From positions 53,754,001 through 53,818,000 of the forward strand of contig OZ296651.1 in NCBI GenBank assembly GCA_965655095.1: 64,000 bases of DNA. The letters are read 5' to 3'. The notes beneath the pieces are model-generated. The model had not been told where the DNA came from, did not search any database, and saw nothing but the letters and a program-made list of their open reading frames with translations. This stretch comes from Haplodiscus bocki. Taxonomy: Eukaryota. How positions within the stretch are numbered: the first letter of the stretch is position 1; the number at the start of each line of letters is the position of its first letter. The position numbers were made by a program, and so were the translations under genes. Shown here one piece after another: positions 1-64,000 of this stretch.

Positions 1-100
1 AAACTACCGAATTTTTCTCGAAATCGCACAATTCAGACAACCGATCATTGTAATCAGAAGCAAACAGAAGACAAGAACTTACACTGGCGATATTGTACCC

Positions 101-3100
101 ATGATTGGACACACTACTCTATCTTTCAGCTTTGATTCAGACGGAGAACATCAATTTGAACTACGAATATGGATTACAGAGACACAGACCTCAAACCTAC
201 TCGGAATCGAATTTTGCCGACAATACATTTCGAAACTGCTTTTCGAAATACCCGTCATAGAACTCAAAAACACGGCGAATGCTATCTGCTATGGTAACAT
301 GTGTTCAACAAAACCCTACCCATTCGTTTCCAAAATGCAAACTATCAGAACTCCCCATCAGATCCACATCGATGCCAAAACTTCCAGAGTCTGGAAATAT
401 TCATCAGAAGACAAGTCAAAGAATTTTCCCCCAGGAACCACCTTTGTTCCTCATCGGCACTCAGTTAAATCAGGACTAGACTGTGTTAACGTACTAAGCA
501 CCCAATCCGAAAATTATCTTCCCATTTTGATGGAAAATTACAGAAACCACCAAATAACTCTGAACAAAGAAGTCATTGAATATTCTTCATTCGATATCTC
601 CGACCGTGATCGACCCAAATATCAGATCAGAGACTGTGTTCAGATGGTCAACTCAATTCTAACAGAAAATGATCAGTATAACGAATGTTTTCTTCTTCAC
701 TCCACAGTTCCATGCGAACCTGACATACAAGATAGAATACAAATACTGAACGGGAACGACGAGAAAATTTTCCAAGCCAACACCGCCATCGCCCATTGCA
801 TTTCAGCCGATGCTAAGATGAGTAAAGGATTTGCAGAAACAATCTGCCGTAGAGTAAACGGACTCCAAGAATTTTGCCGAAAAACCAAACCAAATGTAGG
901 CTCAATTATCCCCTACTGGGATCCAGAATCCAATAACTTCATCTACAACCTAGTAACCAAATCGAAATTCTTTGAAAAACCCACGTTAGACAACCTCCGA
1001 ATCTCACTCGAGAACATGAGAGGACATGCTCTACTGAACAACATCACTAAAATTTCAATGCCAAAGATCGGATGCGGACTAGACAAACTCCAGTGGACCG
1101 ATGTTTTCAAACTCATACAAGATACCTTCACATACTCTGGGATTCAGATCCAGATAATTACCAAACGAGAAACAGACTCCCTAAGAAGAAACCCATCATC
1201 CAACAACGAGCGCTATGTAGAAGACGAAGTAGAAAGTTACACAAACGAATGGACCAAAGAACGAGACGAATTGGAAACTGACTTTACCAAAGACTCAAAA
1301 TCTTGCCAACCACCATGCACCGAACAATTTCCTATCTTGAGATCAAAACAACTCAATGATGACCTGATCAACTATTACCTCCAATACCAATCGGAGGATA
1401 TCATGAACCTTATTAAACAATTTGATTTCCGATACACCGACCTAGAAGAAGAAGAACTAGTCACTCTCATTGATATGATCATAGATTCCAGAGAGGTATA
1501 CTCTGAACACAAATTCGACATTGGCCAGACGAAACAGAAATTCCATGTCACCTTGAAACCCATTTCAGAGCTCAGAAAGCAGCGACCTAGCAAATGCCCC
1601 CTTCACCTCAAAGACAAACTAGAAAAACTACTTGGACAACTCCAAGACTCCAGTATCATCCGAGAAATGGGTGATGATGATGAACTAGGATCACTTTTCG
1701 TTAACCCCATCTTACTTCTACCGAAAGCAGATTATGTTAAACTAGTCATCGACGCTAGATACTTGAACTCCATTACCGATCTAACTAAGTATTCATGGCC
1801 ACTAGAACCAGTTCAGATGATTATGAAAAGGATCAATGGCAAATATTTTACAGCAAGCGATCTCTCATGCGCCTATCACCAAGTCCCTCTATCTCCTGAG
1901 AGACAGAAGTTGACAAGTTTCGTAATAGGAGGAAAACAATACACCTATCAAGTTGGATTCTATGGACTTTGTGGTCTACCCCAATGGTTCAGCCGGATGA
2001 TGGCTATCAACTTCGAACCCCTCATCAAGAAGAAGAAAGCTATAACCTACCTTGATGACAACCTACTCCAATCCCACACCAAAGCGGAAATGTTCACAAT
2101 CATTCATGAATACCATCAACTCCTTCGTAAAGGAGGACTTAAAGTAGCCCCGCATAAAACTCATTTCTTCTTCAGGAAAGTAAAATTTCTCGGCCATGTC
2201 ATTTCCGAACAAGGGATTCAACCAGTCGCAAAAAGAGTAAAAGACCTACAGAATCTGAAATCTCCTGAGAGCAAAAGGGATGTAATGAAAGTTCTTGGAT
2301 GCCTAGGCTTTTATAGCTGTTACATCAAGAACCTCCACGTCGATAGTCAACCTTTCTACGAATTGATCAAAGATACTACTCCTTTTAGATGGACCGATCA
2401 GCATGAAGCACTTTTCAAAGAAATCAAAACCAGAATCTCCGAAGACACTATATTGGCAGTACCCTCAACCGAGTACCACTTCTACATACACGTTGACTCT
2501 TCTAACATCGGAACCGGTTGCATACTAGTCTAACAGTTTCCCGAAGGAAAGAGAATTGTCTCATTCAACTCTAGAGTTTTCGACAACGCCGAACAGAAAA
2601 TGTCTACCCTCCATCGAGAATTATGCGGAATAGTATCTGCACTACAAACTTACGAACATTCTATCATTGGATCACCCTTTCCGATCTATCTCTACTGTGA
2701 TCACAAACCCATCCTCTATCTCTGGGGACGAGAAGGACAACTTTCCCATCGATTTTTCAAAGATCAAGTTATCATCACTAAGTTCCACAACCTCAAAATC
2801 ATATGGACGCCCGGATCCAACCTTGCCTTTCCTGACATCCTCACTAGGAACGTGACGTTATCAGAGCCAAACAAACTACAGCCTCAACACAAAGAAATTC
2901 CACACGATATATCGTTCTACGATCAGGACGGACTCAAAGTCCACTACACCATCAAGCACGAAGAAGAACAAAACGCATCTTATAACGACTTTTACCCTAT
3001 CATCTGCCAACAAGGCAACACAAGAAAGACTCTCAGACTTAAAAACGATGGAAATGAACATCATGTTGAAAATTACCTTGAAGATAACGAAGTTCTAGCC

Positions 3101-5382
3101 ACCATGCAAGACATGACCGATTGCTTTAAACTCGGAAAGACAATTAACCAATACAAACAACTTTGCTCCAGCATTAGTCCAGCATCAAGCACCTCTAGTC
3201 TTAATGAACACGACTACAGTGATATTGAACAGTACGATGAAGAATCAACAGATGACGAAATCGAACTAGCAGAACTCCACTTTGAAAGTCAAGACCCTGA
3301 TTTTTGCCGAGATAACTCTGTAGCTCACGAATTGTTCCGTACGAAAACAACAGACAAACCAATTCGAAAAAAACCGACTTGTTTCGAACTATTTCCTCAC
3401 GTAGACACTCCTGATCTGATTCAAAAACTCAGTGATTTTTCTCGTGACGCTGACTTAGACATACAAACACTTTTAGAAGAACAACTCAACGATCCTGTAC
3501 TACAAGTTGTTCGCAAATGGATCAAAACCTCCGATACAAGACCTCAGAAACACCAGACCTTAACCAGTCTAAAGCCCTGTTATCATATTACAGGTTCGAA
3601 CAACTCTTCATCGAACCCGACACTAACCTCCTCTGCTACAAAGAACCAATCCATGACACTTACAAAACTGAGATGAAAATTTGTGTTCCCTTATCTCTCT
3701 TCCTACCCCTTTTCTTTCTAGCCCACACTCACAGCCATAGTGGCCACCCAGGAATATTCAAAACCTTCGAAAATATTAGACAATACTTCTTTTGGCCAGG
3801 ACGATACAAGTGGATAGTATACCTAATAGAAGATTGCATCGAATGCCAAACTAATAAAACGAAAAGACACGACCTACACGAAGCACCATTGGAACAATGG
3901 GGAGAACTAGAAACAACACCTTTCAAGACAATACATATCGAGCATAAAGGACCACTTCGCAGTAACTCCAACACTCATTGTCTTGTCGTAGTGGACGCGT
4001 TTTCGCGGTTTATTGGAGCCTACCCAGTTAGAGACACCGGAGCTCAAACGACCATCAACGCACTAGAAAAATGGATCACATCATATGGTATACCCCAGAA
4101 AATTGTTCATGATAACGGTTCAGCCTTCATAAACAGTGACTTCATTAACTGGACTAAAGAATTCGGAATAACCCTCGCCCCTCGCGCTACCTACTCTCCA
4201 TGGACTAACGGCAAAGTCGAAGTACAAAACCAGCACCTCACTAGATACTGGCGAAATTTCATGAATCAATCTGGAAACAATTGGTCAAAACTTACATCCA
4301 AATTTGCATTCGAATATAACACTAGTGTAAACTATACAACTGGTCAGACGCCTTACGAGATCGTTTTCGGAACGAAACCTTAGGTTCCTATGACTCTTAA
4401 ACTTGGACTACTACGAGATAAAGACAAACAATGCAAATCCGAATTCTGTGATGGACTCCAATCTCATACGCACAGCGAAAACAGCCTGCCGAATACTTTT
4501 ATTAACCGACTACTTCGACCGCAGCTCTCAGACGAACTACTGAAGCGAGAAAATGAATTTAAACGAATTTACTCGTCAACCTATCAGAGATGTGGCCAAA
4601 TTACGTCAAAAGCACACGAGCACCGAAACTGATATAAACTCGGACGAACTATCAGCACTGGACAAAAAGTCTTCTTAGAAAACCACGCGCAAGACCTCTC
4701 GAGGTCTCACAAACTGAAACAACTACGAGTCGGACCGTTTACAGTAACAAAACAAATCACGAATACGACGTACGAAATACGAGAAGACGCAAATCCCGAC
4801 AATGTCAAGACTACGCACAGAAATCACCTAATAGAGTTTTTCCCGAAAGAAGAACGACTCCGTCCGCTTTTTACTAACTATGCCGTCATATCTAGAGACT
4901 CCGATTTCTACAAGCATTTAGTCAACTCGCAAATTGAACAAAATAACTCTGGTGAAGAAAAACACTCCCTTGACGTAATGCCTTTTGCTATAACGCCCAT
5001 TCAAAACAATTCAGATAGTCAACAAAAAGATGATATCGAATTTTCGCTTAGAGCAGACTGTGGAATACATTCGCCTGCTAGTTCATTGCAACAATCACCT
5101 AGAAGCCAAAAATCGAGCCCTTACGAAAATAGAGCATTGTTTCCCCTACCTGAATTTCAATCACAAAATCTGCCCATGACTCCTATGCCCAGACAACCGC
5201 ACGATCTACAAAATACAATACGCGATTCCCAACGTTCGATTTCAAATACCCCACCAAATTCAACTAATTCTACTGATAAAGGCAAAATAGCACATTTCGC
5301 GACAAAAGTCAAAGAAAAGTATAGAAGAAATGATCCTAACAGGTCACTCAGAAGACTAGAAAGAAAGGGATACAAAGACTAA
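101..5382 (+). pseudogene. pol: Disrupted pol polyprotein (protease C-terminal part, macrodomain, RT, RNase H, integrase)
   Basis: RT motifs LVIDARYLN, DLSCAYHQ, YLDD, FLGH. RNase H VDSS, RELCGI, YCDHKP. Integrase HHCC (AHTHSHSGHPG...CIEC), HDNG, NGKVE, GPF. Lesions: TAA 2531-2533, frameshift near 3540-3590, TAG 4381-4383, TGA 4630-4632. Confidence 0.95.
733..1165 (+). other. Macrodomain of the TARG1/OARD1 (Poa1p-like) class, in frame within pol between protease and RT
   Basis: Signature motifs IAHCISADAKMSKGFA, IYNLVTKSKFFEKPT and ISMPKIGCGLDKLQWTDVFKLIQDTF. Confidence 0.9.
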
Positions 5383-5427
5383 AACATTTAATTAACTATT
5401 TACAATATATACAAATCTACTCATCGT

Positions 5428-5919
5428 CTATTTCAATATGGCCCCCGGCTCAGCCAAATGATTTATAATGTCCCGATATTCAAAGGTTTCTTCCCACCTT
5501 TGAATGATCTGCCTTTTGCCGATGTAGCCCAGCATCTCGTAACCCTGCTGGACTGACTCAAGTTTGTGCCACAGCACGTCTCCGTAAGGGGCAACAAAAT
5601 TGGCTAACCACTGAAACAGAACATTATCATTGTAAATCAAACAACATCAACTACCAAAAGAACCAGAACCTTAATGCCACAACTCAAAGAACATCAACTA
5701 AAAGCAACTTGAAGAAACTAAGAGATCACTAATACTTACATCATCCCCGGCGACGACCTCCAGAACTGTGACGAACGATTGAGAGAAACTCATTCGCACC
5801 ATAGCGTCCCGATTAAATAGAGGCATCCTCAACTCCCGGATAATCCCATGTAGTCTAGCCATCTCCCTCGGGCACAAGAAGGCTGCCCACACTTCGCCAT
5901 CGGGAGTCCTATCGGCCAT
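5428..5919 (-). CDS. Predicted spliced antisense accessory gene, 120 aa, unknown function (coding exons 5919-5740 and 5610-5428)
   Basis: GTAAGT donor at 5739 and TTCTGTTTCAG acceptor at 5611 join two short ORFs in frame (VAGDD|WLANF). A further 5'-UTR intron is predicted at 6192-5966. Confidence 0.6.
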
Positions 5920-6272
5920 AATCGAAGAAGACAATAAAATGAAGATAAGAAATCAAAGAAAAGAGCTGAAACACAAGAAAATATGAAATTTCACTTTCAG
6001 GCACCCCCAATGCTAGTTAAAAAATTTTCCCAGACAACAAGTTTCCCGATACATTCTTTTATCATGCTATGCTGATTTCCTTCCCGAACTCCCAAACCAA
6101 ACTTTTCAAAAAATTTAGTTCAACGCCGGTGGGTCTACTCAGTAGTAGAAACAACTTCGTACGTAGTAAAGATAAAGAAATCAGAAACTTACCGTGAATA
6201 ATTCTGGAGGCAGACTGACAAACCCAAAAGAAGAAATATCTTAAAGAAAGAATCCCATCTGTTATACGAAAC

Positions 6273-6306
6273 AACTGACGACAAAACAAGAAGCCTTTGT
6301 CTTATA
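6273..6306 (-). promoter_or_regulatory. Antisense core promoter: TATA box plus initiator
   Basis: TATAAG starts at 6306 and a TCAGTT initiator has its +1 A at 6276, 30 nt apart; followed by a GTAAGT donor at 6192. Confidence 0.55.
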
Positions 6307-6376
6307 CACCCTTTGTTCAACTAGTCTTTTGTCCCACGAACCTTCTTTCTACCCCAACTAGTAAACAAGTCTCTGC

Positions 6377-6568
6377 CTATTGTTCTAACCCTCTATAGTT
6401 CAATGCTTCTATTGTTCTACTCACCTATTGTTCTACACCCTTATTGTTCAACACTTCTATTGTTCAAACCCCCTATTGTCCTAACCTCCCATTGTTCTAA
6501 CTTTCTATTGTTTCACCGTTCTATTGTCTAACCCGTCTTTTGTCCCGCTTACCTATTGTCAAATCCCT
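6377..6568. repeat. 12-unit 16-bp minisatellite with CTATTGTY core (SOX/HMG-box-like sites)
   Basis: Core starts at 6377, 6393, 6409, 6425, 6441, 6457, 6473, 6489, 6505, 6521, 6537 and 6553; spacers divergent. Confidence 0.85.
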
Positions 6569-6935
6569 CAACTATGCTACTGCCTTTGATAAACAATCTT
6601 TTGTCTTTTGTGCTAACACCTCCTGATCCAGCGCCAACCCACATTCCAGAATTCAAGTAAACAATGAATTGACATAAACAAAAATGAAGAACTGATCGTG
6701 CTCAATCATGTCCTACCTAATGAAAATCACAGAACCAAAAAACAAATTTTGCAAAGTCATGCATTTCACGCCTTACAATGATTTTCAGTTGCATGCCTAA
6801 CATAGAAGAAAACCCAAGAAATCTGATCAACTGGTATATCCTTCTCATAGAACCACAGAACTACCTTCACAGAAGACAACATTTTGCCAGAGACCAAAAC
6901 CCACCAAACCAAACAAAGTTGCAGAAACAACTATC

Positions 6936-7175
6936 TTGATGTATTTTAAAATCAATAACACAATCGTTGAGATATTCCAATTTGAAAAGAAAGAACCACA
7001 TTGCATTCTCCGACATACACGAAACCCCCAGACTAGGGAAAAGAAGATATTTGCCATCACAGAAGGAACTCTATACTTTCCATTTTTCGAGACTGTATTC
7101 AAGCTTCCACATGCCATCCCTTCCAATCTACACCTAGCCGAACTAACAACCATAACTAATCACAATGATGTTTGA
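6936..7175 (+). CDS. Small ORF or fragment of unknown function inside element A
   Basis: 79-aa ORF with the same A/C-rich composition as the element's coding strand; no recognised domain. Confidence 0.3.
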   Translation: MMYFKINNTIVEIFQFEKKEPHCILRHTRNPQTREKKIFAITEGTLYFPFFETVFKLPHAIPSNLHLAELTTITNHNDV

Positions 7176-7566
7176 TCTTAACGAAGATATTTATGACGAA
7201 AATAAAATTGAAGAAATTGAACTCAACTGCCCATGGACTATAACCGTACCCTCAGGAGCAAGCCATGACTTTATGATAACAAAACTCAGATGGTCATTTG
7301 ATCACCCATTTTGGCTAACAGCTAATATCTACCCTATTGAAAACCCCGCTAAACCAATAGTCCTTGATATTAAAAGAGAAACCCTTGCCTTCGCAAAACT
7401 TTTCATCACTCTGACTCTCTACAAACGATATCCTGAACCGCATCTCACTCAACACGATATTCACACTCTACGAGAACTAATGGAGAATGCAGAATTTCAC
7501 ATGGGATCTCACACAAGCTACTATATAGAAGAAATAAAGAAGATAATTCAGAATCAATCCAACTGA
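7165..7566 (+). CDS. Accessory ORF, 133 aa, unknown function
   Basis: Open ORF between pol and env with a globular-looking sequence; no recognised domain. Confidence 0.5.
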   Translation: MMFDLNEDIYDENKIEEIELNCPWTITVPSGASHDFMITKLRWSFDHPFWLTANIYPIENPAKPIVLDIKRETLAFAKLFITLTLYKRYPEPHLTQHDIHTLRELMENAEFHMGSHTSYYIEEIKKIIQNQSN

Positions 7567-7577
7567 AAGTCGTCATT

Positions 7578-7852
7578 GCTGATGGTGTCAGCTTGTGTTT
7601 CTTATAGCTAGTGGTGCTAGCTCAATATACTTTACACTGGTGGTGCCAGTGATGTTCGTTACTCCTTTCATTTCAGGTGCATTTACTTTTCTTAGCTAGT
7701 GGTGCTAGCTCAATATCTATTCCACTGGTGGTGCCAGTGACGTTCAGTAATCTTTTCTTTTCAGGTGCATTTACTTTTCTTAGCTAGTGGTGCTAGCTCA
7801 TTATTCTTTCCCTTGGTGGTGCCAGTGATGTTTGTTAACAGTTTCTTTTCAG
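7578..7852 (+). repeat. 88-bp tandem repeat (3 copies) forming TGGTG-loop hairpins, each unit ending in a splice-acceptor-like tract
   Basis: AGCTAG-tggtg-CTAGCT at 7606, 7694, 7782; CACTGG-tggtg-CCAGTG at 7635, 7723 and degenerate at 7811; GCTGA-tggtg-TCAGC at 7578; pyrimidine tract + TTTCAG ending 7676, 7764, 7852. Confidence 0.85.
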
Positions 7853-7934
7853 ATACAAAATAAAATTCTCTCTCAGACGTCTTACTTATACCTTCCTTTT
7901 CAACAGTAACCAATTTTCATTTCAGCAATTTGTT

Positions 7935-8033
7935 CCGGCTTAAACGTGCCGAAGAGTGTCTTCCCGGTTTAGAGTACCGATGTGTCCCGGCTTAAACGTG
8001 CCGAAGAGTGTCTTTCCGGCTTAAAAGCGCCGA
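7935..8033 (+). repeat. Four short CGGY-loop-RCCG hairpin repeats
   Basis: ccggcttaaacgtgccga (x2), ccggtttagagtaccga, ccggcttaaaagcgccga. Confidence 0.65.
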
Positions 8034-8275
8034 CGTGTTTTTCAATTTTTGGCTACAGTCATCTCCCTGGCCAATACTTTCGACTTCAATTCTTTTTAGC
8101 ACCTTGACCAATCATTGTCATAACCTTTCAGTTTCTATGCACCAAAACTCTATATTGCCAAAGAGCTTCAATACAGACCTTCTTCTTCATCCGGTTAGCG
8201 AGTTGCTACTTTCTATTCATTTGGTAACATTTTTCTATTTTAGCTAAAATCGGAGTACCGTTTTCATTTGTGATA

Positions 8276-9616
8276 ATGAATAGTGAAAAGATGGCTATCT
8301 TAGAATGTATTGTATTTCTCTTGATACTAAATGTTTCTATATGTGACAAATACGAACCCAAACTTGACGACATTGCACCTTCTGTTCAAGTATCCCACTA
8401 TGATTGCGGCGAGATGACGGAAAACAACCTCTATTCACTGAACGAAGTTAAACCTTGCAATATGGCACCTCAGAATATTCAGATGAACGATGTGAAACTT
8501 ACTATGTATACCAAACACTTCCGAACTGAGATCAATGCTACAATTTGCCGAATCAAGCACCAGAGAAACAAATTTGATTGCGGGATGCATGATCAGACTA
8601 TTATGGACATTGAACAACCTCAGATAACAAGCGATATAGACCTGACCCCTGAACAATGCAAACAAGCCTCCAAGGGACGATCACTTACTCTATTTGACCG
8701 CAAACTGACTTTTGAATAGGGCAAGAAAGAAATTCATCATAAAATTATTGCAGATAAAGATGATGACAACCGTAACGAATGTGATGGTTACGAATGGATA
8801 ACCAGAGATACTTTTGAAAGTCATATACAAGATATCACTCTGAAAGTAAGAATTAAAGATGGCAAGATATTCAACAGAAATGACCAACTACTACCTTGTG
8901 ATTTGGACGAACTTGGATGCGAAAGCACCTCACTGGACCCATATGCTTATACGTGGAAAGCCCCCGAAAATTGTATCTTATCAGTACTAAAAGAAGACTA
9001 TGCACATATGCTAAAGAATGATAACCACTACTACATAGTCAGTCAGAACACTTCAAAAAACAAATATCTCTTTGAGGTAAAGAATCACCCTCAACATCTT
9101 TGCAACAAACCAACCGCAGTCTACCCAACTACATACGACTCAATGTATGTTGCTATCCACTATGGTGGATTTGATATGAAAACTGGACCAAAACTCAACG
9201 AACTTGGACCCCACCTTTTACAATATCAGAAAAACGCCTTCCTATCGAAACCTGGAAACCTCTACGTCTATAGCCCTCAACCCAAACCAGCGGATCCATA
9301 TTTTAATACATGGTTAAATATGGACTACGAACTACAACAAGGTACAAAGCTTGACTACCTTTTCTTTGAGAGTTCCAGAGCACTACAGGCATCCGAACTA
9401 AATCTACTAAAGAACCAATGTGAACAGGAAAGAATCCAAATTTTTACTATCTTGATGCTATCTCTTGAAAACCCCAGACTCGCTGGATACATGCTTACTG
9501 GAAACAGATCAATGTTCTTGGAGACAGATGGAAGCCTAGCCTGGCTCTACTCCTGCCCTCAACATTATGAGCCAAGAAGGTTACCCCTTCTCCGACCTAG
9601 ATTTTCTTCTATCTAA
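8276..9616 (+). pseudogene. env: env-like viral glycoprotein (chuvirus-G / class III fusogen-like), premature stop and C-terminally truncated
   Basis: Signal peptide MAILECIVFLLILNVSIC; Cys pattern HYDC...KPC...TICR, CESTSLDPYAYTW, HLCNKP..YPT, KLDYL, QCEQER, WLYSC; sequons NAT, NTS, NRS. ORFs 8270-8719 and 8903-9616 are one frame split by TAG 8717-8719. No TM anchor left. Family assignment is by eye. Confidence 0.7.
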
Positions 9617-10025
9617 AGACAACTTCAAAGAGGACGACCTTTTGCAGCTCCCAGAACTACTACCTGAAGAATCAATAACCCCTTCTAACCATACCTCCAT
9701 CACTCACGAACTCGAGGATCTCTCCCTTACACCCACTGACGAACCCACCATTGCCCTAAACATTAGACCCAGGAAACGAAAATCAACTACCCCCTCACGA
9801 CAATTGTTTCATAAACAGAAGAAAAGCGAAGAAGCTACTTCCAAATATACTGCTACCCAAAACCCTCAGTTCCAATTTAATCTGACCTACAAAATTAAAG
9901 AAAATATAAATCAGTGGAGAATAGTATTTTGGGACTCCAAACGACAAGAGTTCACCCTAGAAAACCCATCACTAAACTACCAACGATTATCTGTACCCCT
10001 TAGATCGATTTCAGCATTCTGCTAA
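9567..10025 (+). CDS. Accessory ORF, 152 aa, acidic/Pro-rich N-terminus with basic NLS-like RPRKRKS
   Basis: Open ORF whose stop lies immediately before the TRAF-like ORF; no recognised domain. Confidence 0.55.
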   Translation: MSQEGYPFSDLDFLLSKDNFKEDDLLQLPELLPEESITPSNHTSITHELEDLSLTPTDEPTIALNIRPRKRKSTTPSRQLFHKQKKSEEATSKYTATQNPQFQFNLTYKIKENINQWRIVFWDSKRQEFTLENPSLNYQRLSVPLRSISAFC

Positions 10026-10026
10026 C

Positions 10027-10785
10027 ATGTCACAACCTTCACTAAAAGAGAAATTTGAAGACGAACAACTTCTCAGCACCGCCCTTGCTACGGAACTAGA
10101 AGATGTTAAAAAGACCTTAGCCCAACTCAAACTAGACAAAAGTAAGCCTACACACAAAGGACCGTTCAGCTTAAAACCTGATTACTATATCAATTACTCT
10201 ATTAGAAGGATCTTCGAAGAACTGGATAAACTTGAATCTCGACTAGAGAAACTAGAATCAGGAGAACAACCCCATGATTGGAATCTGTATAAAATTATTT
10301 GGAAGTTAGAAAACTTTTCAGTCGTATTCAACAACGCCAAACAATTTGAAGAGATAGAGAACAAAAACATTGCTGATCCAAACCTAGCACGCGGTTTCTG
10401 CAGCACAGCCTTTCTCAGTAAACCTTATGGCTACAGCTTCCTTATCCGCGCCTTCCCTTATGGATGTGGTCCAGCACTTGGCAAATCAATGTCCATCAAC
10501 ATATCTCTCATAGCCGGACCCTTCGATGATATCCTCCCTTGGCCGTTTAAAGGAACTATCCAAATCAGTGTCTTCAGACAAGACAACTCTGGTTTAATCT
10601 GGACCAACCTTCTAAAACCGAGTGATAAAACTACCCCCTGTTTTGTACGACCATCACCTCTACAACCCAACCCGAGTTGTGGTATTTTCTTCTACCTTCC
10701 CCACGAAGAAATGTGCAAGACGCAGAAGAACCTAATCAAGAATGACAACCTCTATATTCAAATAAAGACTCTTGACTTCCTGTGA
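10027..10785 (+). CDS. TRAF-like protein: coiled coil + MATH (TRAF-C) domain, no RING or zinc fingers
   Basis: Heptads (LATELEDVKKTLAQL, FEELDKLESRLEKLE) followed by TRAF MATH motifs IIWKLENFS, STAFLSKPYGYSFLIRAFPYGCG, MSINISLIAGPFDDILPWPFKGTIQISVFRQD, IKNDNLYIQI. ATG at 10027, intact. Confidence 0.9.
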   Translation: MSQPSLKEKFEDEQLLSTALATELEDVKKTLAQLKLDKSKPTHKGPFSLKPDYYINYSIRRIFEELDKLESRLEKLESGEQPHDWNLYKIIWKLENFSVVFNNAKQFEEIENKNIADPNLARGFCSTAFLSKPYGYSFLIRAFPYGCGPALGKSMSINISLIAGPFDDILPWPFKGTIQISVFRQDNSGLIWTNLLKPSDKTTPCFVRPSPLQPNPSCGIFFYLPHEEMCKTQKNLIKNDNLYIQIKTLDFL

Positions 10786-11050
10786 ACCCCGGTTTCAATT
10801 TCAACAGCTGTGAGTTCCGGGTGAGATGTCGTGTTCGACATACAGCAAAGAAAAAGAAAGAAAAGAAAAACTGTGAAAAACTAAACTTAAAAGTGTAACA
10901 TTTTAAATCTGCCATTTTGACTGCCGTTGCGCAAGTTCGAACATGTCCCCAAATTTGTTGACAAGCCAGAACTAACGCCGCCATGACACCTACCTTATAT
11001 GGACATCGGCGTCACCCAACAAAACAATAGACTCAACTCCCGAGATAATA

Positions 11051-11214
11051 ACGTCATCTGACGTCATCTGACGTCATGTGTGTATTAATATTATGGATAC
11101 TGACGACTCCCAAGTCACGTGACTAGGTCACGTGACTGACGTCATTCTCGGAGCCAATTCTGTGCTACCTCTATTCTGGTTGGCTCCCGAGAGCACAAAA
11201 TTTAGTATATATAG
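11051..11214 (+). promoter_or_regulatory. LTR U3 promoter: CRE/ATF repeats, two GTCACGTGAC E-boxes, CCAAT, TATA
   Basis: ACGTCATCTG repeats giving TGACGTCA sites (11051-11077), GTCACGTGAC x2 plus TGACGTCA (11115-11144), AGCCAAT near 11152, TATATATAG 11206-11214. Confidence 0.7.
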
Positions 11215-11540
11215 CGGACTAAATTCGCCTTTGAGAGACGCATCTTTCCAGCTCAGATCAGATGTCCAACGATCCGTGAAGTCACTCCACCCATTTTCCA
11301 ACATCAGCAGTTTGAGTCCAGTGCAGTATTCTTTGAGCGGTTATGTTTTCACTTTTGCTTTTATTTCTAACTTTTTCTTTGGGTAATACTTTCTTTATAA
11401 TATAACTTTAACTTTCTCTTGATGTAAACTGAACATTTAAGAAACCAAGCTTAACTCTTAACTTATAGAAACAGTAACATTTTTTATGTTTAGCTTAAAT
11501 TTATTCAACTTAACTTTAACTTAAGGCTTGACTGAGCTTA

Positions 11541-11945
11541 ATCTAAAATATAAAATTGTGTATGTGTTAAATCTTCTGTGAGGTGGTCTCGTCAAGAACG
11601 GACTCATCCAGCCTTGGTCACGTACCGGCTTGATATTTGGAAAATACTCAAATCCTCTTTGAGGTAGTCTCGCATGTCGGACTGATTTAGCCTTGGTCAA
11701 GTACCGGCTACTAAAACATTTATTATCTTAAAAATTAACTTTATTTAACTTTAACTTTAATCTAAAATATAAAATTGTGTATGTGTTAAATCCTCTGTGA
11801 GGTGGTCTTGTCAAGAACGGACTCATTCAGCCTTGGTCCCGTACCGGCTTGATATTTGGAAAATACTCAAATCCTCTTTGAGGTAGTCTCGCAAGTCGGA
11901 CTCATTCAACCTTGGTCACGTACCGGTTGCTAAAATACTTATTAT
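11541..11945 (+). repeat. 219-bp tandem duplication holding four copies of a ~51-nt double-hairpin unit
   Basis: Units TGAGGTRGTCTYG...CGGACTSAT...RCCTTGGTC..GTACCGGYT start at 11579, 11660, 11798, 11879. Confidence 0.85.
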
Positions 11946-14441
11946 CACTAAACCTAATACGTTTTCGTACTTTAATATCTTTCTTAAGGTTAATCGATGA
12001 TCCTCTTAGATGTCGTTGTATTCATTATATTTATAATACTTTTCCGCCTTTTTATCTTGCCTTTATGATTTGTACTCTGATTTATTTTGTTAGTCTTGAT
12101 ATCTTAATACTGTTAACCTTTCTGATATTTTGTCTTCCTGAATTTATAGATAATTGTAAGTCACCAGTTGATACTATTTCTGAAAATAATTTATCTGTTG
12201 ATAATAACAAGGTTTCTTCACAATATTCACCAGATAGAAAAAGTCCTTCCTTTCGAACTCACGCCTGAGACGACCTTTGTTGAAGTGCAGGAAGGCAACT
12301 GTCGCAAAATTGAATTAGGAGACTTATCCTGAGTTTCGGGATAGTTTCTGACTTGGAATAGAGTGGCTTTTGAGACTTTCCACTGCTATTTCATCAACCC
12401 ATCACTACACACACAACAGCACTTCACACCAGCAGTCTGTATAATGAGATACAGCTCAATCTCAGTATGAAAGCTGGCTAAAGTCCTCAACTGGGGGTGA
12501 TTACTGAATCCTTTCTTTAGTTCAGTACTCCGCTAAAGGTGAGTCTAAAAACAACATCTTGAAATACGTGAGAGCAACCGAAGTCATTTGGCCATCTTGA
12601 GTACTTCTTCACATCTTGAGCACGTGTGTAGGGATTTCAACTCGGCCAATTAACGTGCCATTTTTTAATTTCAGAATTTTTGCAAGCCTCTGATTTCGAG
12701 TCAACCTTCAAGAGTAAATTCATGAATTTTCTTTCGCACTCACAAGATAGAAAAAGCTTGACAGAAAAACCCCATGATGCACCCAGATCAACAGAAATTC
12801 CCAAGTAGACTCCTGGAAAGTTCTCTATTCCTGGAAGCTGCCTCTCCTTCAGATATCGGTATTTGCACTGCAGGTCTATTAGGTGACTCTTTCCGCTCCT
12901 ACTCAGCTGTGGAGAAGTTCACCGACAGTGAAAACGACAATTGGGAAAAATGCCTGGGCGCTCTTGCAAAACGATACAAGAGGGTCTGGAGAATGAGAAC
13001 GATCACTCATTCAAAAGATTTTCATCGCTATTGAGCAGCGCGAGTCCACGATAGATGAGGCGCTCAGGCAAAATTTGCGCAAAAAATTCAACCTTTCCAT
13101 CGATATCACTCCGACAGACAGAGCAGCGTGGCTGAGCAAGAAATTTTCCAGTCCCGAGTTCGATAAAACGTGAAGACTCATCTGTGGAACAATACACTGC
13201 TTAGGATGACAAATGTTAACTGTTATCACTTAAAGTGGAGTTACTACAGTGTACGCTTATTATGCTACCTCAGGGAGACGCCGAGGTAAGTGAAATAAAC
13301 GAAAATATATATACTTCTGACGTACAAAGAGTGGTCTCAGCAGTGGTTAGGGGAGAAAAAGTTTTCACTTTAGGAGCAAAAACGGATTTAGACACGTGCA
13401 TCAACGACTTGAGAGATTCGAGTCGAGTTAATGGCAGCAAACGGGCAGGAATGAACTTTGTTCGCGTTAAGAGCTCACTAACCCTGTTGCAAGGATTTTT
13501 TGAGAGTGATCCTCTCGTCAGCCTTCCGCGTGGGCAGATCAACAAACAACATGCGGCAAATGTCAAGAGTCGTAGGACCTGATGTTGCCAGAACTAACTT
13601 TGAAAACTCTCAGGTCCTCCAGGAAAAGATTGGTACGGATCAAGTACTTGTCAGTGCCCTTGGGAAAGCTCGAGTGGTGACTCCTGTGGCTAGTATCAAA
13701 GTCGACTTCTGCGAAGTATCCCTTGTTGACCAACCGTACAGTCACTCTGGGTTGAGGAATATTGAAAATGCAACTTGCTCAGTGAGTGAGTCCACGTCAA
13801 TTACCGATGAGCTCAAACCTCCTGAAGAACCTACAACGTGTAATCCTGTATCTGACAGTTCATTTCAAAAATCCAATTCGCTGTGTCGAAGCTGGTCCAG
13901 GGACCCTACTTGTGCCATGAGAAGTTGGAGGTAAATAAGCGTGAAGATTTTTGCAGAATAAATTTTCGTCCCCTTAAAGTGTGTTTTCATGGGTTTGACG
14001 GGATAATCTGACACTTCACCATGAAAATTTAAAATCTCAAAAATCTATGGTACTGCCAACAGCTTTAAATAAACAGGGTACCTAATGGGAAGAGAAAACC
14101 AATGAGTACTAGTCAAATAGGCCGAGAGAGGCCTGTGTTCATGTCTGTTGTACTTATGGAACTAGAGAGCGTGAAGAGACGGCTCAGGAGCAAGTCAGTG
14201 TACGGGGAATCGACTGAAATTACTTCCCACCTTCCAAAATTCTGACCCAACCAAAGTTTCGAAGTCTGCGTCTTCCTCTACATGAGTTTGTCAGTGACCT
14301 GAGTGACTTTTCGCAGATTTTCAGCGAACTGACACAGCGTGCGGCCGCAACTGATGACTTTATTTGGGGCAAAGAGTGTTATTGTGTTATATTATTCCCT
14401 GCATAAGGATCAATCTGTCGCTCAAGCGTATGAGCCGCTAA

Positions 14442-14732
14442 TGTCGTGGCCATCTTGTGGGCCAGAGTTTTGTGTTGTCTGGTTGCGGAAGATGCTTGCT
14501 TCAGGATGAGGATCATTCTGGGAGTCGTCCTCATTCGTTCCCTGGTTTGTTCCAAATGCATTCTGGGAGGTCACCGGAGCGGTTCCGGAGTGGCTCTGAA
14601 TTAGCGGGTTCATGAGAAAGTGGTAAAGACGTGATAACGCGCCTAATATGCGGTTTTCTGTCCAAATGAACTCTTGCGACAACTTTTTTGTGACTCTTCC
14701 TTCAATTTCCTCAGAAACTTGAGTTATCTAGT
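14442..14732 (-). mobile_element. Older inverted LTR related to element B, 3' part (split by element B insertion)
   Basis: Encodes a diverged copy of the LTR-borne ORF (TENRILGALSRL...GTNEDDSQNDPHPEA); ends GGCCACGACA at 14442. Confidence 0.9.
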
Positions 14733-16480
14733 TGTCGCAGCACACCTGCGAGGCATGCGGCCAACCCCTTCCTTAGAACAAAGACATCCCAACGGTTCAA
14801 TGAAGAACTTAAAACTATAAACATTACTAATTAGACTCATAATTAATCATTTGTTAGACCATTTCTTAATCATTGTGCATATATACGGACACGTATGAAA
14901 TACGTATCCATAACAAATGCACAGAAAATATCAACTGATCCAAACTAGGACGGAACCGTTACGGAGCAAAATAAGTATTCACAGAGCAATTGTTTCCTTA
15001 AAGGTGCTATTTTTATATTAATTTACTTAATTATCTATTTATTTAGATATCAATATAGATCCACCTTTCTGGTACAATTGCAGTAATTAGTAGTAATAAA
15101 TGCAGTGATTGACTTTTAGAAGTGCTTGTAACAAAGCGGCTTACTCGTAACAAATTGACTCTCGGAGTGAATATTTGTTCCGTACGTGTTCCGTCGTCAC
15201 TAGTTTGGTGACGTCATCAATATTATTTCAACTATGCCGTGCTGCAGTGCTATGGTGAATACGGAGTGACTCCGTATTCACTCCTAATTCGATCACGGCC
15301 GACTAAATTAACTCGTACTACTAGTGGCTACGGAGCGCCTCCGGAGGCCACTAGTAGCAGACTGAATTTTAACTTGTACTACTAGTGGCTACGGAGCTGC
15401 TCCGGAGACCACTAGTAGCTACTAGGCGGAACGAGGAGTAAATTGGTAATTATACTAGTTTCTCCTCATCTCCAAAATACTGAAAGCTTAATTAGATGAT
15501 GGTAATATGAACATGAAGGTGATGATTAAATGTATTTTTATGATGAAATCATGCATTTTGTATTTTATTTTATTTTCTTCATTTTTAGTTTTGTAATTTT
15601 ATTTTACTCTCCTAAGCAAGGAAATTCTTTGAACTTTCCATCTATGGAGTATACAATAAACAACTTGTCGGCGCGGGAATAAACACTTTGATGGCCATCT
15701 CTGACGGATTAGGACCGTCAATTTTCTGTCGAAAGATGGAAAAGGCGCGTCCTATGATGAAAGAGATGGATGGAAAAGTTGTTTATTTCCCGCCTGGGTC
15801 GGCATTTTTAACTTTGATGTGCTGTAGTTGAAAGTATTTTTCCCTATTTGTACTTTGACTTGGCGGGTAAACAATTATGTTTCCCGCCAGGAAAAAGTAT
15901 AAATAGGAGAAATGAAAATACAAGAGACAATTTCTTATTTTTATGATACTGATGATAATAACCCAGTACTCTTAAATTTCCTTCATAACTTTGCCTGTTA
16001 CTGTTAGAACCAAGTTGATTTTCTCAATCCTCAACACAAATAATAAAGTATTACTGACTGATAAAAACTTCTCCTTTAAAATGACAACTCGAAATAAGAG
16101 AAAGTTAGCAGCGTTGAACAAAGAAAAGTGTGAAGAGCACCCTAGGAGCAACTTGGCACAAAACTCAAGCGCTCCTAGATCGCAAGAAGAATACATTACT
16201 CAAGTTTCTGAGGAAATTGAGGGAAGGGTTACAAAAAGACTGTCAAAGGAGTTTAGCAGAACGGAAAACCGCATTCTAGGTGCACTGGCGCGACTTGATG
16301 ACTTTCTGATGAACCCATTGCTACCGGGGTACTCCGGAGCCACTCCGGAGCCCACCCGCAGCGTACTGAGAAATAACCAGGGAACGAATGAGGACGACTC
16401 CCAGAATGATCCTCATCCTGAAGCGGGTCTCTTCCACAGCCAGTCGGCACGAAACGCTGGCCCAGGAGACGACCGCGACA
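14733..16480 (+). repeat. 5' LTR of element B (1748 bp)
   Basis: Direct repeat of 26172-27860; has an extra 61-bp tandem unit within 15301-15420. Confidence 0.97.
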
Positions 16481-16497
16481 TGGTGACAGGAAAATAG
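16081..16497 (+). pseudogene. LTR-encoded ORF start (probable Gag N-terminus) cut off by internal deletion; second copy at 27461-27860
   Basis: MTTRNKRKLAAL... begins inside the LTR and reads across the LTR end and PBS; conserved at protein level in the older LTR copies (14442-14732, 36078-36346). Confidence 0.6.
16481..16490 (+). other. Primer-binding site remnant (TGGTGACAGG)
   Basis: TGG immediately after the LTR terminal CA; priming tRNA not identified. Confidence 0.65.
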
Positions 16498-19400
16498 AGT
16501 CACCAACACCACAGAATCACCCTATACAATCAATAAGAACACACAAATTGCCGATTTCTCCGTAGTCACTCCGGAGCAATCCAAGTTTATCAAACCGGTA
16601 GACATGGCAATCCTGAGCATGATTCCTGAAGGTGACCCAGATTTGATCACATATCTGACTGAACTGCTCAGAACAAACAAATCAGATCAGCAATCCAACA
16701 CCTTTTGGTTTCCGACACCCGAAAATCCTGGCAATACAGACGAGCACACCCCAATTCAGAAACGAATCTTAAAAGAATTGTGTGAATTACAACAAAAGGA
16801 AAAACTGAATCCGAAAGATGACAATGAATCAAGAACTGAATTTTTAAAGCGCTTCGATTGGATAGACACACTGCTTAATGAAAGTGAGAAACACGCAGTT
16901 GAAGACATTCTAGTTGAATACCATGACATATTCGCTAGACACAGAATGGACATTGGGATGAACACGGAATTTAAGGTGAGACTCACACCCAAGGATGACA
17001 AAGCTGTTTACAGCCAAAGCTTACCAATGCCGATCCACCTGAAAGAAGATTTGATTGTTGAACTCGCTCTCATGCATAAATACGGGATCATCACAGTGTT
17101 ACCTTTCTCAAAATACGCAAGTCCCATATTTGCACAGAGGAAACCGAATGGAAAATTGCGTCCTCTTGTGGACCTTAGGAAAATCAACACCCTGACTGCA
17201 GATGATTATACTAACAACAATCACCCAGTCAGCACTTTGTCAGATGCAGCACAACACCTGGCAGGAAAATCCCTATTCTGCAAGCTTGATTGCTCCCAAG
17301 CTTACCACTGTTTGCAGATGGCGGACCAACGGTCAGTAGAGATGCTTGCATTCAATTTTTCTAGCAGAACTTTTGCCTACAAAAGACTTGCACAAGGTCT
17401 CAGCAGATCTGTGTCTGCTTTTTCAAGTTTCATGCGCGAGTACTTGGACCCAGTTGTCAAAGCTGACCAATGTGCTCAATACGTGGACGATATTGGAATT
17501 GCAGCCAACAATGCTACGGATCTTAACCGGAACATTCGGGCAGTCTTCTAGTGCATTCGCAACGCAGGATTAAAACTGACAATTGAAAAGTGCCACTTTG
17601 GAGTCAGGCAAGTTGAATTTCTTGGAAGAACCATTTCATCCGAAGGAGTATCACCACAAGCTCACAAAATTCAAAATTTTCTTGCTAAACTTCGATTCCC
17701 CAAATCAAAAAAGGCATTACAGCGCTATCTGGGTTTCGTAAACTATTACAGAAATTATATTCCCAGAATGGCTGAAAAACTGCATCCGTTCCACAAATTG
17801 CTCAAAACGGAAGTGCCAATCAATATTACGTCACAGTTGAAAGAAACATTTGATTCAGTCAATACAGCTCTCAGTAACGCATGTGAATTAGCACTGAAAC
17901 AACCCATTCCAGGAAAGCAACTTGTCTTAATGACAGATGCCAGCTTCAGAAGTGCCGGATATGCCCTTATGATTGAGGACAATCCCGATCAGAAAATACA
18001 GTCAAAGCGGAAGACGTATGCCCCCGTGGCATTCGGCTCAAAAATTTTTTCCCCTGCACAACTGAAGATGTCGATTTATTCAAAAGAATTTTTAGCAATT
18101 TACATGGCATTCCTCGAATTTGCACACATCTTGTGGGAAGCAACGAAACCAACGATCGTTTTGACTGACAACAAATCCGTCACACGATTTTTCCAGACCA
18201 AAGCAATTCCACCATCTTTGTGGAACGCATGTGATTATGTGATCCAGTTCAATTTCAAAACAGCCCATATCGCCGGTTCAATAAACACAGCAGCCGACTT
18301 CCTTTCACGATTAGAGTTAAAAGTCACAGAAAGAATCTGTCTCAAAATCAGGGAAGATGTGCAAACAACACCAATTGAAGTCACAACATCCTCTTCAGAT
18401 GTTGCAGACGAAGAACAGGTTTTCTTCACGCACACAGACGATCAAAATGAAACTGAAGAGCAGATCTTACAAAGGAAAGAACAATCTCGGCAAAAAGCAG
18501 TAGAATGGGTAGCCAACCAGGAACAATCCTCATTGAAGCCAAGTATAAAAGCATTCACAAAGATCGACGGAAATACTACGGCGTATTCCCTTCATGGAAT
18601 TAAATCAAATGCGAGAATACGAGTCGAGCAAGACGCCGATCTAGTATTGAAGAACTTGAAACTTAAAATACTTGGCCAGCCACACGATGACGTCTTATTG
18701 ACAGCAGATAGACGATTTAAACACTACAAAGCCAATGAGGATCGCATTATCCTCAAAGATGGACTTTTACTCCGGAAATACTACGGAGACACTGGTAGTG
18801 TCAAATACTACCAAATTCTTATACCGAAGCAGCTAGTTAACGAAGTGCTCCGGAGCCTCCACGGAGACTTTGGAAAACACCCCGGAATTACTAAAATGAT
18901 AATTGCCTACAGAGAAAAGTATTATTACCCGAAAATGGCTCAAATGATCAGGGAGTGGGTCATGTCTTGTGAGAAATGCATTCGAGAATTACGGATTAAC
19001 CCGCAATTAAACCGCCCCCCTCTGCAAAACCCAAATGAGCACATTACTGCGCCCGAAGACGCCATGCAAATTGACTTAGTACCGGGATTACCACCATCTG
19101 GCGGCTATGAGAATATTGTGACAGCCATGGATGTATTTTCCCGCTATTTATTTGCATACCCGACAGCAACTCAAGATGCCACCACAATTGCTAAAGTGAT
19201 AATTAACATCATGACTAAGCACGCCTACTTACCAACGACGCTCATCTCAGATAAAGGTACAACCTTTACGTCACATGTAATTAAAGAAGTGGCCGGCGTC
19301 CTTGGTATTACTCTAAAGCACGCCACCACCAAGCACGCTCAAACAATTGGGCTACTTGAGCGATCTCACATGTCAATCAAGCAGTCATTAAAGATTGAGA

Positions 19401-20311
19401 CAGGCGAGCGTAGATCATTGTGGCATAAATACATCAGCATTGCGGTCCTTAATTACAACACCTCTTATCATTCAAGCATTGGCTGTGAGCCAAGCAGAGT
19501 GTTTCACGGCCGCATCACCTACAATGTCCTTGATCTAAAAATGGGTATTCGTCCACAGAAAATTTCCCCGCCAGATTCGGAAATTGCACAAGATGTCCTT
19601 GAGCAAACAGAAGCCATTTTCCAGGACGTCAGAAGAAATTCTATGCAAGCTTATATCAAATACAAAGCGTATTATGATAAAAAAGCCAACGCCTCAAAAC
19701 TCAAACAGTCAGATTATGTGTACATTTTACAGCCAAAAGCCGATCATCAGGGAAGTAAAATTCCCTTTACAGACTTTCGGTGGATCGGCCCATATATTAT
19801 TGAGAAAGTATTACCCAACAATAATTATGTGGTACGCAAAATTGGCACCAACAAGACACAAATCCTGCACAGAATGAGGCTGCCTCAATTCACACCCCGT
19901 CAGCCAATACCCGACATATCAGTCACACCACGCGAATGGCAACCAGACCCGGAAGTCACCATTAAACATGATGATTTATACGCCAGAGCATGGGAGTGTG
20001 AATACGACAAGCCAATATTCGACAGCGACCGCGATAATCTGGTATCACCCAATTTACCTGAAATCACAGTCCGATCGGGGGAAGCTGAAGATGAAGTGAG
20101 GAGCACTCCAGGAGTTACACAAAAAGACTCCTCAAATATTCTCCCCCACGCAGATGAAATAGACGACGGAGCAGATACGGATCACTACATGCAGCCTGAT
20201 GCGGACAATAGCGTAGAGCGAATTGACCCTACGCCCACCAACCCCCGCAGCTCAAAATATAATCTACGCCACAACCCAAGGCCAAATTGTAATGACGACT
20301 ACAGATATTAA
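16496..20311 (+). pseudogene. pol: pol remnant (RT, RNase H, integrase); protease absent; one in-frame stop
   Basis: LVDLRKIN, LDCSQAYH, YVDD, MTDAS, SKEFLA, LTDNKS, HGDFGKHPG...CEKC, QIDLV, SDKG, GLLER, WIGPY; TAG at 17549-17551 splits a single frame. Confidence 0.95.
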
Positions 20312-20661
20312 ATCGTCAGTCTGCCTGGGTATGTATCCGGAACAGCTACGGACACAAAATGTGGATTTTGGGAATGTGCTACGGAGCGCATCCGGAGCCA
20401 GTACACGTTCCCCTATAGAACTCCGAATAAGTATGTCTCCGGAGTGCCTCCGGAGACATCCCTGAAATTTCCTGAAATTCCCAAAAACAATGGCGACGGA
20501 TACAATACGGAGTACACACAAGCTATTCCGAATGATTTGAGGATACAACGTGGCAACGTACTCAAAGACTACTCAACTCTGTAAAGTGACAGCGGGCTAT
20601 AGACAGTTAACTACGTACTCTAAATACTAAATATAATTTAAAATTCAAATGATATGTCAAG

Positions 20662-23600
20662 TTATCGGGGACTAGACTGGAAGACTGGTGCAGCACGACG
20701 ACTACGACCACTCCGGCGAGATGCAGCAGTTTTTTCTTGACTCTGGAACGCGCATTCAAAATTAGGGTCTTCGAAATATACCCCCCTCCCCTTTGGCAGA
20801 ACAACCGACTCGTCATCAAACTCAAACAGTCGCTTGGGCCCAACAGCGGGAGCAGGTGTCACACTTCTCTTCCGCTTTCCTTTCCCGGGGCCTCGAGGAG
20901 ACACTGTAGTGCTGCTATAAGGCTGATCCCGAGCAAGTACCGACCCAGACAAGTATTCAACCTGTCCAACTTCAACAACATTGGAGATTCTCACTCCAGC
21001 CCGACCAGATGACTCCCCAACTTCAGAAGACTCGACACTGCGCACTCCGAACCATCTCTCTGATGTATCGCGTGCCTCCTTCCGCCTAACCACCACAACA
21101 TCATATGCCTTCCTGAGATCAACCAAAGTAGCCTCATACCCACCAGGAAGAACATTCGCCCAAGGCTCGCAAGTGGATTGGTCACGCATCGAACCAGCAG
21201 CATTGACGGCAGAAACGAGCAAATTCACCCCATTGTCGCTGAAGAAATCGCGCTGGGTAAACCTAGGCGACCGCACAAAATCCTGAATGCACGCAATTGA
21301 CTTCTCCACAAGCCGGCGACTCAAACCAATTCCAGTCAACTTGACAGTGAATGCGGGAAAGTCCTCAACAGAGTCCCGAAGAAACAAGGTCGTCAATTGG
21401 TACACCTGCAATAAATACTGACAATTAGTGCTTACAATGAAGGCTACCTTGGAGCTGGTGCAACTACTTACTCTGAACAGATGTCTGCGACTCTGGAATC
21501 CAGTCTGTTGAGAGAAGTAGGCCAGGATGTTCCTTACATCAGGATGCTTCCTCGTGGAATGACGTTCCAACTGGCGCTGCTCCCGGACAAACGACTGAAA
21601 CTCAGCTTTGCAAGCCTCAATGTGGGAACCCTTCTCCCAACCACACTCCACAAGCCCATCCAGCAGCTGTCCGAACAAGAAAAAGGCGGAATGGTCATCG
21701 CCTCCAAGAATGATTTCAGGGCAGAAACAGCTGACTCCCTGTCCCAGTTTTGATCTGGCAGCCACGGTTGACAAAATGGTGCTGCAAAATTCGTCCAGGA
21801 AACGACGGGCACTGGTCCGGAACTCCTTCCGCAAGTAGGAGCTCGACATCTTCTCTAAAGCTGCATGGATGCGGGTCCCCACGAGAAAATGCTCATCAGC
21901 AATGGCAGCGAATGAAGAGTGGTTCGGCAGCATGTAATCTTCCCATTTCTCCACCAAGGGAAGCGACTCGCTCGTCTTGATCTTCTGTAGGATGCAATAC
22001 ACAAAGTGGGACAGTTCGCCATACGCCCGATACCCGTACCCACTGCCAGGAGTCTGTTCTGCGCTGAAGTTGTTGTTGTCTGAAACAGAAGAATGCCACT
22101 GAGTACCAGCCTGAAATGAGGAGGCTACTAGGAGCACTCCAAGTTGGATCCTAGAATTCTCTCACCAGCCTGAAATGAGGAGGCCACTAAAAGCACTCCA
22201 AGTTGAGTCCTAGAAATCCCGGACGGACCCAAAACGAGAATCCCGCTGGGAGTCCTACAGATGGACTCCTAGAAAGCCCTACCTCTGCAAAAAGAATATG
22301 AGGATCCCACTGGGAGTCCTACAGGTGGACTCCCAGAAATCCCGAAATATATGAAAATGAGGAGGCCACTAGGAGCACTCCAAGTTGACTCCTAGAATTC
22401 CAACAGTCCAAAATCGCGTGGGAATGGCAGTTACTACACCATGGTGACATGTTGGTGGAAATACTAACACATTTCGAGGATAAGATGGAACAGACGAAAC
22501 TTCATTCTGCCCAATTGGTCGACATAAAAGTATCCATCTATCCCTTTTTTCTAAACAAGGAAATAGAAATGACTATGGGCGCTAGATGGCAAAGAAACGC
22601 AAAAGGAAGAACCATACCAGAAGGCTATCTCCGCTGTCTTTCTTTCCAGTCTCTTTGAGATACGAGACGATCAGCGGCCACACACCAATGATGTTGCTCA
22701 CAACGTCAAGAAGACCGGGAAGAGAAAGATCGCCCGTCTCAATGGCCTGACGAAGGGACTGCCTTGACTGCATCCAGTCTCGATGCTCCGCCCCCTTCAG
22801 CCTCACCACAATGAACTCTGTCATTGAAAAGGGGTCCAATGTCCCGAACACAACTGATGCCGTCTTTTGCAGGCGTCGCTTCAGCAACCTTGCATCGAAA
22901 ACCGGGTAATCTATAAGGGTCTTCGTGTACCCACTGCCGAGGTACTCCTTGTAGCACTCTACTAATGTGTGGGAGCGGCCCGAAAGAGAAACAAGTGATG
23001 CCCCGCTGCCCACAGCGCTCAGGATCTTGCCCAGAATCGCCAACTCACTGCTCGAATCGCCATAATAGCGGTCAATTATGGCTACCGCTACCCGCACAAA
23101 CTCCCCAGCCTTCCACGTCCTAATGAAAACCCAAGTTGCAGAGCCGTGAGTCGCAAACTCCGCACCAAACTGCCGAGATGCCCTGACCCAGTCAACAACA
23201 CGTGTCAAAATCCTCGGCAACATTCCGTTCAGTAAAATTGACTAAAACAGAAACCGAGAAACCCTGAATTAAATGCAATTAGTCCATATGCAATCCGGAG
23301 GCACTACGGAACTAACCAAAACCTCATCGCGGGACCAGGCAACAGTCACATTGATCTGGCTGGCCGTCAACACAAAGCGCTCCCACAGTTTTTCTACTAG
23401 CTCGTAGCTCCCACCCAACTGCAGAGCACCGATCAGGCACGAGACTTTGGCCAACAATGGCAGCTGCGCATCCAAGTTTCCGGAGGCATCCGGAATCAAA
23501 TCCTCTCGAAAAGGATATTCACGATCCCGGACTACTAGTGGCGCAAGCATAATTCTTTCCCGCTGTCTTTCAAGCTCGTCTTCAGGGAGCGGGTTCCCGT

Positions 23601-25161
23601 CAAAATCCAACACCCGCCAACCGGGTGTCTCGAGGCGAAGTCGCTGATCGCGAGAAAAATGGCGGTGTCCCTGAAAATGTCGGATGATTTCGTACTCCCC
23701 GTGAGTACGAACAGAAACATCCTTCCTGCACACCCTGCAATAAAACTCGCTCAGCTTATTTGCAGCATCAGTGGGCCCGGTGACGAAAAACTGAGCCAAC
23801 TCCCCAACAGCGTATCCCTTCTTCATTTTGAAGGTGCGTCTGGAGCGCACCCGCCGACGAGGTTGTTCCATATCAGTGTCCTCTCCACTGGTATCTGTCG
23901 TTTCACTCACACGATGTTGTTGCTGCTGCGGCATGGACGGCCCCTGACTGAGTTTGCCCAACACCTCATCGAGCTCTGCAAACAAAAACCAATCATGAAA
24001 CCACAGAATTACGGAGTCATACGGAACAGTTCCGGAGCACTAACTGGTCATCAACGGACCCAGGAGCTGATTCTTCTCCTCCTCAACTACTGAACGGCAG
24101 AGAGACACCAGCTGATGCCCTGTCGCTCGAATCACTGATGATGAAGGATCTCCAGAGTACTGATCTAAAACAGGAAAATATGAACTGCAAACATGGAGCC
24201 AACGAGGAGTCATACGAGAAGGCTACTTATTTGAAACAAAGGTATACCCTCATCAAACGCCTTCTCCAACAGTTGACGACTCCGATTCTGGCTTGAGTCG
24301 GCCACAGGAAGACAATGCTGGGGCCCCCCAGCGAGCGGTACTAGCTGCCTAGTAACAACTGCCCGTCTCCTGCGCACCACACTCTCGCTCTCCACGCCAG
24401 TGGACACCTCTCCGGCTCCATCTCCTCCTGTCTCTTCTTCAGTGCCTATAATGCAAAAGGCAATCATAAATATACGCTGGCTACACTACCATGATAATTA
24501 AGCGAGAGCAATACTAACTCTCAGCAACAGCCGCCAACGGAGCTCTCCGGGAAGCTCTCCGGGGAAAGTCCTCTCCAGAAGTTGCTCCTCCAACTTCAAA
24601 TTCGCTGCCCGAAGCAGAACACTCTCCACTGCCACGAACGGAATGCTTGGCAGGCTCTCCCGCAGAATCATACACTAAAACACAGCCCGATGGTGAAGTC
24701 AACTTCTCCTGATTCAATGCGCGCATGACAACTAACTTAACGGATCGAACAACTGGCCAGTGTGATATCCCAATAAAAAGTTAATGGATTTCCGAGAAGC
24801 TTGAAAACTAACAAATCGGTAGCCCAGCAGTATCAAGAGCATTGTCCGTCTCTGAAATCAGGCCAGCCCTCCCGACTGCTTCCTCAAACGTGACTCCCTC
24901 CGACTCACAGACAATCGACAGAGGTCCGCCCACAGAGATGATCTCCGACTCATCATCAGCCTCCGTGCCCTCGTCATCCACTCCTCTCCTCGCCTCTTCA
25001 CTCACAACAGCCTCATGCACAATGGGGAGATCAGGGGGGAACTGACCAAAAAGGGACACACTGACATCCGGAGTTGCTCCGGAACTCTCCAACTGACGAC
25101 AACTTTCGTCCCTCACAACCACTCGACTCTTCTTCTTCTTTTGTTGTCTCTCATCAGGCAT
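20662..25161 (-). CDS. Predicted 9-exon antisense gene, 1205 aa, BED-like C2H2 zinc finger, possibly hAT-transposase-derived
   Basis: Exons 25161-24813, 24752-24519, 24445-24248, 24164-24045, 23975-23317, 23241-22618, 22550-22469, 22079-21472, 21405-20662 sum to 3618 nt in one open frame. All introns GT-AG (60, 73, 83, 69, 75, 67, 389, 66 bp), five with GTTAGT donors. Finger FYCRVCRKDVSVRTHGEYEIIRHFQGHRH. Confidence 0.8.
22108..22400. repeat. Five related ~50-60-bp hairpin repeats inside the 389-bp intron
   Basis: gaaatgaggaggccactaggagcactccaagttg..tcctagaa-type x3; ctgggagtcctacaggtggactcccag-type x2 (10-bp perfect stem at 22310-22336). Confidence 0.75.
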
Positions 25162-25538
25162 GATGAACGACGTGGCTTGCTTTCAACTATTACATGGTGG
25201 ATTTATAATTTTATTCATTAATTATCATGATTATTTAATTTGACCGATTTGTCTGCCAGCAATGACGTCAGCAAATATTTCAAGGAGACATTGAGGAGTG
25301 AAACTCAAAATTTTCTCATTGCTAAACCTCATCTTCATTTTGTTTACCAATCATCAACTTCAGTTACACCGCCAATTCAGTGACTCTAACACTTCTACTG
25401 AAACCGCGGGAACTTCAAAGTACTTCCCGCTTAACGGCGCGTGCCGCCTCACGTTTCAGTAAGATCATCACTTTTCAAGTCACTTTGTCAATAAGCAGCA
25501 GCTCTAAAATAATTTAAACTTCATTAAATTTCATTACA

Positions 25539-26215
25539 ATGTATCGCAATCTTTCTTCCAACTCGTCAACAGACTCCGACGTTTTCTACGTAGAGCAATC
25601 TTCGCCAGAAAGGAGCCCCATCAGACACAATACTCCGGCTATCTTGAACTCGACGCAGCTATCGGGAGCAATCGACCCGGAGATGATCACGATTTCCTCC
25701 GTCGCCTCTCCGGAGCCACAAATAGTCACCATTGACTCTGACTCGAATGAGCCGACTCTCCCATATGCCTTCGGAGCCCAATACCCGATAGTGCCGCCAA
25801 GTTTAAACGATCTTAATTTGCCGGCCAATCCCTTTAACATGCTGACATCTATGGCCGTTGTACAGCAGGATCAACAAGACAGCCCCTATCGCCCGAGCCG
25901 TCTGATCCGTCACCAATTTCAACTCCGCCGATGAACATTAGCACAATAAGTGGATTGGAGACGCCGCACACTACAACGGACGAAAATACCTTTCATTCGT
26001 CTGATAACGATCCAAGACGGGTATACTGGGATGCTTCTCTTAATGAAACTTTCGAGTAAGGTGAACCCCGAAGAGTCTACCCCATTCCAAGCCCTCAATC
26101 CACACCGCCGCCTCCTCCGCGAAGAAAGAGAAGACTGAGTATGGGGATGTCTTTTCCCAAAGAGGGGGGAGTGTCGCAGCACACCTGCGAGGCATGCGGC
26201 CAACCTCTTCCTTAG
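25539..26215 (+). pseudogene. Disrupted Ser/Pro/acidic accessory ORF with SIM-like motifs, running across the PPT into the 3' LTR
   Basis: MYRNLSS...VFYVE...MITISS...IVTIDSDS. After a 1-nt frameshift near 25886 it continues SPEPSDPSPISTPP..., has TAA at 26057-26059, then PPPRRKRR...SQHTCEACGQPLP-stop at 26215. Confidence 0.6.
26159..26171 (+). other. Polypurine tract of element B
   Basis: AAAGAGGGGGGAG directly before the 3' LTR TG. Confidence 0.9.
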
Positions 26216-27860
26216 AACAAAGACATCCCAACGGTTCAATGAAGAACTTAAAACTATAAACAATACTAATTAGACTCTTAATTAATCAATTGTTAGACCA
26301 TTTCTTAATCATTGTGCATATATACGGACACGTATGAAATACGTATCCATAACAAATGCACAGAAAATATCAACTGATCCAAACTAGGACGGAACCGTTA
26401 CGGAGCAAAATAAGTATTCACAGAGCAATTGTTTCCTTAAAGGTGCTATTTTTATATTAATTTACTTAATTATCTATTTATTTAGATATCAATATAGATC
26501 CACCTTTCTGGTACAATTGCAGTAATTAGTAGTAATAAATGCAGTGATTGACTTTTAGAAGTGCTTGTAACAAAGCGGCTTACTCGTAACAAATTGACTC
26601 TCGGAGTGAATATTTGTTCCGTACGTGTTCCGTCGTCACTAGTTTGGTGACGTCATCAATATTATTTCAACTATGCCGTGCTGCAGTGCTATGGTGAATA
26701 CGGAGTGACTCCGTATTCACTCCTAATTCGATCACGGCCGACTAAATTAACTCGTACTACTAGTGGCTACGGAGCTGCTCCGGAGACCACTAGTAGCTAC
26801 TAGGCGGAACGAGGAGTAAATTGGTAATTATACTAGTTTCTCCTCATCTCCAAAATACTGAAAGCTTAATTAGATGATGGTAATATGAACATGAAGGTGA
26901 TGATTAAATGTATTTTTATGATGAAATCATGCATTTTGTATTTTATTTTATTTTCTTCATTTTTAGTTTTGTAATTTTATTTTACTCTCCTAAGCAAGGA
27001 AATTCTTTGAACTTTCCATCTATGGAGTATACAATAAACAACTTGTCGGCGCGGGAATAAACACTTTGATGGCCATCTCTGACGGATTAGGACCGTCAAT
27101 TTTCTGTCGAAAGATGGAAAAGGCGCGTCCTATGATGAAAGAGATGGATGGAAAAGTTGTTTATTTCCCGCCTGGGTCGGCATTTTTAACTTTGATGTGC
27201 TGTAGTTGAAAGTATTTTTCCCTATTTGTACTTTGACTTGGCGGGTAAACAATTATGTTTCCCGCCAGGAAAAAGTATAAATAGGAGAAATGAAAATACA
27301 AGAGACAATTTCTTATTTTTATGATACTGATGATAATAACCCAGTACTCTTAAATTTCCTTCATAACTTTGCCTGTTACTGTTAGAACCAAGTTGATTTT
27401 CTCAATCCTCAACACAAATAATAAAGTATTACTGACTGATAAAAAAACTTCTCCTTTAAAATGACAACTCGAAATAAGAGAAAGTTAGCAGCGTTGAACA
27501 AAGAAAAGTGTGAAGAGCACCCTAGGAGCAACTTGGCACAAAACTCAAGCGCTCCTAGATCGCAAGAAGAATACATTACTCAAGTTTCTGAGGAAATTGA
27601 GGGAAGGGTTACAAAAAGACTGTCAAAGGAGTTTAGCAGAACGGAAAACCGCATTCTAGGTGCACTGGCGCGACTTGATGACTTTCTGATGAACCCATTG
27701 CTACCGGGGTACTCCGGAGCCACTCCGGAGCCCACCCGCAGCGTACTGAGAAATAACCAGGGAACGAATGAGGACGACTCCCAGAATGATCCTCATCCTG
27801 AAGCGGGTCTCTTCCACAGCCAGTCGGCACGAAACGCTGGCCCAGAAGACGACCGCGACA
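26172..27860 (+). repeat. 3' LTR of element B (1689 bp)
   Basis: Direct repeat of 14733-16480; length difference explained by a 61-bp unit loss and +2 A. Confidence 0.97.
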
Positions 27861-29245
27861 CTAGTCTTCTTGTGATCTGGGAACATTCGACTTTTGTTCC
27901 AAATTGCTCCTAGGGTGTTCCTCGCAATTTTCCTCGTTTAACGCTGCCAAATTCTTCTTGTTTCTTGGAATTGCCATTTTCTACGGAAAAGTGACCGTCG
28001 GTGATTTTTAATTGATTGTCTTTTACTGAAGAGAAATCAAATTGTTTTTTTACAGTTTTTAATAATGGAATTAACAAAACCGGTTAATATCGTCAATACT
28101 ACCGAAAGATAACACAATTCTAATAAGCTGTACTTTCCTTTCTCCTAATAATACCTTTTCCTTGGCGGGAAACAACTGTTTACACGCCAAGTTAAGGTAC
28201 AAATAGCGAGAATATACTTTACAAATTACTACATCAGAGTCAAAATGCCGACTCTGGCGGGAAACATACAACCTTTCCATCCATCTCTTCCGTCATAAGA
28301 CGCGCCTTTTCTCTTTTCTATCTTTCGACAGAAAATAGACGGACCTAATCCGTCACAGATGGACATCAAAGCGCTCTTTCTCGCGCCGACATATTGTTTA
28401 CAGTGTTGAAACATTGTATAATCCATACATGGAAAATACTAAAATTTCCCTAATTAGGAATATAAAATAAAATAACCAAAATGGAAAAATGCAATTAAAA
28501 AAATACAGAATGCATGACTTTAGTACAAAAATACAATTAATCATCGTCTTTATGCTCATTTCATCATCACTTAATCTTTGCGTCTTCTACTCTTTTAGAA
28601 ATGAGGAGAAATTAGTAGCACTACTAGCTTACTCCTCATTCGTACGAGTAGCGACTGGTGGTTTCCGAATAGTTCTGTATTCACTAGTAGCGGTAGTAGT
28701 CTGTGCTCAAGTGAGGATTGAATCCGGAATCACTTCGTATTCACCAGAACACTGCAGCACGTTATAGTAAGGGTAGTAATGGTGACTTCACCAGACTAGT
28801 AGCCACGGAACACGTACGAACAAATATTCACTCCGAGAGTCAATTCACTTAAAATCAGTTACTGTGCTTATAGCATCAATTTAACCACAAGTTTTAATTA
28901 AACTGCACTTTTTGCAATCATTCAAAGTGTCAGATTTTATTGAAAAAGGTGGATTTATATTTAATAATAAAATATTTATCTTAGGATAAAATTTGCACCT
29001 TTTCGGTTAATAGTGCTCTTTGAATACTTATTTGTTCCGTAACGGTTCCATGCTAGTCCGGATAAGTTTGGTTCCGTATAAAGACGTACCAATATGTAGG
29101 TACATTGTTATGGGGACGTATTAGTTACGTATCCGTATAAATGCACAATAACTAAAAATAGTCTAAGAGTACACAGTTAAGAGTTTGATTAGTAGTGTTA
29201 GTGTTTGCGCTTTTCCTGAGCTCCTGAGCATTACGGTGTCTTTCT
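27861..29245 (-). mobile_element. Older inverted LTR related to element B, 5' part
   Basis: Reverse complement is collinear with the element B LTR (e.g. TCTGTGACGGATTAGGTCCGTC, ACTCTCGGAGTGAATATTTGTTC); continues 14442-14732 across the TSD; outer end eroded. Confidence 0.9.
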
Positions 29246-32200
29246 TGCTGGTAGCATTTGGTAAAAACAGAAAGGCAAATCGAACAAAGCAGTCAAAATC
29301 GTGCTACAGCTACGGTGCTTATCGGGCTAAATCAGTGAAAGACAATGAATTCCTCTTTTCTTTGTGACGTCGAAATAGAAGGGTGCAAGCAAGCAAACTT
29401 TTTTAGAGGACCATACGCGAAATTTGAGATAATCATTAGTAACGTTTTCAGCACGAGATGCTGATCAAAGTTTTTGAAGTAATCTTTGATGAGACAAAAA
29501 ATGGGAACAATGGACCATATGGTGGTGCGAGTCAACAACAATGCAAGAGCAAGACAGATGCACCTATGCAACTCAGTTGCAAAAGGATAAAACATTGCAG
29601 TATTATTTGAAGGGAACACGAAATTCAACCGCTGGCCGCCAAATCAAACGAGGTTCTGATGGGGAGTCAAACTGAGTAATCAGCTGGGATCAACTTTCAA
29701 ATTGAACATCCAAACACAGGAGCATGTGAAAAATTAGAACTGATGAAAGAACCGTGCGTTATCAGAGAAAGCCAGGAACTTTCTGCGAACCATCGTACCG
29801 CAGAAAAATGATAAGATAACGAGAAATTTGGGCAGAATCGAGTTCTACCACTCAAACTGAAAAAACTAGTACCTGCCAAGAACCCAAATGATTCTTTGAC
29901 TAATAAATCGCTTATGCTGCTGATGATGATCAGTTCGATAAAGATGATACTTTTCCTCAAAGAAGCAACTGAGAAGTTGAAAATGAAAAAGAATGAGACC
30001 TGAACAGCCAAGATATTCAATTATACGCATGGGTTTCAATTTTGTCTTGCTCTGGCCCGCAGCGAAGAAAAACAACTGTGTGTTAGAATTCCGGGCCAAA
30101 ACTACCCACTTCAGCGTTTTCTTTAAATGATTGGCACCTCTGATCTGTAGACTTGAGAGTCAATAGAATTGTGAAAGAGGCTGTAATTTTATTGCGCGTG
30201 GTCAAATTAGATATAGATTTGCAGGTTTACATTTACCAGGCCTCACAAGCCGTGGCCATCGACTGGAAAACCAACCTGTAAAAAATGGACGTCACTTACA
30301 CCGGGCACCGGGAACCTAGACTACCTCCAAAGTTTTTTCTTGATACCAAACGGAATCTGTGAATCAAAAAAGCGGGAGAAGGTTCACAATTAATAGGTTT
30401 CGGCAAAGAAGAGTTTTATTCGGGTGTGGCGGGCAAAAACAAAATGTAATAGTCCAAAACGGTAATGTTTGAGAATCGCGGTTACTCAACAACATTCATG
30501 GAAGGATAAAGGCTTGGAGTTGGCTTTGCAGACAGTTTGGAGTAGATGACAGCCTTAGGATGTACTTTCGATGGTTTTGTTTGAAAGAACTGATTGCTGA
30601 TAATAAGTAAAACAATCACAAGAAACAAAACGCTAACGTATGACTTTTCGTTAAGTTGGTTTGACCCATCGGAAAATAAACATTCACGAAGTGATCCATG
30701 GAATGACTTCGTACATGACTTTGTTGTTCAATTGACTCAAACAACAACAATTTGCGTATTGTCGAAACTCAACGCCATCATTCATAAAAACGACGAAATA
30801 GAATTTCAAGGTTTCAGAAAAACCTCACTAGCGGATTTTGTTAGCTCAGGGCACACTAAAGATTTTGCTGTATAGGTCGACAACAAAGTTATCAGGACTT
30901 GCAACGAAAACCCCTTTCCAACAATCGATGGGATGTGATTGTTAGTTTTCTGTAATGGGATGCACCATTGGTATAAGTGAACGCAAATAAACCGGTGTTG
31001 TTCACCGTAAGTGAGTGGGAACTATCTCATGCGTGCGGGGTACAAGATTTGGAAGTATTTCTCCTTTCAGAGATGTTTTTCGGGAAGTTCCAAACGGACC
31101 ATTTGCTTGCACAATTAAAACTCTCACTTTACTCCAACTGAAACAACGCGTGGTGGGATATGCGGTAAATAGCACCGAATCAAAGGAAGCAAGCAGAGTA
31201 ATTGAATTTCCTACACGTGCGAAAGTGGCAGGTACAACAGGTGAAAACTTTATTTGCACTTAAAAGTACACGTTCGCTTGTGAGTTGACACGAAAGCAGT
31301 AATGAAGTTCATGAACTTCTTCACCAAAGCGTTTCACTCAAATTAAACGATTAGTGAATGCACCCCACTTTAACCAAACCTAACCAGTTTTCCGAATGGC
31401 AGACAATCACATTATGAAAGACTTCAGGCAGCTCTAGTTGAATCAGCGTCCCTTTTCAACGGAGCAAAACGACAAAGGTGGCCAAAAGAATTTATTGGTT
31501 TCCAAGGAAATTGAATATCCACAGAAGAAAATATCTGGAGTAGTAGTCAAACTAGAGCCATAAAACAAAGTGGAACTTCCATCACGTCAGAGATGAACAC
31601 TTTTATTCACCATGAATTAACCCTAACGAGCTGTATTTCCACATACAATTTCCATATCAACAGCTGGGTTCCAGCTGGGCCATGTATAGGTGATTAGAGA
31701 CGGTGAAATACTTGCTTTGTTACCCTGATATACTGCCAGATGAACTGTAATAAACATAGTACAGTTAATGTTAAAAGGTATTCATTCATACACGCCAATA
31801 AAGTTGAATCTTGGTTGTCATCAAACACAAGAAACCTGGAACAAAAACGCGTTCTTCGCAATAACATTTGAATCAGTTCTGTGAGTACTCTGAATATGTT
31901 GCGGTTTTCAGATATTTGAAGCAAGGTAAAAATCCTCAGCAAAAAAATCTCTTTTGGAATCCGGAAACCAATAGATTGAATGCATTAACGGACAAAACAA
32001 ACTGATGTACAGGGCCAACAGGAAGATTTTTTGAGATACCAATAAAAAGTCCCCGTTTTTTTGTTCGGAAAAGGAAGATGGACACGTTAATCACCTGGTT
32101 TACTGTTTACTTGATCTCCATCAGGTAAAATCAGAGTGTGCAACAGGACCATACAGAGTAAATATTTGTTTTTTTCAGGCATCAGACGGTGGCTCCAGAT

Positions 32201-35200
32201 GCTTCACTGAGATTTGTGAACATCTTACCGAGGGCACAGAATTCACAAAATCAATTGAACAGGCCCTGACAGGAGCTGGAGTTTCGAAAAGCGAAAAAGA
32301 AATCTTCTCAAAATGATATCAATTTAGGTACTGACGAGCAGTAACAGCGAAGTTTCACAAGAGATTCCAACAGGATTAATTCAGATAATTGACGGCTGAA
32401 TAGCAGCGCTTCATAGTTGAAATAAAAAACAAAGTCAGAATCGCAGAAAAGTTCAATCAGGAACACCTTTATGAGATTTTCTTAGTCAGCGGAGAAGTTG
32501 ATATAAAGTCAATTCGGTGGAATTACAAAAAAACTGGCAGCAACGACCCATCAGGCAGTCTGTTATGCAAAAATCAATTCGAGACCATACATCGGACCTA
32601 CTCAATGTTTACCGTTGAGAAAACTAAAGACACCTACTTACAATTTGGCTATGAAAAAAATGACGAGGAATTGTGATGAAGAAACAACGAGAACGATTAG
32701 CTCGAGTTGAGTTGGTTCCAGTTTTTGATAAAAAAGTAATAGGCTCGAATCACCTAAATTCGGGCAACAAATGAGATGTCATCACTTCTAAAACGAAAAA
32801 AGACTCGTTTTCGTTTTCTCTCAGGTAAAAAAGCTCTAAAGTTATCATGAGGCTATTTGTGAAACAAAAAACTTTCGAGCTTAGTTTTCTTTCTGCTCTT
32901 AAGCAGGTTTTGCTCAAATGGCTATGAAGATGAGTTCTGTTTTCTTTCAACTGTAGCAAAGAAAAAAAATTCTTTCAGGAAATCGAGATAAATTTCTGTA
33001 TACCGATTGACATTTAACACTACTGTTTCAACTATGCACTCCAAAGTTGAAGAAGTGGTGTTTTACAATCCAGTGGTCTTCATGGTCTAAACGGAGGTGC
33101 AACAAAGATTCTACCGGTGGAGGACGCTATCAACAAGGCCAGCAAAAATGGAGCTGCTGAAAGTCTTCAATATCTGTTTTTTGTCAAGAGGGTGGATGTA
33201 TACGAAGTGGCTCTGGCTTCCAACCCGGGGCAAAACTTGGATCTCAGGACCAAAGCCCACGCCGCGCCTTATCAATGGGAAGCTCCCAGAAAGGACTTGG
33301 TGTCACTTCAGAAGAAGTTAGAATGTTTCTCGGGGTAGCTGCAGCTATGGATAGAGACGGCCAAGTAGCGCCAGCTAAATCTCGACGAACATTGCTGAAC
33401 CAGTTGGTGAGCTGAGAGATCGATTAAGTCTTTGGTGTGGACAAACTGGACCAGCGTAAATAACGGGTGTAATCTGTGCTCGACCAACTATGCATCGAGA
33501 ATGGAACCGTTGTGTTTCTTGATCAGAAGTTGAACTCGAAGGAAAAGGCTGCAAAAAAGGGCGACTCTAAATCATCATGACATATCGACGGTATCGCACG
33601 ACCCGTTTGTGGAGCTAAGTTCAAAGGGGTTGGGAGAGCTGAGTTTGGTGTGCCATCGATGAGGTGTTTGATCGCCTACCGTGCAACCACTGCTTTTCAT
33701 GTGACCCAGACGACGGGATGACTAGCTAAGATGACGAATGCGAAGCTGCTGACCAAATCCTGAAACTCAAAAACCATCAAAAATACTTGAATATTTTCTT
33801 TGTCTACGTAGGCAGCTGGTTGAGGGATAATTCCTTTGCCGTGGCCCATGCTCCGTTGCTCTGTTGTTCTGTTCGTTTTCCTTTTTAAGGCTAACCTATA
33901 CTTCGGAGGGTTACAATATAGGACACCGAAAAGAAAGTATGAAAAAATTTGTTGAAAAAGTTTACGTAAAATTATTGTCTAATTTATTACCTGGACAAAA
34001 AATAAAACTTCTGTAACAAATCATGAATCGGGGTTGTCTGGTTCCACAAGTTTCTTATAGAAACTATCGGGTTTCGACAGTGGGTAAAACTTTCTAAGAC
34101 AGGTGTCCGTCGGGTTCCGAAAACTCAGCTACACAACAGCACGAGCGATTCCGATAAGGGCGAGTTTCGTTAAACATTGATGGAGATAAACATATATTAG
34201 TGAATTGAGAAGTAGGCCATTTCTTGAAGTGCCTTAGATTGTCTCATCTAATTTTGCTCTCAAATTCGACGCCTTCAATTTTAAAAAAATGCCTAGATCA
34301 TTCACTTTCTCTTCGTTCAACTCAACTATCCAAATCTTTGAAGCCTACGGTTTTCAAAGTCCAAAAAATGCCAGAGCTGTATTCTTCAACGCTAGCGGAA
34401 CATTTAAGAGATGGTTCTTCTGAAAAACTGTTCACGCTTACGCCGAAATTACACGAGCGGAAGGAATCTTTAAGTTTTGTTGATGACTGGTAAAATACGT
34501 TATGACCGAAAAAAGAAAAGTAGATGATTTTAAAAAGAATATCAATTGGTTCATTCTTATTCCGAACCAAGTGTGTCTTACGTTAATTAAAAACTAATGA
34601 CTGGTCGTCTCGACGTCAGAAAATCCGGCATTAAAGAAACAACCCATTTGGGTAGCGCTCGAAAAAGGGCTGGAGGAAAACATCTGTATACCTAATCCAT
34701 TACATTTGTACTAGTATTGACTCATTTAAGAGCTCTTAGTCAGTCCTGTAACTGAACAGAGTGTAATAAATCTCTATTTCAAATAAGCCTAGCTCGTCCT
34801 CAAACATGACAACGATCATAAAAAGGAACAACCGGAAATTCTCTACTTAAGGTTAAGAAAATTTCCTGCAATGGAATGGCTGACATCAACAACTGAAATC
34901 AACGCCGGTAGTAAAAAAGTTGTTGGATTTTTCAATTAATTCGCAGCAAAGGATGGAGGTTGTCACTACTCGCTGGACCACTTCCTAGAATCAACAAATT
35001 GGGCCATTACTGGAACGCTCTGACTTCAAAATTGAGATTTCTTCTTTAACAAATCTTTCCTGGAGCTTTAAACAAGAAAATGAGAGATCAACAACATCAC
35101 TCCAAGGCTCATTTTTTCAAAGAACCACGCTATCACGACAAAAGCTGAAATTTTGTTGTTTTGGGCTTGTGTTAGTGCAGCGCTCATGTTGTTATGGCAT

Positions 35201-36077
35201 AGTTTCAATGGTTGGGCTCCCCATCTTCTCTCTGATATGTCACTACCACTCAAAAGATTTCACACCAGAAATCAAATTGAAGGGCCAAACAGTAAACAAA
35301 TCTGACTAACACACATTCGGAGGAGTCCAGTAGGTAGCATGGGAGTAATTTCATACTGGAATGCCTTCAGATGATTGAAACTTCTCTGGAAAACAATGAG
35401 CTTGGTATCTCTGGCGCATTGTCATAACGCTGACTTTAACGGGTTTTTTGGGTTGGTGTTACGGCGTGATCTTCTTCACCGACGTCTTGAAGATCTGTTC
35501 ATGTTTCAGGAATAATTTTGAATTATACCTTATTTTTTTATTTTGTCTAAGAGTGACGCAAACTAGATTGATCAAAAACGACAAGTGTTGTTTACAAATG
35601 TTTGGAGACAATTACATAAGCATGGAAGACATTTCAGGAAATCATGAGCGGTTGAATTTCTGTACAAAACACCGAGTTTTTACATACTTGACTTATGAGA
35701 TACCAGGAGATGTCGCAGAGTTGGTGCATCGGACGAACCAGTGTTGTTGACCATTTCTCCTGTCAAGGCATAAGTGGAGAGGTCCCAAACTACAAGTTGC
35801 TGATGGAAGCCAGCTGAGAGATATCACTGATTTATGACGAATAATAAAGATCAACAGAAGCAATAGTACAAAGTAAAGCAAATAGGAACTGATTGTAGGG
35901 GTGGCAGGGTTTTTTTGGGGCTGGCTGAGAGACAAAGAACCTTTGAGAGTAATGTAAGAAGTCTGGCAAGGACACATTCCTTGTGAAAAAGGAAGCAAAA
36001 TTGCATTCAGTTTCAACAAAGGAGAGGTAATATTTCCTGCACTTGTAGTCGAACGGAAAGATGCAGGGTATATATAT

Positions 36078-37669
36078 TCCTGGAACAGCTACGGAACAAG
36101 TCCGAACCTTTGGGTTCAGAATAAATTCATCGAGTTTAGTCAAGGCATTCAAAATGCGCGACTCCGTCCGGCTAAATTCCTGGAACTTTTTCTAGTGACC
36201 CACCCTTCAATTTCGTCAGAAACCTGGGTGATGTACTCGTCAGCCATCCCCGGATTACGTGTGTTTTGTGACTGATTGTTCCTTGTATTTTCTGGTATTT
36301 CTCTCAAAACTGCCGCTAACTTTTTCTTATTCCTCAATGTTGCCATGATTCTGAGGGAAAAGCTTCGTCAGTTGTGAAGACTGAATTGATTTTTATTTCA
36401 TAACAAAAACTGTCGATCTCCTCTATGATGAGGGAAAAGGTCTCAATAAAAGCGAACAGTTAACAATGTAGAATTTTAGTATATTACCGCAAAGACTACA
36501 AGTTATCTAATATTAATAGTACTTTCGTTTCTTCTATTTATACTTTTTTCTTGGCGGGAAACATAAAATTTTACACGCCAATTCAAGGTACAAATAGGGA
36601 AAAGTACTTTAATTATATTATCTAAAAAGGAGAAATGCCGACTCTGGCGGAAAAAAAACACCTCTCCGTCTGCTTCTTCTTTCACAGACCTCGTCCTTTC
36701 CATCTTTCGACAGAAAAATGTACGGGTCTAATCCGTCAGAAATGCACATCAAATTGGTTATTCCCGCGCGGACACCACAAATAATAACATAAACAAAAGA
36801 TCAAAATGATTTTCTGTAAGAAGAAATTACTAAAAATTGCACCAAATACAAATAGAATACATAAAATAAACTACATAAAAAAGATGGACAAGGTTCATGT
36901 TTACATGTGTTTACATATTGCATCGATTGAATCCACTGCTGTGAACAAAACTAGGCTTTTTCCTAGTCCGTTTCACATTTCTACCAGCTCGCGCCTCAGT
37001 TTGGCCGAAGTGCTCCGGAACGACCACGTAGCCGTTTGTAGCACTGCTCTCCGCAGTGCTACTGAGAAGAACGAAATGGGTGGCTACGTAACCTTCCGTG
37101 TTCGTCCAAATTGACACAGCGTAGTAGCACAGCGGATAGGCCTGAATTCTAGTGACGTCACCAGATTGGTTATGACGGAACACATACGGAACATATTTTC
37201 ACTTTTAAAGTCACGCTCTGTAATTATAGCTATAATAGATATTGCAAACTTGTTGACATTGTCAATATTGATTTTATTTACTGCGCAAGTCAATTCAAAA
37301 AGGTGGATTTTTATAAAAAATAGCTAAATTAGATATAAAAATAGCATCTATTGTTGATATAAAGATACAGTAGGGAAAGCAAATGAATATCCGTTTGCTC
37401 CGTAGCTGCTCCGTCCCAATCTGGATCAGTATACCAGAATTGTACGTATGGGATTCCTCATTTTTACATGAATTGCTTAATATGGAACAATACGTAACCA
37501 CCACGTATCGTTTACATGATATAAAATGTAATGAATGGTATTATGAGTTTATCAGCATGTATATGTAAAGTTTGAGTGTTTGTAGAAATTCAGTCTTTAG
37601 TAGACGGGCCTGGAATTTACTTTGCCCGGGGAATGATTTTTCTGCAGGCTTGGCAGACATTCTGCGACA
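36078..37669 (-). mobile_element. Diverged solo LTR of the element B lineage, 3'-truncated
   Basis: Starts TGTCGCAG at 37669 (minus); shares LTR blocks (TCTGACGGATTAGACCCGT, CCGCCAGAGTCGGCATTT) and the MATLRNKKKLAAV...YITQVSDEIEG ORF. Confidence 0.88.
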
Positions 37670-39259
37670 AAGAGGGTAAATCCATTTGTTAATTTCGTAA
37701 AGCCTAAAACAGTTTACTCAAACAGAACTGTGTTTGATTGAAAAAAACGTTTGGTTAAACTGGTATCAATAAAACTGATTGCTTGAAGGAAATTTTCCCT
37801 GATGCTCGTTTTCACTCAGTATATTCGACGGGTGCCCTACTTGGACATCTGCGGTGTTTGAAAAAGGACCAGGTGAACATGCCTTGAGTTCATGAAAATT
37901 GGACTGTTTGCCTGGAACTTATACTCCATTGTGTTTTACCAATCATTCGAAGCCTAAAAACTTAAGTTTGGTTGTAATCGCAACTGTAGAAGAGCTAAGT
38001 AATGTCTTTTAGTGATATATTTGTGATTACGAGGGAATCTTTGGCTAAGATCCTTCACCTCGTTTTGTATTTTTTAGTGCTGTCGCTGCTTCAGTTGATC
38101 ATTTCTCACCAATTTTACTAATATTTCTTCGTAAGCTGAACTCTGGCACCCTAGCTGCCATAGTCTTCAATAAATCCTACTTCCATTGTCTTGCCTCCAT
38201 GAGGGAAATATGAGATATCTGCATATCCCTAAACTTACGGTATGTTTTATATGTATGAAGCCATTATCATTACTAAGATCTTAATGCAAGTTCTGCAGCC
38301 AAAAAACGCATGGAGGTATAAAGGCAATTATGTTCTATTACTTCCTTTACCCGGTATGAACGCGATTTATGTATTATGTAAACAACAATAGAAATTATGT
38401 AGAAAGTATTGCTGAGCATATAAAAGCATCGCTATCCATCCATAACCAATGTGCTGGAACAATTCGATGAAAATGATAGTATCCGATGAAGACTTAAAGT
38501 AACTAGAACTAACATAGAAGACACCAGAATGCTCCAACCGGAATACCATAAGCCATTATGAGTGCCCTCTGTAGCAGCCAAATTAGTAGGATAATGAAAG
38601 AGGCGGAATAGATTTTCATCGCAAAAAATCAGGTTGATGTTTCATGCTATTAATTCATTAGGAACAAGACGTACAAGTTGCAATCATTAAACAGAGAATG
38701 GTGAAGGACATTATGGGCACATAAGCGAACAACGGACGTGATTAATGGAAAAAACAAAATTCATCGGGTTACACCCGACAACTGTAAAGCTCTGACTGTG
38801 CCTTTGAGAGTATTTTAAATTTTCGTCGGTTTGAAAACCTTACGCATAGACTACTAGACTGTTCAAAATACATCCCTTTTCACTAGCAGGATGAAAGTCG
38901 TGACTTAATGTGATTTATTGATAACATTATATGCTGAAAACTTCACTTAGCATCTTTATTCAACGGTTCGATGCAGTTTTGACCTAACTCAATGATGCAT
39001 GAACCGTAGCAGAGCTATAACATTTGCTCTTTTAAAAAACATCGGAATTCATTGAACATAAGACCCAGCAGACTTTAAATTACGAATTACAAGAGTAGAT
39101 AAAAACGAAATGATGAAATCCGATGAAAACTGAAGTAGCTTCAAGTTTACGTAGATCAATGATGAAAACAATATTAATGCAGGAGGAAATGCGCTGATTC
39201 CGTAAGTTTCATTTGGTTCAAATTTTTCACTTGTGTGATTGATATATTTGCTAAAGTCC

Positions 39260-40008
39260 GCCATGTTGAATTTATGCAAATTCAATGTTGAATTTATTGC
39301 AACAATTTTGCATAATTGCCATGTTATATACGCGTAGCCCCTACGGTTGCAGTTGATTCGCGTTTCCCACCCTAATTATATAATTACTGATATAGCTAAA
39401 AAACCAATCAGAACTCACCGATGGTATGAAACTGTCTTACCATCATCACGTGACGACGCCGATCCACCGAGGACCAACACAATGTGTGCGCAATAGGAAA
39501 CTTAGCTCGCGCTTGCCATAACGACAACGTACTTTCACACGGTGCTGATTTACTCAATTTTGACCAGCTTAGTTTGGATCAACTCTACCTACAATTCCAT
39601 TGATTTGCATCTTTTGTCAACTTGCTCAAATATTGGCTTTTGTAAGCAGCCAAATAACATCCAAATTCTTATTAAATTCAAGTCTTAAAATTTCCGAAGA
39701 GTACAGAGAACTTAGGAATGGTAATTGGTATTACACCTCTGCAAAGCGCACAATGAGTGATAACGGTAGCATTGCAGAAAAGGTAACCGGAAATTCATCG
39801 GAAAATGTCAAAGGATGAGCTTCCGAGATTCAAACGTTGACCCACGAAGCGGTCAACGAGCAAACTAGAGGGTTTATCGCTCTCCTAACCCGCCAGCTAG
39901 AGGAGTTGACTCGGCCGGGCCAAGGAATGGTGACCACACAGCATCCGGACTACTACCCCAGGATTGATTTTGGTACCACTTCTGGTACAGTCATATATCA
40001 AATCGACA
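39260..40008 (+). mobile_element. Possible solo LTR fragment of another Gypsy family
   Basis: CCAATCAG and TCACGTGAC motifs, a decayed coiled-coil ORF (NEQTRGFIALLTRQLEELTR) near the 3' end, and a CGACA terminus at 40008, the same layout as element B LTRs; 5' boundary not found. Confidence 0.4.
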
Positions 40009-43000
40009 TCCATTCAACAGGAAAAATAGCTTCTTTGCGAATATTTAGTTGTGCATCTGCGTTGCATCTTTCTAGGGGCATTAATTTGCTCTCTTCATGT
40101 ACTTTTCCTTCTCGGATAGTATACATATATGCAAATCTTAGAAGCGTTTCGTTCGCTCAATATAGTTTTGTATTAGCGTGACTCTGATGAACACACTCCC
40201 CCTGAATGAATTTTCCGGTCTTGAACATCTGAACTACCGGATATGATTAATGACTTTGCATCTTTTCTGCAGAAATCGAGAAGCAGTAGGCCATACAATC
40301 TTTCATAGTATTCCCAGTCGATTCGGGTTCCTGGATCTGACAGCTGCAGAAACTCAAAGGAATAGTATTTTGACAGTACATTGCATTGTAAAGGGGAATC
40401 CGTGGTTAAAGACTTGAACCGAATGATCCAGTTAGAAGATACAATCGACGAAGTTGGTATGGCAAATCGATTGAGGGCCCAAGGATATCTATGGAAAACG
40501 GATTGCGGAGATTGAGTGGCAGTCTTTAACGAAAAGCGGTCTTATAAAAATGCAAGACGGTTGTATTGGCAAGCAAAGGCCTGTTGGCAAGCAGCAGAAT
40601 TAAGAAGAAAAGGTTCATCATCAAAGTAAACTTATTGAAGACGTTTAAAGCTTGGATTGTTGACACATACTGCTACTGACCAGGATCGTACAACCACTCC
40701 TACAAGTTGGGAACCGACCACTACACGTTACACTCTCCCACACCGGAGAACTTTCGAAGACAAACAAATTCAGCCAATCCTTGGTCTCATGGACGAAAAC
40801 CATAGCACTACTGACTACCTTCCGGGCAAAAAAGACCACTTCAGCAAGCGTTCTGAGAAGCGGTAGGCAATGAGAGCATTGCTTGTTGATTCAACATGGA
40901 CAAATATAATAAATCAGTGCATGCAAAAACATTGACTTTCAGTTGAATTTTGTACAAATGCATATAGACCAACAAGAAAAAATTGAAGAAAATGAGCAAA
41001 TTGTTGGTAATGTATCAACGGACCTCTGAATGAACAATACAAATTTGATGAATGATTCTTGACAAGTTTAGGAGCTGGAAAATTGGGCAACCTCGGTCGT
41101 GGGCAAGCTGAATTGACAACTGGGCAATAGTTTGCGCGTAAGCCAACCAATAAGTTTTCGGGACAATATTAAGGACATAATATTTCATGCATAGCCTCAA
41201 AAAGAGCGCTTCACATGATATTATGAATACGTTCTATGTTTTATGAAATGCCTCTGGGATGCAGAACTTTACTGTCTGCATCGAACAAAGTTCAATGACA
41301 GAGTTTATGTGAAAACTCCCACTACCGTAGAATAACATCAATACGTTAAAATTGATTGCTTCCTTTAACGAGAGCAATCCCGGTTGCCGCAACATCACCA
41401 ATCAGATGCCGTCCTGGTGGCTCATCCCAGTCCCAAGTGACTTCGCTTGCTGTCTTTGCTTTTGGAAGAAGCCAGCCTAGAACCTCGAATCCAATGCAGT
41501 GGTGAGTTCATCCGCCAGGTAGATTGTGCTACTACTGCCCAAACACAAGGAACCGGCAAAATTTTGTCAAACTATTCACTGAAAACTACTTTGCCACTCT
41601 GCAATTCCTTTGGGTTACTTTGAACGGAGTGAATATTGGGAAAATTATGTCGCAGTCAGACTAGTCTGACCCGAAGTCGCGAAAAAGAAATAACTTTTCC
41701 CATAGTAGATCAGACTTTAAATCATTTTGAGGAGCAGAAACACTTTATCTGTTTTGAACGGTTTGGCAGCTTTTGCCTTTCAATGCGTGGTAGTGAGGGT
41801 TGCTGGCTGCAACTTAATTATGACACGATTTTTTGCTGATGCAATTATGATAATTAGGAATGGGCTTTTTTTCAAGGGCGTACAGGGCGAACTATTTAAG
41901 CTGTCCAGTTACCACTCTTTCCTAATTCTTATCACACTTCAAGAGGTCACGAACAAGATCCTCATCTCCGTTTTACGTTTTTCTCATACAAACCTTGACA
42001 TATTCCGAAAGTGCACCTACCAACTGAGCTTGAATTAATTGATATTTTGACCCTTCAGTGTTGGGCCGTTGCAGGCTTGTTAATATTGCTAGTGCGTGAA
42101 TTGGAAAAACTGCGTTGCTATATATTTTTTTCAGGAGTACCTGAGAGTTTGACCATTTTGAGCATGCGTTTGATTTTGCATCTTCATTTCGACTCCGTCA
42201 GATGTGTGTAACGAAGGACGTAAAAAACTAATAGATTTTTTTTACTTTTTTTTCTTATAAACATTACTATCGATTAATCTCTGTTTTGAAGTGATCTGTT
42301 GCATATACTAGCAAAAAAATGTTCAATTTCTGCACACTTATCACCGACAGGTTAACCTCGTTTTTCTGCTCTAGCAAACTTTTTGACGGCGTTGCTCTAT
42401 TGATAACCAAACCTGTCTCCACTAATTCGATTTTGTGCATTTCAGATCCCGAGTCGATTTTTTTTCGTGCCACGCCGTTATTGCCACGCGCTCAACATTG
42501 AAAAAGTTTCATAGAAGTTCAAGATAAGCGGAATTTTGGTAAGAAACGCCGGTAATATTACCGATATCTTAGAGTTATGTTAATGTCGTTCGATTGTCAC
42601 CTCTGAAAGTTTCTTTTTGGGAAAATCTATGAGGGGCCGCTACTGTCATAAAGTAGAACGTCAATTAACTTATTAACATAATGCACTTCGATGGGTTTGG
42701 GTCTCAAAATAATGAAAATGTTTGTGTTGGTTGAAAATCTGTGAACTTTATGTTGCATATATGTTATCATATTATCAATTCATTAGACTTTATGATTGAA
42801 TCCCGGAGTTTTTCTCGATTAAGTTTCTCTTCTCATTTTCAATCTCTGGAAGGAGGCACTTTTCCAGGGTATGACACAAACAATGTCACCAATCACGAAA
42901 AAAGGTTTCGACCAAAATTTAAATCAAAGTCTATGAGAAAGTCTGTTAGCGGGGAGACTTTTGCTACGAAACGTCGGTTTCCACCGCTAATTTGATGAGT

Positions 43001-43547
43001 TACCAGGCTTTCCTCTTTTCTGGTTACCTATGCGCCTTTATCGTAGAAAATTTTGGGACAAAAGTTGGAGCTGATATAAGTTTTCTAACACAATTTCCCT
43101 GATTACATAGTGGTTTTTGGGTGCTGGACTTTTGAAGCACCATCAAAAATTCGGGAAAAAAATGTGTTTCAGGATAATCCCATGATTATCGAAGAAAAGT
43201 TATTTATTCCCCCCGAAAACCTCAACTTCCGGAGGAATACACCAAAAACGACGTTATTGCATATTGCCGATGACACTGCGTTAATCCAAATACTTGCAAC
43301 TAGCTTGGTAACTTTTTGTTACTCACTTCTTATTCAATCTGTTTCGAACCCAGTAAGCCTAAAAGAGCTCCCTATTGTAGTTCTAGAAAGTTTTGAGTCC
43401 AAAAAATCATGTTTTTTGGGAAAAGTCTCAATAGGTAGAGCAAAACAATTCTGCTGCTTTTGCAATTTATTGAAATAGGGAGGAAGTAATTTTGTACCTT
43501 CGATTCGACTCTGAGCTATTCAAGGTAGCCAAAGTGATTTATTTTTA

Positions 43548-44017
43548 TCAATTGCTAGGATTCATCAGGGTAAGTTCTCCAGGGAACTGAATTTGGAAAT
43601 CTCGAGAGCATACGTAGAACTGGGCAGTGAAACTGTTGTCCTGTTCAGCGAATCCTCCAGACCCGAATACAACGTGATCCTTCCGGTCAGATCCTCTAGG
43701 AAGGCTTCCATACATCGTCTCTCCATTCTCGATCTCAAACTTCATGTCGGAGCTCTGGTACTTGCCGGTAGTTGCGTTGAAACCCATTCCGGAGAAGAGT
43801 TTGAGCCCAGAAGTGCTCACACCATGGTGTTGCAACAGGTTGAAGATGAACCTCAGTTCGCTTTTGCTCTTGGGATAAGTGAGCATGGCATCATGACCCT
43901 CGCATGCAGTCATGTGGTTATCGAATGTCTTGGCTTCCTCGAAAGCCCCGATGATGTAACACCGAAGTTGGGCGAACGAGATGTCGCCGTGCATGTCACC
44001 ACAGTGAACGCGAGGGT
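43548..44017 (-). CDS. Probable terminal exon of a host gene encoding a divergent C-type lectin-like domain
   Basis: Pattern C...RCY...KTFDNHMTACEGHDAMLTYPKSKSELRFI...LFSG...FYVC; GC-richer than flanks; TTTAG acceptor at 44018; AATAAA at 43543-43538 just after the stop; upstream exons not found. Confidence 0.65.
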
Positions 44018-45544
44018 CTAAATAGCACATCACCTTGGTTTAAAAAACTTTTTCTTAGTACTTGGAATTTTGATTGTCTGTCCAAATATATTCTTGAGCT
44101 CTGCAATTTGGTTTCAAAAACTAGAGTTCCAAAAATTCACCATTTTAAAACGAATTTGCATAGGTGAAGTAGAACCGAAGGACAATACAAAGAAATTTAA
44201 TCAAATTAGTTTAAATCAACTTAAGCTATAAATCGAACGGGTAAACTCGATTTCAATTACTCCAGTCAAAAGAAAATTTTTGGCAATGGTGGTAAAAATT
44301 CGATTGTTCGAAAAAAAATTAAATACGGAAAGGGAGTATAAGAAAAAATTTTGGTAGTTACCCTTTTGAGTTTTTTAGTCAAAATTTTATTCAATGTAAT
44401 GCCCTATTATCAGTGACTTTTTTTTCAGCTTCACTTCTAAAACAGCAGTTTTTTTGAAAAATATACTCTTGCTGATATGGTATCCCCGTGGCCAAACCCA
44501 AAAGTATCGTTGTAAAAAACGCGTTTTCTAAATCTACTCTGCGAACAATTTGGTGTATTTTTCCTTGAAAGAAAACAAGCCGGGAACGGACCAAGTCGGC
44601 ACTGCCCGTAAAGCTCAAAATAACCTACAGTTTTTTTTGTTTTTTTTCGGGAAAATCATGGCTTTTGGGCAAAAAAGCTGGCATTATCACAAATTTTGGT
44701 GGAAAGTTTGTTGAAATTTTTTGTCAAGGATTTTTCGAAACGTTTGTCAAAAATTAAAAACTCAATAGAGACGATTTGGCTCTATATTTACTGCCTGAGA
44801 ATGTCAATAGTTCAAAAACTCAATTTTTGGCGAAATAGACAAGTTTTTGAGAAAAGCAACTATATGCTTTCTATGACAAATTGGAAGAATTTGACATAGG
44901 AAATTTTTTTATCGATCAATTTCTTTGTTGTTCAATGGGCAGAATTTATGGGGAACCCTAGTGAGACGTTCAGATAAAACATGCAAAATGCATGCATGCA
45001 TGCAGCCAAATTTGTAATAAAACATGGAAAATTGAGACATTTAGCATACATGTATTTTGAATGTTTTCGCTGCAGCAGCAAAAGTTTGTTCAAGATGTCA
45101 AGGTAATATAGAAAATGTAAACGTTCTCGCACCTCTATTGACTCAATCACTACCACTTCAGAATTGCTCATGGTTTGCTATTTCCTTGATGCTTTGACCG
45201 TTAAGCTATTATTTGCTAACATGTGACTCGGCATGGGTACTTCTGTAAACTTAATCGGTATTATTATCCCGCGAAAAGCGGGATATTGCAATCACCTTCG
45301 TGTGTCTGTCTGTTTGTTTGTTTGTTTGTTTGTTAGCAGGATTTCTCAAAAACGACTGGTCGGATTTTGATGAAATTTGGTGAGTAGGGAGGTAATGATC
45401 ATAGGAAGACCGAGTTCAAAGTTGGGCGTGATCCGGATTGAAATCCGGATCTGAGATCCGGATAACTGTTTCTCATGAACTACTGGTCAGATTTTTGGAT
45501 CAGGATTTCAATCAGATCCTGGATAAGAGTAATCAGAGGAGTAC

Positions 45545-45618
45545 TGCTCTATAGCTCAGTCGGTAAGAGCATTGTGCTAAAAACGCGAGGGTCGAGAGTT
45601 CGAAGCTCTGCGTGGACA
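45545..45618 (+). pseudogene. tRNA-Ile(AAT)-derived unit 1
   Basis: TAGCTCAGTCGGTAAGAGCA D-arm, GTGCTAAAAACGC anticodon arm, GTTCGAA T-loop; acceptor stem mismatched. Confidence 0.65.
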
Positions 45619-45816
45619 AAATTTTTTTGTTTGTTTGTTAGCAAGATTTCTCAAAATAGGAGGTAATGTATATGAACGGCTGGGTTACAATCCAGGATAT
45701 CCTGTTGGATCCTGATAACAGTTATCTGGAGATCCTGAATGGATCAGGATTTCAAGCAGATCCAGGATAATAGTAATCTGATAATAGTAATCTGATAAGA
45801 GTAACCAGATAAGTAC

Positions 45817-45890
45817 GGCCCTATAGCTCAGTCGGTAAGTGCATTGTGCTAAAAACGCGAGGCTCGAGTGTTCGAACATTTGTGTGACCA
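45817..45890 (+). pseudogene. tRNA-Ile(AAT)-derived unit 2
   Basis: As unit 1, more degenerate. Confidence 0.6.
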
Positions 45891-45958
45891 AAATTTTTTG
45901 TTTATCTGATAATAGTAATCTGATAATAGTAATCTGATAATATTAATCAGATAAGTAC

Positions 45959-46032
45959 GGCCCTATAGCTCAGTCGGTAAGAGCATTATGCTAAAAACGC
46001 GAGGGTCGAGAGTTCGAACCTCTATGTGGACA
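45959..46032 (+). pseudogene. tRNA-Ile(AAT)-derived unit 3
   Basis: GGCCCTATAGCTCAGTCGGTAAGAGCA...GAGAGTTCGAACCTCT; intact A and B boxes. Confidence 0.65.
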
Positions 46033-46054
46033 AAATTTTTTGTTTGTTTGTTTG

Positions 46055-46771
46055 TTATCCCGCGAAAAGCGGGATATTGCAATCACCTTCGTGTGTCTGT
46101 TTGTTTGTTTGTTTGTTTGTTTGTTTGTTTGTTTGTTTGTTTGTTTGTTTGTTTGTTTGTTTCTTAGCAGGATTTCTCATAAACTGCTGGTCGGATTTTG
46201 ATGAAATTTGGTGAGTAGGGAAGTGATGATCATAGGAAGACCGAGTTCAAAGTTGGGCGTGATCCGGATTGAAATCCGGATCTGAGATCCGGATAACTGT
46301 TTCTCATGAACTACTGGTCGGATTTTGATAGTGAAAAATATAGCCAGTCTTTCAGTGCAGTAGTGGTTCATACATATATACAACTTATTCCGATGATGAC
46401 TTGCGCAAGGGTGGACGAGTGGTATATATGCGAGTCGCAGGAGATGGAGATTGTGGGTTCGATCCCCGGTGACAACAGATAATTTTTCAATTTTATATTT
46501 TGTTACTATTCTGGTCCGCGGGACATTTTCAAATTTTCGTGGTCACCGGGGACTTAAGCCAGAATCTTCATCTCCGGAGTGTCCCGTCTGCACCACTGCT
46601 GTACACTGCCACAAGATGACTGGAGAAATGGTCCTTTACAAATCTGTGTGGACGCAAAGACACAAAAAGGATCAGCGATCTGAAATATCAACGACTGGGT
46701 TACGATCCAGGATATCGGAGGGTCCAAGGGCTTTCGCGGGGTCTGCGCTCTCCGAGTGCCATTTTCTAGTT
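46055..46771 (+). mobile_element. Complete non-autonomous Helentron/DINE-1-like element
   Basis: Subterminal inverted repeats CCCGCGAAA(A)G / CTTTCGCGGG (46731-46740), internal (TGTT)n, 3' hairpin GCGCTC-tcc-GAGTGC and CTAGTT end in a T-rich site. Confidence 0.78.
46098..46162. repeat. (TGTT)n microsatellite
   Basis: About 16 perfect units. Confidence 0.95.
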
Positions 46772-48859
46772 TCTATTGTAATGCGCGACAAAAATGTAAG
46801 ACTGTCTGTCACTTGTAAAATTAATTATGCCGCATCCAAAAACATGCAAAACTTTATTTATTTTTCGTCCGCCAAATTTTGAAAGCAGACTACAAAACCC
46901 CGCCTAATTTTGTGATTATCTTTGAAGAAACTTGAAAGACATCACAGCAGCAGACAAAATTTAAGCATAATAGGAATCATCCAAAATCATTTAAAAAGTG
47001 TTTGGTAACATATAAAATCTTACAAAACTCTCCTGCTTTTCACGAAAGGAAAGATATGAGTGTTGAATGATTGATTAGCCTTCCATGTGTGAATTATTGG
47101 CGGAAAGTTTTGACCGAAGATTAATCAAACTGTTTCTCAACGAATCACGGCCGATTAGATTTTCTACCAACCTTCTAGAAATAATTCATTTTCTCGGATT
47201 TTCTTGGAAATATCTTACTGTTTCTTGCAATATTCTTGCAAGAAACTTTAATGTGAGTGATTCTTGCAAGAACTTTGGAAGGAAAATCTGGGGATTGTCC
47301 AAGGAAAATATAAAGAATTTTCTGAAATTCAAAATCCAGCTGATCTGCTTTTTCACAACCCACCTGAAAAATTCACAAATTAGCGTCAGATAGGTTCAAA
47401 TGGATAATTTAACTTGGAAAAAATTCGAGAATAAAATATTGGTTTTATAAAACATTGGATGGAAGATGTCGAAGAAGAAATTATTTGAAGCAGAGCTTAA
47501 ACCGACATTAGGAATCGTTGATATACTTCATTTGTTATATGAAAAATCACAGCAAACCTGGAAAACCGTCAATGACATCTTGGTAACCTGAAATTCAAAA
47601 ACATTGTTGCTGTATTATTCAGTAGAGTAGATATCCAATTGCAGTTTAGAGTTTAGAAATTTTTCGGCCAACCCATTCTCAGAATCATCTCCTGTTTTCT
47701 GTGGTCCTTTACTTCCTGGATGACCCTGAAATGGAAGACAAAATCGTGAAAGTGAAAACAGTTGAGAAAAAGAGAAAATTTTCAGAATATAATCGTTTTT
47801 TGGCCTCTTGGAGTCAGGTATTGTGTTTTTAATCCGGTAAACTTTAGCCAGAGTCATGGTAAAACTTGTGACGAGGTTTTCGACATAAATATATTTTATA
47901 TGAGTATCAATTTACCTTTTTGTCACACCAGGTTGCATAAAAGATTGTCGGCAGTAAGAAACGATTTCTTCGTCATTTCAAATGAGGCAGAAAATAATAT
48001 ATGTGAGCAACTTGGTATACTGTAATGAATATAAAATCTTTTCTGTTGTCATTAGAACATTGCTTTCAGAAGAAGAGTATTGCATTCGGTGGGATTAATG
48101 TATGACTGGCTGACGTTTTCAGATGGATATTTTGAATCAATTTTTTTGGAGATTTTCTAAAGCGCTGTTTTTTGGTCCATCTAGATTCAAGGCAAAGACA
48201 AAGAAAAAAGAATATCTTTTTATTGGATGAACAGATCACCAGCAGCAATTAAAGAATAAATTTTCAAAAAAATTTCAATTGAAAAATTTTCAATGAAGAC
48301 CCAAAATGAGGGAAATCTCTCTTATAGTTTGAGCCCTTAAGTGTCAATAATTACTGAATAATTACATGCGTAACTTCTGAAGCTTCTATCTGAAGTACAA
48401 TAAAAAAATTGTTTATTATTGGCCATAAAATATGCCAACCACCTCTCATGTCTTTGCAATTTTTCGTTCAATTTTTAGGTAAAGAAAACATCTGGTTACA
48501 TTGGTTTTTTTTCCAACGGTCGGCATTTGAATAGAATATGCATCTGTACGTGGTAGCTCAGCGAGTGTAAGCGACAGCGTCTTGTTGACAAGCCAAGACC
48601 AGACAAAAGTTAAACATGTGTTATTGATAGCATATCAGTGTTTATTTGAAACATCATCGACAAACCATAAATGAAACATCAACTGTAACAAGAACCTCCT
48701 TGAGTTACATATTACAAACATTGGGACATTACAGTGCGAGGCACAGGGTCCCAATTTCCGTGTTTGATTCATGGCCGGCAGGGAGTCTATCACCAATTTC
48801 TTAGGTTCCGGTGCCTAAAATAGAAACCTCTGGTGGACTTTATGTACACAATGAAGGAC

Positions 48860-49030
48860 GCAAAATGATTCGGTACTGGAGAATGAACAATCTTGATCTA
48901 CCCGAACTATTCGCAGTTCTGATGTCGGGATCTCTGTGCTGGACTCTGGAGAGAGTGGGAAGTGATATCTATGGATTAGTTGCATCTCACAGCGCTCAGG
49001 CTTAGCCTACTTGGTCCTGAAAATCAAAAA
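48860..49030 (+). pseudogene. Possible decayed hAT C-terminal dimerisation domain remnant
   Basis: YWRMNNLDLPELFAV...ERVGS..G resembles the hATC pattern W....P.L..LA...ER.FS; short and degenerate. Confidence 0.35.
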
Positions 49031-52000
49031 ACTCCAACGTGAACTGCCTGGGAATCGCTCGTTTTCGGTATATTTCACTCTCAGCCCAAAAACTGATTTT
49101 TCAAATCTCCAAGGAACAAGTCTTAGGATACTTTCCATATTAGTAACAAAAAGGGGATAAAGTTTGAACTTTTTTCTAAGTTTTTTCTAGAAGATCTTCT
49201 TTTCGCTTTAGGCCTTGTTTGTATCAAGGGGGGAGTGGGGAACAGGTACTGTGTTTCTGGCCTTCATAGTGATGGATTGTTGTTTTTTAAGGCCTGCGTG
49301 TCAAAAAAATGTAGAAACAACCACTTCGTATCTCTAACCCGAAGTGTGAAACCCAAAAATCCAATGTCAGCTTAGCAGCAACATTTTCAATACATCACTC
49401 TCCCGGAAAACTTTGGACATCCTCTTCCACAGGGACGACGAGTGATGTTGCTCATCAGCTTCCAGATGATGGAGCCTAGGTGATATGAAAGTGAGGATGC
49501 ACTTTTGTGAATAGTCACCTTTGTGAGAGTGGGTGAATAATGGCCCAGATAGAGGTATCTGAGTGTTGGATGGTGTGGGTTGTTGCTGAGCAGAAATCAT
49601 AGGATCCTCATAATCCAAGCTAATGGGAAGTCAACCTGGAGGCATTGGGCTTGACAACCGAAACGTTAGTTTTTGAGCCATTTGTGCGTTTAGACCCACA
49701 ATGAGTGTATATTTAACTACTTCTCATGAGACTTTCTCGCAATTTTAATATTTCAATTTTACCATAATGTCATTTTTGATACATAAGGACTAAATGTGGG
49801 GCAATTTCTCTCAATTGTTGTTCTTGGTTGTTTCCTGTTTTCACTGCACTCCCTGTATTTTTTTTTCCGAAACGACATGTTTTGTTTTTATTTTTGTCTT
49901 TTTTGTCAACTGTTTGCCTTTCGAAAGTATAAAAAATTGATATTTTTAAAGAATTAAAGGTTTCTCACGTTTTCCTTTGTTGAATTTGATTCATAACTCT
50001 TTCCAGCTGGCCACTAAAAACTCAATTCGAGAAGCATAGCTTTCAGTACCTCATGGTTTGGTTCTGCATCCTAAGGGTGGTCTGAAGGAGTTCAAAAACA
50101 AAAAACTTTCCAGCAGCGAAGTAACATTCTTCAGCATGGAGTACTTGCAACAAAAAACATCATATTTAATTGACTGAACCTTTCGTAAGTCAGGGGATAC
50201 GGCAATACGGTTTTTGGTCAATCTCTTTTCATGGCATGAGACGAAGTACATTGTGCATTTAGCACAGATCGATAGACAAAGGGATGAAAATTGGGGGAAA
50301 TGTGTCCAGAACTTATCGTTCGTGTTTCGGAAGCACCGTTACTTCTTTGGAGCCATCATCAATGATTTCTCAAGAGGAGTTGTTTCTGTGTCATGGAGAC
50401 AGTGTTTGCTTAATTGCTTTTACCGAGTGTTCCAAATCAACCATCTGTACTTCGATGTTTTCGAGGAAAATTCTTTCCTTGATCTCGAGAGAGCCAGTGC
50501 AGAGCGTTTGGTGGACTGAAAAGTCTTCTACCGTGCTCGTGACTAAAGACTCACTTGGTTCAATTTTGATTCTTAGCAGCACTTTCAACGGGATTCAGTT
50601 TTCGTGCAACCAAACAAATACCCGATGCATGTCTTTTAAGTACTATCCTCTATTCTCTAATAGGTCCCTGCATCAACTAGATGCAACATCATGTGCAATT
50701 ATGTTTTGGGAGCTTCTAGTAGGGTAGTCGATAGTCCATAACAGGCGTCTGTTAGTTCTGTACGAATGTCAGGAGACTATATTTGTGTTAATTGACTACC
50801 AATCACCATGGTCTAAAGGGGTATCGCGGTGAGGTGATAGACCCAGAGATGCAAACCGTTGCTGGAGGCACAGACAACGTGAGATCCTCCACGTCACAAC
50901 TCATTAGCAGAGCCATGGGAGGAGGCCAAGAACCCAGGAGCATTTTCGCTGATAAATCAACTCTCGGCAATCATGAGGAGGCCTAATCGATTGACAATGG
51001 TGAAGTGGATCCACGAAGACATTGGATGTTCTGCAAAGTTCCACTGATCTCTGACGGAGCTCTGAATGTTGTGTTGTTTGTGGAAAAACTCTAACCAGGC
51101 ATCAAAGTTCCGGTGGTTTCTTTGCGTTTACGGCATGTAAGTCGAAATGTGGTCTGGAAGCCAGCTTTTGGAGAATATTCGAGTTGTGTCACTTGTCTTT
51201 TTAACAAAGAATGTTCTTTTTGCGAAATGCACAAACACATGACCAACAATTCATTTAATCTACAATTGACCGAGGACCCAGCATATAACTCGTGACTCTT
51301 TTTAAATCTGTCAGCCTCTAGTTTTTCATTGGGAAGACGTGACTCAACGTCCAGCCAAAAAAGGATGAATAATTCATGTACCTCCAACTGTCTCATGCTA
51401 ATGGCCAGTTACTGTAAAGTCAATTATTGGAGTATGAGGTTCCAAATTATCGCATGGTTGCTGTTTATGAGTTCGAACACCAGAGATCTGGCTTCTTCGA
51501 TGATCACTTGGGCTCCAAATCTAATCTTCTCTTGTCGCTCCGGCCTTTCTGTTGTCTAGCTGTCAAATGAGTCTCCTTCAATGTCTCGGGCAGTCCAAAT
51601 TGTGTCCAACTTCTGTTTCTGTGGGCGGAGTTGATCTTGTCAGCGTACGGGTGCTTGAGAGGATATGATTGCTTCAAGAGAATAATTTTTATGAACGCCT
51701 ATCAATTTAACTCATAGAAGTATTCAACCTATTGCTCTCTACATTGCAATACCATGTCGTATCCGCAGTCCAAATTCATCATGTTGCAGCTTATCAGTGG
51801 TGAATTTCCTGTGGACATCAAACGCACCACGAATTTTGACAAATGTGCAAACGCAGATTAATATTCGTGTTCATGAGATGGCAAAGTTTCAGGAGTGGCC
51901 AAAAATTGGGAACTGCTCTATTACTGCATTGTTATGATGTCGATTTTTTGGTAATATTCAGAAATTTTTGTGAAAGCAAAGCAACCAATATTAAAACACT

Positions 52001-55000
52001 GAAGAGTTTCAGAAAACTCCGGTGTCCTTTGCCGTGGTCAATCTCCGAGAGACGTTGTTGTTCTGTATAACAAATTCAACTAAAGCATGTTCTACCTCAG
52101 TCGCCTGAAAAAAGTTAGTTCGTCAGCTAAGCACATGCTTGGCTGTATGGCGGTCCCAGAACTTGTCTGAAATCGTCATTGGAGGCATTTGTGTTTTGCA
52201 GCTCGATCTGGCAGGAAAGTTTTTGTATCCCTCGTATGGGAGTTTTCAATCCGTGTGAAAAAATGCAGATAAATTATCCCTGCAGACAAGATTGTTCTTC
52301 TCCAGGATTTTGGTCCCAGTCTGACATGCTCATTCAACATCTGTCTAGGTTCTGCTTGTTCAAAATAGCGACGACTATTACAATTCTTTGGTGTGCTAAA
52401 TTAAAGGAGAGTTTCACTGCTAAATTGTGTCAGGCTAGTCAGGTTTGAAGTGGGAAGGGTTTGCGTTGGCAGAGCTTCTTCGATGTTGCAGCTCCAGGCT
52501 GATAGCATCATTTCTTTCTCGCCCTTAGGACTGCAATATCAGGACTGCAATAATAGATCACCTAGGACTGCAATATCAATTGCAGTGTTTAGTTGTGGAA
52601 TAATCTTCGTTTTTATTACTAACCGCACTGTCAATCCTCTGGATTCTTCTCTACCGGGAGTGTTTTTGTCTTCTGTGTTTGATCTCATGAGCAGCGTCTT
52701 CTTCTGTATAGTCTTCAAAGTATTCGGGAATATCATCTTTCAGCAAATCTTCTACAGTTGATTAGAGAAACTGTTCTCTTTGATATGTACAGAGTTTGAG
52801 GTAGAATATACTTAATCTGTCAATAAAAGGGGAGCCATCGCAGGGTTTTGTTCCAAGTGGAAAAATGCTTACCCATGCTTAACCTTTGGAATTTTAACGT
52901 CCAAGCTCGATGGTTCTGAGGAGCTGCAGATTTATAAACAACGGTTGGTCTCCTGGATGCCCTGGCTTGTTCATCTTATTGTGGTTATCCAGACTGGTTA
53001 TCGATCGCGTCATGGGAGTTTGTCGCGCTTTGTCTGTTTTAATGCGAAATTTGCTAGATGTGAGGATTGGTGACTCTATCGACATCTCGATTTCCACATG
53101 TCCTGCGGCTGCTGACCAGGTCATTTGACCGTCAATCTCTTAAGCGTTGTGATGCCGGACCTTTACTGCTATTTTGTTTGGTGAGGTTTGTTTACAGGTC
53201 TGCTGATGGTCATGGCCTAGCCTTATTTTCACACATGGAGCATTCTTCACAGTTAGACACTTTTTCATTGAGCTTTAATACCTTTGTGCTGCTTGAGTGG
53301 TGATCTTCATATCCACGTACGCGGCGTCCGGGGGCTAAAGGGCAGTGGCTTTGTTTTTTTTTTCAAACCGCTGTTAAGCTTTTCTTTCAGTCTTTCCAAT
53401 TTGCTTTGTTCTGATTGAGACTGATGCTGTCTGATCCCCTCGAAAAAAGTTTCTTCAGATTCAAATCGGTTATACTAATTTCAATCCTGCTAGACTCCTG
53501 AGGCTTCTCAAAATTTTTGAATCGTTCTTGAAATTATCCGTGTTCCAGTTTTTTATCGCAGATTTGTCCCACAACGAAAACAAAAGAAGTTTAATACAAC
53601 GCGACACTAAAAATTAAAAACAGTTTCAGATTGCACACAATCACAGATATCTGGGCGTCAGACCGGTGTTCTCATCGTTTTTCACGGGCCCTTAGTCAAA
53701 ATTGACAGCTTGATTCTTAGTTGACAGGTTTGCCTGAGAAAAAGAAAGTTTGATCAAGAACAGACGTTACGTTACGTGTCGCGGGTGCTTCGGGCATTAC
53801 GTTAGTTTTGCGGTTTTTCGGTTGTTCCGAAGTCCTTTCAATTTCCTAAAGAACCGTTTTTGTCTGTAGTTGGTCAACAGTGTCAGTTTTGTTTTTTCCT
53901 TCTGTTGCTTCAACATCAACAGGGCTTCCTCATTCGTATTTTTTCATATGTATGGGAACTATTCTCAAACAGACTCGATTATGAAGCACCAGCACGTTCC
54001 TGTATCATCGAATCGAAACAGTGTACAAAACTTGGGTTCCATCTTAATGAATGGCTGCGTCCATCATTGAGATTCAGAATCAGTTAATGAATTTCGTTGA
54101 CGTCATGTTTGGCTACACGTCGCAACATGTCAGTCATGCATTCCCAAATTTTTTCAACAGAAAGTTCTTCTTTGGAAGTGGCGGTGTTGATCAGAAGGAG
54201 GACATGACATTTGGCAACCCTGAGTTTTCAAATCCAGGGTGAATGATCTTCCCCAAGCTGGGCCTAACAACGGATATTTTTCGTTCATTGAAATTACTGA
54301 TGAGGGCTTCGGACGTTCCTGATTCCGATGTTTGGTTAGCAGGGGCAGGTAGTGCGATAATTTAATTCACATAAAAGATGTTAGGATGTCGGTGTCTTCT
54401 TACCAGGAGAATTGTTGATGGTCACGTCTTCACTTGTCTTCGCAGAGAGGGATATTGTAGCAATATTTGTCTGAATCTATGAAAATGGTTGTGTTTTGGT
54501 GGCTCCAAATAAATCTTTTGTCTCACGAGCTGTTCCGATTGTTTACACGCCCTACTTTTTTGACTACTGCAATGTGTTCTTAGGCACACAATGACAGGAA
54601 TGTCGATTTTTTTCCATCAAACTTCTCACTTCATCACGTGAGTTGTATATGAGAAAAGTAGATGCACTAGAGTTTACCATAGTTGAAAACGAAACTTGCT
54701 TTTCAGAACGTCGAAGGGGTGAAAGGCTATGATCTCTCGAGAAAAAACTACGGTTTTGACATAGGAGCAGGTTTTCAGGTTAGACCAAATCTTTTATTGC
54801 TGCTATGAACATGATTCAGAAGTCTGCTTCCAACTCTGTGGTTCCTCCGATTGTTCGAGCAATCTCGCAGCAATCTGACATGTCTTCTGTACAAAACATG
54901 CTAACTTCTGGTCCGGTGATCCTCCGTCTGAAACCAGATGTTTGTTGCATCAATTGAGACATAGATTAGAGTTAATCAGACGTTTTCTAAACCAGTGTTC

Positions 55001-56699
55001 TTCTGGCATCATGTTTTCAATTTCACGTCTGCCATTTCTTGCCCCTTGGTTTCTTGCATAGCTAGCTGCACGTTTGTCGTGAAGGGTTGGTTTGCTTGTA
55101 TTTTCAGATTCTGGCATACCTGTCTTGCCGAAAATTGACTGGGCTCAACAATTTACTCCGAAAAGATCACAAATGCATCCATTTCTTTGATATCGAGGCA
55201 AACAACAAGGTCAATTCTGTTTGTTAGGGCGGCTGCCGATTACGGCGTACCGGGAAGGTGCCTAGCATTGTCCAGTAGGGTGGTCCAAGTTGGATGGTGG
55301 AGTCTTTTGCCAGTGAATTCGGGTTCTGGGAGTGCTTTCAGTGTTTTTTCGAGCTCCATCAATCAATTCTTTTATCAAATCTTTAAAGAGGTTAGTTTTA
55401 TTTTTCCAGTTCCTAAAAATAGTACAAAGAAGGCCTCTTTTTGGAAGAAACGGCGGTTGGATGGCAGATAGGTGATGCTTGTTGAGTAGGGCCTGTCGTC
55501 TGGAACTATTTGATCATTTTTGTTACGTTTTACAAATGGTTTTTTCCGGATATGCAATGCTTCGAGTACACAAATTGATGGGTAGAGTAAAAAAAGGCGG
55601 TACTGAAACGTAGTTTCGAAGAACTTGGGGTGATGACTGGGTAGATGGTGGGGGTGAAGGTCTTGCTGGGAGTCATCATTCGGCTCGGCTGACAGATCAC
55701 TTATTCGATCAATACATGGGGTGGGAGGGCATTCTGTGCAAAATAGTGTTTTTCAGCTTATGCTGATTTTCTGGAAAAACGTCTTTGTACGGCTACCATG
55801 GTGGAGGATCCTCATTTCATCTCTCTGGTGATCCAAAAAATCGGTCGTCAAACTGGCAATCTTGCAAGTCAGAAAAGTTTTAGATATCCATGTGGCAATG
55901 AAGATTTGTTTTGTCTAACATCATGTCCATATGATCATTCATGAAGGGCTTAGTACGTTCGAAATTACCTTTCAGCCCTTTGAAGAATTTCTACTAACGA
56001 CCTTCTTGGAAGACAGTTTTAATTCTGACAGATGCTCTCCAAGCGAGTAGCAGCTTTCCTTTTGTTCGGTTTGGTCTGTTGTGACAGAATATCCTGACTT
56101 TGTTGGCCTGACTGGAGTTCTATTTCAAAAACCGTTCATCCAAGTATCTTTCTTGCCCAGACTGGCTTTTATGCAGGTTTTAACGGGTCAATGCATGCCT
56201 TATTTGTTGCTTATTGAGAAAGCCAGCAGCATGACCTTGACGAGAATCAAACTTTCTAGTGGCAAATTTGGTACACAAGTACGCTACTGGATTTGACTCT
56301 TCACCTGCTATATGGAGAAAACCAGATGGAAAAATGGCGGACACTATTGTACGCTCCTAGAACCTCCTGAAGGTACAATTCTCATTAAACCACTGTAATA
56401 ATAAATAAAAGTCGAGCAGTGATCTGTTCTTGCGTTCGATTAGACCATGGGATTGAAGGTGGCTCGCTGACAATGACACAATTCGAGGAACTCTTGGGGT
56501 AGTTCCGCAGTGAATTGAGTGTCGCTTTAGCTTTCCTTTGCGGAATGTGCCCTATGTGGGGTAAACAAACCGGTTAGCAGTTGCCGATTTGTTGCCTTTG
56601 CTGTGTAATCGTTGGTTGTCAAGGGCTTTGCTACTGTGTACTTACTGAAGTGCTCAGTGATCAGTGGGAATCCTCTGCGTCCACCTTTGTTCCTGCAAG

Positions 56700-58600
56700 T
56701 TTGTAAAGAATCTTTTCGCTAGATGGACTCTTCAGGACTTTTGCTCTTGAATGGAAAGAAACTCTACATTTTATATCAACTGGCGTCTACTCAGAATCTT
56801 CCGGACGAAAGTTTGAACCTTTTTTTCATTTCAATTATTTCTGATTCGGGTTTGCGGAAAGTGGAATCTCCCGCTTCATCTTCCAACTTCTTAACCAGTA
56901 GACAATTTTTTTGTGGATCTTTCGTCAAATATAGCGATGCCTTGATCAAATGTTTCCTGATGGTAGTCCATACGTCCACGTTTCCACTTTGAGTCCTTTG
57001 TCATCAGTTTTGTTGTGTGGAAAGTCCTTCCATCGGTATTCCTATACGTCGGAGGTACGCTGAGTTCACCCATTTGACTTTTTGTGAAACTCCGATGAGT
57101 TTCGGTTTTGATATGCTAAAAGTCATAAGTTGTTGAACGCTCGCTATCAGCCTTTGCGTTTCTGCCGCTCCAATGTAAGCTTGTATTTGCATTGTTCCTT
57201 AAAATCTCAAAGATTGCGGCAATTCTTTTATCTGTTCTACCCTTAAGATCCTTAAAATCTAACGCTCGAGGTTTCCAGCAGTTCATCGGGTTTACACTTT
57301 GATGCTTGATCCTGGGTTGTTAGGCCCTTCCGTTTCGATCAATAGTTGCCGAAGGGTTTGGTTCTTTCTTTCAAAGAATTTATTGTCCCACCTGGCGAAC
57401 TCGTGCCTTTTGGATTAGGACCTTCCACAGCCGAAGTTTGAAAAAGCACCACAGGGACGTTTAAATTTTTCACAGCATCTTGTACGAAGCGCATACGTTG
57501 TTGCACCATGAGAATCTGCTGCTTCTTGTTTCAAGTGCATACACGACTTCCACGACGTTGAGTTAAAAAAAGTTCTTGGTGAAGGCTTCCATTCATAGTG
57601 AATGAATTTTTTGTCCACGGTGTACTTCTTTGCATACCGAGGCTACTCGATTTAGCTGCCAGTCTGTTCATGAATCAGGCTGCTAATCTTTATGCGCTGT
57701 CAGGGGGCGGCAGGTACCAGAGGTGCCACGAACAACTCAAATTTCTGAACGCCAACCAAAAAGTAACAGGAAACTGTTTCGGCTCGATTCTTCTGAAACT
57801 TGCTCTCATTCATTGTCTAGTCTACGGCAGCACCTGCGGGTTGGTGCTGGTCCCAACTCGTCCTGTCCGGTGCTGCCAGTTGACAAAACCCATTCACCTT
57901 CAAGGTGTTCGACGCACCTCATTGGGCTCACAAGGGTCTCCGATTTTGGTTTGTGGAGTCCCGGGGTCCCAGCGCTTCATCGGCAAAAGTATCAACAAAT
58001 TTGGCCAGTGATGGCCAAACTCCACGTTCGTTGAACACTTTTGGTCAACAGGGGCTGTCCAAATGCGTTTGGTGTCTTGGAGGTTCCTCGAAAAAGTACC
58101 AGGTCATTTCCTTTGAACTAATGTTTTTTTTTGAGTTTTTACACACTGAAGACACGAGGTTTTCATCGGTCTTGCTTTTTTTCGGTTGTATGGAAACTTT
58201 GTCTTCGCCCCCGAAGATTTGGTTGGCCTAGAGAATTTATTACAGCAAGTTGCAGCAGGAATTGCCTTGCTCTATGGGCTTTTTTCTGACGTTTCGTTAT
58301 CTCGGTCTTTGTGTAGCAGTTTTTTTTCAGCATACTGTTCATAGCATGAGACTCACGAAAGGAGGCAAAAGAAATTATCAAAGTCAAAGACGGTGGTCTA
58401 GAAGGCCAAAAGAAGTGTTTTGTTGTTTTTCAACTGAAAGCACACAGAAGTCCAGTTTTGAATTTTGCAGATACAGCTATCGAACCACAAAGCAAAGAAG
58501 CAGGTATGGCTTTGCCTGCAAGTTGGGATGCATTTTAGATAGTGTTCAAGCGATGAAAACTCATGAAGTTATTCATAATTGAGTCTTTTGACGGGAAAAT
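56700..58600 (-). pseudogene. Heavily decayed LTR-retrotransposon pol-like remnant
   Basis: Fragments in Gypsy order on the minus strand: FHRLNTI (RT-like, ~58540), EGEWVLSTG (RNase H-like, ~57890), DSHGAT (integrase zinc-finger-like, ~57510); many stops and frameshifts. Confidence 0.35.
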
Positions 58601-61600
58601 GGGTTTCTTTTCATTGTGGACTTCATATTGGAATGATCCAATTGTCCCGAAACTCACTCAGCTCAAATATAAAGTTATGAAGAACTCAGAAAAAAATGAT
58701 GAGGTTATTCCAACGAGGAAGAAATTTTGATTTAAGCAATGTTAAAAATATCTCCAAGGTCAAGGTAGTCGGTCTTCCCAGAGCTCCAAAACCTAACAAG
58801 CGGAGTACAGTTCTTACAACTCGATGGTGAACAAAAACAATTCAAGTGTTTTATTTGACGAGAATAACTCAAAATGAAGCTGTATCGGGTGGTACCAACG
58901 AAAACACTTCTACGGAGGCTCTATGTACTGGAATTCGGACACTTTTGGTTGGATTGTAGCAAGTGCTGGGTTATTTGTCCAGGTCTCAAGGACTCCAAAA
59001 AATTGACCAATTTAAGGTTTCAAGTGCAGACTGCCACACAGAAACTTTCATTCTCCGAGTTGAGTATTGTTAGCCTGCACCATATTGATTACCTGCGCAC
59101 GTGCTCTGGTTTTTTCTGATTCTACTGAAGGCAACTCATGGGCCAGAAAAGATCGAAAGCATACCATAAATGTGTAAATATTAACCCACAGGGAAAAGCT
59201 TTTGGTCGCAGGTTTGCGGAATTCAACTCGCCAACCGTGTCCACTCGTTTTGTGATTTCAACCCAATGATATAATTTTTATCAAACAAAATTTGTGGAAA
59301 ATTTGTCAAGAAGGAAATTTTTAGCCTGGGAAATGACACGTGAGCGGACAATGTTGAGCTGACTTGAGCTCCAAGCGCAGATTGGTGATCTCAGTAATGG
59401 GGTAATGGGGCAGTTGTGGTCATGAAAGACTTCGTTTCGAAAGCATACCTTGTGTTGGAAGTTTTTAAACTTTTTTCCAGCAGCTAGCGTCAGTGAGCGA
59501 AAATTACAGCCAGCAAGAAATTTGTCTTTAGCCTGGGTTTACGTAGCCAAATTTCTATCCAAACCAAAGGGTTTGATGTTGCCGATGCCCAATGATGTTG
59601 CGGAGCTTCACACGAAAGAGTTGAAGTTTCACTGAAAATGAGGCTATCCAAATTTCCCAAAATGCGTGAAATTTCTCCCAATCTGGACGAAAAGAGCTGA
59701 AAATTGGCCTCTTAGCTCAAAAAAAGACTCTGATTCAGAATCTGAGCTCTGAAATACAAAATTTTAATGGAGAAAATTTTTCGGTGCCGACATCTTCTTC
59801 CGGCTGGTCAGATCTTCAAAATCATTTAATTTTGCATATCTTCGACTGCAAGTTCCTCACGACAGTTTATTGGTGGTCCGCTGAAACAATATCAACGCTC
59901 CAATGAGTCCCAGTTTTTTTCTCTGATCTGTTGTGAGATTGTTCTGTTTCAAATAAATGTTTCTGATCAGGATAGTTTTGGTTGCTTTTGAACCTTACCG
60001 AGTTTTTGAAGGCATTGTTTGGGCTGGGTTTAGAATATTACCAATTGCAAGGGTAGCAAAAGCCTCGAAACAAGCAGATATATTCTCTGCGACGTCGTGT
60101 CCTCGATTATGAACGCAAATTTTTGACTGAAAAAAAACGGGCAAAAAATTGAAAATCAGTTTCTTTTAGAAAAACTTAGTCAGAAAATGAGTTTTTCAGG
60201 GTTTTTTTGAGGTTTTGTTACCGTTATAGAGTGTGGATTGGTCCACCGCAGGAGGTTTTTGGGAACATGTGAGACAGCGGAGGGTTTCTGCAAAAAATTC
60301 ACTGAGATCTTCTCTTCTTCATCCTTCAGCTGATTTTTCAATTTCACGGTTTTGCCGTGATTTCTGCTTTCCTTCCTTCGTCTGGTGGCTTCAAGCCCGC
60401 AAATTGTATCAAGACAATTGACAAGAGTGAGCATTGCCCCTTATTTGAGTAGTACCTATGGTTCTAAGCACTATATTATACACACAGCTCATGAAACCTA
60501 AAACTTTCCACAGCCACTCCACGATTGATTTTCTCCCAGATTGGGGAAAATCAGAAAGTAATAGAGTGTTCCCCAATAACCCAATAAGTTGCGGTATTGT
60601 TACCGTTCAGAGAAACTCTATGAAATAGTAGCCCATGGACTGGAAATATTAGCGACAAAGTGAGAGGATGCTCACTGGGAACGATGTCATGGTAAAGCTG
60701 GAGTTGGCAAATTTGGTTGATTTTGGGGTCTTTTGGGATTTTTGGGCCATGCTTGTGATGCAAATTCTAATAAATAAAGGAAAGGGTTCAAATGAATCTG
60801 AACGCTATTTGGATTAGAAAATATTAATATCACAAAACTAGCGTTGAAAAATAATGAAAATATTATAGAAACTATCAATTTTAACGCATGGGGACAATCT
60901 AGAGTGTTTTTCTATCGTCAGGACCTAGAGAATCCAACAGACACGTTCCCAGTCGCCAGGTAGTTTATTTTAAAGGCCTAAATCTATAAAAATTACTCCT
61001 CAGAAAAATGCGCTTTTTGTTAACAGAAAGTGAACATGACTGGATTTTTGAACGTTTCCAACGAAGACCTTCTTGCATTCTGTCTCGCTCTTACTCGTAT
61101 CAATTGTGAAACAAAGAAGCGAAGTTTGTATGCTCACAACGTCAAGAAAGTGCCAAAAAGACGACTTCGATTTTTTAAACCAAAATGCAACAGCCAAGAG
61201 TCCAAAATCAGCGTAACCGAAAGGTTGCTTTTATATGACCTACGCTAAGTAAACTAAGATAGGCCTAATAACTTTCCAATTAAATCTCTGCCCTACTCTC
61301 GGTGAATTTAAGAACTAAAGTCGAGAATGTGGAAACAGATGCAAAGAAGACATTTCCAGTCCAGTAGCTTCGCTGTTATTCATGACAAAGCATTTCATAG
61401 TTCCTCCATTTTCGTGCTTTTTTTCTCGCTTCAGGTAGCAACTATGCACAGGAATTTTTTCCACGTTCTGTGCCAACTATCTCCGCCATTGCTTGTCCTA
61501 GCCATGAGGTGCACAAAAAACGTTTCAGAAGTGCAGCGTCCAGTTTTTGAAATATTATCAAATATCAATATCAATCATCGGTGTGACTTCGGGGTGAATC

Positions 61601-64000
61601 ATTTTTCACTCCACCCATTTTCAACTCAGTATGGGACTTTCATAACTTCGAAGAATCCGTCCCGAGAGTTCGCAGCACGGTAATTAGAGCCTTCATAATC
61701 AAAAAACATATTGTTATTCAAGTTTGATGGCTAACTGGTACCGGGTTTGAAAACCCTCTACAAGCCCCTTTCTTATACTTTTCCGGATGTTTGTTCTACA
61801 CTTTTCGACAATTTTCCTTGCAAAAAATTGGGCGTTTTTGATACTAATAGATTTTTGAAAGATTGGTTTTTTCTTCTCTATAGTTGTTTTTTTTCCATGG
61901 TAATATTTAAAAAAAGCTTTTTCCGAAATGTTTTCAGTAAAATTCTTGAAAAAATTCGACTGTCCGAAAAAACCAAGGTTTTTTCGAAGAAAAGGTTTTT
62001 TCGATGAAATAAAAACAGTTTGAAAAACTTGAATAATTTTCCTGATTCTCAATGTTTGGTTTTTGTCATTGCTGGTTCTTTCAGGCCTTTAAAAAACACG
62101 AAAATGAATCCGAAAATGTTTTTGTGGATAATTTCTTGCTGCAACTCCCATAGTGCGTGAAAACCGTAAAAAAAGCAACAATTTAAGTTTTTCTGGCTTT
62201 CATCCAACAGGTTCTCTTCAAACATACATTTTTTCAATGATTACCTTCTTCTTTCTTTTGCTTGAAAATCTGAAAGGCCTACAGTCCCGAATCCGCTACC
62301 AAAAATGATTTTTAGCGATGATAAAACTCATTTTTTATCGCGACCCACCTTCTAAATTGATTTCATTGACATCTCAGATGACATCTTGACTTGAGAAAAA
62401 AAACGTTTTGAGAACAATATTCCTTCCCTTTTCGAAAATTGATAGGGCGAAAATGCCAAGAAGTGCGATTAGTGATGATTTTTCGGGATTTTCAGACTGT
62501 TGTTTCTCAAAAATTAAAAGCTGGCTTTCTTACGCTGATGAATCAGCTGACATTTTGTAAGAGATAGTCAAACAGTAGTATCATTAATTTTGTTCCGCGC
62601 ATCGGAAATTGATTGGCCGAAATTTCTAAAACGATGTAAATGTAAGGCTCCTTAACGATATTCATACTCCATTATCTCCAAAAACAATCGTTGGATTTCT
62701 TCCATCATTGTTCAAATCGACTGCTTTTGACTTTGAGATGAGTTATAACTAACATTTATTTAAATTTTTTGGCAATGGTAGGCTGGAAATACCAAAACGT
62801 TAAATTGGTGGAGAATTTCTCCAGTATTTCCTTTTTCCGAAGAGAACAATGAAGTTCTCCCTCCAGAGCGAAATCAAGTTACAACTTTCTATCTGTGAAA
62901 GTCTTTTAAGGGATTGAAGCTCCTGTTTTGTCCTTTCCTATGAAATCTGGTAGTCCAGAAATGCCAAAAACTGCACTAGTAATGACTTCTTTCGCTAATA
63001 AAAACCATCTTTCTTAACACTTCTGACCTGACATCTTCAATCAGCCTCTTTGGACAGCTTTCTGTTTTAAAGTGCAGTTAGATAATATTGCGAAGGTTGT
63101 TTTTGGCATATGAAACTTTTTTTCCCTGTAGATACTCAAAAGTGCGATTGATGCTGATTCTTCTCGATATGCAAAATTAGTTTTCTGCAACACTACCTAT
63201 TGGGTTTCTTCCAACGAGCTCTCTACCACCAATTGTTTGTAACAGTTTGTTAGATTATTATACTTTCGGTTTTATTACTCGCATTGAAAAACTAATGGTC
63301 TGAAACTGCCAAAAAAGCAATTGGTTTTGTTTTTTTTTCATAATTGTGTTGCTCCCAAAGTTTTGTATCTCTTTCAAAACTATTCGGTGCGTTTTTGATC
63401 AATCATTCCCGTCCCCATGTTGATGTAAAAGATCGCATTGCGGCCTCTGCAGTTTTTGTTTCGATTATAGCATCGATAATGAATGTTTCTAATGTCCTAT
63501 GGACAGGGGTATATATTTTAAGGACCACTCACATAAGACGCTTCAAGTTATTGTGAAAGATCCTAGTCAAGTTTTTTGAACAAGGTTCATTTCTTTCAGC
63601 CCGTTGTGAAATTTACGAAGTCAACGATCAGCGATCTGCCCTTAGTCAATGTACGATTGAACGCAGGAGAAAATCCTTTCGTTTTGAAGCGAATGTTTGG
63701 AATACTTTTCAACTCCTCATTTTTTTTTGCTGCTTGTCTTCTCAATTGTTTGAACAACTCTCTAACGATCGTTCAAAGATAGTGTAAGTACATCTTTTTA
63801 TCATTTAGTCTACGTGATAATGAAACCATTGTCTTTTGACAGCCCTGGCAATGTCTTTTGAGCCTTTCTGATTTTTTTTCAAGGCGACTTCTGTTTGATA
63901 AATGGAAAACATTCATTTATGCTGGTGGTCCGATTTATAGGGACTACAAGTAGCAAAGAGGTTCAACAAAGAAGTTCTAGTACAATAATATTTACGTTGT

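Follow-up and report, generated by a model that had tools for sequence, protein, structure and literature searches.

The window, a stretch of 64,000 nt from Haplodiscus bocki (GCA_965655095.1, OZ296651.1:53,754,001-53,818,000, forward strand), contains one decayed copy from an abundant retrovirus-like family. At the level of sequence it has been shown that gag, pol with a macrodomain, an antisense gene, ORFs A-C, env, and a TRAF gene constitute a heritable set under purifying selection in this family. We estimate at about 0.6 the probability that the family represents a complex env-bearing Ty3/Gypsy (Metaviridae-type) lineage working like a complex retrovirus.

Extent and state of the element

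The Ty3/Gypsy provirus is about 16.1-17 kb long and the window carries its 3' three-quarters. It starts 3662 nt upstream of the window and ends at position 12428. Thus, the preliminary description, which had assigned positions 1..12275, was right about the element itself, but both its 5' start and its 3' end have to be moved outwards. The 3' LTR (TG...CA; 10827..12428, plus strand) holds a 219-nt internal repeat and is flanked by a 4-bp target duplication (12429-12432), while the 5' LTR, the primer-binding site, and gag are located upstream of the window (L031:6339-9858). The two LTRs of this copy are 95.7-97.2% identical. Paired LTRs, 4-bp target duplications, and a common primer-binding site were found in seven out of seven copies, and in six copies the LTR pairs are 95.4-100% alike. 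A canonical polypurine tract was not evident ahead of the 3' LTR. The family has been recently active. The window copy is defective, with three in-frame stops (2531, 4381, 4630) and a frameshift (near 3590) in pol, and with a stop and a missing 857-nt piece in env. Large internal parts are gone in two of the six other copies. A 128-aa hydrophobic ORF within the LTR (11882-12268) was rejected as a gene, its shared-variant dN/dS of 0.72 being similar to that of the LTR control (0.79). Contigs of unrecorded kind from four runs cover every bin of the element with raised depth at the LTRs, which is a DNA-like pattern.

Co-occurrence and selection

That macrodomain, env, and TRAF belong to a single element, as had been supposed from the window alone, is borne out by the paired LTRs and target duplications and by the arrangement of the other copies. 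Among 26 copies selected by their pol, 25 have the TRAF ORF 5.4-5.7 kb (5.39-5.65 kb) downstream. The 3' order is matched in a divergent sister family (one copy examined of 26 scored), whose env and TRAF are 56% and 29% identical, respectively. Because of this co-occurrence and because the sister family repeats the 3' layout, the gene set is part of one element and not a chance juxtaposition. The dN/dS values across copies, by which the preliminary description had suggested to judge the genes, reveal purifying selection on every ORF including the macrodomain, env, TRAF, and the small ORFs (about 0.06-0.2, off-frame controls >1). Based on shared variants, the values are 0.06-0.10 compared to 1.4-2.2 for the off-frame controls. 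Private variants give 0.5-0.6 (30-copy set), and the copies therefore decay after insertion. For the related pols and for a TRAF of 41% identity (P0119, P0122, P0123), the H. bocki genome contains no close match, and the lineage therefore occurs in other organisms.

Gag, Pol, and the macrodomain

Gag is followed by pol (2..5382, plus strand), which encodes the protease end, a spacer domain, the macrodomain, reverse transcriptase (RT), RNase H, an insert of about 250 aa, integrase, and a tail, so that the PR-RT-RH-IN order is present. A slippery TTTAAAY heptamer is found at the gag end in all six copies located. The best PDB match of the relative P0122 is Ty3 Gag-Pol (RT/RH E 9e-34 versus 1e-22 for foamy virus), the Ty3-type RNase H matches Pfam and has intact acidic motifs, and the RT groups within a long-branched 10-row clade with support of 100/98 (27-row tree without named reference clades). 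The insert between RNase H and integrase (2834..3400, plus strand; dN/dS 0.11) did not match in the Pfam scan, but P0121-P0123 contain a counterpart, and P0315 and P0317 a weakly matching one. The spacer ahead of the macrodomain appears dUTPase-like by eye, yet Pfam gave no match and the assignment was rejected.

The macrodomain (779..1162, plus strand) lies between protease and RT. It matches human TARG1/OARD1 structures (E 5e-27) and both catalytic-dyad positions (Lys, Asp) are matched in the TARG1 alignment, in agreement with the TARG1-class macrodomain in pol already noticed in the preliminary description. The TARG1 dyad consists of Lys84 and an acidic residue at position 125, which is written Glu125 in PMC7050489 whereas residue 125 of the TARG1 PDB chain is an Asp. 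As judged from its sequence, the domain belongs to the TARG1 class and not to the MacroD class of RNA viruses. Its dN/dS is 0.13 (5 rows), and the dyad is present in four out of four other copies in which the macrodomain was located and kept in most of the sister-family members among those listed. The GCG loop has been lost in P0122 and P0123, and P0123 is also without the Asp context. A macro domain was found in 15 of 82 long pol proteins of LTR elements, 11 of these 15 having it after the RT, and the macro-bearing pols of other elements (P0124, P0125-P0128) sit in other RT clades. The five nearest outgroup pols, some of them partial, did not match a macro domain. Given these missing matches and the GCG loop lost in P0122 and P0123, the macrodomain seems to be dispensable across the wider clade.

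Env and an intron fossil

The env gene (8276..9616, plus strand) encodes a class III (chuvirus/gB-type) glycoprotein. The window copy is interrupted by a stop at 8717 and is without the C-terminal half including the membrane anchor, but still matches Monjiviricetes_fusion (PF24664) with an E-value of 3e-10. Two other copies have an uninterrupted env of 705 aa matching the same family (E 3e-44 and 2e-42), which confirms the env-like glycoprotein of the earlier account. Env has hydrophobic N- and C-terminal segments (signal peptide, membrane anchor) and 17 cysteines in frame, and the sister env scores 0.96 in the Atlas to chuvirus-type clusters. A furin site was not found and the PDB sequence search gave no match to env. 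The dN/dS values are 0.07-0.22 in the 5' parts and 0.06, based on shared variants, in the 3' part. Purifying selection on env makes it likely that the life cycle includes an enveloped step.

At positions 9562..9563 (plus strand) a splice junction has been fixed in the DNA: an 857-nt GT-AG intron is cleanly absent, and the junction does not show microhomology. This segment was located in 27 of 29 other copies, starting with GT in all 27 and ending with AG in 26, and a branch-point-like CTAAT is present about 20 nt upstream. At the corresponding gap between env and ORF C, a pyrimidine-rich AG is present in the sister family. Since the piece missing from the window env is a precise GT-AG intron, the RNA must have been spliced with the acceptor just before ORF C. 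The DNA copy thus shows that the host splices the element's RNA at this acceptor.

The RING-less TRAF and its host counterparts

Adjacent to the 3' LTR (start at 10827), an ORF of 252 aa (10027..10785, plus strand) encodes a helical N-terminus and a MATH domain (TRAF-mep_MATH, E 1e-17). RING and zinc-finger domains did not match in the Pfam scans of the 269-aa and 497-aa frames, and the preliminary description of a RING-less MATH ORF next to the LTR was accurate. The best PDB match is TRAF5 (E 3e-14), and the domain composition of the ORF is TRAF1-like by sequence. The shared-variant dN/dS is 0.10, and 0.06 for the MATH part. In the alignment the peptide-binding groove of the MATH domain has diverged from TRAF1/2. 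The heptads of the putative coiled coil were read by eye. The single-sequence model of the sister TRAF has a pLDDT of 35.5, too low to be used. The host genome contains one TRAF zinc-finger match. As no MATH exon is present in the surrounding 4-kb stretch, the search for the donor gene gave no result. In addition, 31 PARP-domain matches were obtained in the host genome, many of them in very long frames.

Small ORFs, antisense gene, and repeat arrays

At least three further small ORFs, one of them spliced and antisense, had been proposed. ORFs A, B, and C and a two-exon antisense ORF are indeed present and under selection, the splicing of the latter being predicted. ORF A (78 aa; 6939..7175, plus strand; dN/dS 0.17) and ORF B (133 aa; 7165..7566, plus strand; dN/dS 0.16), which overlaps the end of ORF A, belong to no known family. 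Both have two sister-family homologues each (z 6.8 and 3.3 for ORF A, 7.1 and 3.2 for ORF B). The 46 codons upstream of the ORF A methionine were rejected as coding (dN/dS 1.19). ORF B is modelled with four strands and three helices (pLDDT 75.8); the best hit of its fold search has a Z of 4.8 with none at or above 5 among 48,161 chains, BFVD gave no match at E 0.001, and the Atlas matches are all below 0.8. ORF C (152 aa; 9567..10025, plus strand; shared-variant dN/dS 0.10) has an acidic N-terminus, a basic NLS-like patch, and a conserved C-terminal domain of 70 aa. Its sister homologue is 39% identical over 72 aa (z 18), and the 120 matches listed of 353 in the profile search look like both families and near kin. 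It matched neither Pfam nor any known regulator. ORF C is a candidate nuclear regulator.

The antisense gene (minus strand) consists of exon 1 with 60 codons (5740..5919; dN/dS 0.07), a predicted intron of 129 nt with three in-frame stops (5611..5739), and exon 2 with 60 codons and a stop (5428..5610; dN/dS 0.11). The GT donor is present in five and the AG acceptor in six of six covered rows. In the sister family, exon 2 has a homologue in an antisense ORF that is not spliced (z 8.2, 0/300 shuffles). Exon 1 has no significant match to this ORF, and an ungapped register test was negative. The antisense intron is absent among the 15 joints listed of about 950, which has no bearing on expression. 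Another antisense ORF (6062-6301) was rejected (dN/dS 1.14).

Of the several structured-RNA arrays of the preliminary description, the 88-nt array finds support in its hairpins and a compensatory change, but not the two others. It comprises three repeats (7578..7868, plus strand) with seven short hairpins, in which three different stems surround one TGGTG loop sequence. Pairing is retained by one compensatory change in two and by a G-U change in one of the five other copies; the fold of the region as a whole has a z of only -1.1. The array could be a packaging or export signal. The 16-nt array (ten repeats; 6377..6533, plus strand) between the divergently oriented antisense gene and ORF A folds no better than shuffles (z +0.7), and the same holds for the 29/52-nt repeat (7928..8033, plus strand; z -0.2). 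An ATTGT cluster with 6-12 occurrences per 200 nt is present in all six family copies examined, compared to two occurrences in the sister family, and the 16-nt array may be an internal promoter or enhancer. The Rfam scan of the element did not give any match.

Proposed life cycle and alternative explanations

If the family works like a complex retrovirus, a -1 frameshift would yield Gag-Pol, and env, ORF C, and TRAF would be expressed from spliced RNAs, of which we are fairly confident. By analogy to the Drosophila errantiviruses, Env would probably let particles enter other cells, most simply from soma to germline. The macrodomain, being part of Pol, would be carried in the particle and strip ADP-ribose off the element's RNA, cDNA ends, or enzymes; it probably is an active ADP-ribose eraser. 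Whether an antiviral PARP or a DNA-damage PARP would write the mark is about even. The RING-less TRAF might form trimers that occupy TRAF-binding sites or host TRAFs but have no ubiquitin-ligase output. Stress, death, or immune signalling of the producer cell would thus be damped, although we would bet slightly against this. More tentatively, ORF C or the antisense protein may, by analogy, act as a transactivating or Rev/CERV-like regulator, the cis signal being the hairpin array. The array is located upstream of the env acceptor and would therefore be absent from the env, ORF C, and TRAF messages.

Immune evasion by the accessory genes is plausible, and DNA/RNA-end protection, RNA export, and control of cell survival are live rivals to it. 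In a strong form, the reading of the preliminary description would make the macrodomain and TRAF a dedicated two-arm immune-evasion kit, directed at antiviral ADP-ribosylation and at innate signalling through TRAFs, and the lineage would be infectious between animals. All parts of such a kit are real and under selection, the host PARP-domain frames are long and expanded and at least one canonical TRAF exon exists, and the related pols and the TRAF of 41% identity (P0119, P0122, P0123) point to other host organisms. However, the macrodomain is of the TARG1 and not of the viral MacroD class (PMC7050489), macro domains recur in many LTR-element pols, and gB-env elements mostly follow the host phylogeny (PMC13524379), so that we regard this reading as unlikely. 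It is possible, though still short of probable, that the accessory genes are instead there for replication and cell fate, with the macrodomain clearing PARP marks from cDNA ends at integration and TRAF driving survival, proliferation, or timed death of the producer cell for release. TARG1 removes ADP-ribose from DNA and RNA ends (PMC7050489), the PR-RT slot is filled by a dUTPase in Burro (PMC6431247) and in rotifer elements (PMC5408684), MATH is paired with BIR and BCL2-like motifs in Burro (PMC6431247), and the viral TRAF ISKNV ORF111L triggers caspase-8 apoptosis (PMC3352826). This explanation leaves the expanded host PARP set unaccounted for, and overlaps with the complex-retrovirus reading to an extent that sequence alone does not separate.

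The extra ORFs could also be regarded as passengers or separate insertions in an ordinary Gypsy element, given that capture of extra ORFs is common in LTR elements (PMC5408684) and that two of six other copies have lost large internal parts. This is refuted by the shared-variant dN/dS of 0.06-0.10 versus 1.4-2.2 off-frame, by the matching order in the sister family at 29% TRAF identity, and by the co-occurrence in 25 of 26 copies, and we give it hardly any weight. In its boldest form, the complex-retrovirus reading would place these elements within or beside the Metaviridae as a new, long-branched lineage of complex retroviruses of invertebrates, still active and infectious. Such elements would have a complete programme of splicing, an antisense gene resembling HBZ, Rev-like export on the hairpin array, and one antagonist each for ADP-ribosylation and for TRAF signalling. 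All of this together is doubtful. If true, retroviral genome complexity would have arisen independently in a Gypsy lineage against invertebrate innate immunity. Accessory complexity of the HTLV/foamy-virus type is rarely documented among invertebrate LTR elements, whereas in this one genome at least five accessory genes and env are maintained by selection in at least two abundant families. Genes kept at such cost point to host pathways restricting the element, and the family makes it possible to test whether ADP-ribosylation and TRAF signalling affect retroelements in this little-studied animal. The family also supplies four small protein families without known relatives, and the rare intron fossil maps one splice site without RNA data.

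Comparison with known systems

Accessory genes beyond gag, pol, and env are known from complex vertebrate retroviruses such as HTLV-1 with its antisense gene HBZ. Spliced accessory genes in an LTR element are also found in Cer1 of Caenorhabditis elegans with CERV (PMC10309623). The parallel lies in the antisense gene and in the probable splicing of accessory genes; no match in sequence or fold was seen for ORF A, ORF B, ORF C, or the antisense protein.

Gypsy elements with gB-type env are widespread and mostly track the host phylogeny (PMC13524379). The 'ancient errantiviruses' of Chary and Hayashi (PMC13524379) share the Ty3/Gypsy pol, the gag-pol-env order, a class III env that has a signal peptide and a C-terminal anchor, and many similar genomic copies with the H. 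bocki element (compared by text). The latter, however, has seven ORFs in addition to gag-pol, env being one of them. Macro, TRAF, and MATH are absent from the main text of that paper, and in seven supplementary files only unrelated words match. The planarian Burro/GYPSM1 elements combine a mononegavirus-like env with MATH_TRAF_C, which in one species has an accessory ORF of its own, and interference with apoptosis and ubiquitination of the host has been suggested for them (PMC6431247). They are larger than 30 kb, encode one giant polyprotein in which env is placed in frame between gag and pol, and carry BIR, BCL2, ankyrin, and SUMO-like motifs, and the available part of their account does not mention a macro domain (PMC6431247). 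In contrast, env of the H. bocki element is a separate ORF 3' of pol, TRAF adjoins the 3' LTR, and the Pfam scans detected no BIR, BCL2, or ankyrin domains. Troyka and Odin were rejected as identities, neither carrying an env in the available parts of their descriptions. A dual RNase H, made up of a degenerate tether and a new RH, marks Odin, lokiretroviruses, and Retroviridae; in the H. bocki pol, the Ty3-type RNase H is followed by the insert that had no Pfam match.

TARG1-like domains are also present in other Gypsy pols (P0125-P0128 of the aphid Uroleucon, and P0124), but in these the macro domain mostly follows the RT, the RTs belong to other clades, and a link to env or TRAF is not known. 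Fish ERVs with macro-domain ORFs have been reported (PMC4977317). A virus-borne TRAF homologue is known in ISKNV ORF111L, which differs in coming from a fish DNA virus and in being pro-apoptotic through TRADD (PMC3352826). In the literature covered, mainly open papers and with Repbase, Dfam, and GyDB outside the scope, no description of macro, env, and TRAF in one element was found. The preliminary description put the novelty too high, given Burro with env and MATH_TRAF_C and the macro ORFs of fish ERVs. The individual parts have precedents, and the 857-nt intron fossil is new here.

Structure and copies of the element

Of the LTR element described here, only the 3' portion lies inside the window. 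Its 5' LTR, primer-binding site and gag (an open 439-codon frame) are located directly upstream (L031:6339-9858), and the 3' LTR spans 10827-12428. This copy is 16.1 kb long, its LTRs end TG...CA and are 95.7-97.2% alike, and a 4-bp duplication is found on both sides. According to Pfam, pol has the domain order PR-RT-RH-IN of the Ty3/Gypsy type and env matches Monjiviricetes_fusion. The macrodomain in pol (779-1162) matches human TARG1 with an E-value of 5e-27, and both Lys and Asp of the catalytic dyad are present. The last ORF encodes a TRAF-type MATH protein, in which Pfam and PDB comparison found neither RING nor zinc finger. With three stops and one frameshift in pol, and one stop in env, this copy is dead. 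Similar elements may fill acoel genomes. The window (C4:53754001-53818000) belongs to an animal-type assembly of 1.5 Gb.

Searching the genome with the TRAF-LTR junction gave 991 candidates, of which 40 were scored; all 40 align over nearly the full 1441 nt at 88% identity or above. With the TRAF protein as query there were 3388 candidates, and the 150 that were scored all show 74-100% identity. Six further copies, picked among the top plus-strand TRAF matches, were read. Four are collinear from end to end, and two have large internal deletions, yet retain env, ORF C and TRAF between the LTRs. All seven copies have 4-bp target duplications and an identical primer-binding site. For an independent test of co-occurrence, 26 copies were selected on pol alone: 18 are stop-free over about 1886 codons, and a same-strand TRAF match follows 5.39-5.65 kb downstream in 25. 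In six copies the two LTRs are 95.4-100% alike, and in one of these they are identical, which indicates that the family moved recently. In two of the six further copies the env frame is uninterrupted (705 aa from Met, hydrophobic at both ends); a furin site is absent from both frames. Elsewhere, five TRAF-ORF matches with a fixed spacing of 2791 bp (G000:C10:65794019-65805923) mark a tandem amplification of a TRAF-bearing unit, and near-identical TRAF matches every 11-15 kb (G000:C1:132547435-132574891 and C4:13972577-13984755) are tandem or duplicated elements.

Selection on the reading frames

Selection was estimated by a simple tree-free count of the codon variants that natural copies show in each column, split into private and shared variants. 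In 28-30 copies, TRAF and ORF C both have a shared-variant dN/dS of 0.10 (for TRAF, 53 N and 140 S, with 0.06 in its MATH part), and the 3' part of env has 0.06; the Fisher p-values for TRAF, ORF C and env are 2e-18, 2e-7 and 7e-19. Private variants in the same copies give 0.5-0.6, and the controls behave, with 1.4-2.2 off-frame and 0.79 in the LTR. The remaining frames were compared in 5-7 copies with all variants pooled, resulting in 0.13 for the macrodomain, 0.10 for RT and 0.11 for the RH-IN insert. Antisense exons 1 (5740-5919) and 2 (5428-5610) have values of 0.07 and 0.11, ORFs A and B of 0.17 and 0.16, and parts of env of 0.22 and 0.07. Thus, macrodomain, env, TRAF and small ORFs are under selection across copies (0.06-0.22). 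Small accessory genes were put forward in the preliminary description, and as such ORFs A-C and the antisense gene stand; three other frames failed the dN/dS test and were dropped. A short frame ending on the ORF A start codon (6724-6939) shows a weak signal of about 0.3 in a six-frame scan and is possibly a further small gene.

Splicing

A piece of about 857 nt is missing from the window copy at 9562/9563 and present in all six further copies read. Both its flanks were located in 27 of 29 copies (six additional rows were duplicates and left out); it starts with GT in 27/27 and ends with AG in 26/27. A branch-point-like CTAAT is located about 20 nt upstream, and the junction shows no microhomology. 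The simplest reading is that the window copy was reverse-transcribed from partly spliced RNA. The donor may be cryptic because its GT coincides with an env Val codon. The acceptor, in the non-coding gap after env and 4 nt before the ORF C Met, is probably the normal acceptor of ORF C; a site resembling an acceptor occupies this position in the sister family as well. A further acceptor-like site is found ahead of env (7/7 copies), and a doubtful one, inside ORF C, ahead of TRAF (AG in 25/30 copies). The intron of the antisense gene is predicted: GT is present in 5/6 and AG in 6/6 copies, three stops interrupt its frame, and the exons next to it are both under selection.

Sister family and repeat arrays

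The database pol P0121 carries the same macrodomain, is 79% identical in the RT region, and has 617 cluster members; 26 scored genomic copies match it at 97-99%, 17 of them stop-free. The 3' layout of the sister family was read from one copy, L050, whose order (antisense ORF, small ORFs, env, ORF C, MATH ORF) is that of the window element, at identities of 56% for env, 39% over 72 aa for ORF C and 29% for the MATH ORF. ORF A and ORF B have two homologues each in L050, and antisense exon 2 is homologous to its unspliced antisense ORF (small-ORF matches: z 3.2-18, score reached by 0-3 of 300 shuffles). L050 also contains a 140-aa sense ORF directly after pol (252-719), for which no counterpart was found in the window's family, and its ORF C has no Met and starts at a splice-acceptor-like site (5588-5610), as a second coding exon would. 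The best genomic matches of the relatives P0122, P0123 and TRAF P0119 reach at most 69%, 66% and 49%, and these proteins therefore derive from other organisms. In an RT tree built without named reference clades, the element groups with three close relatives (98/99) inside a long-branched clade (100/98). In P0358, a relative of 2790 aa from this RT clade, a macro-like domain is found at the C-terminal end instead.

The structured-RNA arrays described earlier hold in part. The 88-nt array consists of seven hairpins with three different stems and one common loop sequence; two of five other copies show a compensatory change, the fold z of the whole region is only -1.1, and the array is absent from L050. 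The fold test gave no RNA structure for the 16-nt and 29/52-nt arrays. The 16-nt array separates ORF A from the divergently oriented antisense gene, and its repeated motif is a putative Sox site; a promoter here is a lead only.

Proposed mode of action and possible immune evasion

In the following steps, a heptamer, the splice fossil and the matches in the host genome were observed, and we infer the rest. Full-length RNA would yield Gag, and also Gag-Pol through -1 frameshifting at the heptamer TTTAAAY (6/6 copies in which it was located); spliced RNAs would yield Env, C and TRAF. Unspliced RNA would have to be exported and packaged efficiently, because the splice sites are functional yet 27/27 other copies retain the intron. 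A Rev/CERV-like protein is the solution known from Cer1 (PMC10309623), and the best candidate for such a role would be ORF C with its basic patch. Because env is under selection, an enveloped step would precede most new insertions. As part of Pol, the macrodomain would be at hand while reverse transcription and integration take place; TARG1 strips ADP-ribose from proteins as well as from the ends of nucleic acids (PMC7050489). The RING-less TRAF would most simply be a decoy. Alternatively, it may drive apoptosis, as a fish-virus TRAF does (PMC3352826). PARP domains are matched 31 times in the genome and a TRAF zinc finger once, so both target pathways appear to exist in the host. At least nine of the PARP-domain matches lie in open frames of more than 1600 codons; the PARP set is expanded and intron-poor.

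The element is real, multicopy and selected, an env-bearing Gypsy element about as complex in its make-up as the complex retroviruses, and the earlier claim that macrodomain, env and RING-less TRAF belong to one element is borne out by the pol-selected copies and L050. An immune-evasion role is a fair hypothesis. In its strong form, with a two-arm kit against antiviral ADP-ribosylation and TRAF signalling in a lineage infectious between animals, it is doubtful. A TARG1-like domain accompanies RT in 15 of 82 long pol-like proteins, aphid elements included, and follows RT in 11 of the 15, mostly in other RT clades; the five nearest outgroup pols show no macro domain, and two relatives have a degenerate macrodomain active site. 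Since it recurs, is not seen in the nearest outgroups and is degenerate in two relatives, the domain is, on these comparisons, a losable pol add-on and not the mark of true viruses for which it had been taken. We put the probability of a lineage of active, infectious invertebrate complex retroviruses with separate ADP-ribosylation and TRAF antagonists at about one in four.

Other elements and known systems

A second, unrelated Gypsy element occupies 14733-27742, with pol at 16487-20311 and two long repeats that are 99-100% identical and spaced by 11.4 kb. Its three minus-strand ORFs of 219-499 aa (20662-24039) have no Pfam match and are candidate antisense accessory genes. A duplicated unit at 45261-46326 with a tRNA-like piece (Rfam tRNA 45959-46032, 35 bits) and TGTT runs is probably a SINE.

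In the papers searched, as distinct from curated repeat libraries, no description of macro, env and TRAF in one element was found. Troyka, Odin and a preprint on chromatin evolution (10.1101/2021.11.30.470311) do not apply, as far as the available excerpts go. Gypsy elements whose env is of the gB type occur widely among animals (PMC13524379), fish ERVs carry macro ORFs (PMC4977317), and rotifer elements have captured varied extra ORFs (PMC5408684). Burro combines MATH_TRAF_C with a mononegavirus-like env (PMC6431247).

Follow-up and report, generated by a model that had tools for sequence, protein, structure and literature searches.

A probable decayed Ty3/Gypsy errantivirus in Haplodiscus bocki with a truncated gB-like envelope gene, a macrodomain and a TRAF-domain ORF

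Among described elements, the closest to the one reported here are the HSV/gB-type errantiviruses of Chary and Hayashi (eLife, PMC13524379), multi-copy elements in which Gypsy pol is followed by a class III env with a leader, a Cys-bridged ectodomain and a transmembrane (TM) segment; the survey calls this env both Chuviridae-like and gB-like. The available text of that survey counts about 221 elements of the HSV/gB type among 1512, with Gypsy pol and spread across animal phyla, from cnidarians and ctenophores to insects. Adjoining Gypsy pol it also finds the Chuviridae-like glycoprotein known from mosquito BEL/Pao elements; its baits included BEL/Pao chuvirus-like ones among others, and that search yielded 114 elements. 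The initial annotation of our locus had started from the premise that gB-like env resides in BEL/Pao elements while errantivirus env is F-like; this premise finds no support, as the survey places the gB-like type beside Gypsy pol. In the form available, the survey's phylum list and supplements do not include Xenacoelomorpha, and by the authors' own account it is not known how gB-type errantiviruses enter cells.

Other relatives share single traits with the locus. Anakin, a BEL/Pao LTR element, carries a chuvirus-like glycoprotein (10.1101/2020.02.15.950899, available portion). The giant planarian Gypsy element Burro/GYPSM1 is described, in the accessible part of PMC6431247, as combining a mononegavirus-like env with a MATH_TRAF_C domain, found as a separate accessory ORF in Dugesia tigrina; Burro is about 30 kb long, its env sits between gag and pol in the same frame, and the element further encodes BIR, BCL2, ankyrin and dUTPase domains. 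In Drosophila gypsy and ZAM, env also follows pol and has the same presumed role. Macro-domain ORFs are mentioned for epsilon-like endogenous retroviruses of fish in the part of PMC4977317 at hand, which cites Basta 2009.

The sequence analyzed here is a 64,000-nt stretch of the H. bocki genome, called the window in what follows, with a broken env ORF at positions 8276-9616 of the forward strand. We consider it likely, at a probability of roughly 0.85, that the region around env is the 3' two-thirds of a single decayed provirus, belonging to a multi-copy Ty3/Gypsy errantivirus family with an HSV/gB-type env. The layout would be (gag)-pol(PR-macro-RT-RH-IN)-ORF A-ORF B-env-ORF C-TRAF-LTR (Table 1). 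The window starts inside pol, and gag and the 5' LTR lie upstream of base 1.

Table 1. Features of the provirus. Coordinates are positions in the window; a dot marks a feature given no strand.
Feature	Position	Strand	Details
Ty3/Gypsy pol	2..5382	+	protease region, macro, RT, RNase H, integrase, GPF/SH3 tail; begins before the window
TARG1/OARD1-like macrodomain	779..1162	+	between protease region and RT; phmmer against PDB 4j5q, E 6e-27
Orphan ORF A	6939..7175	+	78 aa from ATG; overlaps start of ORF B; no Pfam match
Orphan ORF B	7165..7566	+	133 aa; no Pfam match; Atlas best 0.79, uninformative
Tandem repeats upstream of env	7605..8023	.	3 x 88 nt; two 44-nt copies 52 nt apart; families D7 and D12
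Candidate splice acceptor	8225..8243	+	pyrimidine run ending in AG, picked by eye; about 33 nt before env ATG; putative function
5' part of class III env	8276..9562	+	corresponds to residues 1-424 of the 700-aa relative P0001; leader, fusion and PH-like domains, central helix
Deletion junction	9562..9566	+	about 0.86 kb missing
Orphan ORF C	9567..10025	+	152 aa; acidic N-terminus, basic RPRKRK stretch; no Pfam match
TRAF-domain ORF	10027..10785	+	252 aa; probable coiled coil plus MATH/TRAF-C; PF21355 E 1.4e-17, PF22486 E 7.7e-15
Purine-rich tract and presumed 3' LTR start	10817..11202	+	TG at 10827; common to other copies

The pol region matched the Pfam models RVT_1, RT_RNaseH, RT_RNaseH_2, Integrase_H2C2, rve, Integrase_p58_C and SH3_Tf2-1; its protease region was placed by colinearity with the relatives P0339 and P0348. 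The order PR-RT-RH-IN, together with a Gypsy-type RNase H, an H2C2 integrase and a GPY/F-SH3 tail, assigns the backbone to Ty3/Gypsy (Metaviridae), as initially annotated. No BEL/Pao-type pol was seen, since the four pol segments gave solely Gypsy-type RT, RNase H, integrase and SH3 models. Pol is broken by stops at 2531, 4381 and 4630 and by a frameshift near 3545-3550, and it runs colinear, in two frames, with the uninterrupted relatives P0339 and P0340 (1.8k aa; clusters of 168 and 617 sequences).

RT phylogeny was assessed with a quick tree, supported by SH-aLRT only, that drew on 47 rows out of 120 stored Pol hits, with one selected row removed because of low coverage. The window RT belongs to a clade of 30 rows that has 100% support, a long branch and no named member, and that stands apart from the six named rows. 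Within this tree, a group of 11 rows (support 91) contains the window and nine Pol relatives with a macrodomain at the same position; the eleventh member, P0346, starts too late to show one. More distant Pol relatives, such as P0348, have no macrodomain at that position, a pattern that fits a single gain. In the 4j5q comparison the lysine of an ITK motif and the aspartate of a GLD motif align with TARG1; we take this lysine to be K84 in the TARG1 numbering and assume a role for the aspartate as well. TARG1 takes ADP-ribose off protein and DNA by means of K84, its catalytic residue (PMC8501950). Macro domains recognized by Pfam are also carried by two distant Gypsy Pol matches, P0428 and P0410, the latter having two, at its C-terminus, which suggests repeated capture of macro domains.

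Several features that had been read from the letters of the env ORF were recovered. The ORF has its first ATG at 8276, a second ATG at 8291 and its terminator at 9614-9616. The one nonsense codon is a TAG at 8717-8719, codon 148; with this codon read as X the product is 446 residues long. The signal peptide corresponds to the lone hydrophobic segment of the X-read protein, at residues 6-24 (Kyte-Doolittle mean 2.2), a call made by hydropathy scan and not by a signal-peptide predictor. In keeping with an ectodomain described as Cys-rich, the X-read protein has 14 Cys; it also has four N-glycosylation sequons. The protein matches the Pfam family PF24664, Monjiviricetes_fusion, at E 4.7e-16 and 58.3 bits (cut-off, 27).

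Relatives of env were sought by a search limited to longer proteins, which yielded 70 among 956 candidates. All 70 are annotated as PF24664 and all align to the window env; PF24664 was matched in each of the 12 that were scanned. Env clusters hold 268-850 members, and 344 clusters (at 50% identity), many of them fragments, score below E 1e-30 against the env profile. Twelve ectodomain Cys are kept in about 90-98% of the aligned rows. Identities within the env family span about 23-95%, and a quick tree of 41 stored relatives plus the window showed a deep radiation, with end branches of up to 2.7.

The best relative, P0001, has 700 aa and represents 268 sequences. Its residues 1-424 align to window positions 8291-9562 at 95% identity, and its residues 425-700 have no counterpart anywhere in the 64-kb window. 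An abrupt end of env, with a deletion near 9560 and loss of the part before the membrane anchor, had been suggested initially, and these results bear it out. Since the matches of env relatives stop between 9550 and 9568, and the final 17 codons (9563-9613) are unrelated sequence overlapping ORF C (ATG at 9567), the break was placed at 9562-9566; no second hydrophobic segment is found in the window protein. A diverged copy, P0336, covers the missing part. It matches P0001 residues 513-700 at 69% and, 12 residues past the env match, reads into sequence matching the beginning of ORF C (identity at 15 of 24 positions; pair E 1e-6). We conclude that env is closely followed by ORF C in intact copies and that about 0.86 kb was lost here, a size estimated from this one relative. 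Judging by the P0001 model, the bulk of the crown domain was lost together with the C-terminal helix, the membrane-proximal helix, the TM segment and the tail.

Full-length copies with a TM segment, which the initial annotation had proposed to look for, do exist. A crude hydropathy scan placed a hydrophobic segment of P0001 at about residues 598-626, and the same scan found a C-terminal hydrophobic segment in all 24 relatives of at least 680 aa and in 52 of the 70 overall. Thus leader and TM segment flank the ectodomain in the env family, and the TM segment is missing from the window copy.

The combination of a leader with the loss of the anchor is what a domesticated env would present, one acting as a secreted antiviral or receptor-blocking protein; domestication has been proposed for solo chuvirus glycoproteins of mosquitoes (10.1101/2020.02.15.950899, available portion). 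We regard this as extremely unlikely here: the stop at codon 148 falls within the fusion domain and ends the product there, and pol has decayed to the same degree. The junction was also unseen among the stored env relatives, a weak argument as the searches favored long or representative proteins. The lesions are hardly better explained as mistakes of sequencing or assembly in an element that is really intact. The region is rich in repeats and known from the assembly alone, but several independent lesions are scattered over 9 kb, most of them nonsense changes and not indels, and the 5% amino-acid divergence of the window env from the large cluster represented by P0001 is what decay predicts; such errors are therefore very improbable. 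Intact elements are defined in PMC13524379 by uninterrupted gag, pol and env; the window copy is interrupted by stops, by a frameshift and by a deletion, and uninterrupted env and pol relatives exist separately. Because pol is equally broken, the env lesions belong to general decay: the window copy is dead, with env and pol both disabled by decay of the usual kind and with a truncation that serves no function.

The fold of env was compared with Chuviridae G, herpes gB and baculovirus F, as the initial annotation had proposed. The P0001 model (87 sequences; pLDDT 79.5, pTM 0.56) was searched against PDB with Foldseek, and all 35 rows listed were herpes gB (best E 6.2e-15; TM-scores 0.21-0.26). 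VIA-align ranked HSV-1 gB first (Z 10.2, rmsd 18.3, 436 aligned) and domain IV of PRV gB next (Z 8.1, rmsd 3.6, 156 aligned), followed by rabies and Chandipura G and thogotovirus GP. The high rmsd and low global TM-score to gB probably arise from the domain arrangement in a monomer model. Among predicted viral structures, the best matches of P0001 were G of Tacheng tick virus 4, of a dermapteran chu-related virus, of Drosophila unispina virus 1, of a xinmovirus and of a qin-related virus (E 1e-30 to 2e-34); identities to viral G were 8-18% among the 50 rows listed. The X-read window env gave a similar picture (pLDDT 81.4), with xinmovirus G ranking first and chuvirus G second, and with Z 9.4 against two gB chains (rmsd 11.6 and 13.1; 312 and 324 aligned).

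Searches of PDB by sequence with env returned no match, and the other env and profile searches gave one portal protein (E 1.8 and 0.82). Baculovirus F was absent from the listed rows of the fold searches, where Newcastle disease virus F reached no more than Z 3.4, an absence that by itself does not amount to exclusion. Pfam holds a baculovirus F model, and neither the window env (E up to 0.1) nor any of 12 relatives (E up to 0.05) matched that profile. The Atlas score of P0001 was 0.97, at a recognition value so low (1693) that it counts as weak. The best structural matches are thus viral and of class III, and on the predicted structures env is a class III fusogen of the chuvirus/herpes-gB-like kind, in keeping with the PF24664 match and with the first assignment as a chuvirus-like or gB-like glycoprotein. 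As viral G proteins are only 8-18% identical, and as chuvirus G shares the place of nearest viral fold with G of xinmoviruses and qinviruses, "chuvirus-type" is a fair label for family and fold and names no donor.

These affinities bear on a further proposal, according to which this Gypsy lineage took env from a chuvirus-like virus, separately from the other gB-type errantiviruses. The best viral matches are indeed G of chu-, xinmo- and qinviruses, and the RT clade stands apart from the six named rows of its tree on a long branch. In addition, errantiviruses come from several Gypsy lineages, according to the available text of PMC13524379, and for Pao/Anakin the portion at hand of 10.1101/2020.02.15.950899 reports capture from a chuvirus. 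Yet the 8-18% identity of viral G lies below the env family's own span of about 23-95%, with its end branches of up to 2.7, so that any capture would be old, and the accessible part of PMC13524379 shows this env type adjoining Gypsy pol in many phyla, a distribution that its authors read as ancient. Independent capture by this lineage is therefore doubtful, and the association of the Gypsy lineage with env looks old.

A TRAF-domain ORF lies downstream of ORF C. Compared with TRAFs in PDB it gave a best E of 2.9e-14, and it has the TRAF-C/MATH sandwich; unlike TRAF2-6, which have them at the N-terminus, it gave no Pfam match for RING or zinc fingers, and its first Cys does not occur before residue 125. 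Of 134 relatives, 120 were listed, at identities from 92% down to 41%. Among these 120, 17 continue into sequence that matches the window past the stop, one of them to 11202, and eight begin within DNA that corresponds to the last part of ORF C. Three of the nine closest env relatives, and none of the other 61, appear to share a contig with a TRAF relative, as judged indirectly. The reading of TRAF relatives into the end of ORF C and into the sequence past TRAF, together with the env-TRAF pairing, shows the TRAF ORF to be part of the repeated unit; the order env-ORF C-TRAF-purine tract-TG recurs in other copies. No relatives from named families were found for ORFs A, B and C in Pfam, or for ORF B in Atlas. 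The presumed LTR sequence has no second copy in the window, nor was the end of the 3' LTR found there. Two 201-nt copies, 219 nt apart and with an internal 60-nt repeat, occupy 11538-11957, in or just past the presumed 3' LTR.

Could env be a chance endogenous viral fragment, or a BEL/Pao piece, lodged in a Gypsy copy instead of its regular cargo? The end of pol and the start of env are separated by 2.9 kb, which hold ORFs A and B, and none of 23 pol relatives appears to share a contig with any of the 70 env relatives, so that the pol-env linkage rests on the window copy. Chuvirus-like glycoproteins mostly lie beside Gypsy fragments, with capture not clear, in the available text of Dezordi 2023 (PMC10084718). 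Against a chance fragment stand the env clusters with hundreds of members, the recurring order from env to TG with the env-TRAF pairing, and the absence from Pfam results of any BEL/Pao or viral N/L family in 16 plus 35 ORFs of the window, the 35 further ORFs giving nothing above cut-off. We find such an accident most improbable, and retain env as regular cargo of a multi-copy errantivirus.

The remainder of the window holds other repeats. A second, unrelated Gypsy element spans 14733-27860 (+), with 1.7-kb LTRs that are about 99% identical and have TG...CA ends, a PBS at 16481, a purine tract ahead of 26172 and CTAGT duplicated at the target site. Its pol starts just past the PBS, so that gag and protease appear deleted, and no env match was found in it. 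Three antisense ORFs (-) in this element, at 20662-22161, 22582-23241 and 23269-24039 (499, 219 and 256 aa), lie in a G+C-richer stretch and have no Pfam match; the last has a zinc-finger-like CxxC...H...H pattern. Tandem repeats of 59 nt occur at 22105-22404. Inverted relatives of its LTR, 70-79% identical, flank both ends and recur downstream (14438-14730, 27862-29199 and 36519-36774, all -). An ORF at 43548-44039 (-), possibly a host exon, weakly resembles C-type lectins (E 0.003, which falls short of the cut-off). Nested repeats occupy 45261-46326, and a tRNA-Phe(AAA) called by ARAGORN at 45959-46032 is probably spurious, as it sits in a repeat.

Set against the described systems, each ingredient of the element has a precedent, and the pairing of this env with Gypsy is not news. 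Unlike the intact HSV/gB-type errantiviruses, the window copy is broken; its env starts 2.9 kb past pol, after two intervening ORFs, a gap wider than the automated filter of 500-1000 nt in the available text of PMC13524379. The words macro, TRAF and MATH are absent from the main text of that paper in its available form, and the window element has both domains. It differs from Anakin in its Gypsy backbone, as opposed to BEL/Pao, and viral G is very distant from its env. In contrast to Burro, env and TRAF each have an ORF of their own on the 3' side of pol, and the macrodomain sits between PR and RT. G proteins of Chuviridae, Xinmoviridae and Qinviridae have PF24664 and the best predicted-structure matches in common with the window env, but identity is 8-18% and no N or L gene was seen in the window. 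Drosophila gypsy and ZAM have a class I F protein where this element has class III, and the fish elements with macro-domain ORFs belong to Retroviridae, whereas here the domain is TARG1-like and lies inside Gypsy pol. Neither an element combining macro, TRAF and gB-type env nor an acoel env was found described in the literature covered, a partial set with few subscription journals and without Repbase. Less ordinary is that the family carries two host-like genes, for a TRAF adaptor and for a putative ADP-ribose-removing domain.

By analogy with Drosophila gypsy and with class III fusogens, a working copy might operate as follows. Env would be translated from a subgenomic, probably spliced RNA, with the pyrimidine run listed in Table 1 as candidate acceptor; it would enter the ER and form trimers on virus-like particles, and these would fuse with neighboring, probably germline, cells, as happens in Drosophila gypsy. 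RING-less TRAF constructs behave dominant-negatively. In TRAF proteins, TRAF-N and TRAF-C serve oligomerization and receptor binding, and RING provides ligase activity (PMC3697994). More speculatively, then, the RING-less TRAF of the element could fill receptor sites as a decoy, and the macrodomain, from its resemblance to TARG1, may strip ADP-ribose from protein or DNA of the element. A bolder picture is that of a "complex" invertebrate errantivirus, a high-copy Gypsy lineage with class III env, in an animal group outside the published survey, whose working counter-defense genes would be a de-ADP-ribosylase of the TARG1 kind released from Pol by processing, a TRAF decoy that lacks RING and as many as three more accessory ORFs; we put this forward tentatively, as possible though not probable.

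The family could contribute a further lineage, one that may escape automated surveys as its env lies 2.9 kb from pol. If the macrodomain and the TRAF protein work, they would point to ADP-ribosylation and TRAF signaling as host defenses against retroelements in an invertebrate, and both functions could be tested on single natural proteins.

What the first reader, a model, noticed from the sequence alone, without database searches (positions are those of the whole stretch)
14949..25083. Dispersed T(A/C)CGGA-N5-T(A/C)CGGA dimers (11-bp spacing) concentrated in non-coding parts of element B: candidate target of a VANC-like anti-silencing system
Seen: paired hexamers one helical turn apart at 14949/14960, 15329/15340, 15390/15401, 16333/16344 (LTR), 20336/20347, 20380/20391, 20438/20449, 20495/20506 (pol-cargo spacer), 23294/23305 and 24020/24031 (inside two small introns) and 25067/25078, with variable N5 spacers (two pairs have GACGGA as first half); similar pairs occur in the older LTRs (~14575, ~37176, ~37400). 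Known: Arabidopsis VANDAL transposons encode VANC proteins that bind short motifs accumulated in the element's non-coding regions and reverse silencing; hAT BED fingers bind short subterminal repeats. Inference: the antisense Zn-finger protein binds these CpG-containing dimers to mark and de-repress (or target) its own family.
Basis: partly seen in the sequence, partly recalled or inferred. Interest (0 to 1): 0.86.

Follow-up and report, generated by a model that had tools for sequence, protein, structure and literature searches.

The report
Retrotransposon family's self-recognition DNA code
A large family of jumping genes in an animal genome is studded end to end with a precisely spaced paired DNA motif that comes in two lineage-specific versions, which looks like a private address read by one of the element's own proteins, though which protein reads it is not yet shown.

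Summary
The paired motif is real and far beyond chance: 10 in the element vs 0 in 300 shuffles, and 17,244+16,916 genome-wide vs 115+146 control. It is a two-fold symmetric 17-bp site, two CpG-centred hexamers 11 bp apart, confined to one Gypsy LTR clade that carries an antisense, intron-containing zinc-finger gene (20 sites in 11.7 kb of clade DNA, 0 in 188 kb elsewhere). New finding: a sister lineage has switched to YACGTR half-sites at the same spacing, which points to a lineage-specific reader. Motif class follows the pol/LTR tree, not the finger tree, and one YACGTR family keeps a cargo swapped in from the TCCGGA lineage under purifying selection. The LTR-encoded Gag N-terminus (basic arm plus predicted coiled-coil oligomer) and host factors are live rivals. 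The genome shows little sign of CpG methylation, so VANC-style demethylation is unlikely. Binding and function are inferred, not shown.

The parts
14733..27860 (+). Ty3/Gypsy LTR retrotransposon copy ('element B'), non-autonomous: most of gag and the protease deleted, stop in RT at 17549-17551; inserted into an older LTR of the same clade
   Evidence: LTR pair 99% identical, 5-bp target duplication CTAGT; RT, RNase H and integrase Pfam hits; full-length relatives have about 2.3 kb more between LTR and RT
14733..16480 (+). 5' LTR; U3 sites at 14949, 15179, 15260, 15329, 15390; 61-bp unit repeated in tandem
16081..16480 (+). Gag N-terminal domain encoded inside the LTR: basic arm RNKRKLAA, lineage-specific residues 12-32, helical oligomer 33-77; carries site 16333
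   Evidence: dN/dS 0.02-0.09 in most pairs (gagY row); alignment; 4-copy model 0.52 vs best control 0.01
16481..16490 (+). primer-binding-site-like TGG segment directly after the LTR
   Evidence: sequence; inference from position
16487..20311 (+). pol remnant (RT, RNase H, integrase); coding sites at 16559, 18566, 18771, 20165
20312..20661 (.). spacer between the convergent 3' ends of pol and cargo; four sites (20336, 20380, 20438, 20495)
20662..25161 (-). antisense multi-exon cargo gene: acidic N-terminal exons, C-x2-C-x16-H-x5-H finger, predicted RNase H-like region without the expected acidic triad, helical C-terminal part; hAT-like by weak evidence
   Evidence: dN/dS about 0.06-0.2
23317..23975 (-). 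finger exon; E(-4) in 36 of 36 and R(-1) in 34 of 36 distinct genomic fingers
23242..23316 (-). predicted intron with site 23294
   Evidence: GT kept in 29 of 29 and AG in 28 of 29 young copies
23976..24044 (-). predicted intron with site 24020
   Evidence: GT 29 of 29, AG 29 of 29
25042..25097 (-). predicted first intron with site 25067
   Evidence: GT 29 of 29, AG 29 of 29
22080..22617 (-). predicted large intron with 59-nt repeats, no site
25539..26160 (+). conserved sense ORF ('orf3'), low-complexity, frame disrupted in this copy; carries site 25698
26159..26171 (+). polypurine tract
   Evidence: sequence
26172..27860 (+). 3' LTR; sites at 26388, 26618, 26699, 26768, 27713
27861..29200 (-). 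older LTR sequence of the same clade with sites at 28338 and 29115
36519..37510 (-). older LTR remnant with sites at 37174 and 37399

Best explanation
The dimers are binding sites on double-stranded DNA for an oligomeric protein made by the element family itself. Two CpG-centred half-sites one helical turn apart suit a dimer of dimers on one face of the helix. Two lineages have diverged to different half-sites (TCCGGA/TACGGA vs YACGTR). The most likely single reader is the antisense finger protein (about 0.35-0.4 overall), reading the constant CG core and perhaps retuned between lineages. Shown: enrichment, symmetry, clade restriction, conservation, class switch, selection on the genes.
For: Hexamers 96.9% conserved (527 of 544) vs central spacer 75.6% and other U3 79.4% across 10 relatives. 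20 sites in 11,735 bp of clade DNA, 0 in 188,265 bp of other DNA from 20 position-picked stretches that include three other Gypsy elements. Of 17 elements counted, 12 have 3-11 TMCGGA dimers and 0-1 YACGTR; 5 have 0 and 8-12. YACGTR dimers number 35,455 vs control 1,182 genome-wide. Two pol sites are kept in the TCCGGA lineage and lost in the YACGTR lineage. Cargo present in the 3 full elements picked by motif. Three cargo lineages sit on YACGTR backbones (6 of 6). E(-4) and R(-1) align, by counting from the first zinc histidine, with Hermes BED base-reading N67 and R70 (PMC10368747 passages). DREF and ZBED1 bind CG-cored palindromes (PMC7471704 passages).
Against: No binding or RNA data. Class follows pol (1 change), Gag-N and orf3 (1 each), not finger (3), middle exon (2) or C-terminal exon (2). 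0 of 844 cargo columns are diagnostic, and the 5' cargo exons were not tested. The helix HE[VI]LRH is shared by fingers of both classes. The swapped family keeps 9-12 YACGTR dimers. The convergence signal is weakened by a TCCGGA-class control branch with 6 of 25. 19 of the 23 elements were picked by their finger, so cargo linkage is partly circular. hAT ancestry was not confirmed. Little methylation to reverse.
Confidence: 0.55

Rival explanations
1. One reading: a parallel coiled-coil oligomer presents basic arms to the two half-sites, and residues 12-32 set the class. The cargo would then be an effector or unrelated. This is a sub-case of the element-encoded model with a different reader.
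For: Highest share of class-diagnostic columns: 16 of 77, vs capsid 12 of 235, RT 8 of 274, integrase core 4 of 281. dN between classes about 0.30 vs about 0.07-0.10 for capsid, with dN/dS mostly 0.02-0.09 within classes. After the LAA motif, TCCGGA-class LTRs read L/I-N-K/R-E/D-N and YACGTR-class LTRs read V-S-R-E-T, including a third divergent LTR type. Four-copy model scores 0.52 vs best control 0.01; runs share at least 50% of contacts; partner pLDDT at least 59; the mark was reached by 21 of 30 solved pairs and 0 of 23 single chains, calibrated on two copies and on microbes. It explains the swapped-cargo family without extra assumptions.
Against: It lies inside the same LTR as the sites, so co-variation follows from linkage alone. 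The protease region also has 32 of 270 diagnostic columns. No known DNA-binding fold: Atlas best 0.85, unnamed; no meaningful Pfam match. The basic arm could be just a nuclear-localisation signal, and coiled coils are common at Gag N-termini (own knowledge).
Confidence: 0.2
2. The sites bind host transcription factors. YACGTR is an E-box/G-box-type core for bHLH or bZIP dimers (own knowledge), and each lineage has adapted to a different host factor or paralogue. The element's extra genes do something else.
For: Class tracks the cis-linked backbone, not the cargo. Some sites are shared by both lineages, such as the GACGGA..TACGGA pair in U3 and a CACGTC..TCCGGA site in gag. LTRs commonly collect host factor sites (own knowledge).
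Against: 0 sites in 188 kb of non-clade DNA, though promoters were not sampled specifically. The same 11-bp spacing in both classes suggests one scaffold. Sites cluster in the 3' spacer, introns and pol, far from either promoter.
Confidence: 0.27
3. The sites act on the cDNA or RNA during replication (packaging, nuclear import, integration complex) rather than on integrated chromatin.
For: Sites occur along the whole element, and left and right halves are somewhat more complementary than independence predicts (0.62 vs 0.50 at positions 2/16).
Against: Direct identity of the halves is at least as strong (0.69 vs 0.50), only 41 of 221 distinct sites have perfectly palindromic hexamers, and inner spacer positions show no pairing (0.29 vs 0.29). 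No Rfam match. Both orientations occur in the LTR.
Confidence: 0.12
4. The dimers are by-products of local duplication or composition and have no function.
For: Some LTR and spacer sites are multiplied by short tandem units.
Against: Variable spacers with conserved hexamers, coding sites beyond synonymous shuffles, and a clean class switch between lineages.
Confidence: 0.04

Closest known systems
VANC anti-silencing proteins of Arabidopsis VANDAL (Mutator-like) transposons (PMC5735166, passages read)
   Same: Element-encoded accessory gene; short motif accumulated in introns, intergenic and terminal non-coding parts; tandem amplification; related families carry different motifs.
   Different: Here an animal LTR retrotransposon; the site is a symmetric spaced dimer, also written into coding sequence; little CpG methylation to remove; motif and candidate protein do not co-vary strictly; no binding shown.
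TnpA and transposase-derived regulators (bioRxiv 10.64898/2026.08.24.746577; abstract, one passage and one section read)
   Same: A transposase-like protein lacking catalytic residues could act as a sequence-specific activator of cognate copies.
   Different: That work concerns plant DNA transposons and host genes; whole-word search found no mention of LTR, retrotransposon, BED or animal. Here the transposase-like gene rides in an unrelated retroelement.
Retand (plant Ty3/Gypsy) antisense TRP28 ORFs (PMC11963269, passages read)
   Same: Long pol-to-3'LTR region with a conserved antisense gene bearing a transposase-type, putatively DNA-binding domain.
   Different: Plant-only domain, and no target motif appears in the passages read; here a different, intron-rich gene and a defined dispersed site.
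hAT BED-finger proteins: Hermes transposase, DREF/ZBED1 (PMC10368747 and PMC7471704, passages read)
   Same: C-x2-C..H..H finger; two fingers on a quasi-palindrome; CG-cored palindromes; ZBED1 SUMOylates Mi2-alpha to keep targets active.
   Different: Membership of the cargo is not confirmed; the finger spacing is longer; the sites lie in an LTR element, not at transposon ends or host promoters.

Membership tests
Ty3/Gypsy LTR retrotransposon | LTR pair with TG..CA ends, target duplication, PBS and PPT | tested here: met
Ty3/Gypsy LTR retrotransposon | RT, RNase H, then integrase order | tested here: met
VANC-type anti-silencing system | VANC protein family encoded by a VANDAL/Mutator-like DNA transposon | tested here: not met
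   Host element is a Gypsy LTR element; cargo has no Pfam match
VANC-type anti-silencing system | Short motif enriched in non-coding parts of cognate elements and absent elsewhere | tested here: met
VANC-type anti-silencing system | Related families carry different motifs | tested here: met
VANC-type anti-silencing system | Motif co-varies with the accessory protein | tested here: inconclusive
   Strict test fails; deep split and convergent finger changes partly agree
VANC-type anti-silencing system | Protein binds the motif | not testable with these tools
   needs EMSA, DAP-seq or ChIP
VANC-type anti-silencing system | Loss of DNA methylation and de-repression of cognate copies | tested here: inconclusive
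   Indirect only: CpG o/e 0.90, CpG transition ratio about 1.4, no DNMT or SRA hit in an exon-by-exon search
hAT transposase-derived protein | N-terminal BED-type C2H2 finger | tested here: inconclusive
   Pattern present; Atlas 0.90-0.92 to zf-C2H2_12, zf-BED and FAM200/GTF2IRD2 clusters, recognition below threshold; no Pfam hit
hAT transposase-derived protein | RNase H-like core | tested here: inconclusive
   Model shows three consecutive strands then helices, mean pLDDT 62; only non-significant RNase H-fold hits, no hAT structure listed
hAT transposase-derived protein | hAT C-terminal dimerisation domain or similarity to hAT transposases | tested here: inconclusive
   No Pfam hit; profile vs two single hAT sequences of this genome not significant
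active hAT transposase | DDE triad and terminal inverted repeats | tested here: not met
   No conserved aspartates at the positions inferred by eye from recalled hAT motifs; gene lies between LTRs in every element viewed

The most novel reading that the evidence does not exclude
An animal LTR retrotransposon clade runs its own sequence-specific self-recognition system without DNA methylation: an element-encoded oligomer, either a captured dead transposase or a Gag N-terminal domain encoded in the LTR itself, reads a spaced CpG dimer written across the whole element, and reader and sites have switched specificity together between sister lineages.
Probability: 0.45. Interest if true: 0.9.

Novelty: new variant of a known kind. 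Interest (0 to 1): 0.78.

Why it matters
Sequence-specific, element-encoded anti-silencing is established for plant DNA transposons. My five targeted searches (listings only) showed no such case for an animal retrotransposon, and one on Gag binding LTR DNA showed none either. The clade is huge (7,140 first-look candidates for the finger exon; tens of thousands of sites), so this code may help explain how it expanded. It gives a directly testable natural experiment: two site classes, several protein variants and one natural cargo swap. It also offers a small, specific DNA-binding module and a case of TE counter-defence where CpG methylation seems weak.

Tried and rejected
RNA evidence: no RNA holder listed; the four runs laid were contigs of unrecorded kind that gave no splice or expression evidence. 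Naming the cargo: Pfam blank; no longer homologues in two word-index searches; no solved-structure match; the C-terminal model was poor (pLDDT 41) and its fold search meaningless; finger-plus-middle model gave no significant fold hit. The 150 best of 1,367 HMMER hits are relatives of this family; the 10 looked up are unnamed ENA contig proteins. Two divergent ones matched this genome at only about 50-57%, so they probably come from other species, but their DNA could not be read. A donor DNA transposon with the same site was not found: one young hAT copy has CCGCGAA-type end repeats instead (2 of 150 hAT hits fetched). RNA-hairpin reading disfavoured. Integrase-tail vs finger candidate counts (10,498 vs 7,140) are not comparable enough to test for cargo-less families. 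Dropped results: the 'gagN' query and the gagN row were in the wrong frame, and the exN row too; E105 is a chimera of the two lineages and was left out; 17 of 23 elements were counted; part was cut from view; the first tree script stopped after two trees and the rest were redone with FastTree. Earlier scan notes: nothing. The host lineage was not established by any search; my acoel searches rested on a recalled resemblance and gave no methylation data.
Full report
Observation. The element holds 10 strict TMCGGA-N5-TMCGGA dimers against none in 300 dinucleotide shuffles. In the 1.5-Gb genome the pattern occurs 17,244 times forward and 16,916 reverse, against 115 and 146 for the reversed control and 1,408 and 1,441 with one extra spacer base. 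Anchoring on one half-site and a second CpG 11 bp away gave 246 distinct contexts; the second half is mostly T-M-CG-K-A, with G or C tolerated at the outer ends and a purine/pyrimidine preference next to the inner ends. The site is therefore a two-fold symmetric 17-mer of two CpG-centred hexamers, not a simple direct repeat.

Anatomy. Element B is a Gypsy LTR retrotransposon at 14733-27860 with 99% identical LTRs and a CTAGT target duplication. Gag begins inside the LTR at 16081. This copy lacks most of gag and the protease, which full-length relatives carry, and has a stop in RT. After pol comes a 350-bp spacer with four sites, then an antisense gene (25161 to 20662) with at least seven predicted introns; the six covered by the fetched copies keep GT and AG in 28-29 of 29 young copies, and three contain a site. 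A conserved sense ORF follows before the polypurine tract. Of 17 strict sites, 12 lie in 3.1 kb of non-coding and 5 in 8.4 kb of coding sequence; the coding ones exceed synonymous shuffles (5 vs 0.08). No RNA evidence was available, so the splice model is a prediction.

Distribution and selection. In 20 stretches of 10 kb picked by position, 20 sites lay in 11,735 bp of this clade and none in 188,265 bp of other DNA, which included three other Gypsy elements. The neighbouring env-bearing element has none. Across 10 relatives the U3 hexamers are 96.9% identical, the central spacer bases 75.6% and the rest of U3 79.4%. Halves do not pair as an RNA stem would require. This is the signature of a protein site on double-stranded DNA (inference).

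Two classes. De novo counts showed that some relatives use CACGTG, CACGTA and TACGTG half-sites at the same 11-bp spacing. Of 17 elements counted, 12 have 3-11 TMCGGA dimers and at most one YACGTR dimer, and 5 have none and 8-12. YACGTR dimers number 35,455 genome-wide vs 1,182 control. Two TCCGGA-class sites inside pol are lost in the other lineage, and one at the integrase tail is converted with amino-acid change. A few sites are shared, and older LTRs carry mixed halves. A dispersed, concerted switch implies a reader whose preference differs between lineages (inference).

Which reader? The cargo finger is the only recognisable DNA-binding candidate. Its exons evolve at dN/dS about 0.06-0.2. 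E(-4) and R(-1) before the first zinc histidine are kept in 36 and 34 of 36 distinct fingers, at positions where the Hermes BED domain reads bases (PMC10368747 passages). Three cargo lineages sit on YACGTR backbones (6 of 6). Against it, class needs one change on the pol, Gag-N and orf3 trees but three on the finger tree and two on each other cargo exon. The cause is one family (3 copies read) with a YACGTR backbone and a whole cargo cassette about 88% identical to a TCCGGA-class family. That cargo has diverged by dS about 0.3-0.6 and stayed under purifying selection, while the family kept 9-12 YACGTR dimers. No cargo column of 844 is diagnostic (5' exons untested). The swapped finger exon does show 6 of 13 derived changes matching the native YACGTR cargos vs 0 of 24 in the other exons (Fisher P = 0.0007), as point changes; but one TCCGGA-class branch shows 6 of 25, and only 2 of the 6 are specific to those cargos. 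So retuning is possible, not shown.

The Gag N-terminus is the alternative. It has 16 diagnostic columns of 77, strong purifying selection within classes and dN about 0.30 between them, with the differences right after a conserved basic motif. A four-copy model scored 0.52 vs best control 0.01, with a parallel interface over residues 33-77 and the arms free (runs share at least 50% of contacts, pLDDT at least 59; mark reached by 21 of 30 solved pairs and 0 of 23 single chains, calibrated on two copies). Linkage to the LTR explains co-variation equally well, and no DNA-binding fold was recognised. Host E-box-type factors remain possible, but no site was seen outside the clade.

What the cargo is. 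The Atlas places the finger exon near zf-C2H2_12, zf-BED and FAM200/GTF2IRD2-like clusters at 0.90-0.92, with recognition below its threshold. The model shows an RNase H-like run of strands. No Pfam, fold or profile test was significant. By recalled hAT motifs the catalytic acids are absent. I call it hAT-like and probably a dead transposase, not a proven member.

Mechanism. Among 29 young copies, CpG transitions ran at 4.4 per 1,000 vs 3.2 for other C/G; CpG o/e is 0.90; no DNA methylase or SRA domain was found, in an exon-by-exon search. If the system counters silencing, the target is more likely histone or piRNA-guided chromatin than 5mC (inference). ZBED1 offers a precedent for de-repression by a hAT-derived protein through SUMOylation of Mi2-alpha (PMC7471704 passage).

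Comparison and verdict. It works like VANC in motif placement, tandem amplification and lineage divergence (PMC5735166 passages), like Retand in carrying an antisense transposase-type gene (PMC11963269 passages), and fits the dead-transposase-as-regulator route (bioRxiv 10.64898/2026.08.24.746577, abstract and one section; its supplements were not seen). It is not a VANC family member. My odds: element-encoded reader with a pro-expression role 0.55 (cargo about 0.35-0.4, Gag-N about 0.2), host factor 0.27, replication-stage role 0.12, no function 0.04. New variant of a known kind; interest 0.78.

Noticed in passing
window 2534-10785 (+): A second, decayed Gypsy element with pol, an env-like gene matching a viral fusion glycoprotein family (PF24664) and a TRAF/MATH-domain ORF; a relative with the same order is in L057. 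No dimers.
   Followed up: partly
window 25539-26160 (+): orf3 is conserved under purifying selection (dN/dS about 0.03-0.16) and has several hydrophobic-plus-acidic stretches resembling SUMO-interacting motifs and a basic C-terminal patch (motif recalled, not tested). It could be the effector arm of the system.
   Followed up: partly
window 20246-20311 (+): The integrase ends in a conserved RSSKY(N/D)LRHNP motif, resembling nucleosome acidic-patch-binding motifs such as that of foamy virus Gag (recalled).
   Followed up: no
L087-L100 region set, e.g. L099-L100 cargo vs L091-L092: The whole cargo cassette was exchanged between lineages with sharp ends at the spacer and before orf3; cargo lineages are far more diverged than pol, suggesting a modular, swappable cassette.
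   Followed up: yes
L105-L106: Chimeric element: 5' half YACGTR lineage, 3' half TCCGGA lineage, crossover within pol.
   Followed up: partly
L038 4600-9700: Derivative with gag but no pol and only a short cargo remnant, yet about nine dimers in its internal region and up to seven tandem 61-bp site units in the LTR: a possible parasite of the system.
   Followed up: partly
window 45261-46330: Two copies of another repeat with a terminal hairpin, TGTT microsatellite, TCCGGA triplets at 12-13 bp and embedded tRNA-like 142-bp units; it accounts for many of the listed N6-spaced matches. Helentron/SINE-like by recall.
   Followed up: partly
L173 1-2250: Young hAT transposon family (624-aa frame, many equal-scoring copies) with dense CCGCGAA-type repeats at both ends, a different CG-cored motif.
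   Followed up: partly
window 14949 and 15179: An inverted pair of GACGGA..TACGGA sites about 210-230 bp apart in U3 is kept in both lineages, perhaps the ancestral or core sites.
   Followed up: partly
window 6376-6551, 7605-7868, 11538-11957: 16-bp, 88-bp and 219-bp tandem arrays in or near the left element.
   Followed up: no

What the first reader, a model, noticed from the sequence alone, without database searches (positions are those of the whole stretch)
20662..25161. Intact 9-exon, 1205-aa antisense zinc-finger gene carried inside an LTR retrotransposon
Seen: six separate minus-strand ORFs of the track plus two uncalled exons join through eight GT-AG introns into one uninterrupted frame: acidic disordered N-terminus, CxxC-x16-HxxxxxH finger, long helical body, basic NLS-like tail (KGKRKRS). 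Known: introns persist in a retroelement only when antisense to the genomic RNA, and this finger spacing resembles BED-type fingers at the N-terminus of hAT transposases. Inference: a DNA-transposase-derived, probably catalytically dead DNA-binding protein domesticated by a retrotransposon.
Basis: partly seen in the sequence, partly recalled or inferred. Interest (0 to 1): 0.9.

Follow-up and report, generated by a model that had tools for sequence, protein, structure and literature searches.

The report
Spliced antisense gene inside coral retrotransposon
A young Ty3/gypsy-type LTR retrotransposon, probably from a stony coral, carries on its opposite strand an intact eight-exon gene for a zinc-finger protein of about 1,180 residues; selection has kept this gene in many diverged lineages of the element, an arrangement known from plants and retroviruses but not in this intron-rich form.

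Summary
The gene is real. On the minus strand, 25161-20662, eight exons join through seven GT-AG introns into one open frame of 1181 codons (1162-1188 depending on the exon-2 acceptor). It lies between the integrase and the 3' LTR of a 13.1-kb Ty3/gypsy-type element (14733-27860) with 1.7-kb LTRs about 99% identical and a CTAGT target duplication. The window copy lacks gag and protease.

Related copies from two ENA assemblies and two JGI coral metagenomes have the same gene in the same place and orientation. Splice sites sit at identical positions in lineages only 35-60% identical in protein. dN/dS is 0.15 against a 90%-identical copy and about 0.08 against a 75%-identical one, and only the proposed frame shows this.

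The finger (CxxC-x16-H-x5-H), the acidic N-terminus and the KGKRKRS tail are present.

The proposed hAT origin is only weakly supported. There is no Pfam or PDB sequence hit. A low-confidence AlphaFold model of exon 6 gives the Hermes hAT transposase as top Foldseek hit (E 0.06).

Best reading: a spliced, nuclear, DNA-binding accessory protein of the retrotransposon. It is comparable to plant antisense aORFs and HTLV-1 HBZ.

The parts
14728..14732 (.). Target-site duplication CTAGT, left copy
   Evidence: Identical 5 bases flank both LTR ends
14733..16480 (+). 5' LTR (1748 nt), ends TGTCGC...GCGACA
   Evidence: blastn self-comparison: 99.6% over 1114 nt and 98.9% over 626 nt against the 3' LTR. 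Termini read
16481..16498 (+). Putative primer-binding site starting TGGTGACAGG, directly after the 5' LTR
   Evidence: Read from the sequence. The matching tRNA was not identified
16604..17551 (+). pol fragment: reverse transcriptase ORF (315 aa). gag and protease are missing from this copy
   Evidence: Pfam RVT_1, E 4e-16. The window aligns to L002 only from 16496 on, so about 2.3 kb of gag/PR present in L002 is absent here
17768..20311 (+). pol: RNase H and integrase ORF (847 aa)
   Evidence: Pfam RT_RNaseH, RT_RNaseH_2, Integrase_H2C2, rve, and weakly (below Pfam's cut-off) Integrase_p58_C
24813..25161 (-). Antisense gene exon 1 (ATG at 25161; acidic; donor GTTAGT)
   Evidence: dN/dS 0.21 against L002. 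The end of the exon and its donor are conserved in L001
24519..24731 (-). Exon 2 (acceptor ambiguous: 24752, 24731 or 24674)
   Evidence: Frame enumeration. dN/dS 0.08
24248..24445 (-). Exon 3
24045..24164 (-). Exon 4
   Evidence: The acceptor and donor positions are conserved in L001, L003, L005, L007, L012 and L013
23317..23975 (-). Exon 5: basic stretch, zinc finger and conserved region downstream
   Evidence: 747 clusters at 50% identity match it. Alignment A1
23659..23739 (-). Zinc finger CxxC-x16-H-x5-H (residues 373-399)
   Evidence: Ligand columns are kept in 34, 34, 29 and 25 of 42 family members, decayed copies included
22618..23241 (-). Exon 6: beta1-beta2-beta3-alpha1 followed by helices; possible RNase H-like (hAT-like) domain
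   Evidence: 965 database relatives. AlphaFold pLDDT 58.9. Top Foldseek hits are Hermes transposase, E 0.06
22111..22617 (-). Intron 6 (507 nt), the only long intron. It holds imperfect direct repeats and a 27-nt inverted repeat, and its length varies between copies
21472..22110 (-). Exon 7
21406..21471 (-). Intron 7 (66 nt, GTAAGT...TTGCAG), in frame and stop-free in this copy
   Evidence: It is 73 nt long in L007, so it has to be spliced there to keep the frame. This stretch is not conserved in alignment A3
20662..21405 (-). Exon 8 with the stop codon (20662-20664)
20863..20883 (-). Basic NLS-like KGKRKRS
   Evidence: The K columns are invariant or nearly so in A3
25202..25207 (-). TATAAA about 46 nt upstream of the ATG: candidate promoter of the antisense gene's own
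   Evidence: Pattern found. The stretch between it and the ATG (from 25200) is nearly identical in L002 and L006. Function not shown
26159..26171 (+). Polypurine tract AAAGAGGGGGGAG, directly before the 3' LTR
26172..27860 (+). 3' LTR
27861..27865 (.). Target-site duplication CTAGT, right copy

Best explanation
The stretch 20662-25161 (minus strand) is a functional accessory gene of a Ty3/gypsy-type LTR retrotransposon.

Shown:
- Eight exons with seven GT-AG introns encode a protein of about 131 kDa.
- Its parts, in order, are an acidic N-terminal region, a basic stretch followed by a CxxC...H...H zinc finger, a mixed alpha/beta domain (exon 6), a long predicted-helical C-terminal half, and a basic KGKRKRS tail.
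- The gene has been inherited together with pol through a long diversification of the element family.
- It is under strong purifying selection.

Inferred:
- It is transcribed from its own promoter in the 1-kb spacer between the ATG and the 3' LTR, running against gag-pol.
- Its introns are removed from this antisense mRNA. They are never spliced from the sense genomic RNA, where they read as reverse complements. That is why they survive reverse transcription.
- The protein enters the nucleus and binds DNA through the finger. It acts in trans for the element, most likely on LTR transcription or silencing, or on the choice of integration sites.
- The exon 5-8 body may descend from a hAT-type DNA transposase that no longer has a recognisable DDE triad.
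For: - One open spliced frame of 1181 codons with canonical splice sites.
- dN/dS is 0.15 against L002 over 1179 codons, with every exon between 0.05 and 0.21.
- dN/dS is about 0.08 against L007, with dS saturated.
- The proposed frame has the lowest ratio of the six; the only other low one is the opposite-strand frame that shares its third codon positions.
- Donor and acceptor positions of introns 3-7 are the same in lineages at 35-60% protein identity.
- Intron 7 is 73 nt in L007, so splicing is obligatory there.
- All exons present on the contig are stop-free in L007, L009, L012 and L013, which come from other samples.
- The location is always the same: antisense, just 3' of the integrase.
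- Its divergence tracks that of pol.
- No inverted repeats bracket the gene.
- The element itself is a bona fide recent insertion: TG...CA LTRs about 99% identical, a 5-bp target duplication and a polypurine tract.
- The finger, the basic tail and the acidic N-terminus are present, and the finger ligands are conserved.
- For the hAT idea: the top Foldseek hits of the exon-6 model are Hermes transposase chains, aligned over the whole query.
- Analogy with plant antisense aORFs, which are predicted to bind DNA or are nuclear (PMC7264820, PMC11963269).
Against: - There are no expression data: neither the junctions, the promoter nor the poly(A) site has been observed. No AATAAA or ATTAAA follows the stop within 350 nt.
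- Nothing was tested about function. DNA binding and nuclear import are inferred from a finger pattern and a basic motif.
- No Pfam or PDB sequence similarity exists for any part.
- The AlphaFold models are poor (pLDDT 58.9 and 36.4).
- The Hermes hits are not statistically significant (E 0.06, TM below 0.3), and the C-terminal model gave only noise.
- The window copy has lost gag and protease, so in this copy the gene cannot serve an autonomous element.
- Copy L002 has a premature stop at codon 9 of exon 1.
Confidence: 0.6

Rival explanations
1. The gene is a nested, independent mobile element or a one-off transduced host gene that happens to sit in this copy. It has no role for the retrotransposon.
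For: Retroelements do pick up host sequences (PMC7264820). The window copy is itself defective, lacking gag and protease.
Against: The same gene sits at the same position and in the same orientation in all nine element copies that reach pol, from four data sets. pol has diverged to 54-90% identity among them, and the gene's own divergence tracks that. No terminal inverted repeats bracket it. Hundreds of copies exist. An unrelated gypsy-type pol in the same window lacks it.
Confidence: 0.04
2. The gene is real and belongs to the element, but the protein is not hAT-derived. It has another or an untraceable origin, such as a captured host zinc-finger protein or de novo evolution. The Hermes hits are noise from a poor model.
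For: No Pfam hit to zf-BED, Dimer_Tnp_hAT or DUF4371 in any exon piece or in any member of the exon-5 and exon-7/8 alignments. No PDB sequence or profile hit. Foldseek gives only E 0.06 and TM 0.26-0.30 on a model with pLDDT 58.9. The weak finger hits go to C2H2-type families, not to BED.
Against: Hermes is the only protein that recurs at the top of the Foldseek list, and it aligns over the full 205-212 columns of the query. The predicted order beta1-beta2-beta3-alpha1, followed by a long helical region, fits an RNase H-like transposase core with an insertion domain. The order of parts, finger then that core then helices, is the hAT order (from my knowledge of the family; not tested).
Confidence: 0.5
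3. The product restrains the element rather than promoting it. It would act as a self-limiting repressor, or the antisense transcript itself would be the active agent by pairing with genomic RNA and feeding small-RNA silencing, with the protein secondary.
For: Both ideas have been raised for plant antisense aORFs and for retroviral antisense genes (PMC7264820). The antisense mRNA overlaps about 4.5 kb of the genomic RNA.
Against: An RNA-only role does not explain dN/dS of 0.08-0.15 in one frame over about 1180 codons, or the conserved splice sites. A repressor role is compatible with all the sequence evidence and cannot be excluded.
Confidence: 0.2
4. The joined frame is an artefact of choosing GT and AG dinucleotides among chance ORFs.
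For: Many GT/AG combinations keep the frame open between exons 1 and 2. This is why that one acceptor is ambiguous.
Against: Frame-specific purifying selection. Splice positions conserved at saturated synonymous divergence. Indels that are not multiples of three fall in introns, for example 7 nt in intron 1 of L006 and the 73-nt intron 7 of L007.
Confidence: 0.01

Closest known systems
Antisense additional ORFs (aORF-3R) of plant Ty3/gypsy elements: maize Grande gene23, rice RIRE2, and Silene and other Retand elements with the TRP28 domain (PMC7264820; PMC11963269)
   Same: A long pol-to-3'LTR region (5.9 kb here, 2.9-6.6 kb in Retand). The gene lies antisense to gag-pol and is present in most copies and in diverged lineages. 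It has its own promoter (shown for Grande) and a nuclear or DNA-binding product (shown or predicted there, inferred here). The function is unknown but thought to be regulatory.
   Different: No sequence relation: no PF04195 or any other Pfam hit. The host is probably an animal (a coral), not a plant. The gene has seven conserved spliceosomal introns and encodes about 1180 aa. The two reviews I read describe single ORFs and mention no introns.
HTLV-1 HBZ (and HTLV-2 APH-2), antisense genes of deltaretroviruses
   Same: Encoded on the minus strand at the 3' end of the provirus. The transcript is spliced, the protein is nuclear, and it modulates transcription from the LTR. This is the best functional analogy. 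It rests on my own knowledge and on the summaries in PMC7264820 and PMC11963269.
   Different: HBZ is a small bZIP protein with one intron, and its promoter lies in the 3' LTR. Here the protein is six times larger, has a zinc finger and no bZIP, and the gene starts about 1 kb inside the 3' LTR boundary. No homology.
hAT superfamily transposases (Hermes, Ac) and their domesticated descendants (ZBED proteins, DAYSLEEPER)
   Same: The order of parts: an N-terminal CxxC...H...H finger, then a beta1-beta2-beta3-alpha1 domain, then a long helical region. The top Foldseek hits of the exon-6 model are Hermes chains. Domesticated hATs are DNA-binding regulators, which is the role proposed here.
   Different: No significant sequence or profile match. 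No terminal inverted repeats. No identifiable DDE triad. The gene is part of a retrotransposon, not a DNA transposon or a host gene.
Additional ORFs of bdelloid rotifer LTR retrotransposons (PMC5408684)
   Same: Animal LTR retrotransposons that carry conserved extra genes besides gag and pol.
   Different: I read only the title and the start of the abstract. I did not check the orientation of those ORFs, whether they have introns, or any sequence relation.

Membership tests
Ty3/gypsy-type LTR retrotransposon (carrier element) | Two long direct terminal repeats ending TG...CA, flanked by a short target-site duplication | tested here: met
   LTRs 14733-16480 and 26172-27860, 98.9-99.6% identical, with ends TGTCGC...GCGACA and the duplication CTAGT
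Ty3/gypsy-type LTR retrotransposon (carrier element) | gag, then pol in the order protease, RT, RNase H, integrase | tested here: met
   The full copy L002 has DUF1759/Retrotrans_gag, gag-asp_proteas, RVT_1, RT_RNaseH(_2), Integrase_H2C2 and rve in that order. The window copy keeps only RT, RNase H and integrase. No RT phylogeny was made, so the clade within Ty3/gypsy is open
Ty3/gypsy-type LTR retrotransposon (carrier element) | Primer-binding site after the 5' LTR and polypurine tract before the 3' LTR | tested here: inconclusive
   A TGG-initiated stretch at 16481 and a purine run at 26159-26171 are present. The primer tRNA was not identified
hAT superfamily transposase or hAT-derived protein | N-terminal BED-type zinc finger | tested here: inconclusive
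   The CxxC-x16-H-x5-H pattern is present and conserved. Pfam zf-BED is not hit. Only weak C2H2-type hits appear (ZN292-like in 5 of 42 members, best E 0.043)
hAT superfamily transposase or hAT-derived protein | RNase H-like catalytic core with a DDE triad interrupted by an all-helical insertion domain | tested here: inconclusive
   The AlphaFold model of exon 6 shows beta1-beta2-beta3-alpha1 followed by helices, at pLDDT 58.9. Foldseek ranks 1-4 are Hermes chains, at E 0.06-0.16 and TM 0.26-0.30. No DDE triad could be assigned. The model of exons 7-8 was unusable (pLDDT 36.4)
hAT superfamily transposase or hAT-derived protein | C-terminal hAT dimerisation domain (Pfam PF05699) | tested here: not met
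   No hit in the window protein or in any of the 31 members of A3, even at E up to 10. A short conserved exon-8 motif looks similar by eye only
hAT superfamily transposase or hAT-derived protein | Terminal inverted repeats around the gene (with an 8-bp target duplication) | tested here: not met
   No inverted repeats bracket 20312-26171. The only pairs are a 27-nt one inside intron 6 and a 17-nt one (20438-20454 / 23294-23310) that does not bracket the gene. This would be expected for a domesticated gene
Plant Retand-type antisense aORF (TRP28) | Transposase_28 domain (PF04195) | tested here: not met
   No Pfam family is hit by any exon piece or by the members of the exon-5 and exon-7/8 alignments
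Plant Retand-type antisense aORF (TRP28) | [quoted passage not shown] | tested here: met
   A 5.9-kb region (20312-26171). The arrangement is conserved in all copies examined that reach pol
Retroviral antisense bZIP proteins (HBZ type) | Basic leucine-zipper domain | tested here: not met
   No bZIP family among the Pfam results

The most novel reading that the evidence does not exclude
A clade of animal Ty3/gypsy retrotransposons has permanently recruited a DNA-transposase-derived (hAT-like), intron-rich gene. It uses the product as a sequence-specific DNA-binding accessory factor, for instance to steer integration or to switch on its own LTR. This would be a stable class I / class II hybrid in which the introns are protected by the antisense orientation.
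Probability: 0.35. Interest if true: 0.85.

Novelty: new variant of a known kind. Interest (0 to 1): 0.72.

Why it matters
Antisense accessory genes of LTR retroelements are known from a few plant families and from deltaretroviruses. Their functions are mostly unknown, and the text searches I ran turned up no animal example.

Here the gene is large, has seven conserved introns and is under clear purifying selection. It occurs in hundreds of copies, some of them very young. That makes the family a tractable system for asking what such genes do for a retrotransposon.

It is also a textbook case of introns being carried through reverse transcription because they lie on the non-template sense.

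If the hAT link holds, it would show a retrotransposon domesticating a DNA-transposase fold, the reverse of the usual host-domestication story.

Practically, gene finders that mask TEs will miss this protein family. No NCBI or UniProt relative turned up. All database relatives are unnamed ORF fragments from ENA assemblies, one of them also in Metaclust.

Tried and rejected
- **Pfam on the window pieces:** nothing on any of the six exon pieces at E up to 0.1.
- **Pfam on family members:** nothing relevant on all 42 members of the exon-5 alignment or all 31 members of the exon-7/8 alignment at E up to 10.
- **PDB sequence and profile searches:** only noise with exon 5 and with alignments A1-A4.
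- **AlphaFold of exons 7-8 with a 31-sequence alignment:** failed (pLDDT 36.4). Its Foldseek search gave only noise.
- **Comparing A2 directly with a PDB chain id:** the tool does not accept such ids.
- **Using the last homology search on pol to learn the organism or a named clade:** the list was saturated by unnamed ENA copies of the same family.
- **Cluster look-up of ten longer exon-5 hits:** all were unnamed ENA singletons.
- **Tandem Repeats Finder on intron 6:** found nothing, although blastn shows imperfect direct repeats there.
- **Nine-exon model:** I could not find a ninth exon. Intron 6 is poorly conserved and rich in indels between copies, so it is unlikely to hide one.
- **Exon-2 acceptor:** it could not be settled, because the three close copies are nearly identical there.
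- **Literature searches for an animal precedent or for a hAT-like gene in an LTR element:** nothing specific.
- **Sequences not built:** The consensus lines that the alignment tool prints were not used as sequences.
- **Human sequence:** nothing in the window or the loci looked human.


Full report
**Setting**

The window has no N runs. Nothing in it looks human. It contains gypsy-type retroelements, a TRAF/MATH-domain ORF and a C-type-lectin-like ORF.

blastn of the window against itself shows two direct repeats, 14733-16480 and 26172-27860. They are 98.9-99.6% identical. They end TGTCGC...GCGACA and are flanked by the 5-bp duplication CTAGT. A TGG-initiated stretch follows the 5' repeat, and a purine run (26159-26171) precedes the 3' repeat. 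This is a recently inserted LTR retrotransposon of 13.1 kb on the + strand.

Its plus-strand ORFs are a reverse transcriptase (16604-17551) and an RNase H plus integrase (17768-20311). A full-length relative, L002, is 15.6 kb with LTRs 99.7% identical. It has DUF1759/Retrotrans_gag, an aspartic protease, RT, RNase H, and H2C2 plus rve integrase in that order, which is a Ty3/gypsy-type layout. Compared with L002, the window copy lacks about 2.3 kb covering gag and part of the protease.

**The observation**

Between the end of pol (20311) and the 3' LTR lie 5.9 kb. On the minus strand, the ORFs listed can be joined as follows:

| Exon | Window coordinates |
|---|---|
| E1 | 25161-24813 |
| E2 | 24731-24519 |
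| E3 | 24445-24248 |
| E4 | 24164-24045 |
| E5 | 23975-23317 |
| E6 | 23241-22618 |
| E7 | 22110-21472 |
| E8 | 21405-20662 |

- All seven introns are GT-AG. Four of the seven donors are GTTAGT.
- Six introns are 66-83 nt long, and intron 6 is 507 nt.
- The result is one open frame of 1181 codons.
- The E2 acceptor could also be 24752 or 24674, giving 1188 or 1162 aa. The three close copies are too similar there to decide.
- I could not reproduce nine exons or 1205 aa.
- Intron 7 is in frame and stop-free in this copy. Retaining it would add 22 aa, which may explain part of the difference.
- The finger CRVC-x16-H-x5-H (residues 373-399), the acidic exon 1 (22% D+E) and KGKRKRS (residues 1109-1115) are all present.

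**Is it more than chance?**

Homology searches find a very large family.
- 93 relatives of the E7-E8 ORF fall into groups at 85-99% and about 45% identity.
- Exon 5 matches 747 clusters at 50% identity.
- Exon 6 has 965 relatives.
- All are unnamed ORF fragments from ENA assemblies, one of them also in Metaclust.

I fetched seven loci by exact protein look-up and read four of the nine loci that a pattern scan of JGI metagenomes returned.

*Close copy L002* is about 90% identical in DNA.
- All seven splice-site pairs are intact there, and the spliced CDS has the same length.
- L002 has one premature stop, at codon 9 of exon 1.
- dN/dS between the window and L002 is 0.15 over 1179 codons, and every exon lies between 0.05 and 0.21.
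- As a control I computed the same ratio in all six frames of E5-E8. Only the proposed frame is low (0.12-0.21), together with the opposite-strand frame that shares its third codon positions (0.20-0.34). The other four frames give 0.7-3.9.

*Copy L006* is decayed. It has a frameshift in E3 and two mutated splice sites.

*Copy L007* comes from a second ENA assembly and is about 75% identical in protein.
- Every exon on the contig (the end of E3 through E8) is stop-free.
- dN is 0.19 with saturated dS, so omega is about 0.08.
- Its intron 7 is 73 nt, not a multiple of three, so it must be spliced.

*More distant lineages* are L001, L003, L004, L005, L012 and L013, at 35-63% identity per exon.
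- The extrapolated exon ends fall on GT donors and AG acceptors at the same codon positions for introns 3 to 7.
- In L012 and L013, every exon detected is free of stops.
- Many exon-5 ORF fragments in the database read through the same donor as ...VL|VS.

The gene and its introns are therefore real and old.

**Relation to the element**

- In every locus that reaches pol (L001-L007, L013), the gene lies antisense and immediately 3' of the integrase.
- Protein identity to the window copy falls together for pol and for the antisense gene:

| Locus | pol identity | Antisense gene identity |
|---|---|---|
| L002 | 88% | 92% |
| L006 | 85% | 90% |
| L005 | 79% | 53% |
| L001 | 76% | 55% |
| L004 | 62% | 40% |
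| L003 | 54% | 47% |

- L007 is an exception (90% against 75%). There only 241 residues of pol are on the contig.
- No inverted repeats bracket the gene.
- A second, unrelated gypsy-type pol in the window (101-4476, 25% identity) has no such gene.
- The gene is thus a long-standing component of this retrotransposon clade, not a nested element or a one-off capture.

**Host**

- The JGI contigs carry the prefixes Ga0126342 and Ga0126343. A preprint names the latter as the metagenome of the coral Cyphastrea sp. 2 (10.1101/391565).
- Together with the lectin and TRAF/MATH ORFs and about 40% GC, the host is probably a stony coral. This is an inference, not a demonstration.

**What is the protein?**

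- No Pfam family is hit by any exon piece or by any member of the exon-5 and exon-7/8 alignments. The finger gives only weak C2H2-type hits.
- PDB sequence and profile searches give nothing.
- AlphaFold on exon 6 with 30 sequences gave a low-confidence model (pLDDT 58.9). It has a helix, three antiparallel strands and a helix, then a poorly predicted stretch, then six helices.
- Foldseek of that model against the PDB put Hermes hAT transposase chains at ranks 1-4, with more further down. They align over 202-212 columns, the whole query. However, E is 0.06-0.4 and TM is 0.26-0.30.
- That counts as one weak independent hit, not proof.
- The model of exons 7-8 failed (pLDDT 36.4), and its Foldseek list is noise.
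- By eye I see further resemblances to hAT signatures in the right order. One is a conserved R-C-x-x-K-T stretch after the strand region of exon 6. The other is the most conserved exon-8 stretch, which recalls the hAT C-terminal S-E-R-x-F-S motif with Q in place of E (alignments A3 and A4). These are recollections and count only as leads.
- No DDE triad can be assigned, so 'catalytically dead' remains untested.
- I put the hAT origin at roughly even odds.

**How it most likely works**

Shown:
- a selected, spliced coding frame;
- its fixed antisense position;
- co-inheritance with pol;
- a conserved zinc finger and basic motifs.

Inferred:
- Transcription starts from an internal promoter in the 1-kb spacer upstream of the ATG. 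A TATAAA lies 46 nt upstream, in a stretch well conserved between copies.
- The introns are spliced from the antisense mRNA only. They are invisible to the spliceosome in the sense genomic RNA and so pass through reverse transcription.
- The protein is imported into the nucleus and binds DNA. It then acts in trans on the element's transcription, its silencing or its integration.

The nearest analogies are the antisense aORFs of plant Grande, RIRE2 and Retand elements, whose products are nuclear or predicted to bind DNA (PMC7264820, PMC11963269), and HTLV-1 HBZ. A restraining role cannot be excluded. An RNA-only role is at odds with the frame-specific selection.

**Novelty**

- The architecture, an antisense accessory gene between pol and the 3' LTR, is known.
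- New here are the probable animal host, the size of the protein, the seven conserved introns, the lack of any relation to the plant or retroviral examples, and the possible transposase ancestry.
- Four literature searches found no animal precedent. The library covers open-access papers only, so this is not proof of absence.

**Limits**

- There are no expression data.
- The organism is inferred.
- Most database relatives are decayed fragments.

Noticed in passing
window 16481-16604, compared with L002:15634-17928: The window copy lacks about 2.3 kb (gag and part of the protease) that the full 15.6-kb relative L002 has. Yet its LTRs are about 99% identical and its antisense gene is fully open. 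It is either a non-autonomous derivative mobilised in trans, or the deletion happened after insertion.
   Followed up: partly
window 14438-14730 and 27862-28845: Both flanks of the element resemble this family's LTR in inverted orientation (72-77% identity). The element seems to have inserted into an older, related LTR.
   Followed up: no
window 101-4476 (+): A second Ty3/gypsy-type pol (RT, RNase H, integrase in three ORFs), cut by the window start. It is only about 25% identical to the first and has no homologue of the antisense gene downstream.
   Followed up: partly
window 8903-10785 (+) and 43548-44033 (-): ORFs with a TRAF/meprin MATH domain (E 1e-17) and a weak C-type lectin hit. They are probably host genes or fragments and fit an invertebrate such as a coral.
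   Followed up: no
window 45297-46326: Tandem repeats of 142 nt and a pair of 199-nt repeats. One unit scores as a tRNA (Rfam 35 bits; ARAGORN calls Phe, anticodon AAA) at 45959-46032. This may be a tRNA-derived SINE or satellite.
   Followed up: no
window 22111-22617 (intron 6): This is the only long intron. It holds imperfect direct repeats that each carry an acceptor-like 'cctcatttcag', and a 27-nt inverted repeat (22246-22336). Its length differs between copies (507 nt here, about 445 in L002, about 386 in L007). It may offer alternative acceptors.
   Followed up: partly
window 21406-21471 (intron 7); L001, L002, L005, L007: Intron 7 is in frame and stop-free in the window, L002, L001 and L005 (66-69 nt), which is why ORF callers report one 463-491-aa ORF. 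It is 73 nt in L007. A retained-intron isoform is conceivable in some lineages.
   Followed up: partly
L007 (ENA ERZ27245416), whole contig: The integrase C-terminus is 90% identical to the window's, but the adjacent antisense gene only 75%. This could reflect different evolutionary rates or recombination between lineages.
   Followed up: no
window 15991-16497 and 27461-27913 (+): Each LTR holds an ORF of 150-168 aa with no family match. It is probably not a gene.
   Followed up: no
window 25539-25934 (+): A 131-aa sense-strand ORF lies in the spacer between the antisense ATG and the 3' LTR. No gene is called at the matching place in L002, so it is probably spurious.
   Followed up: partly
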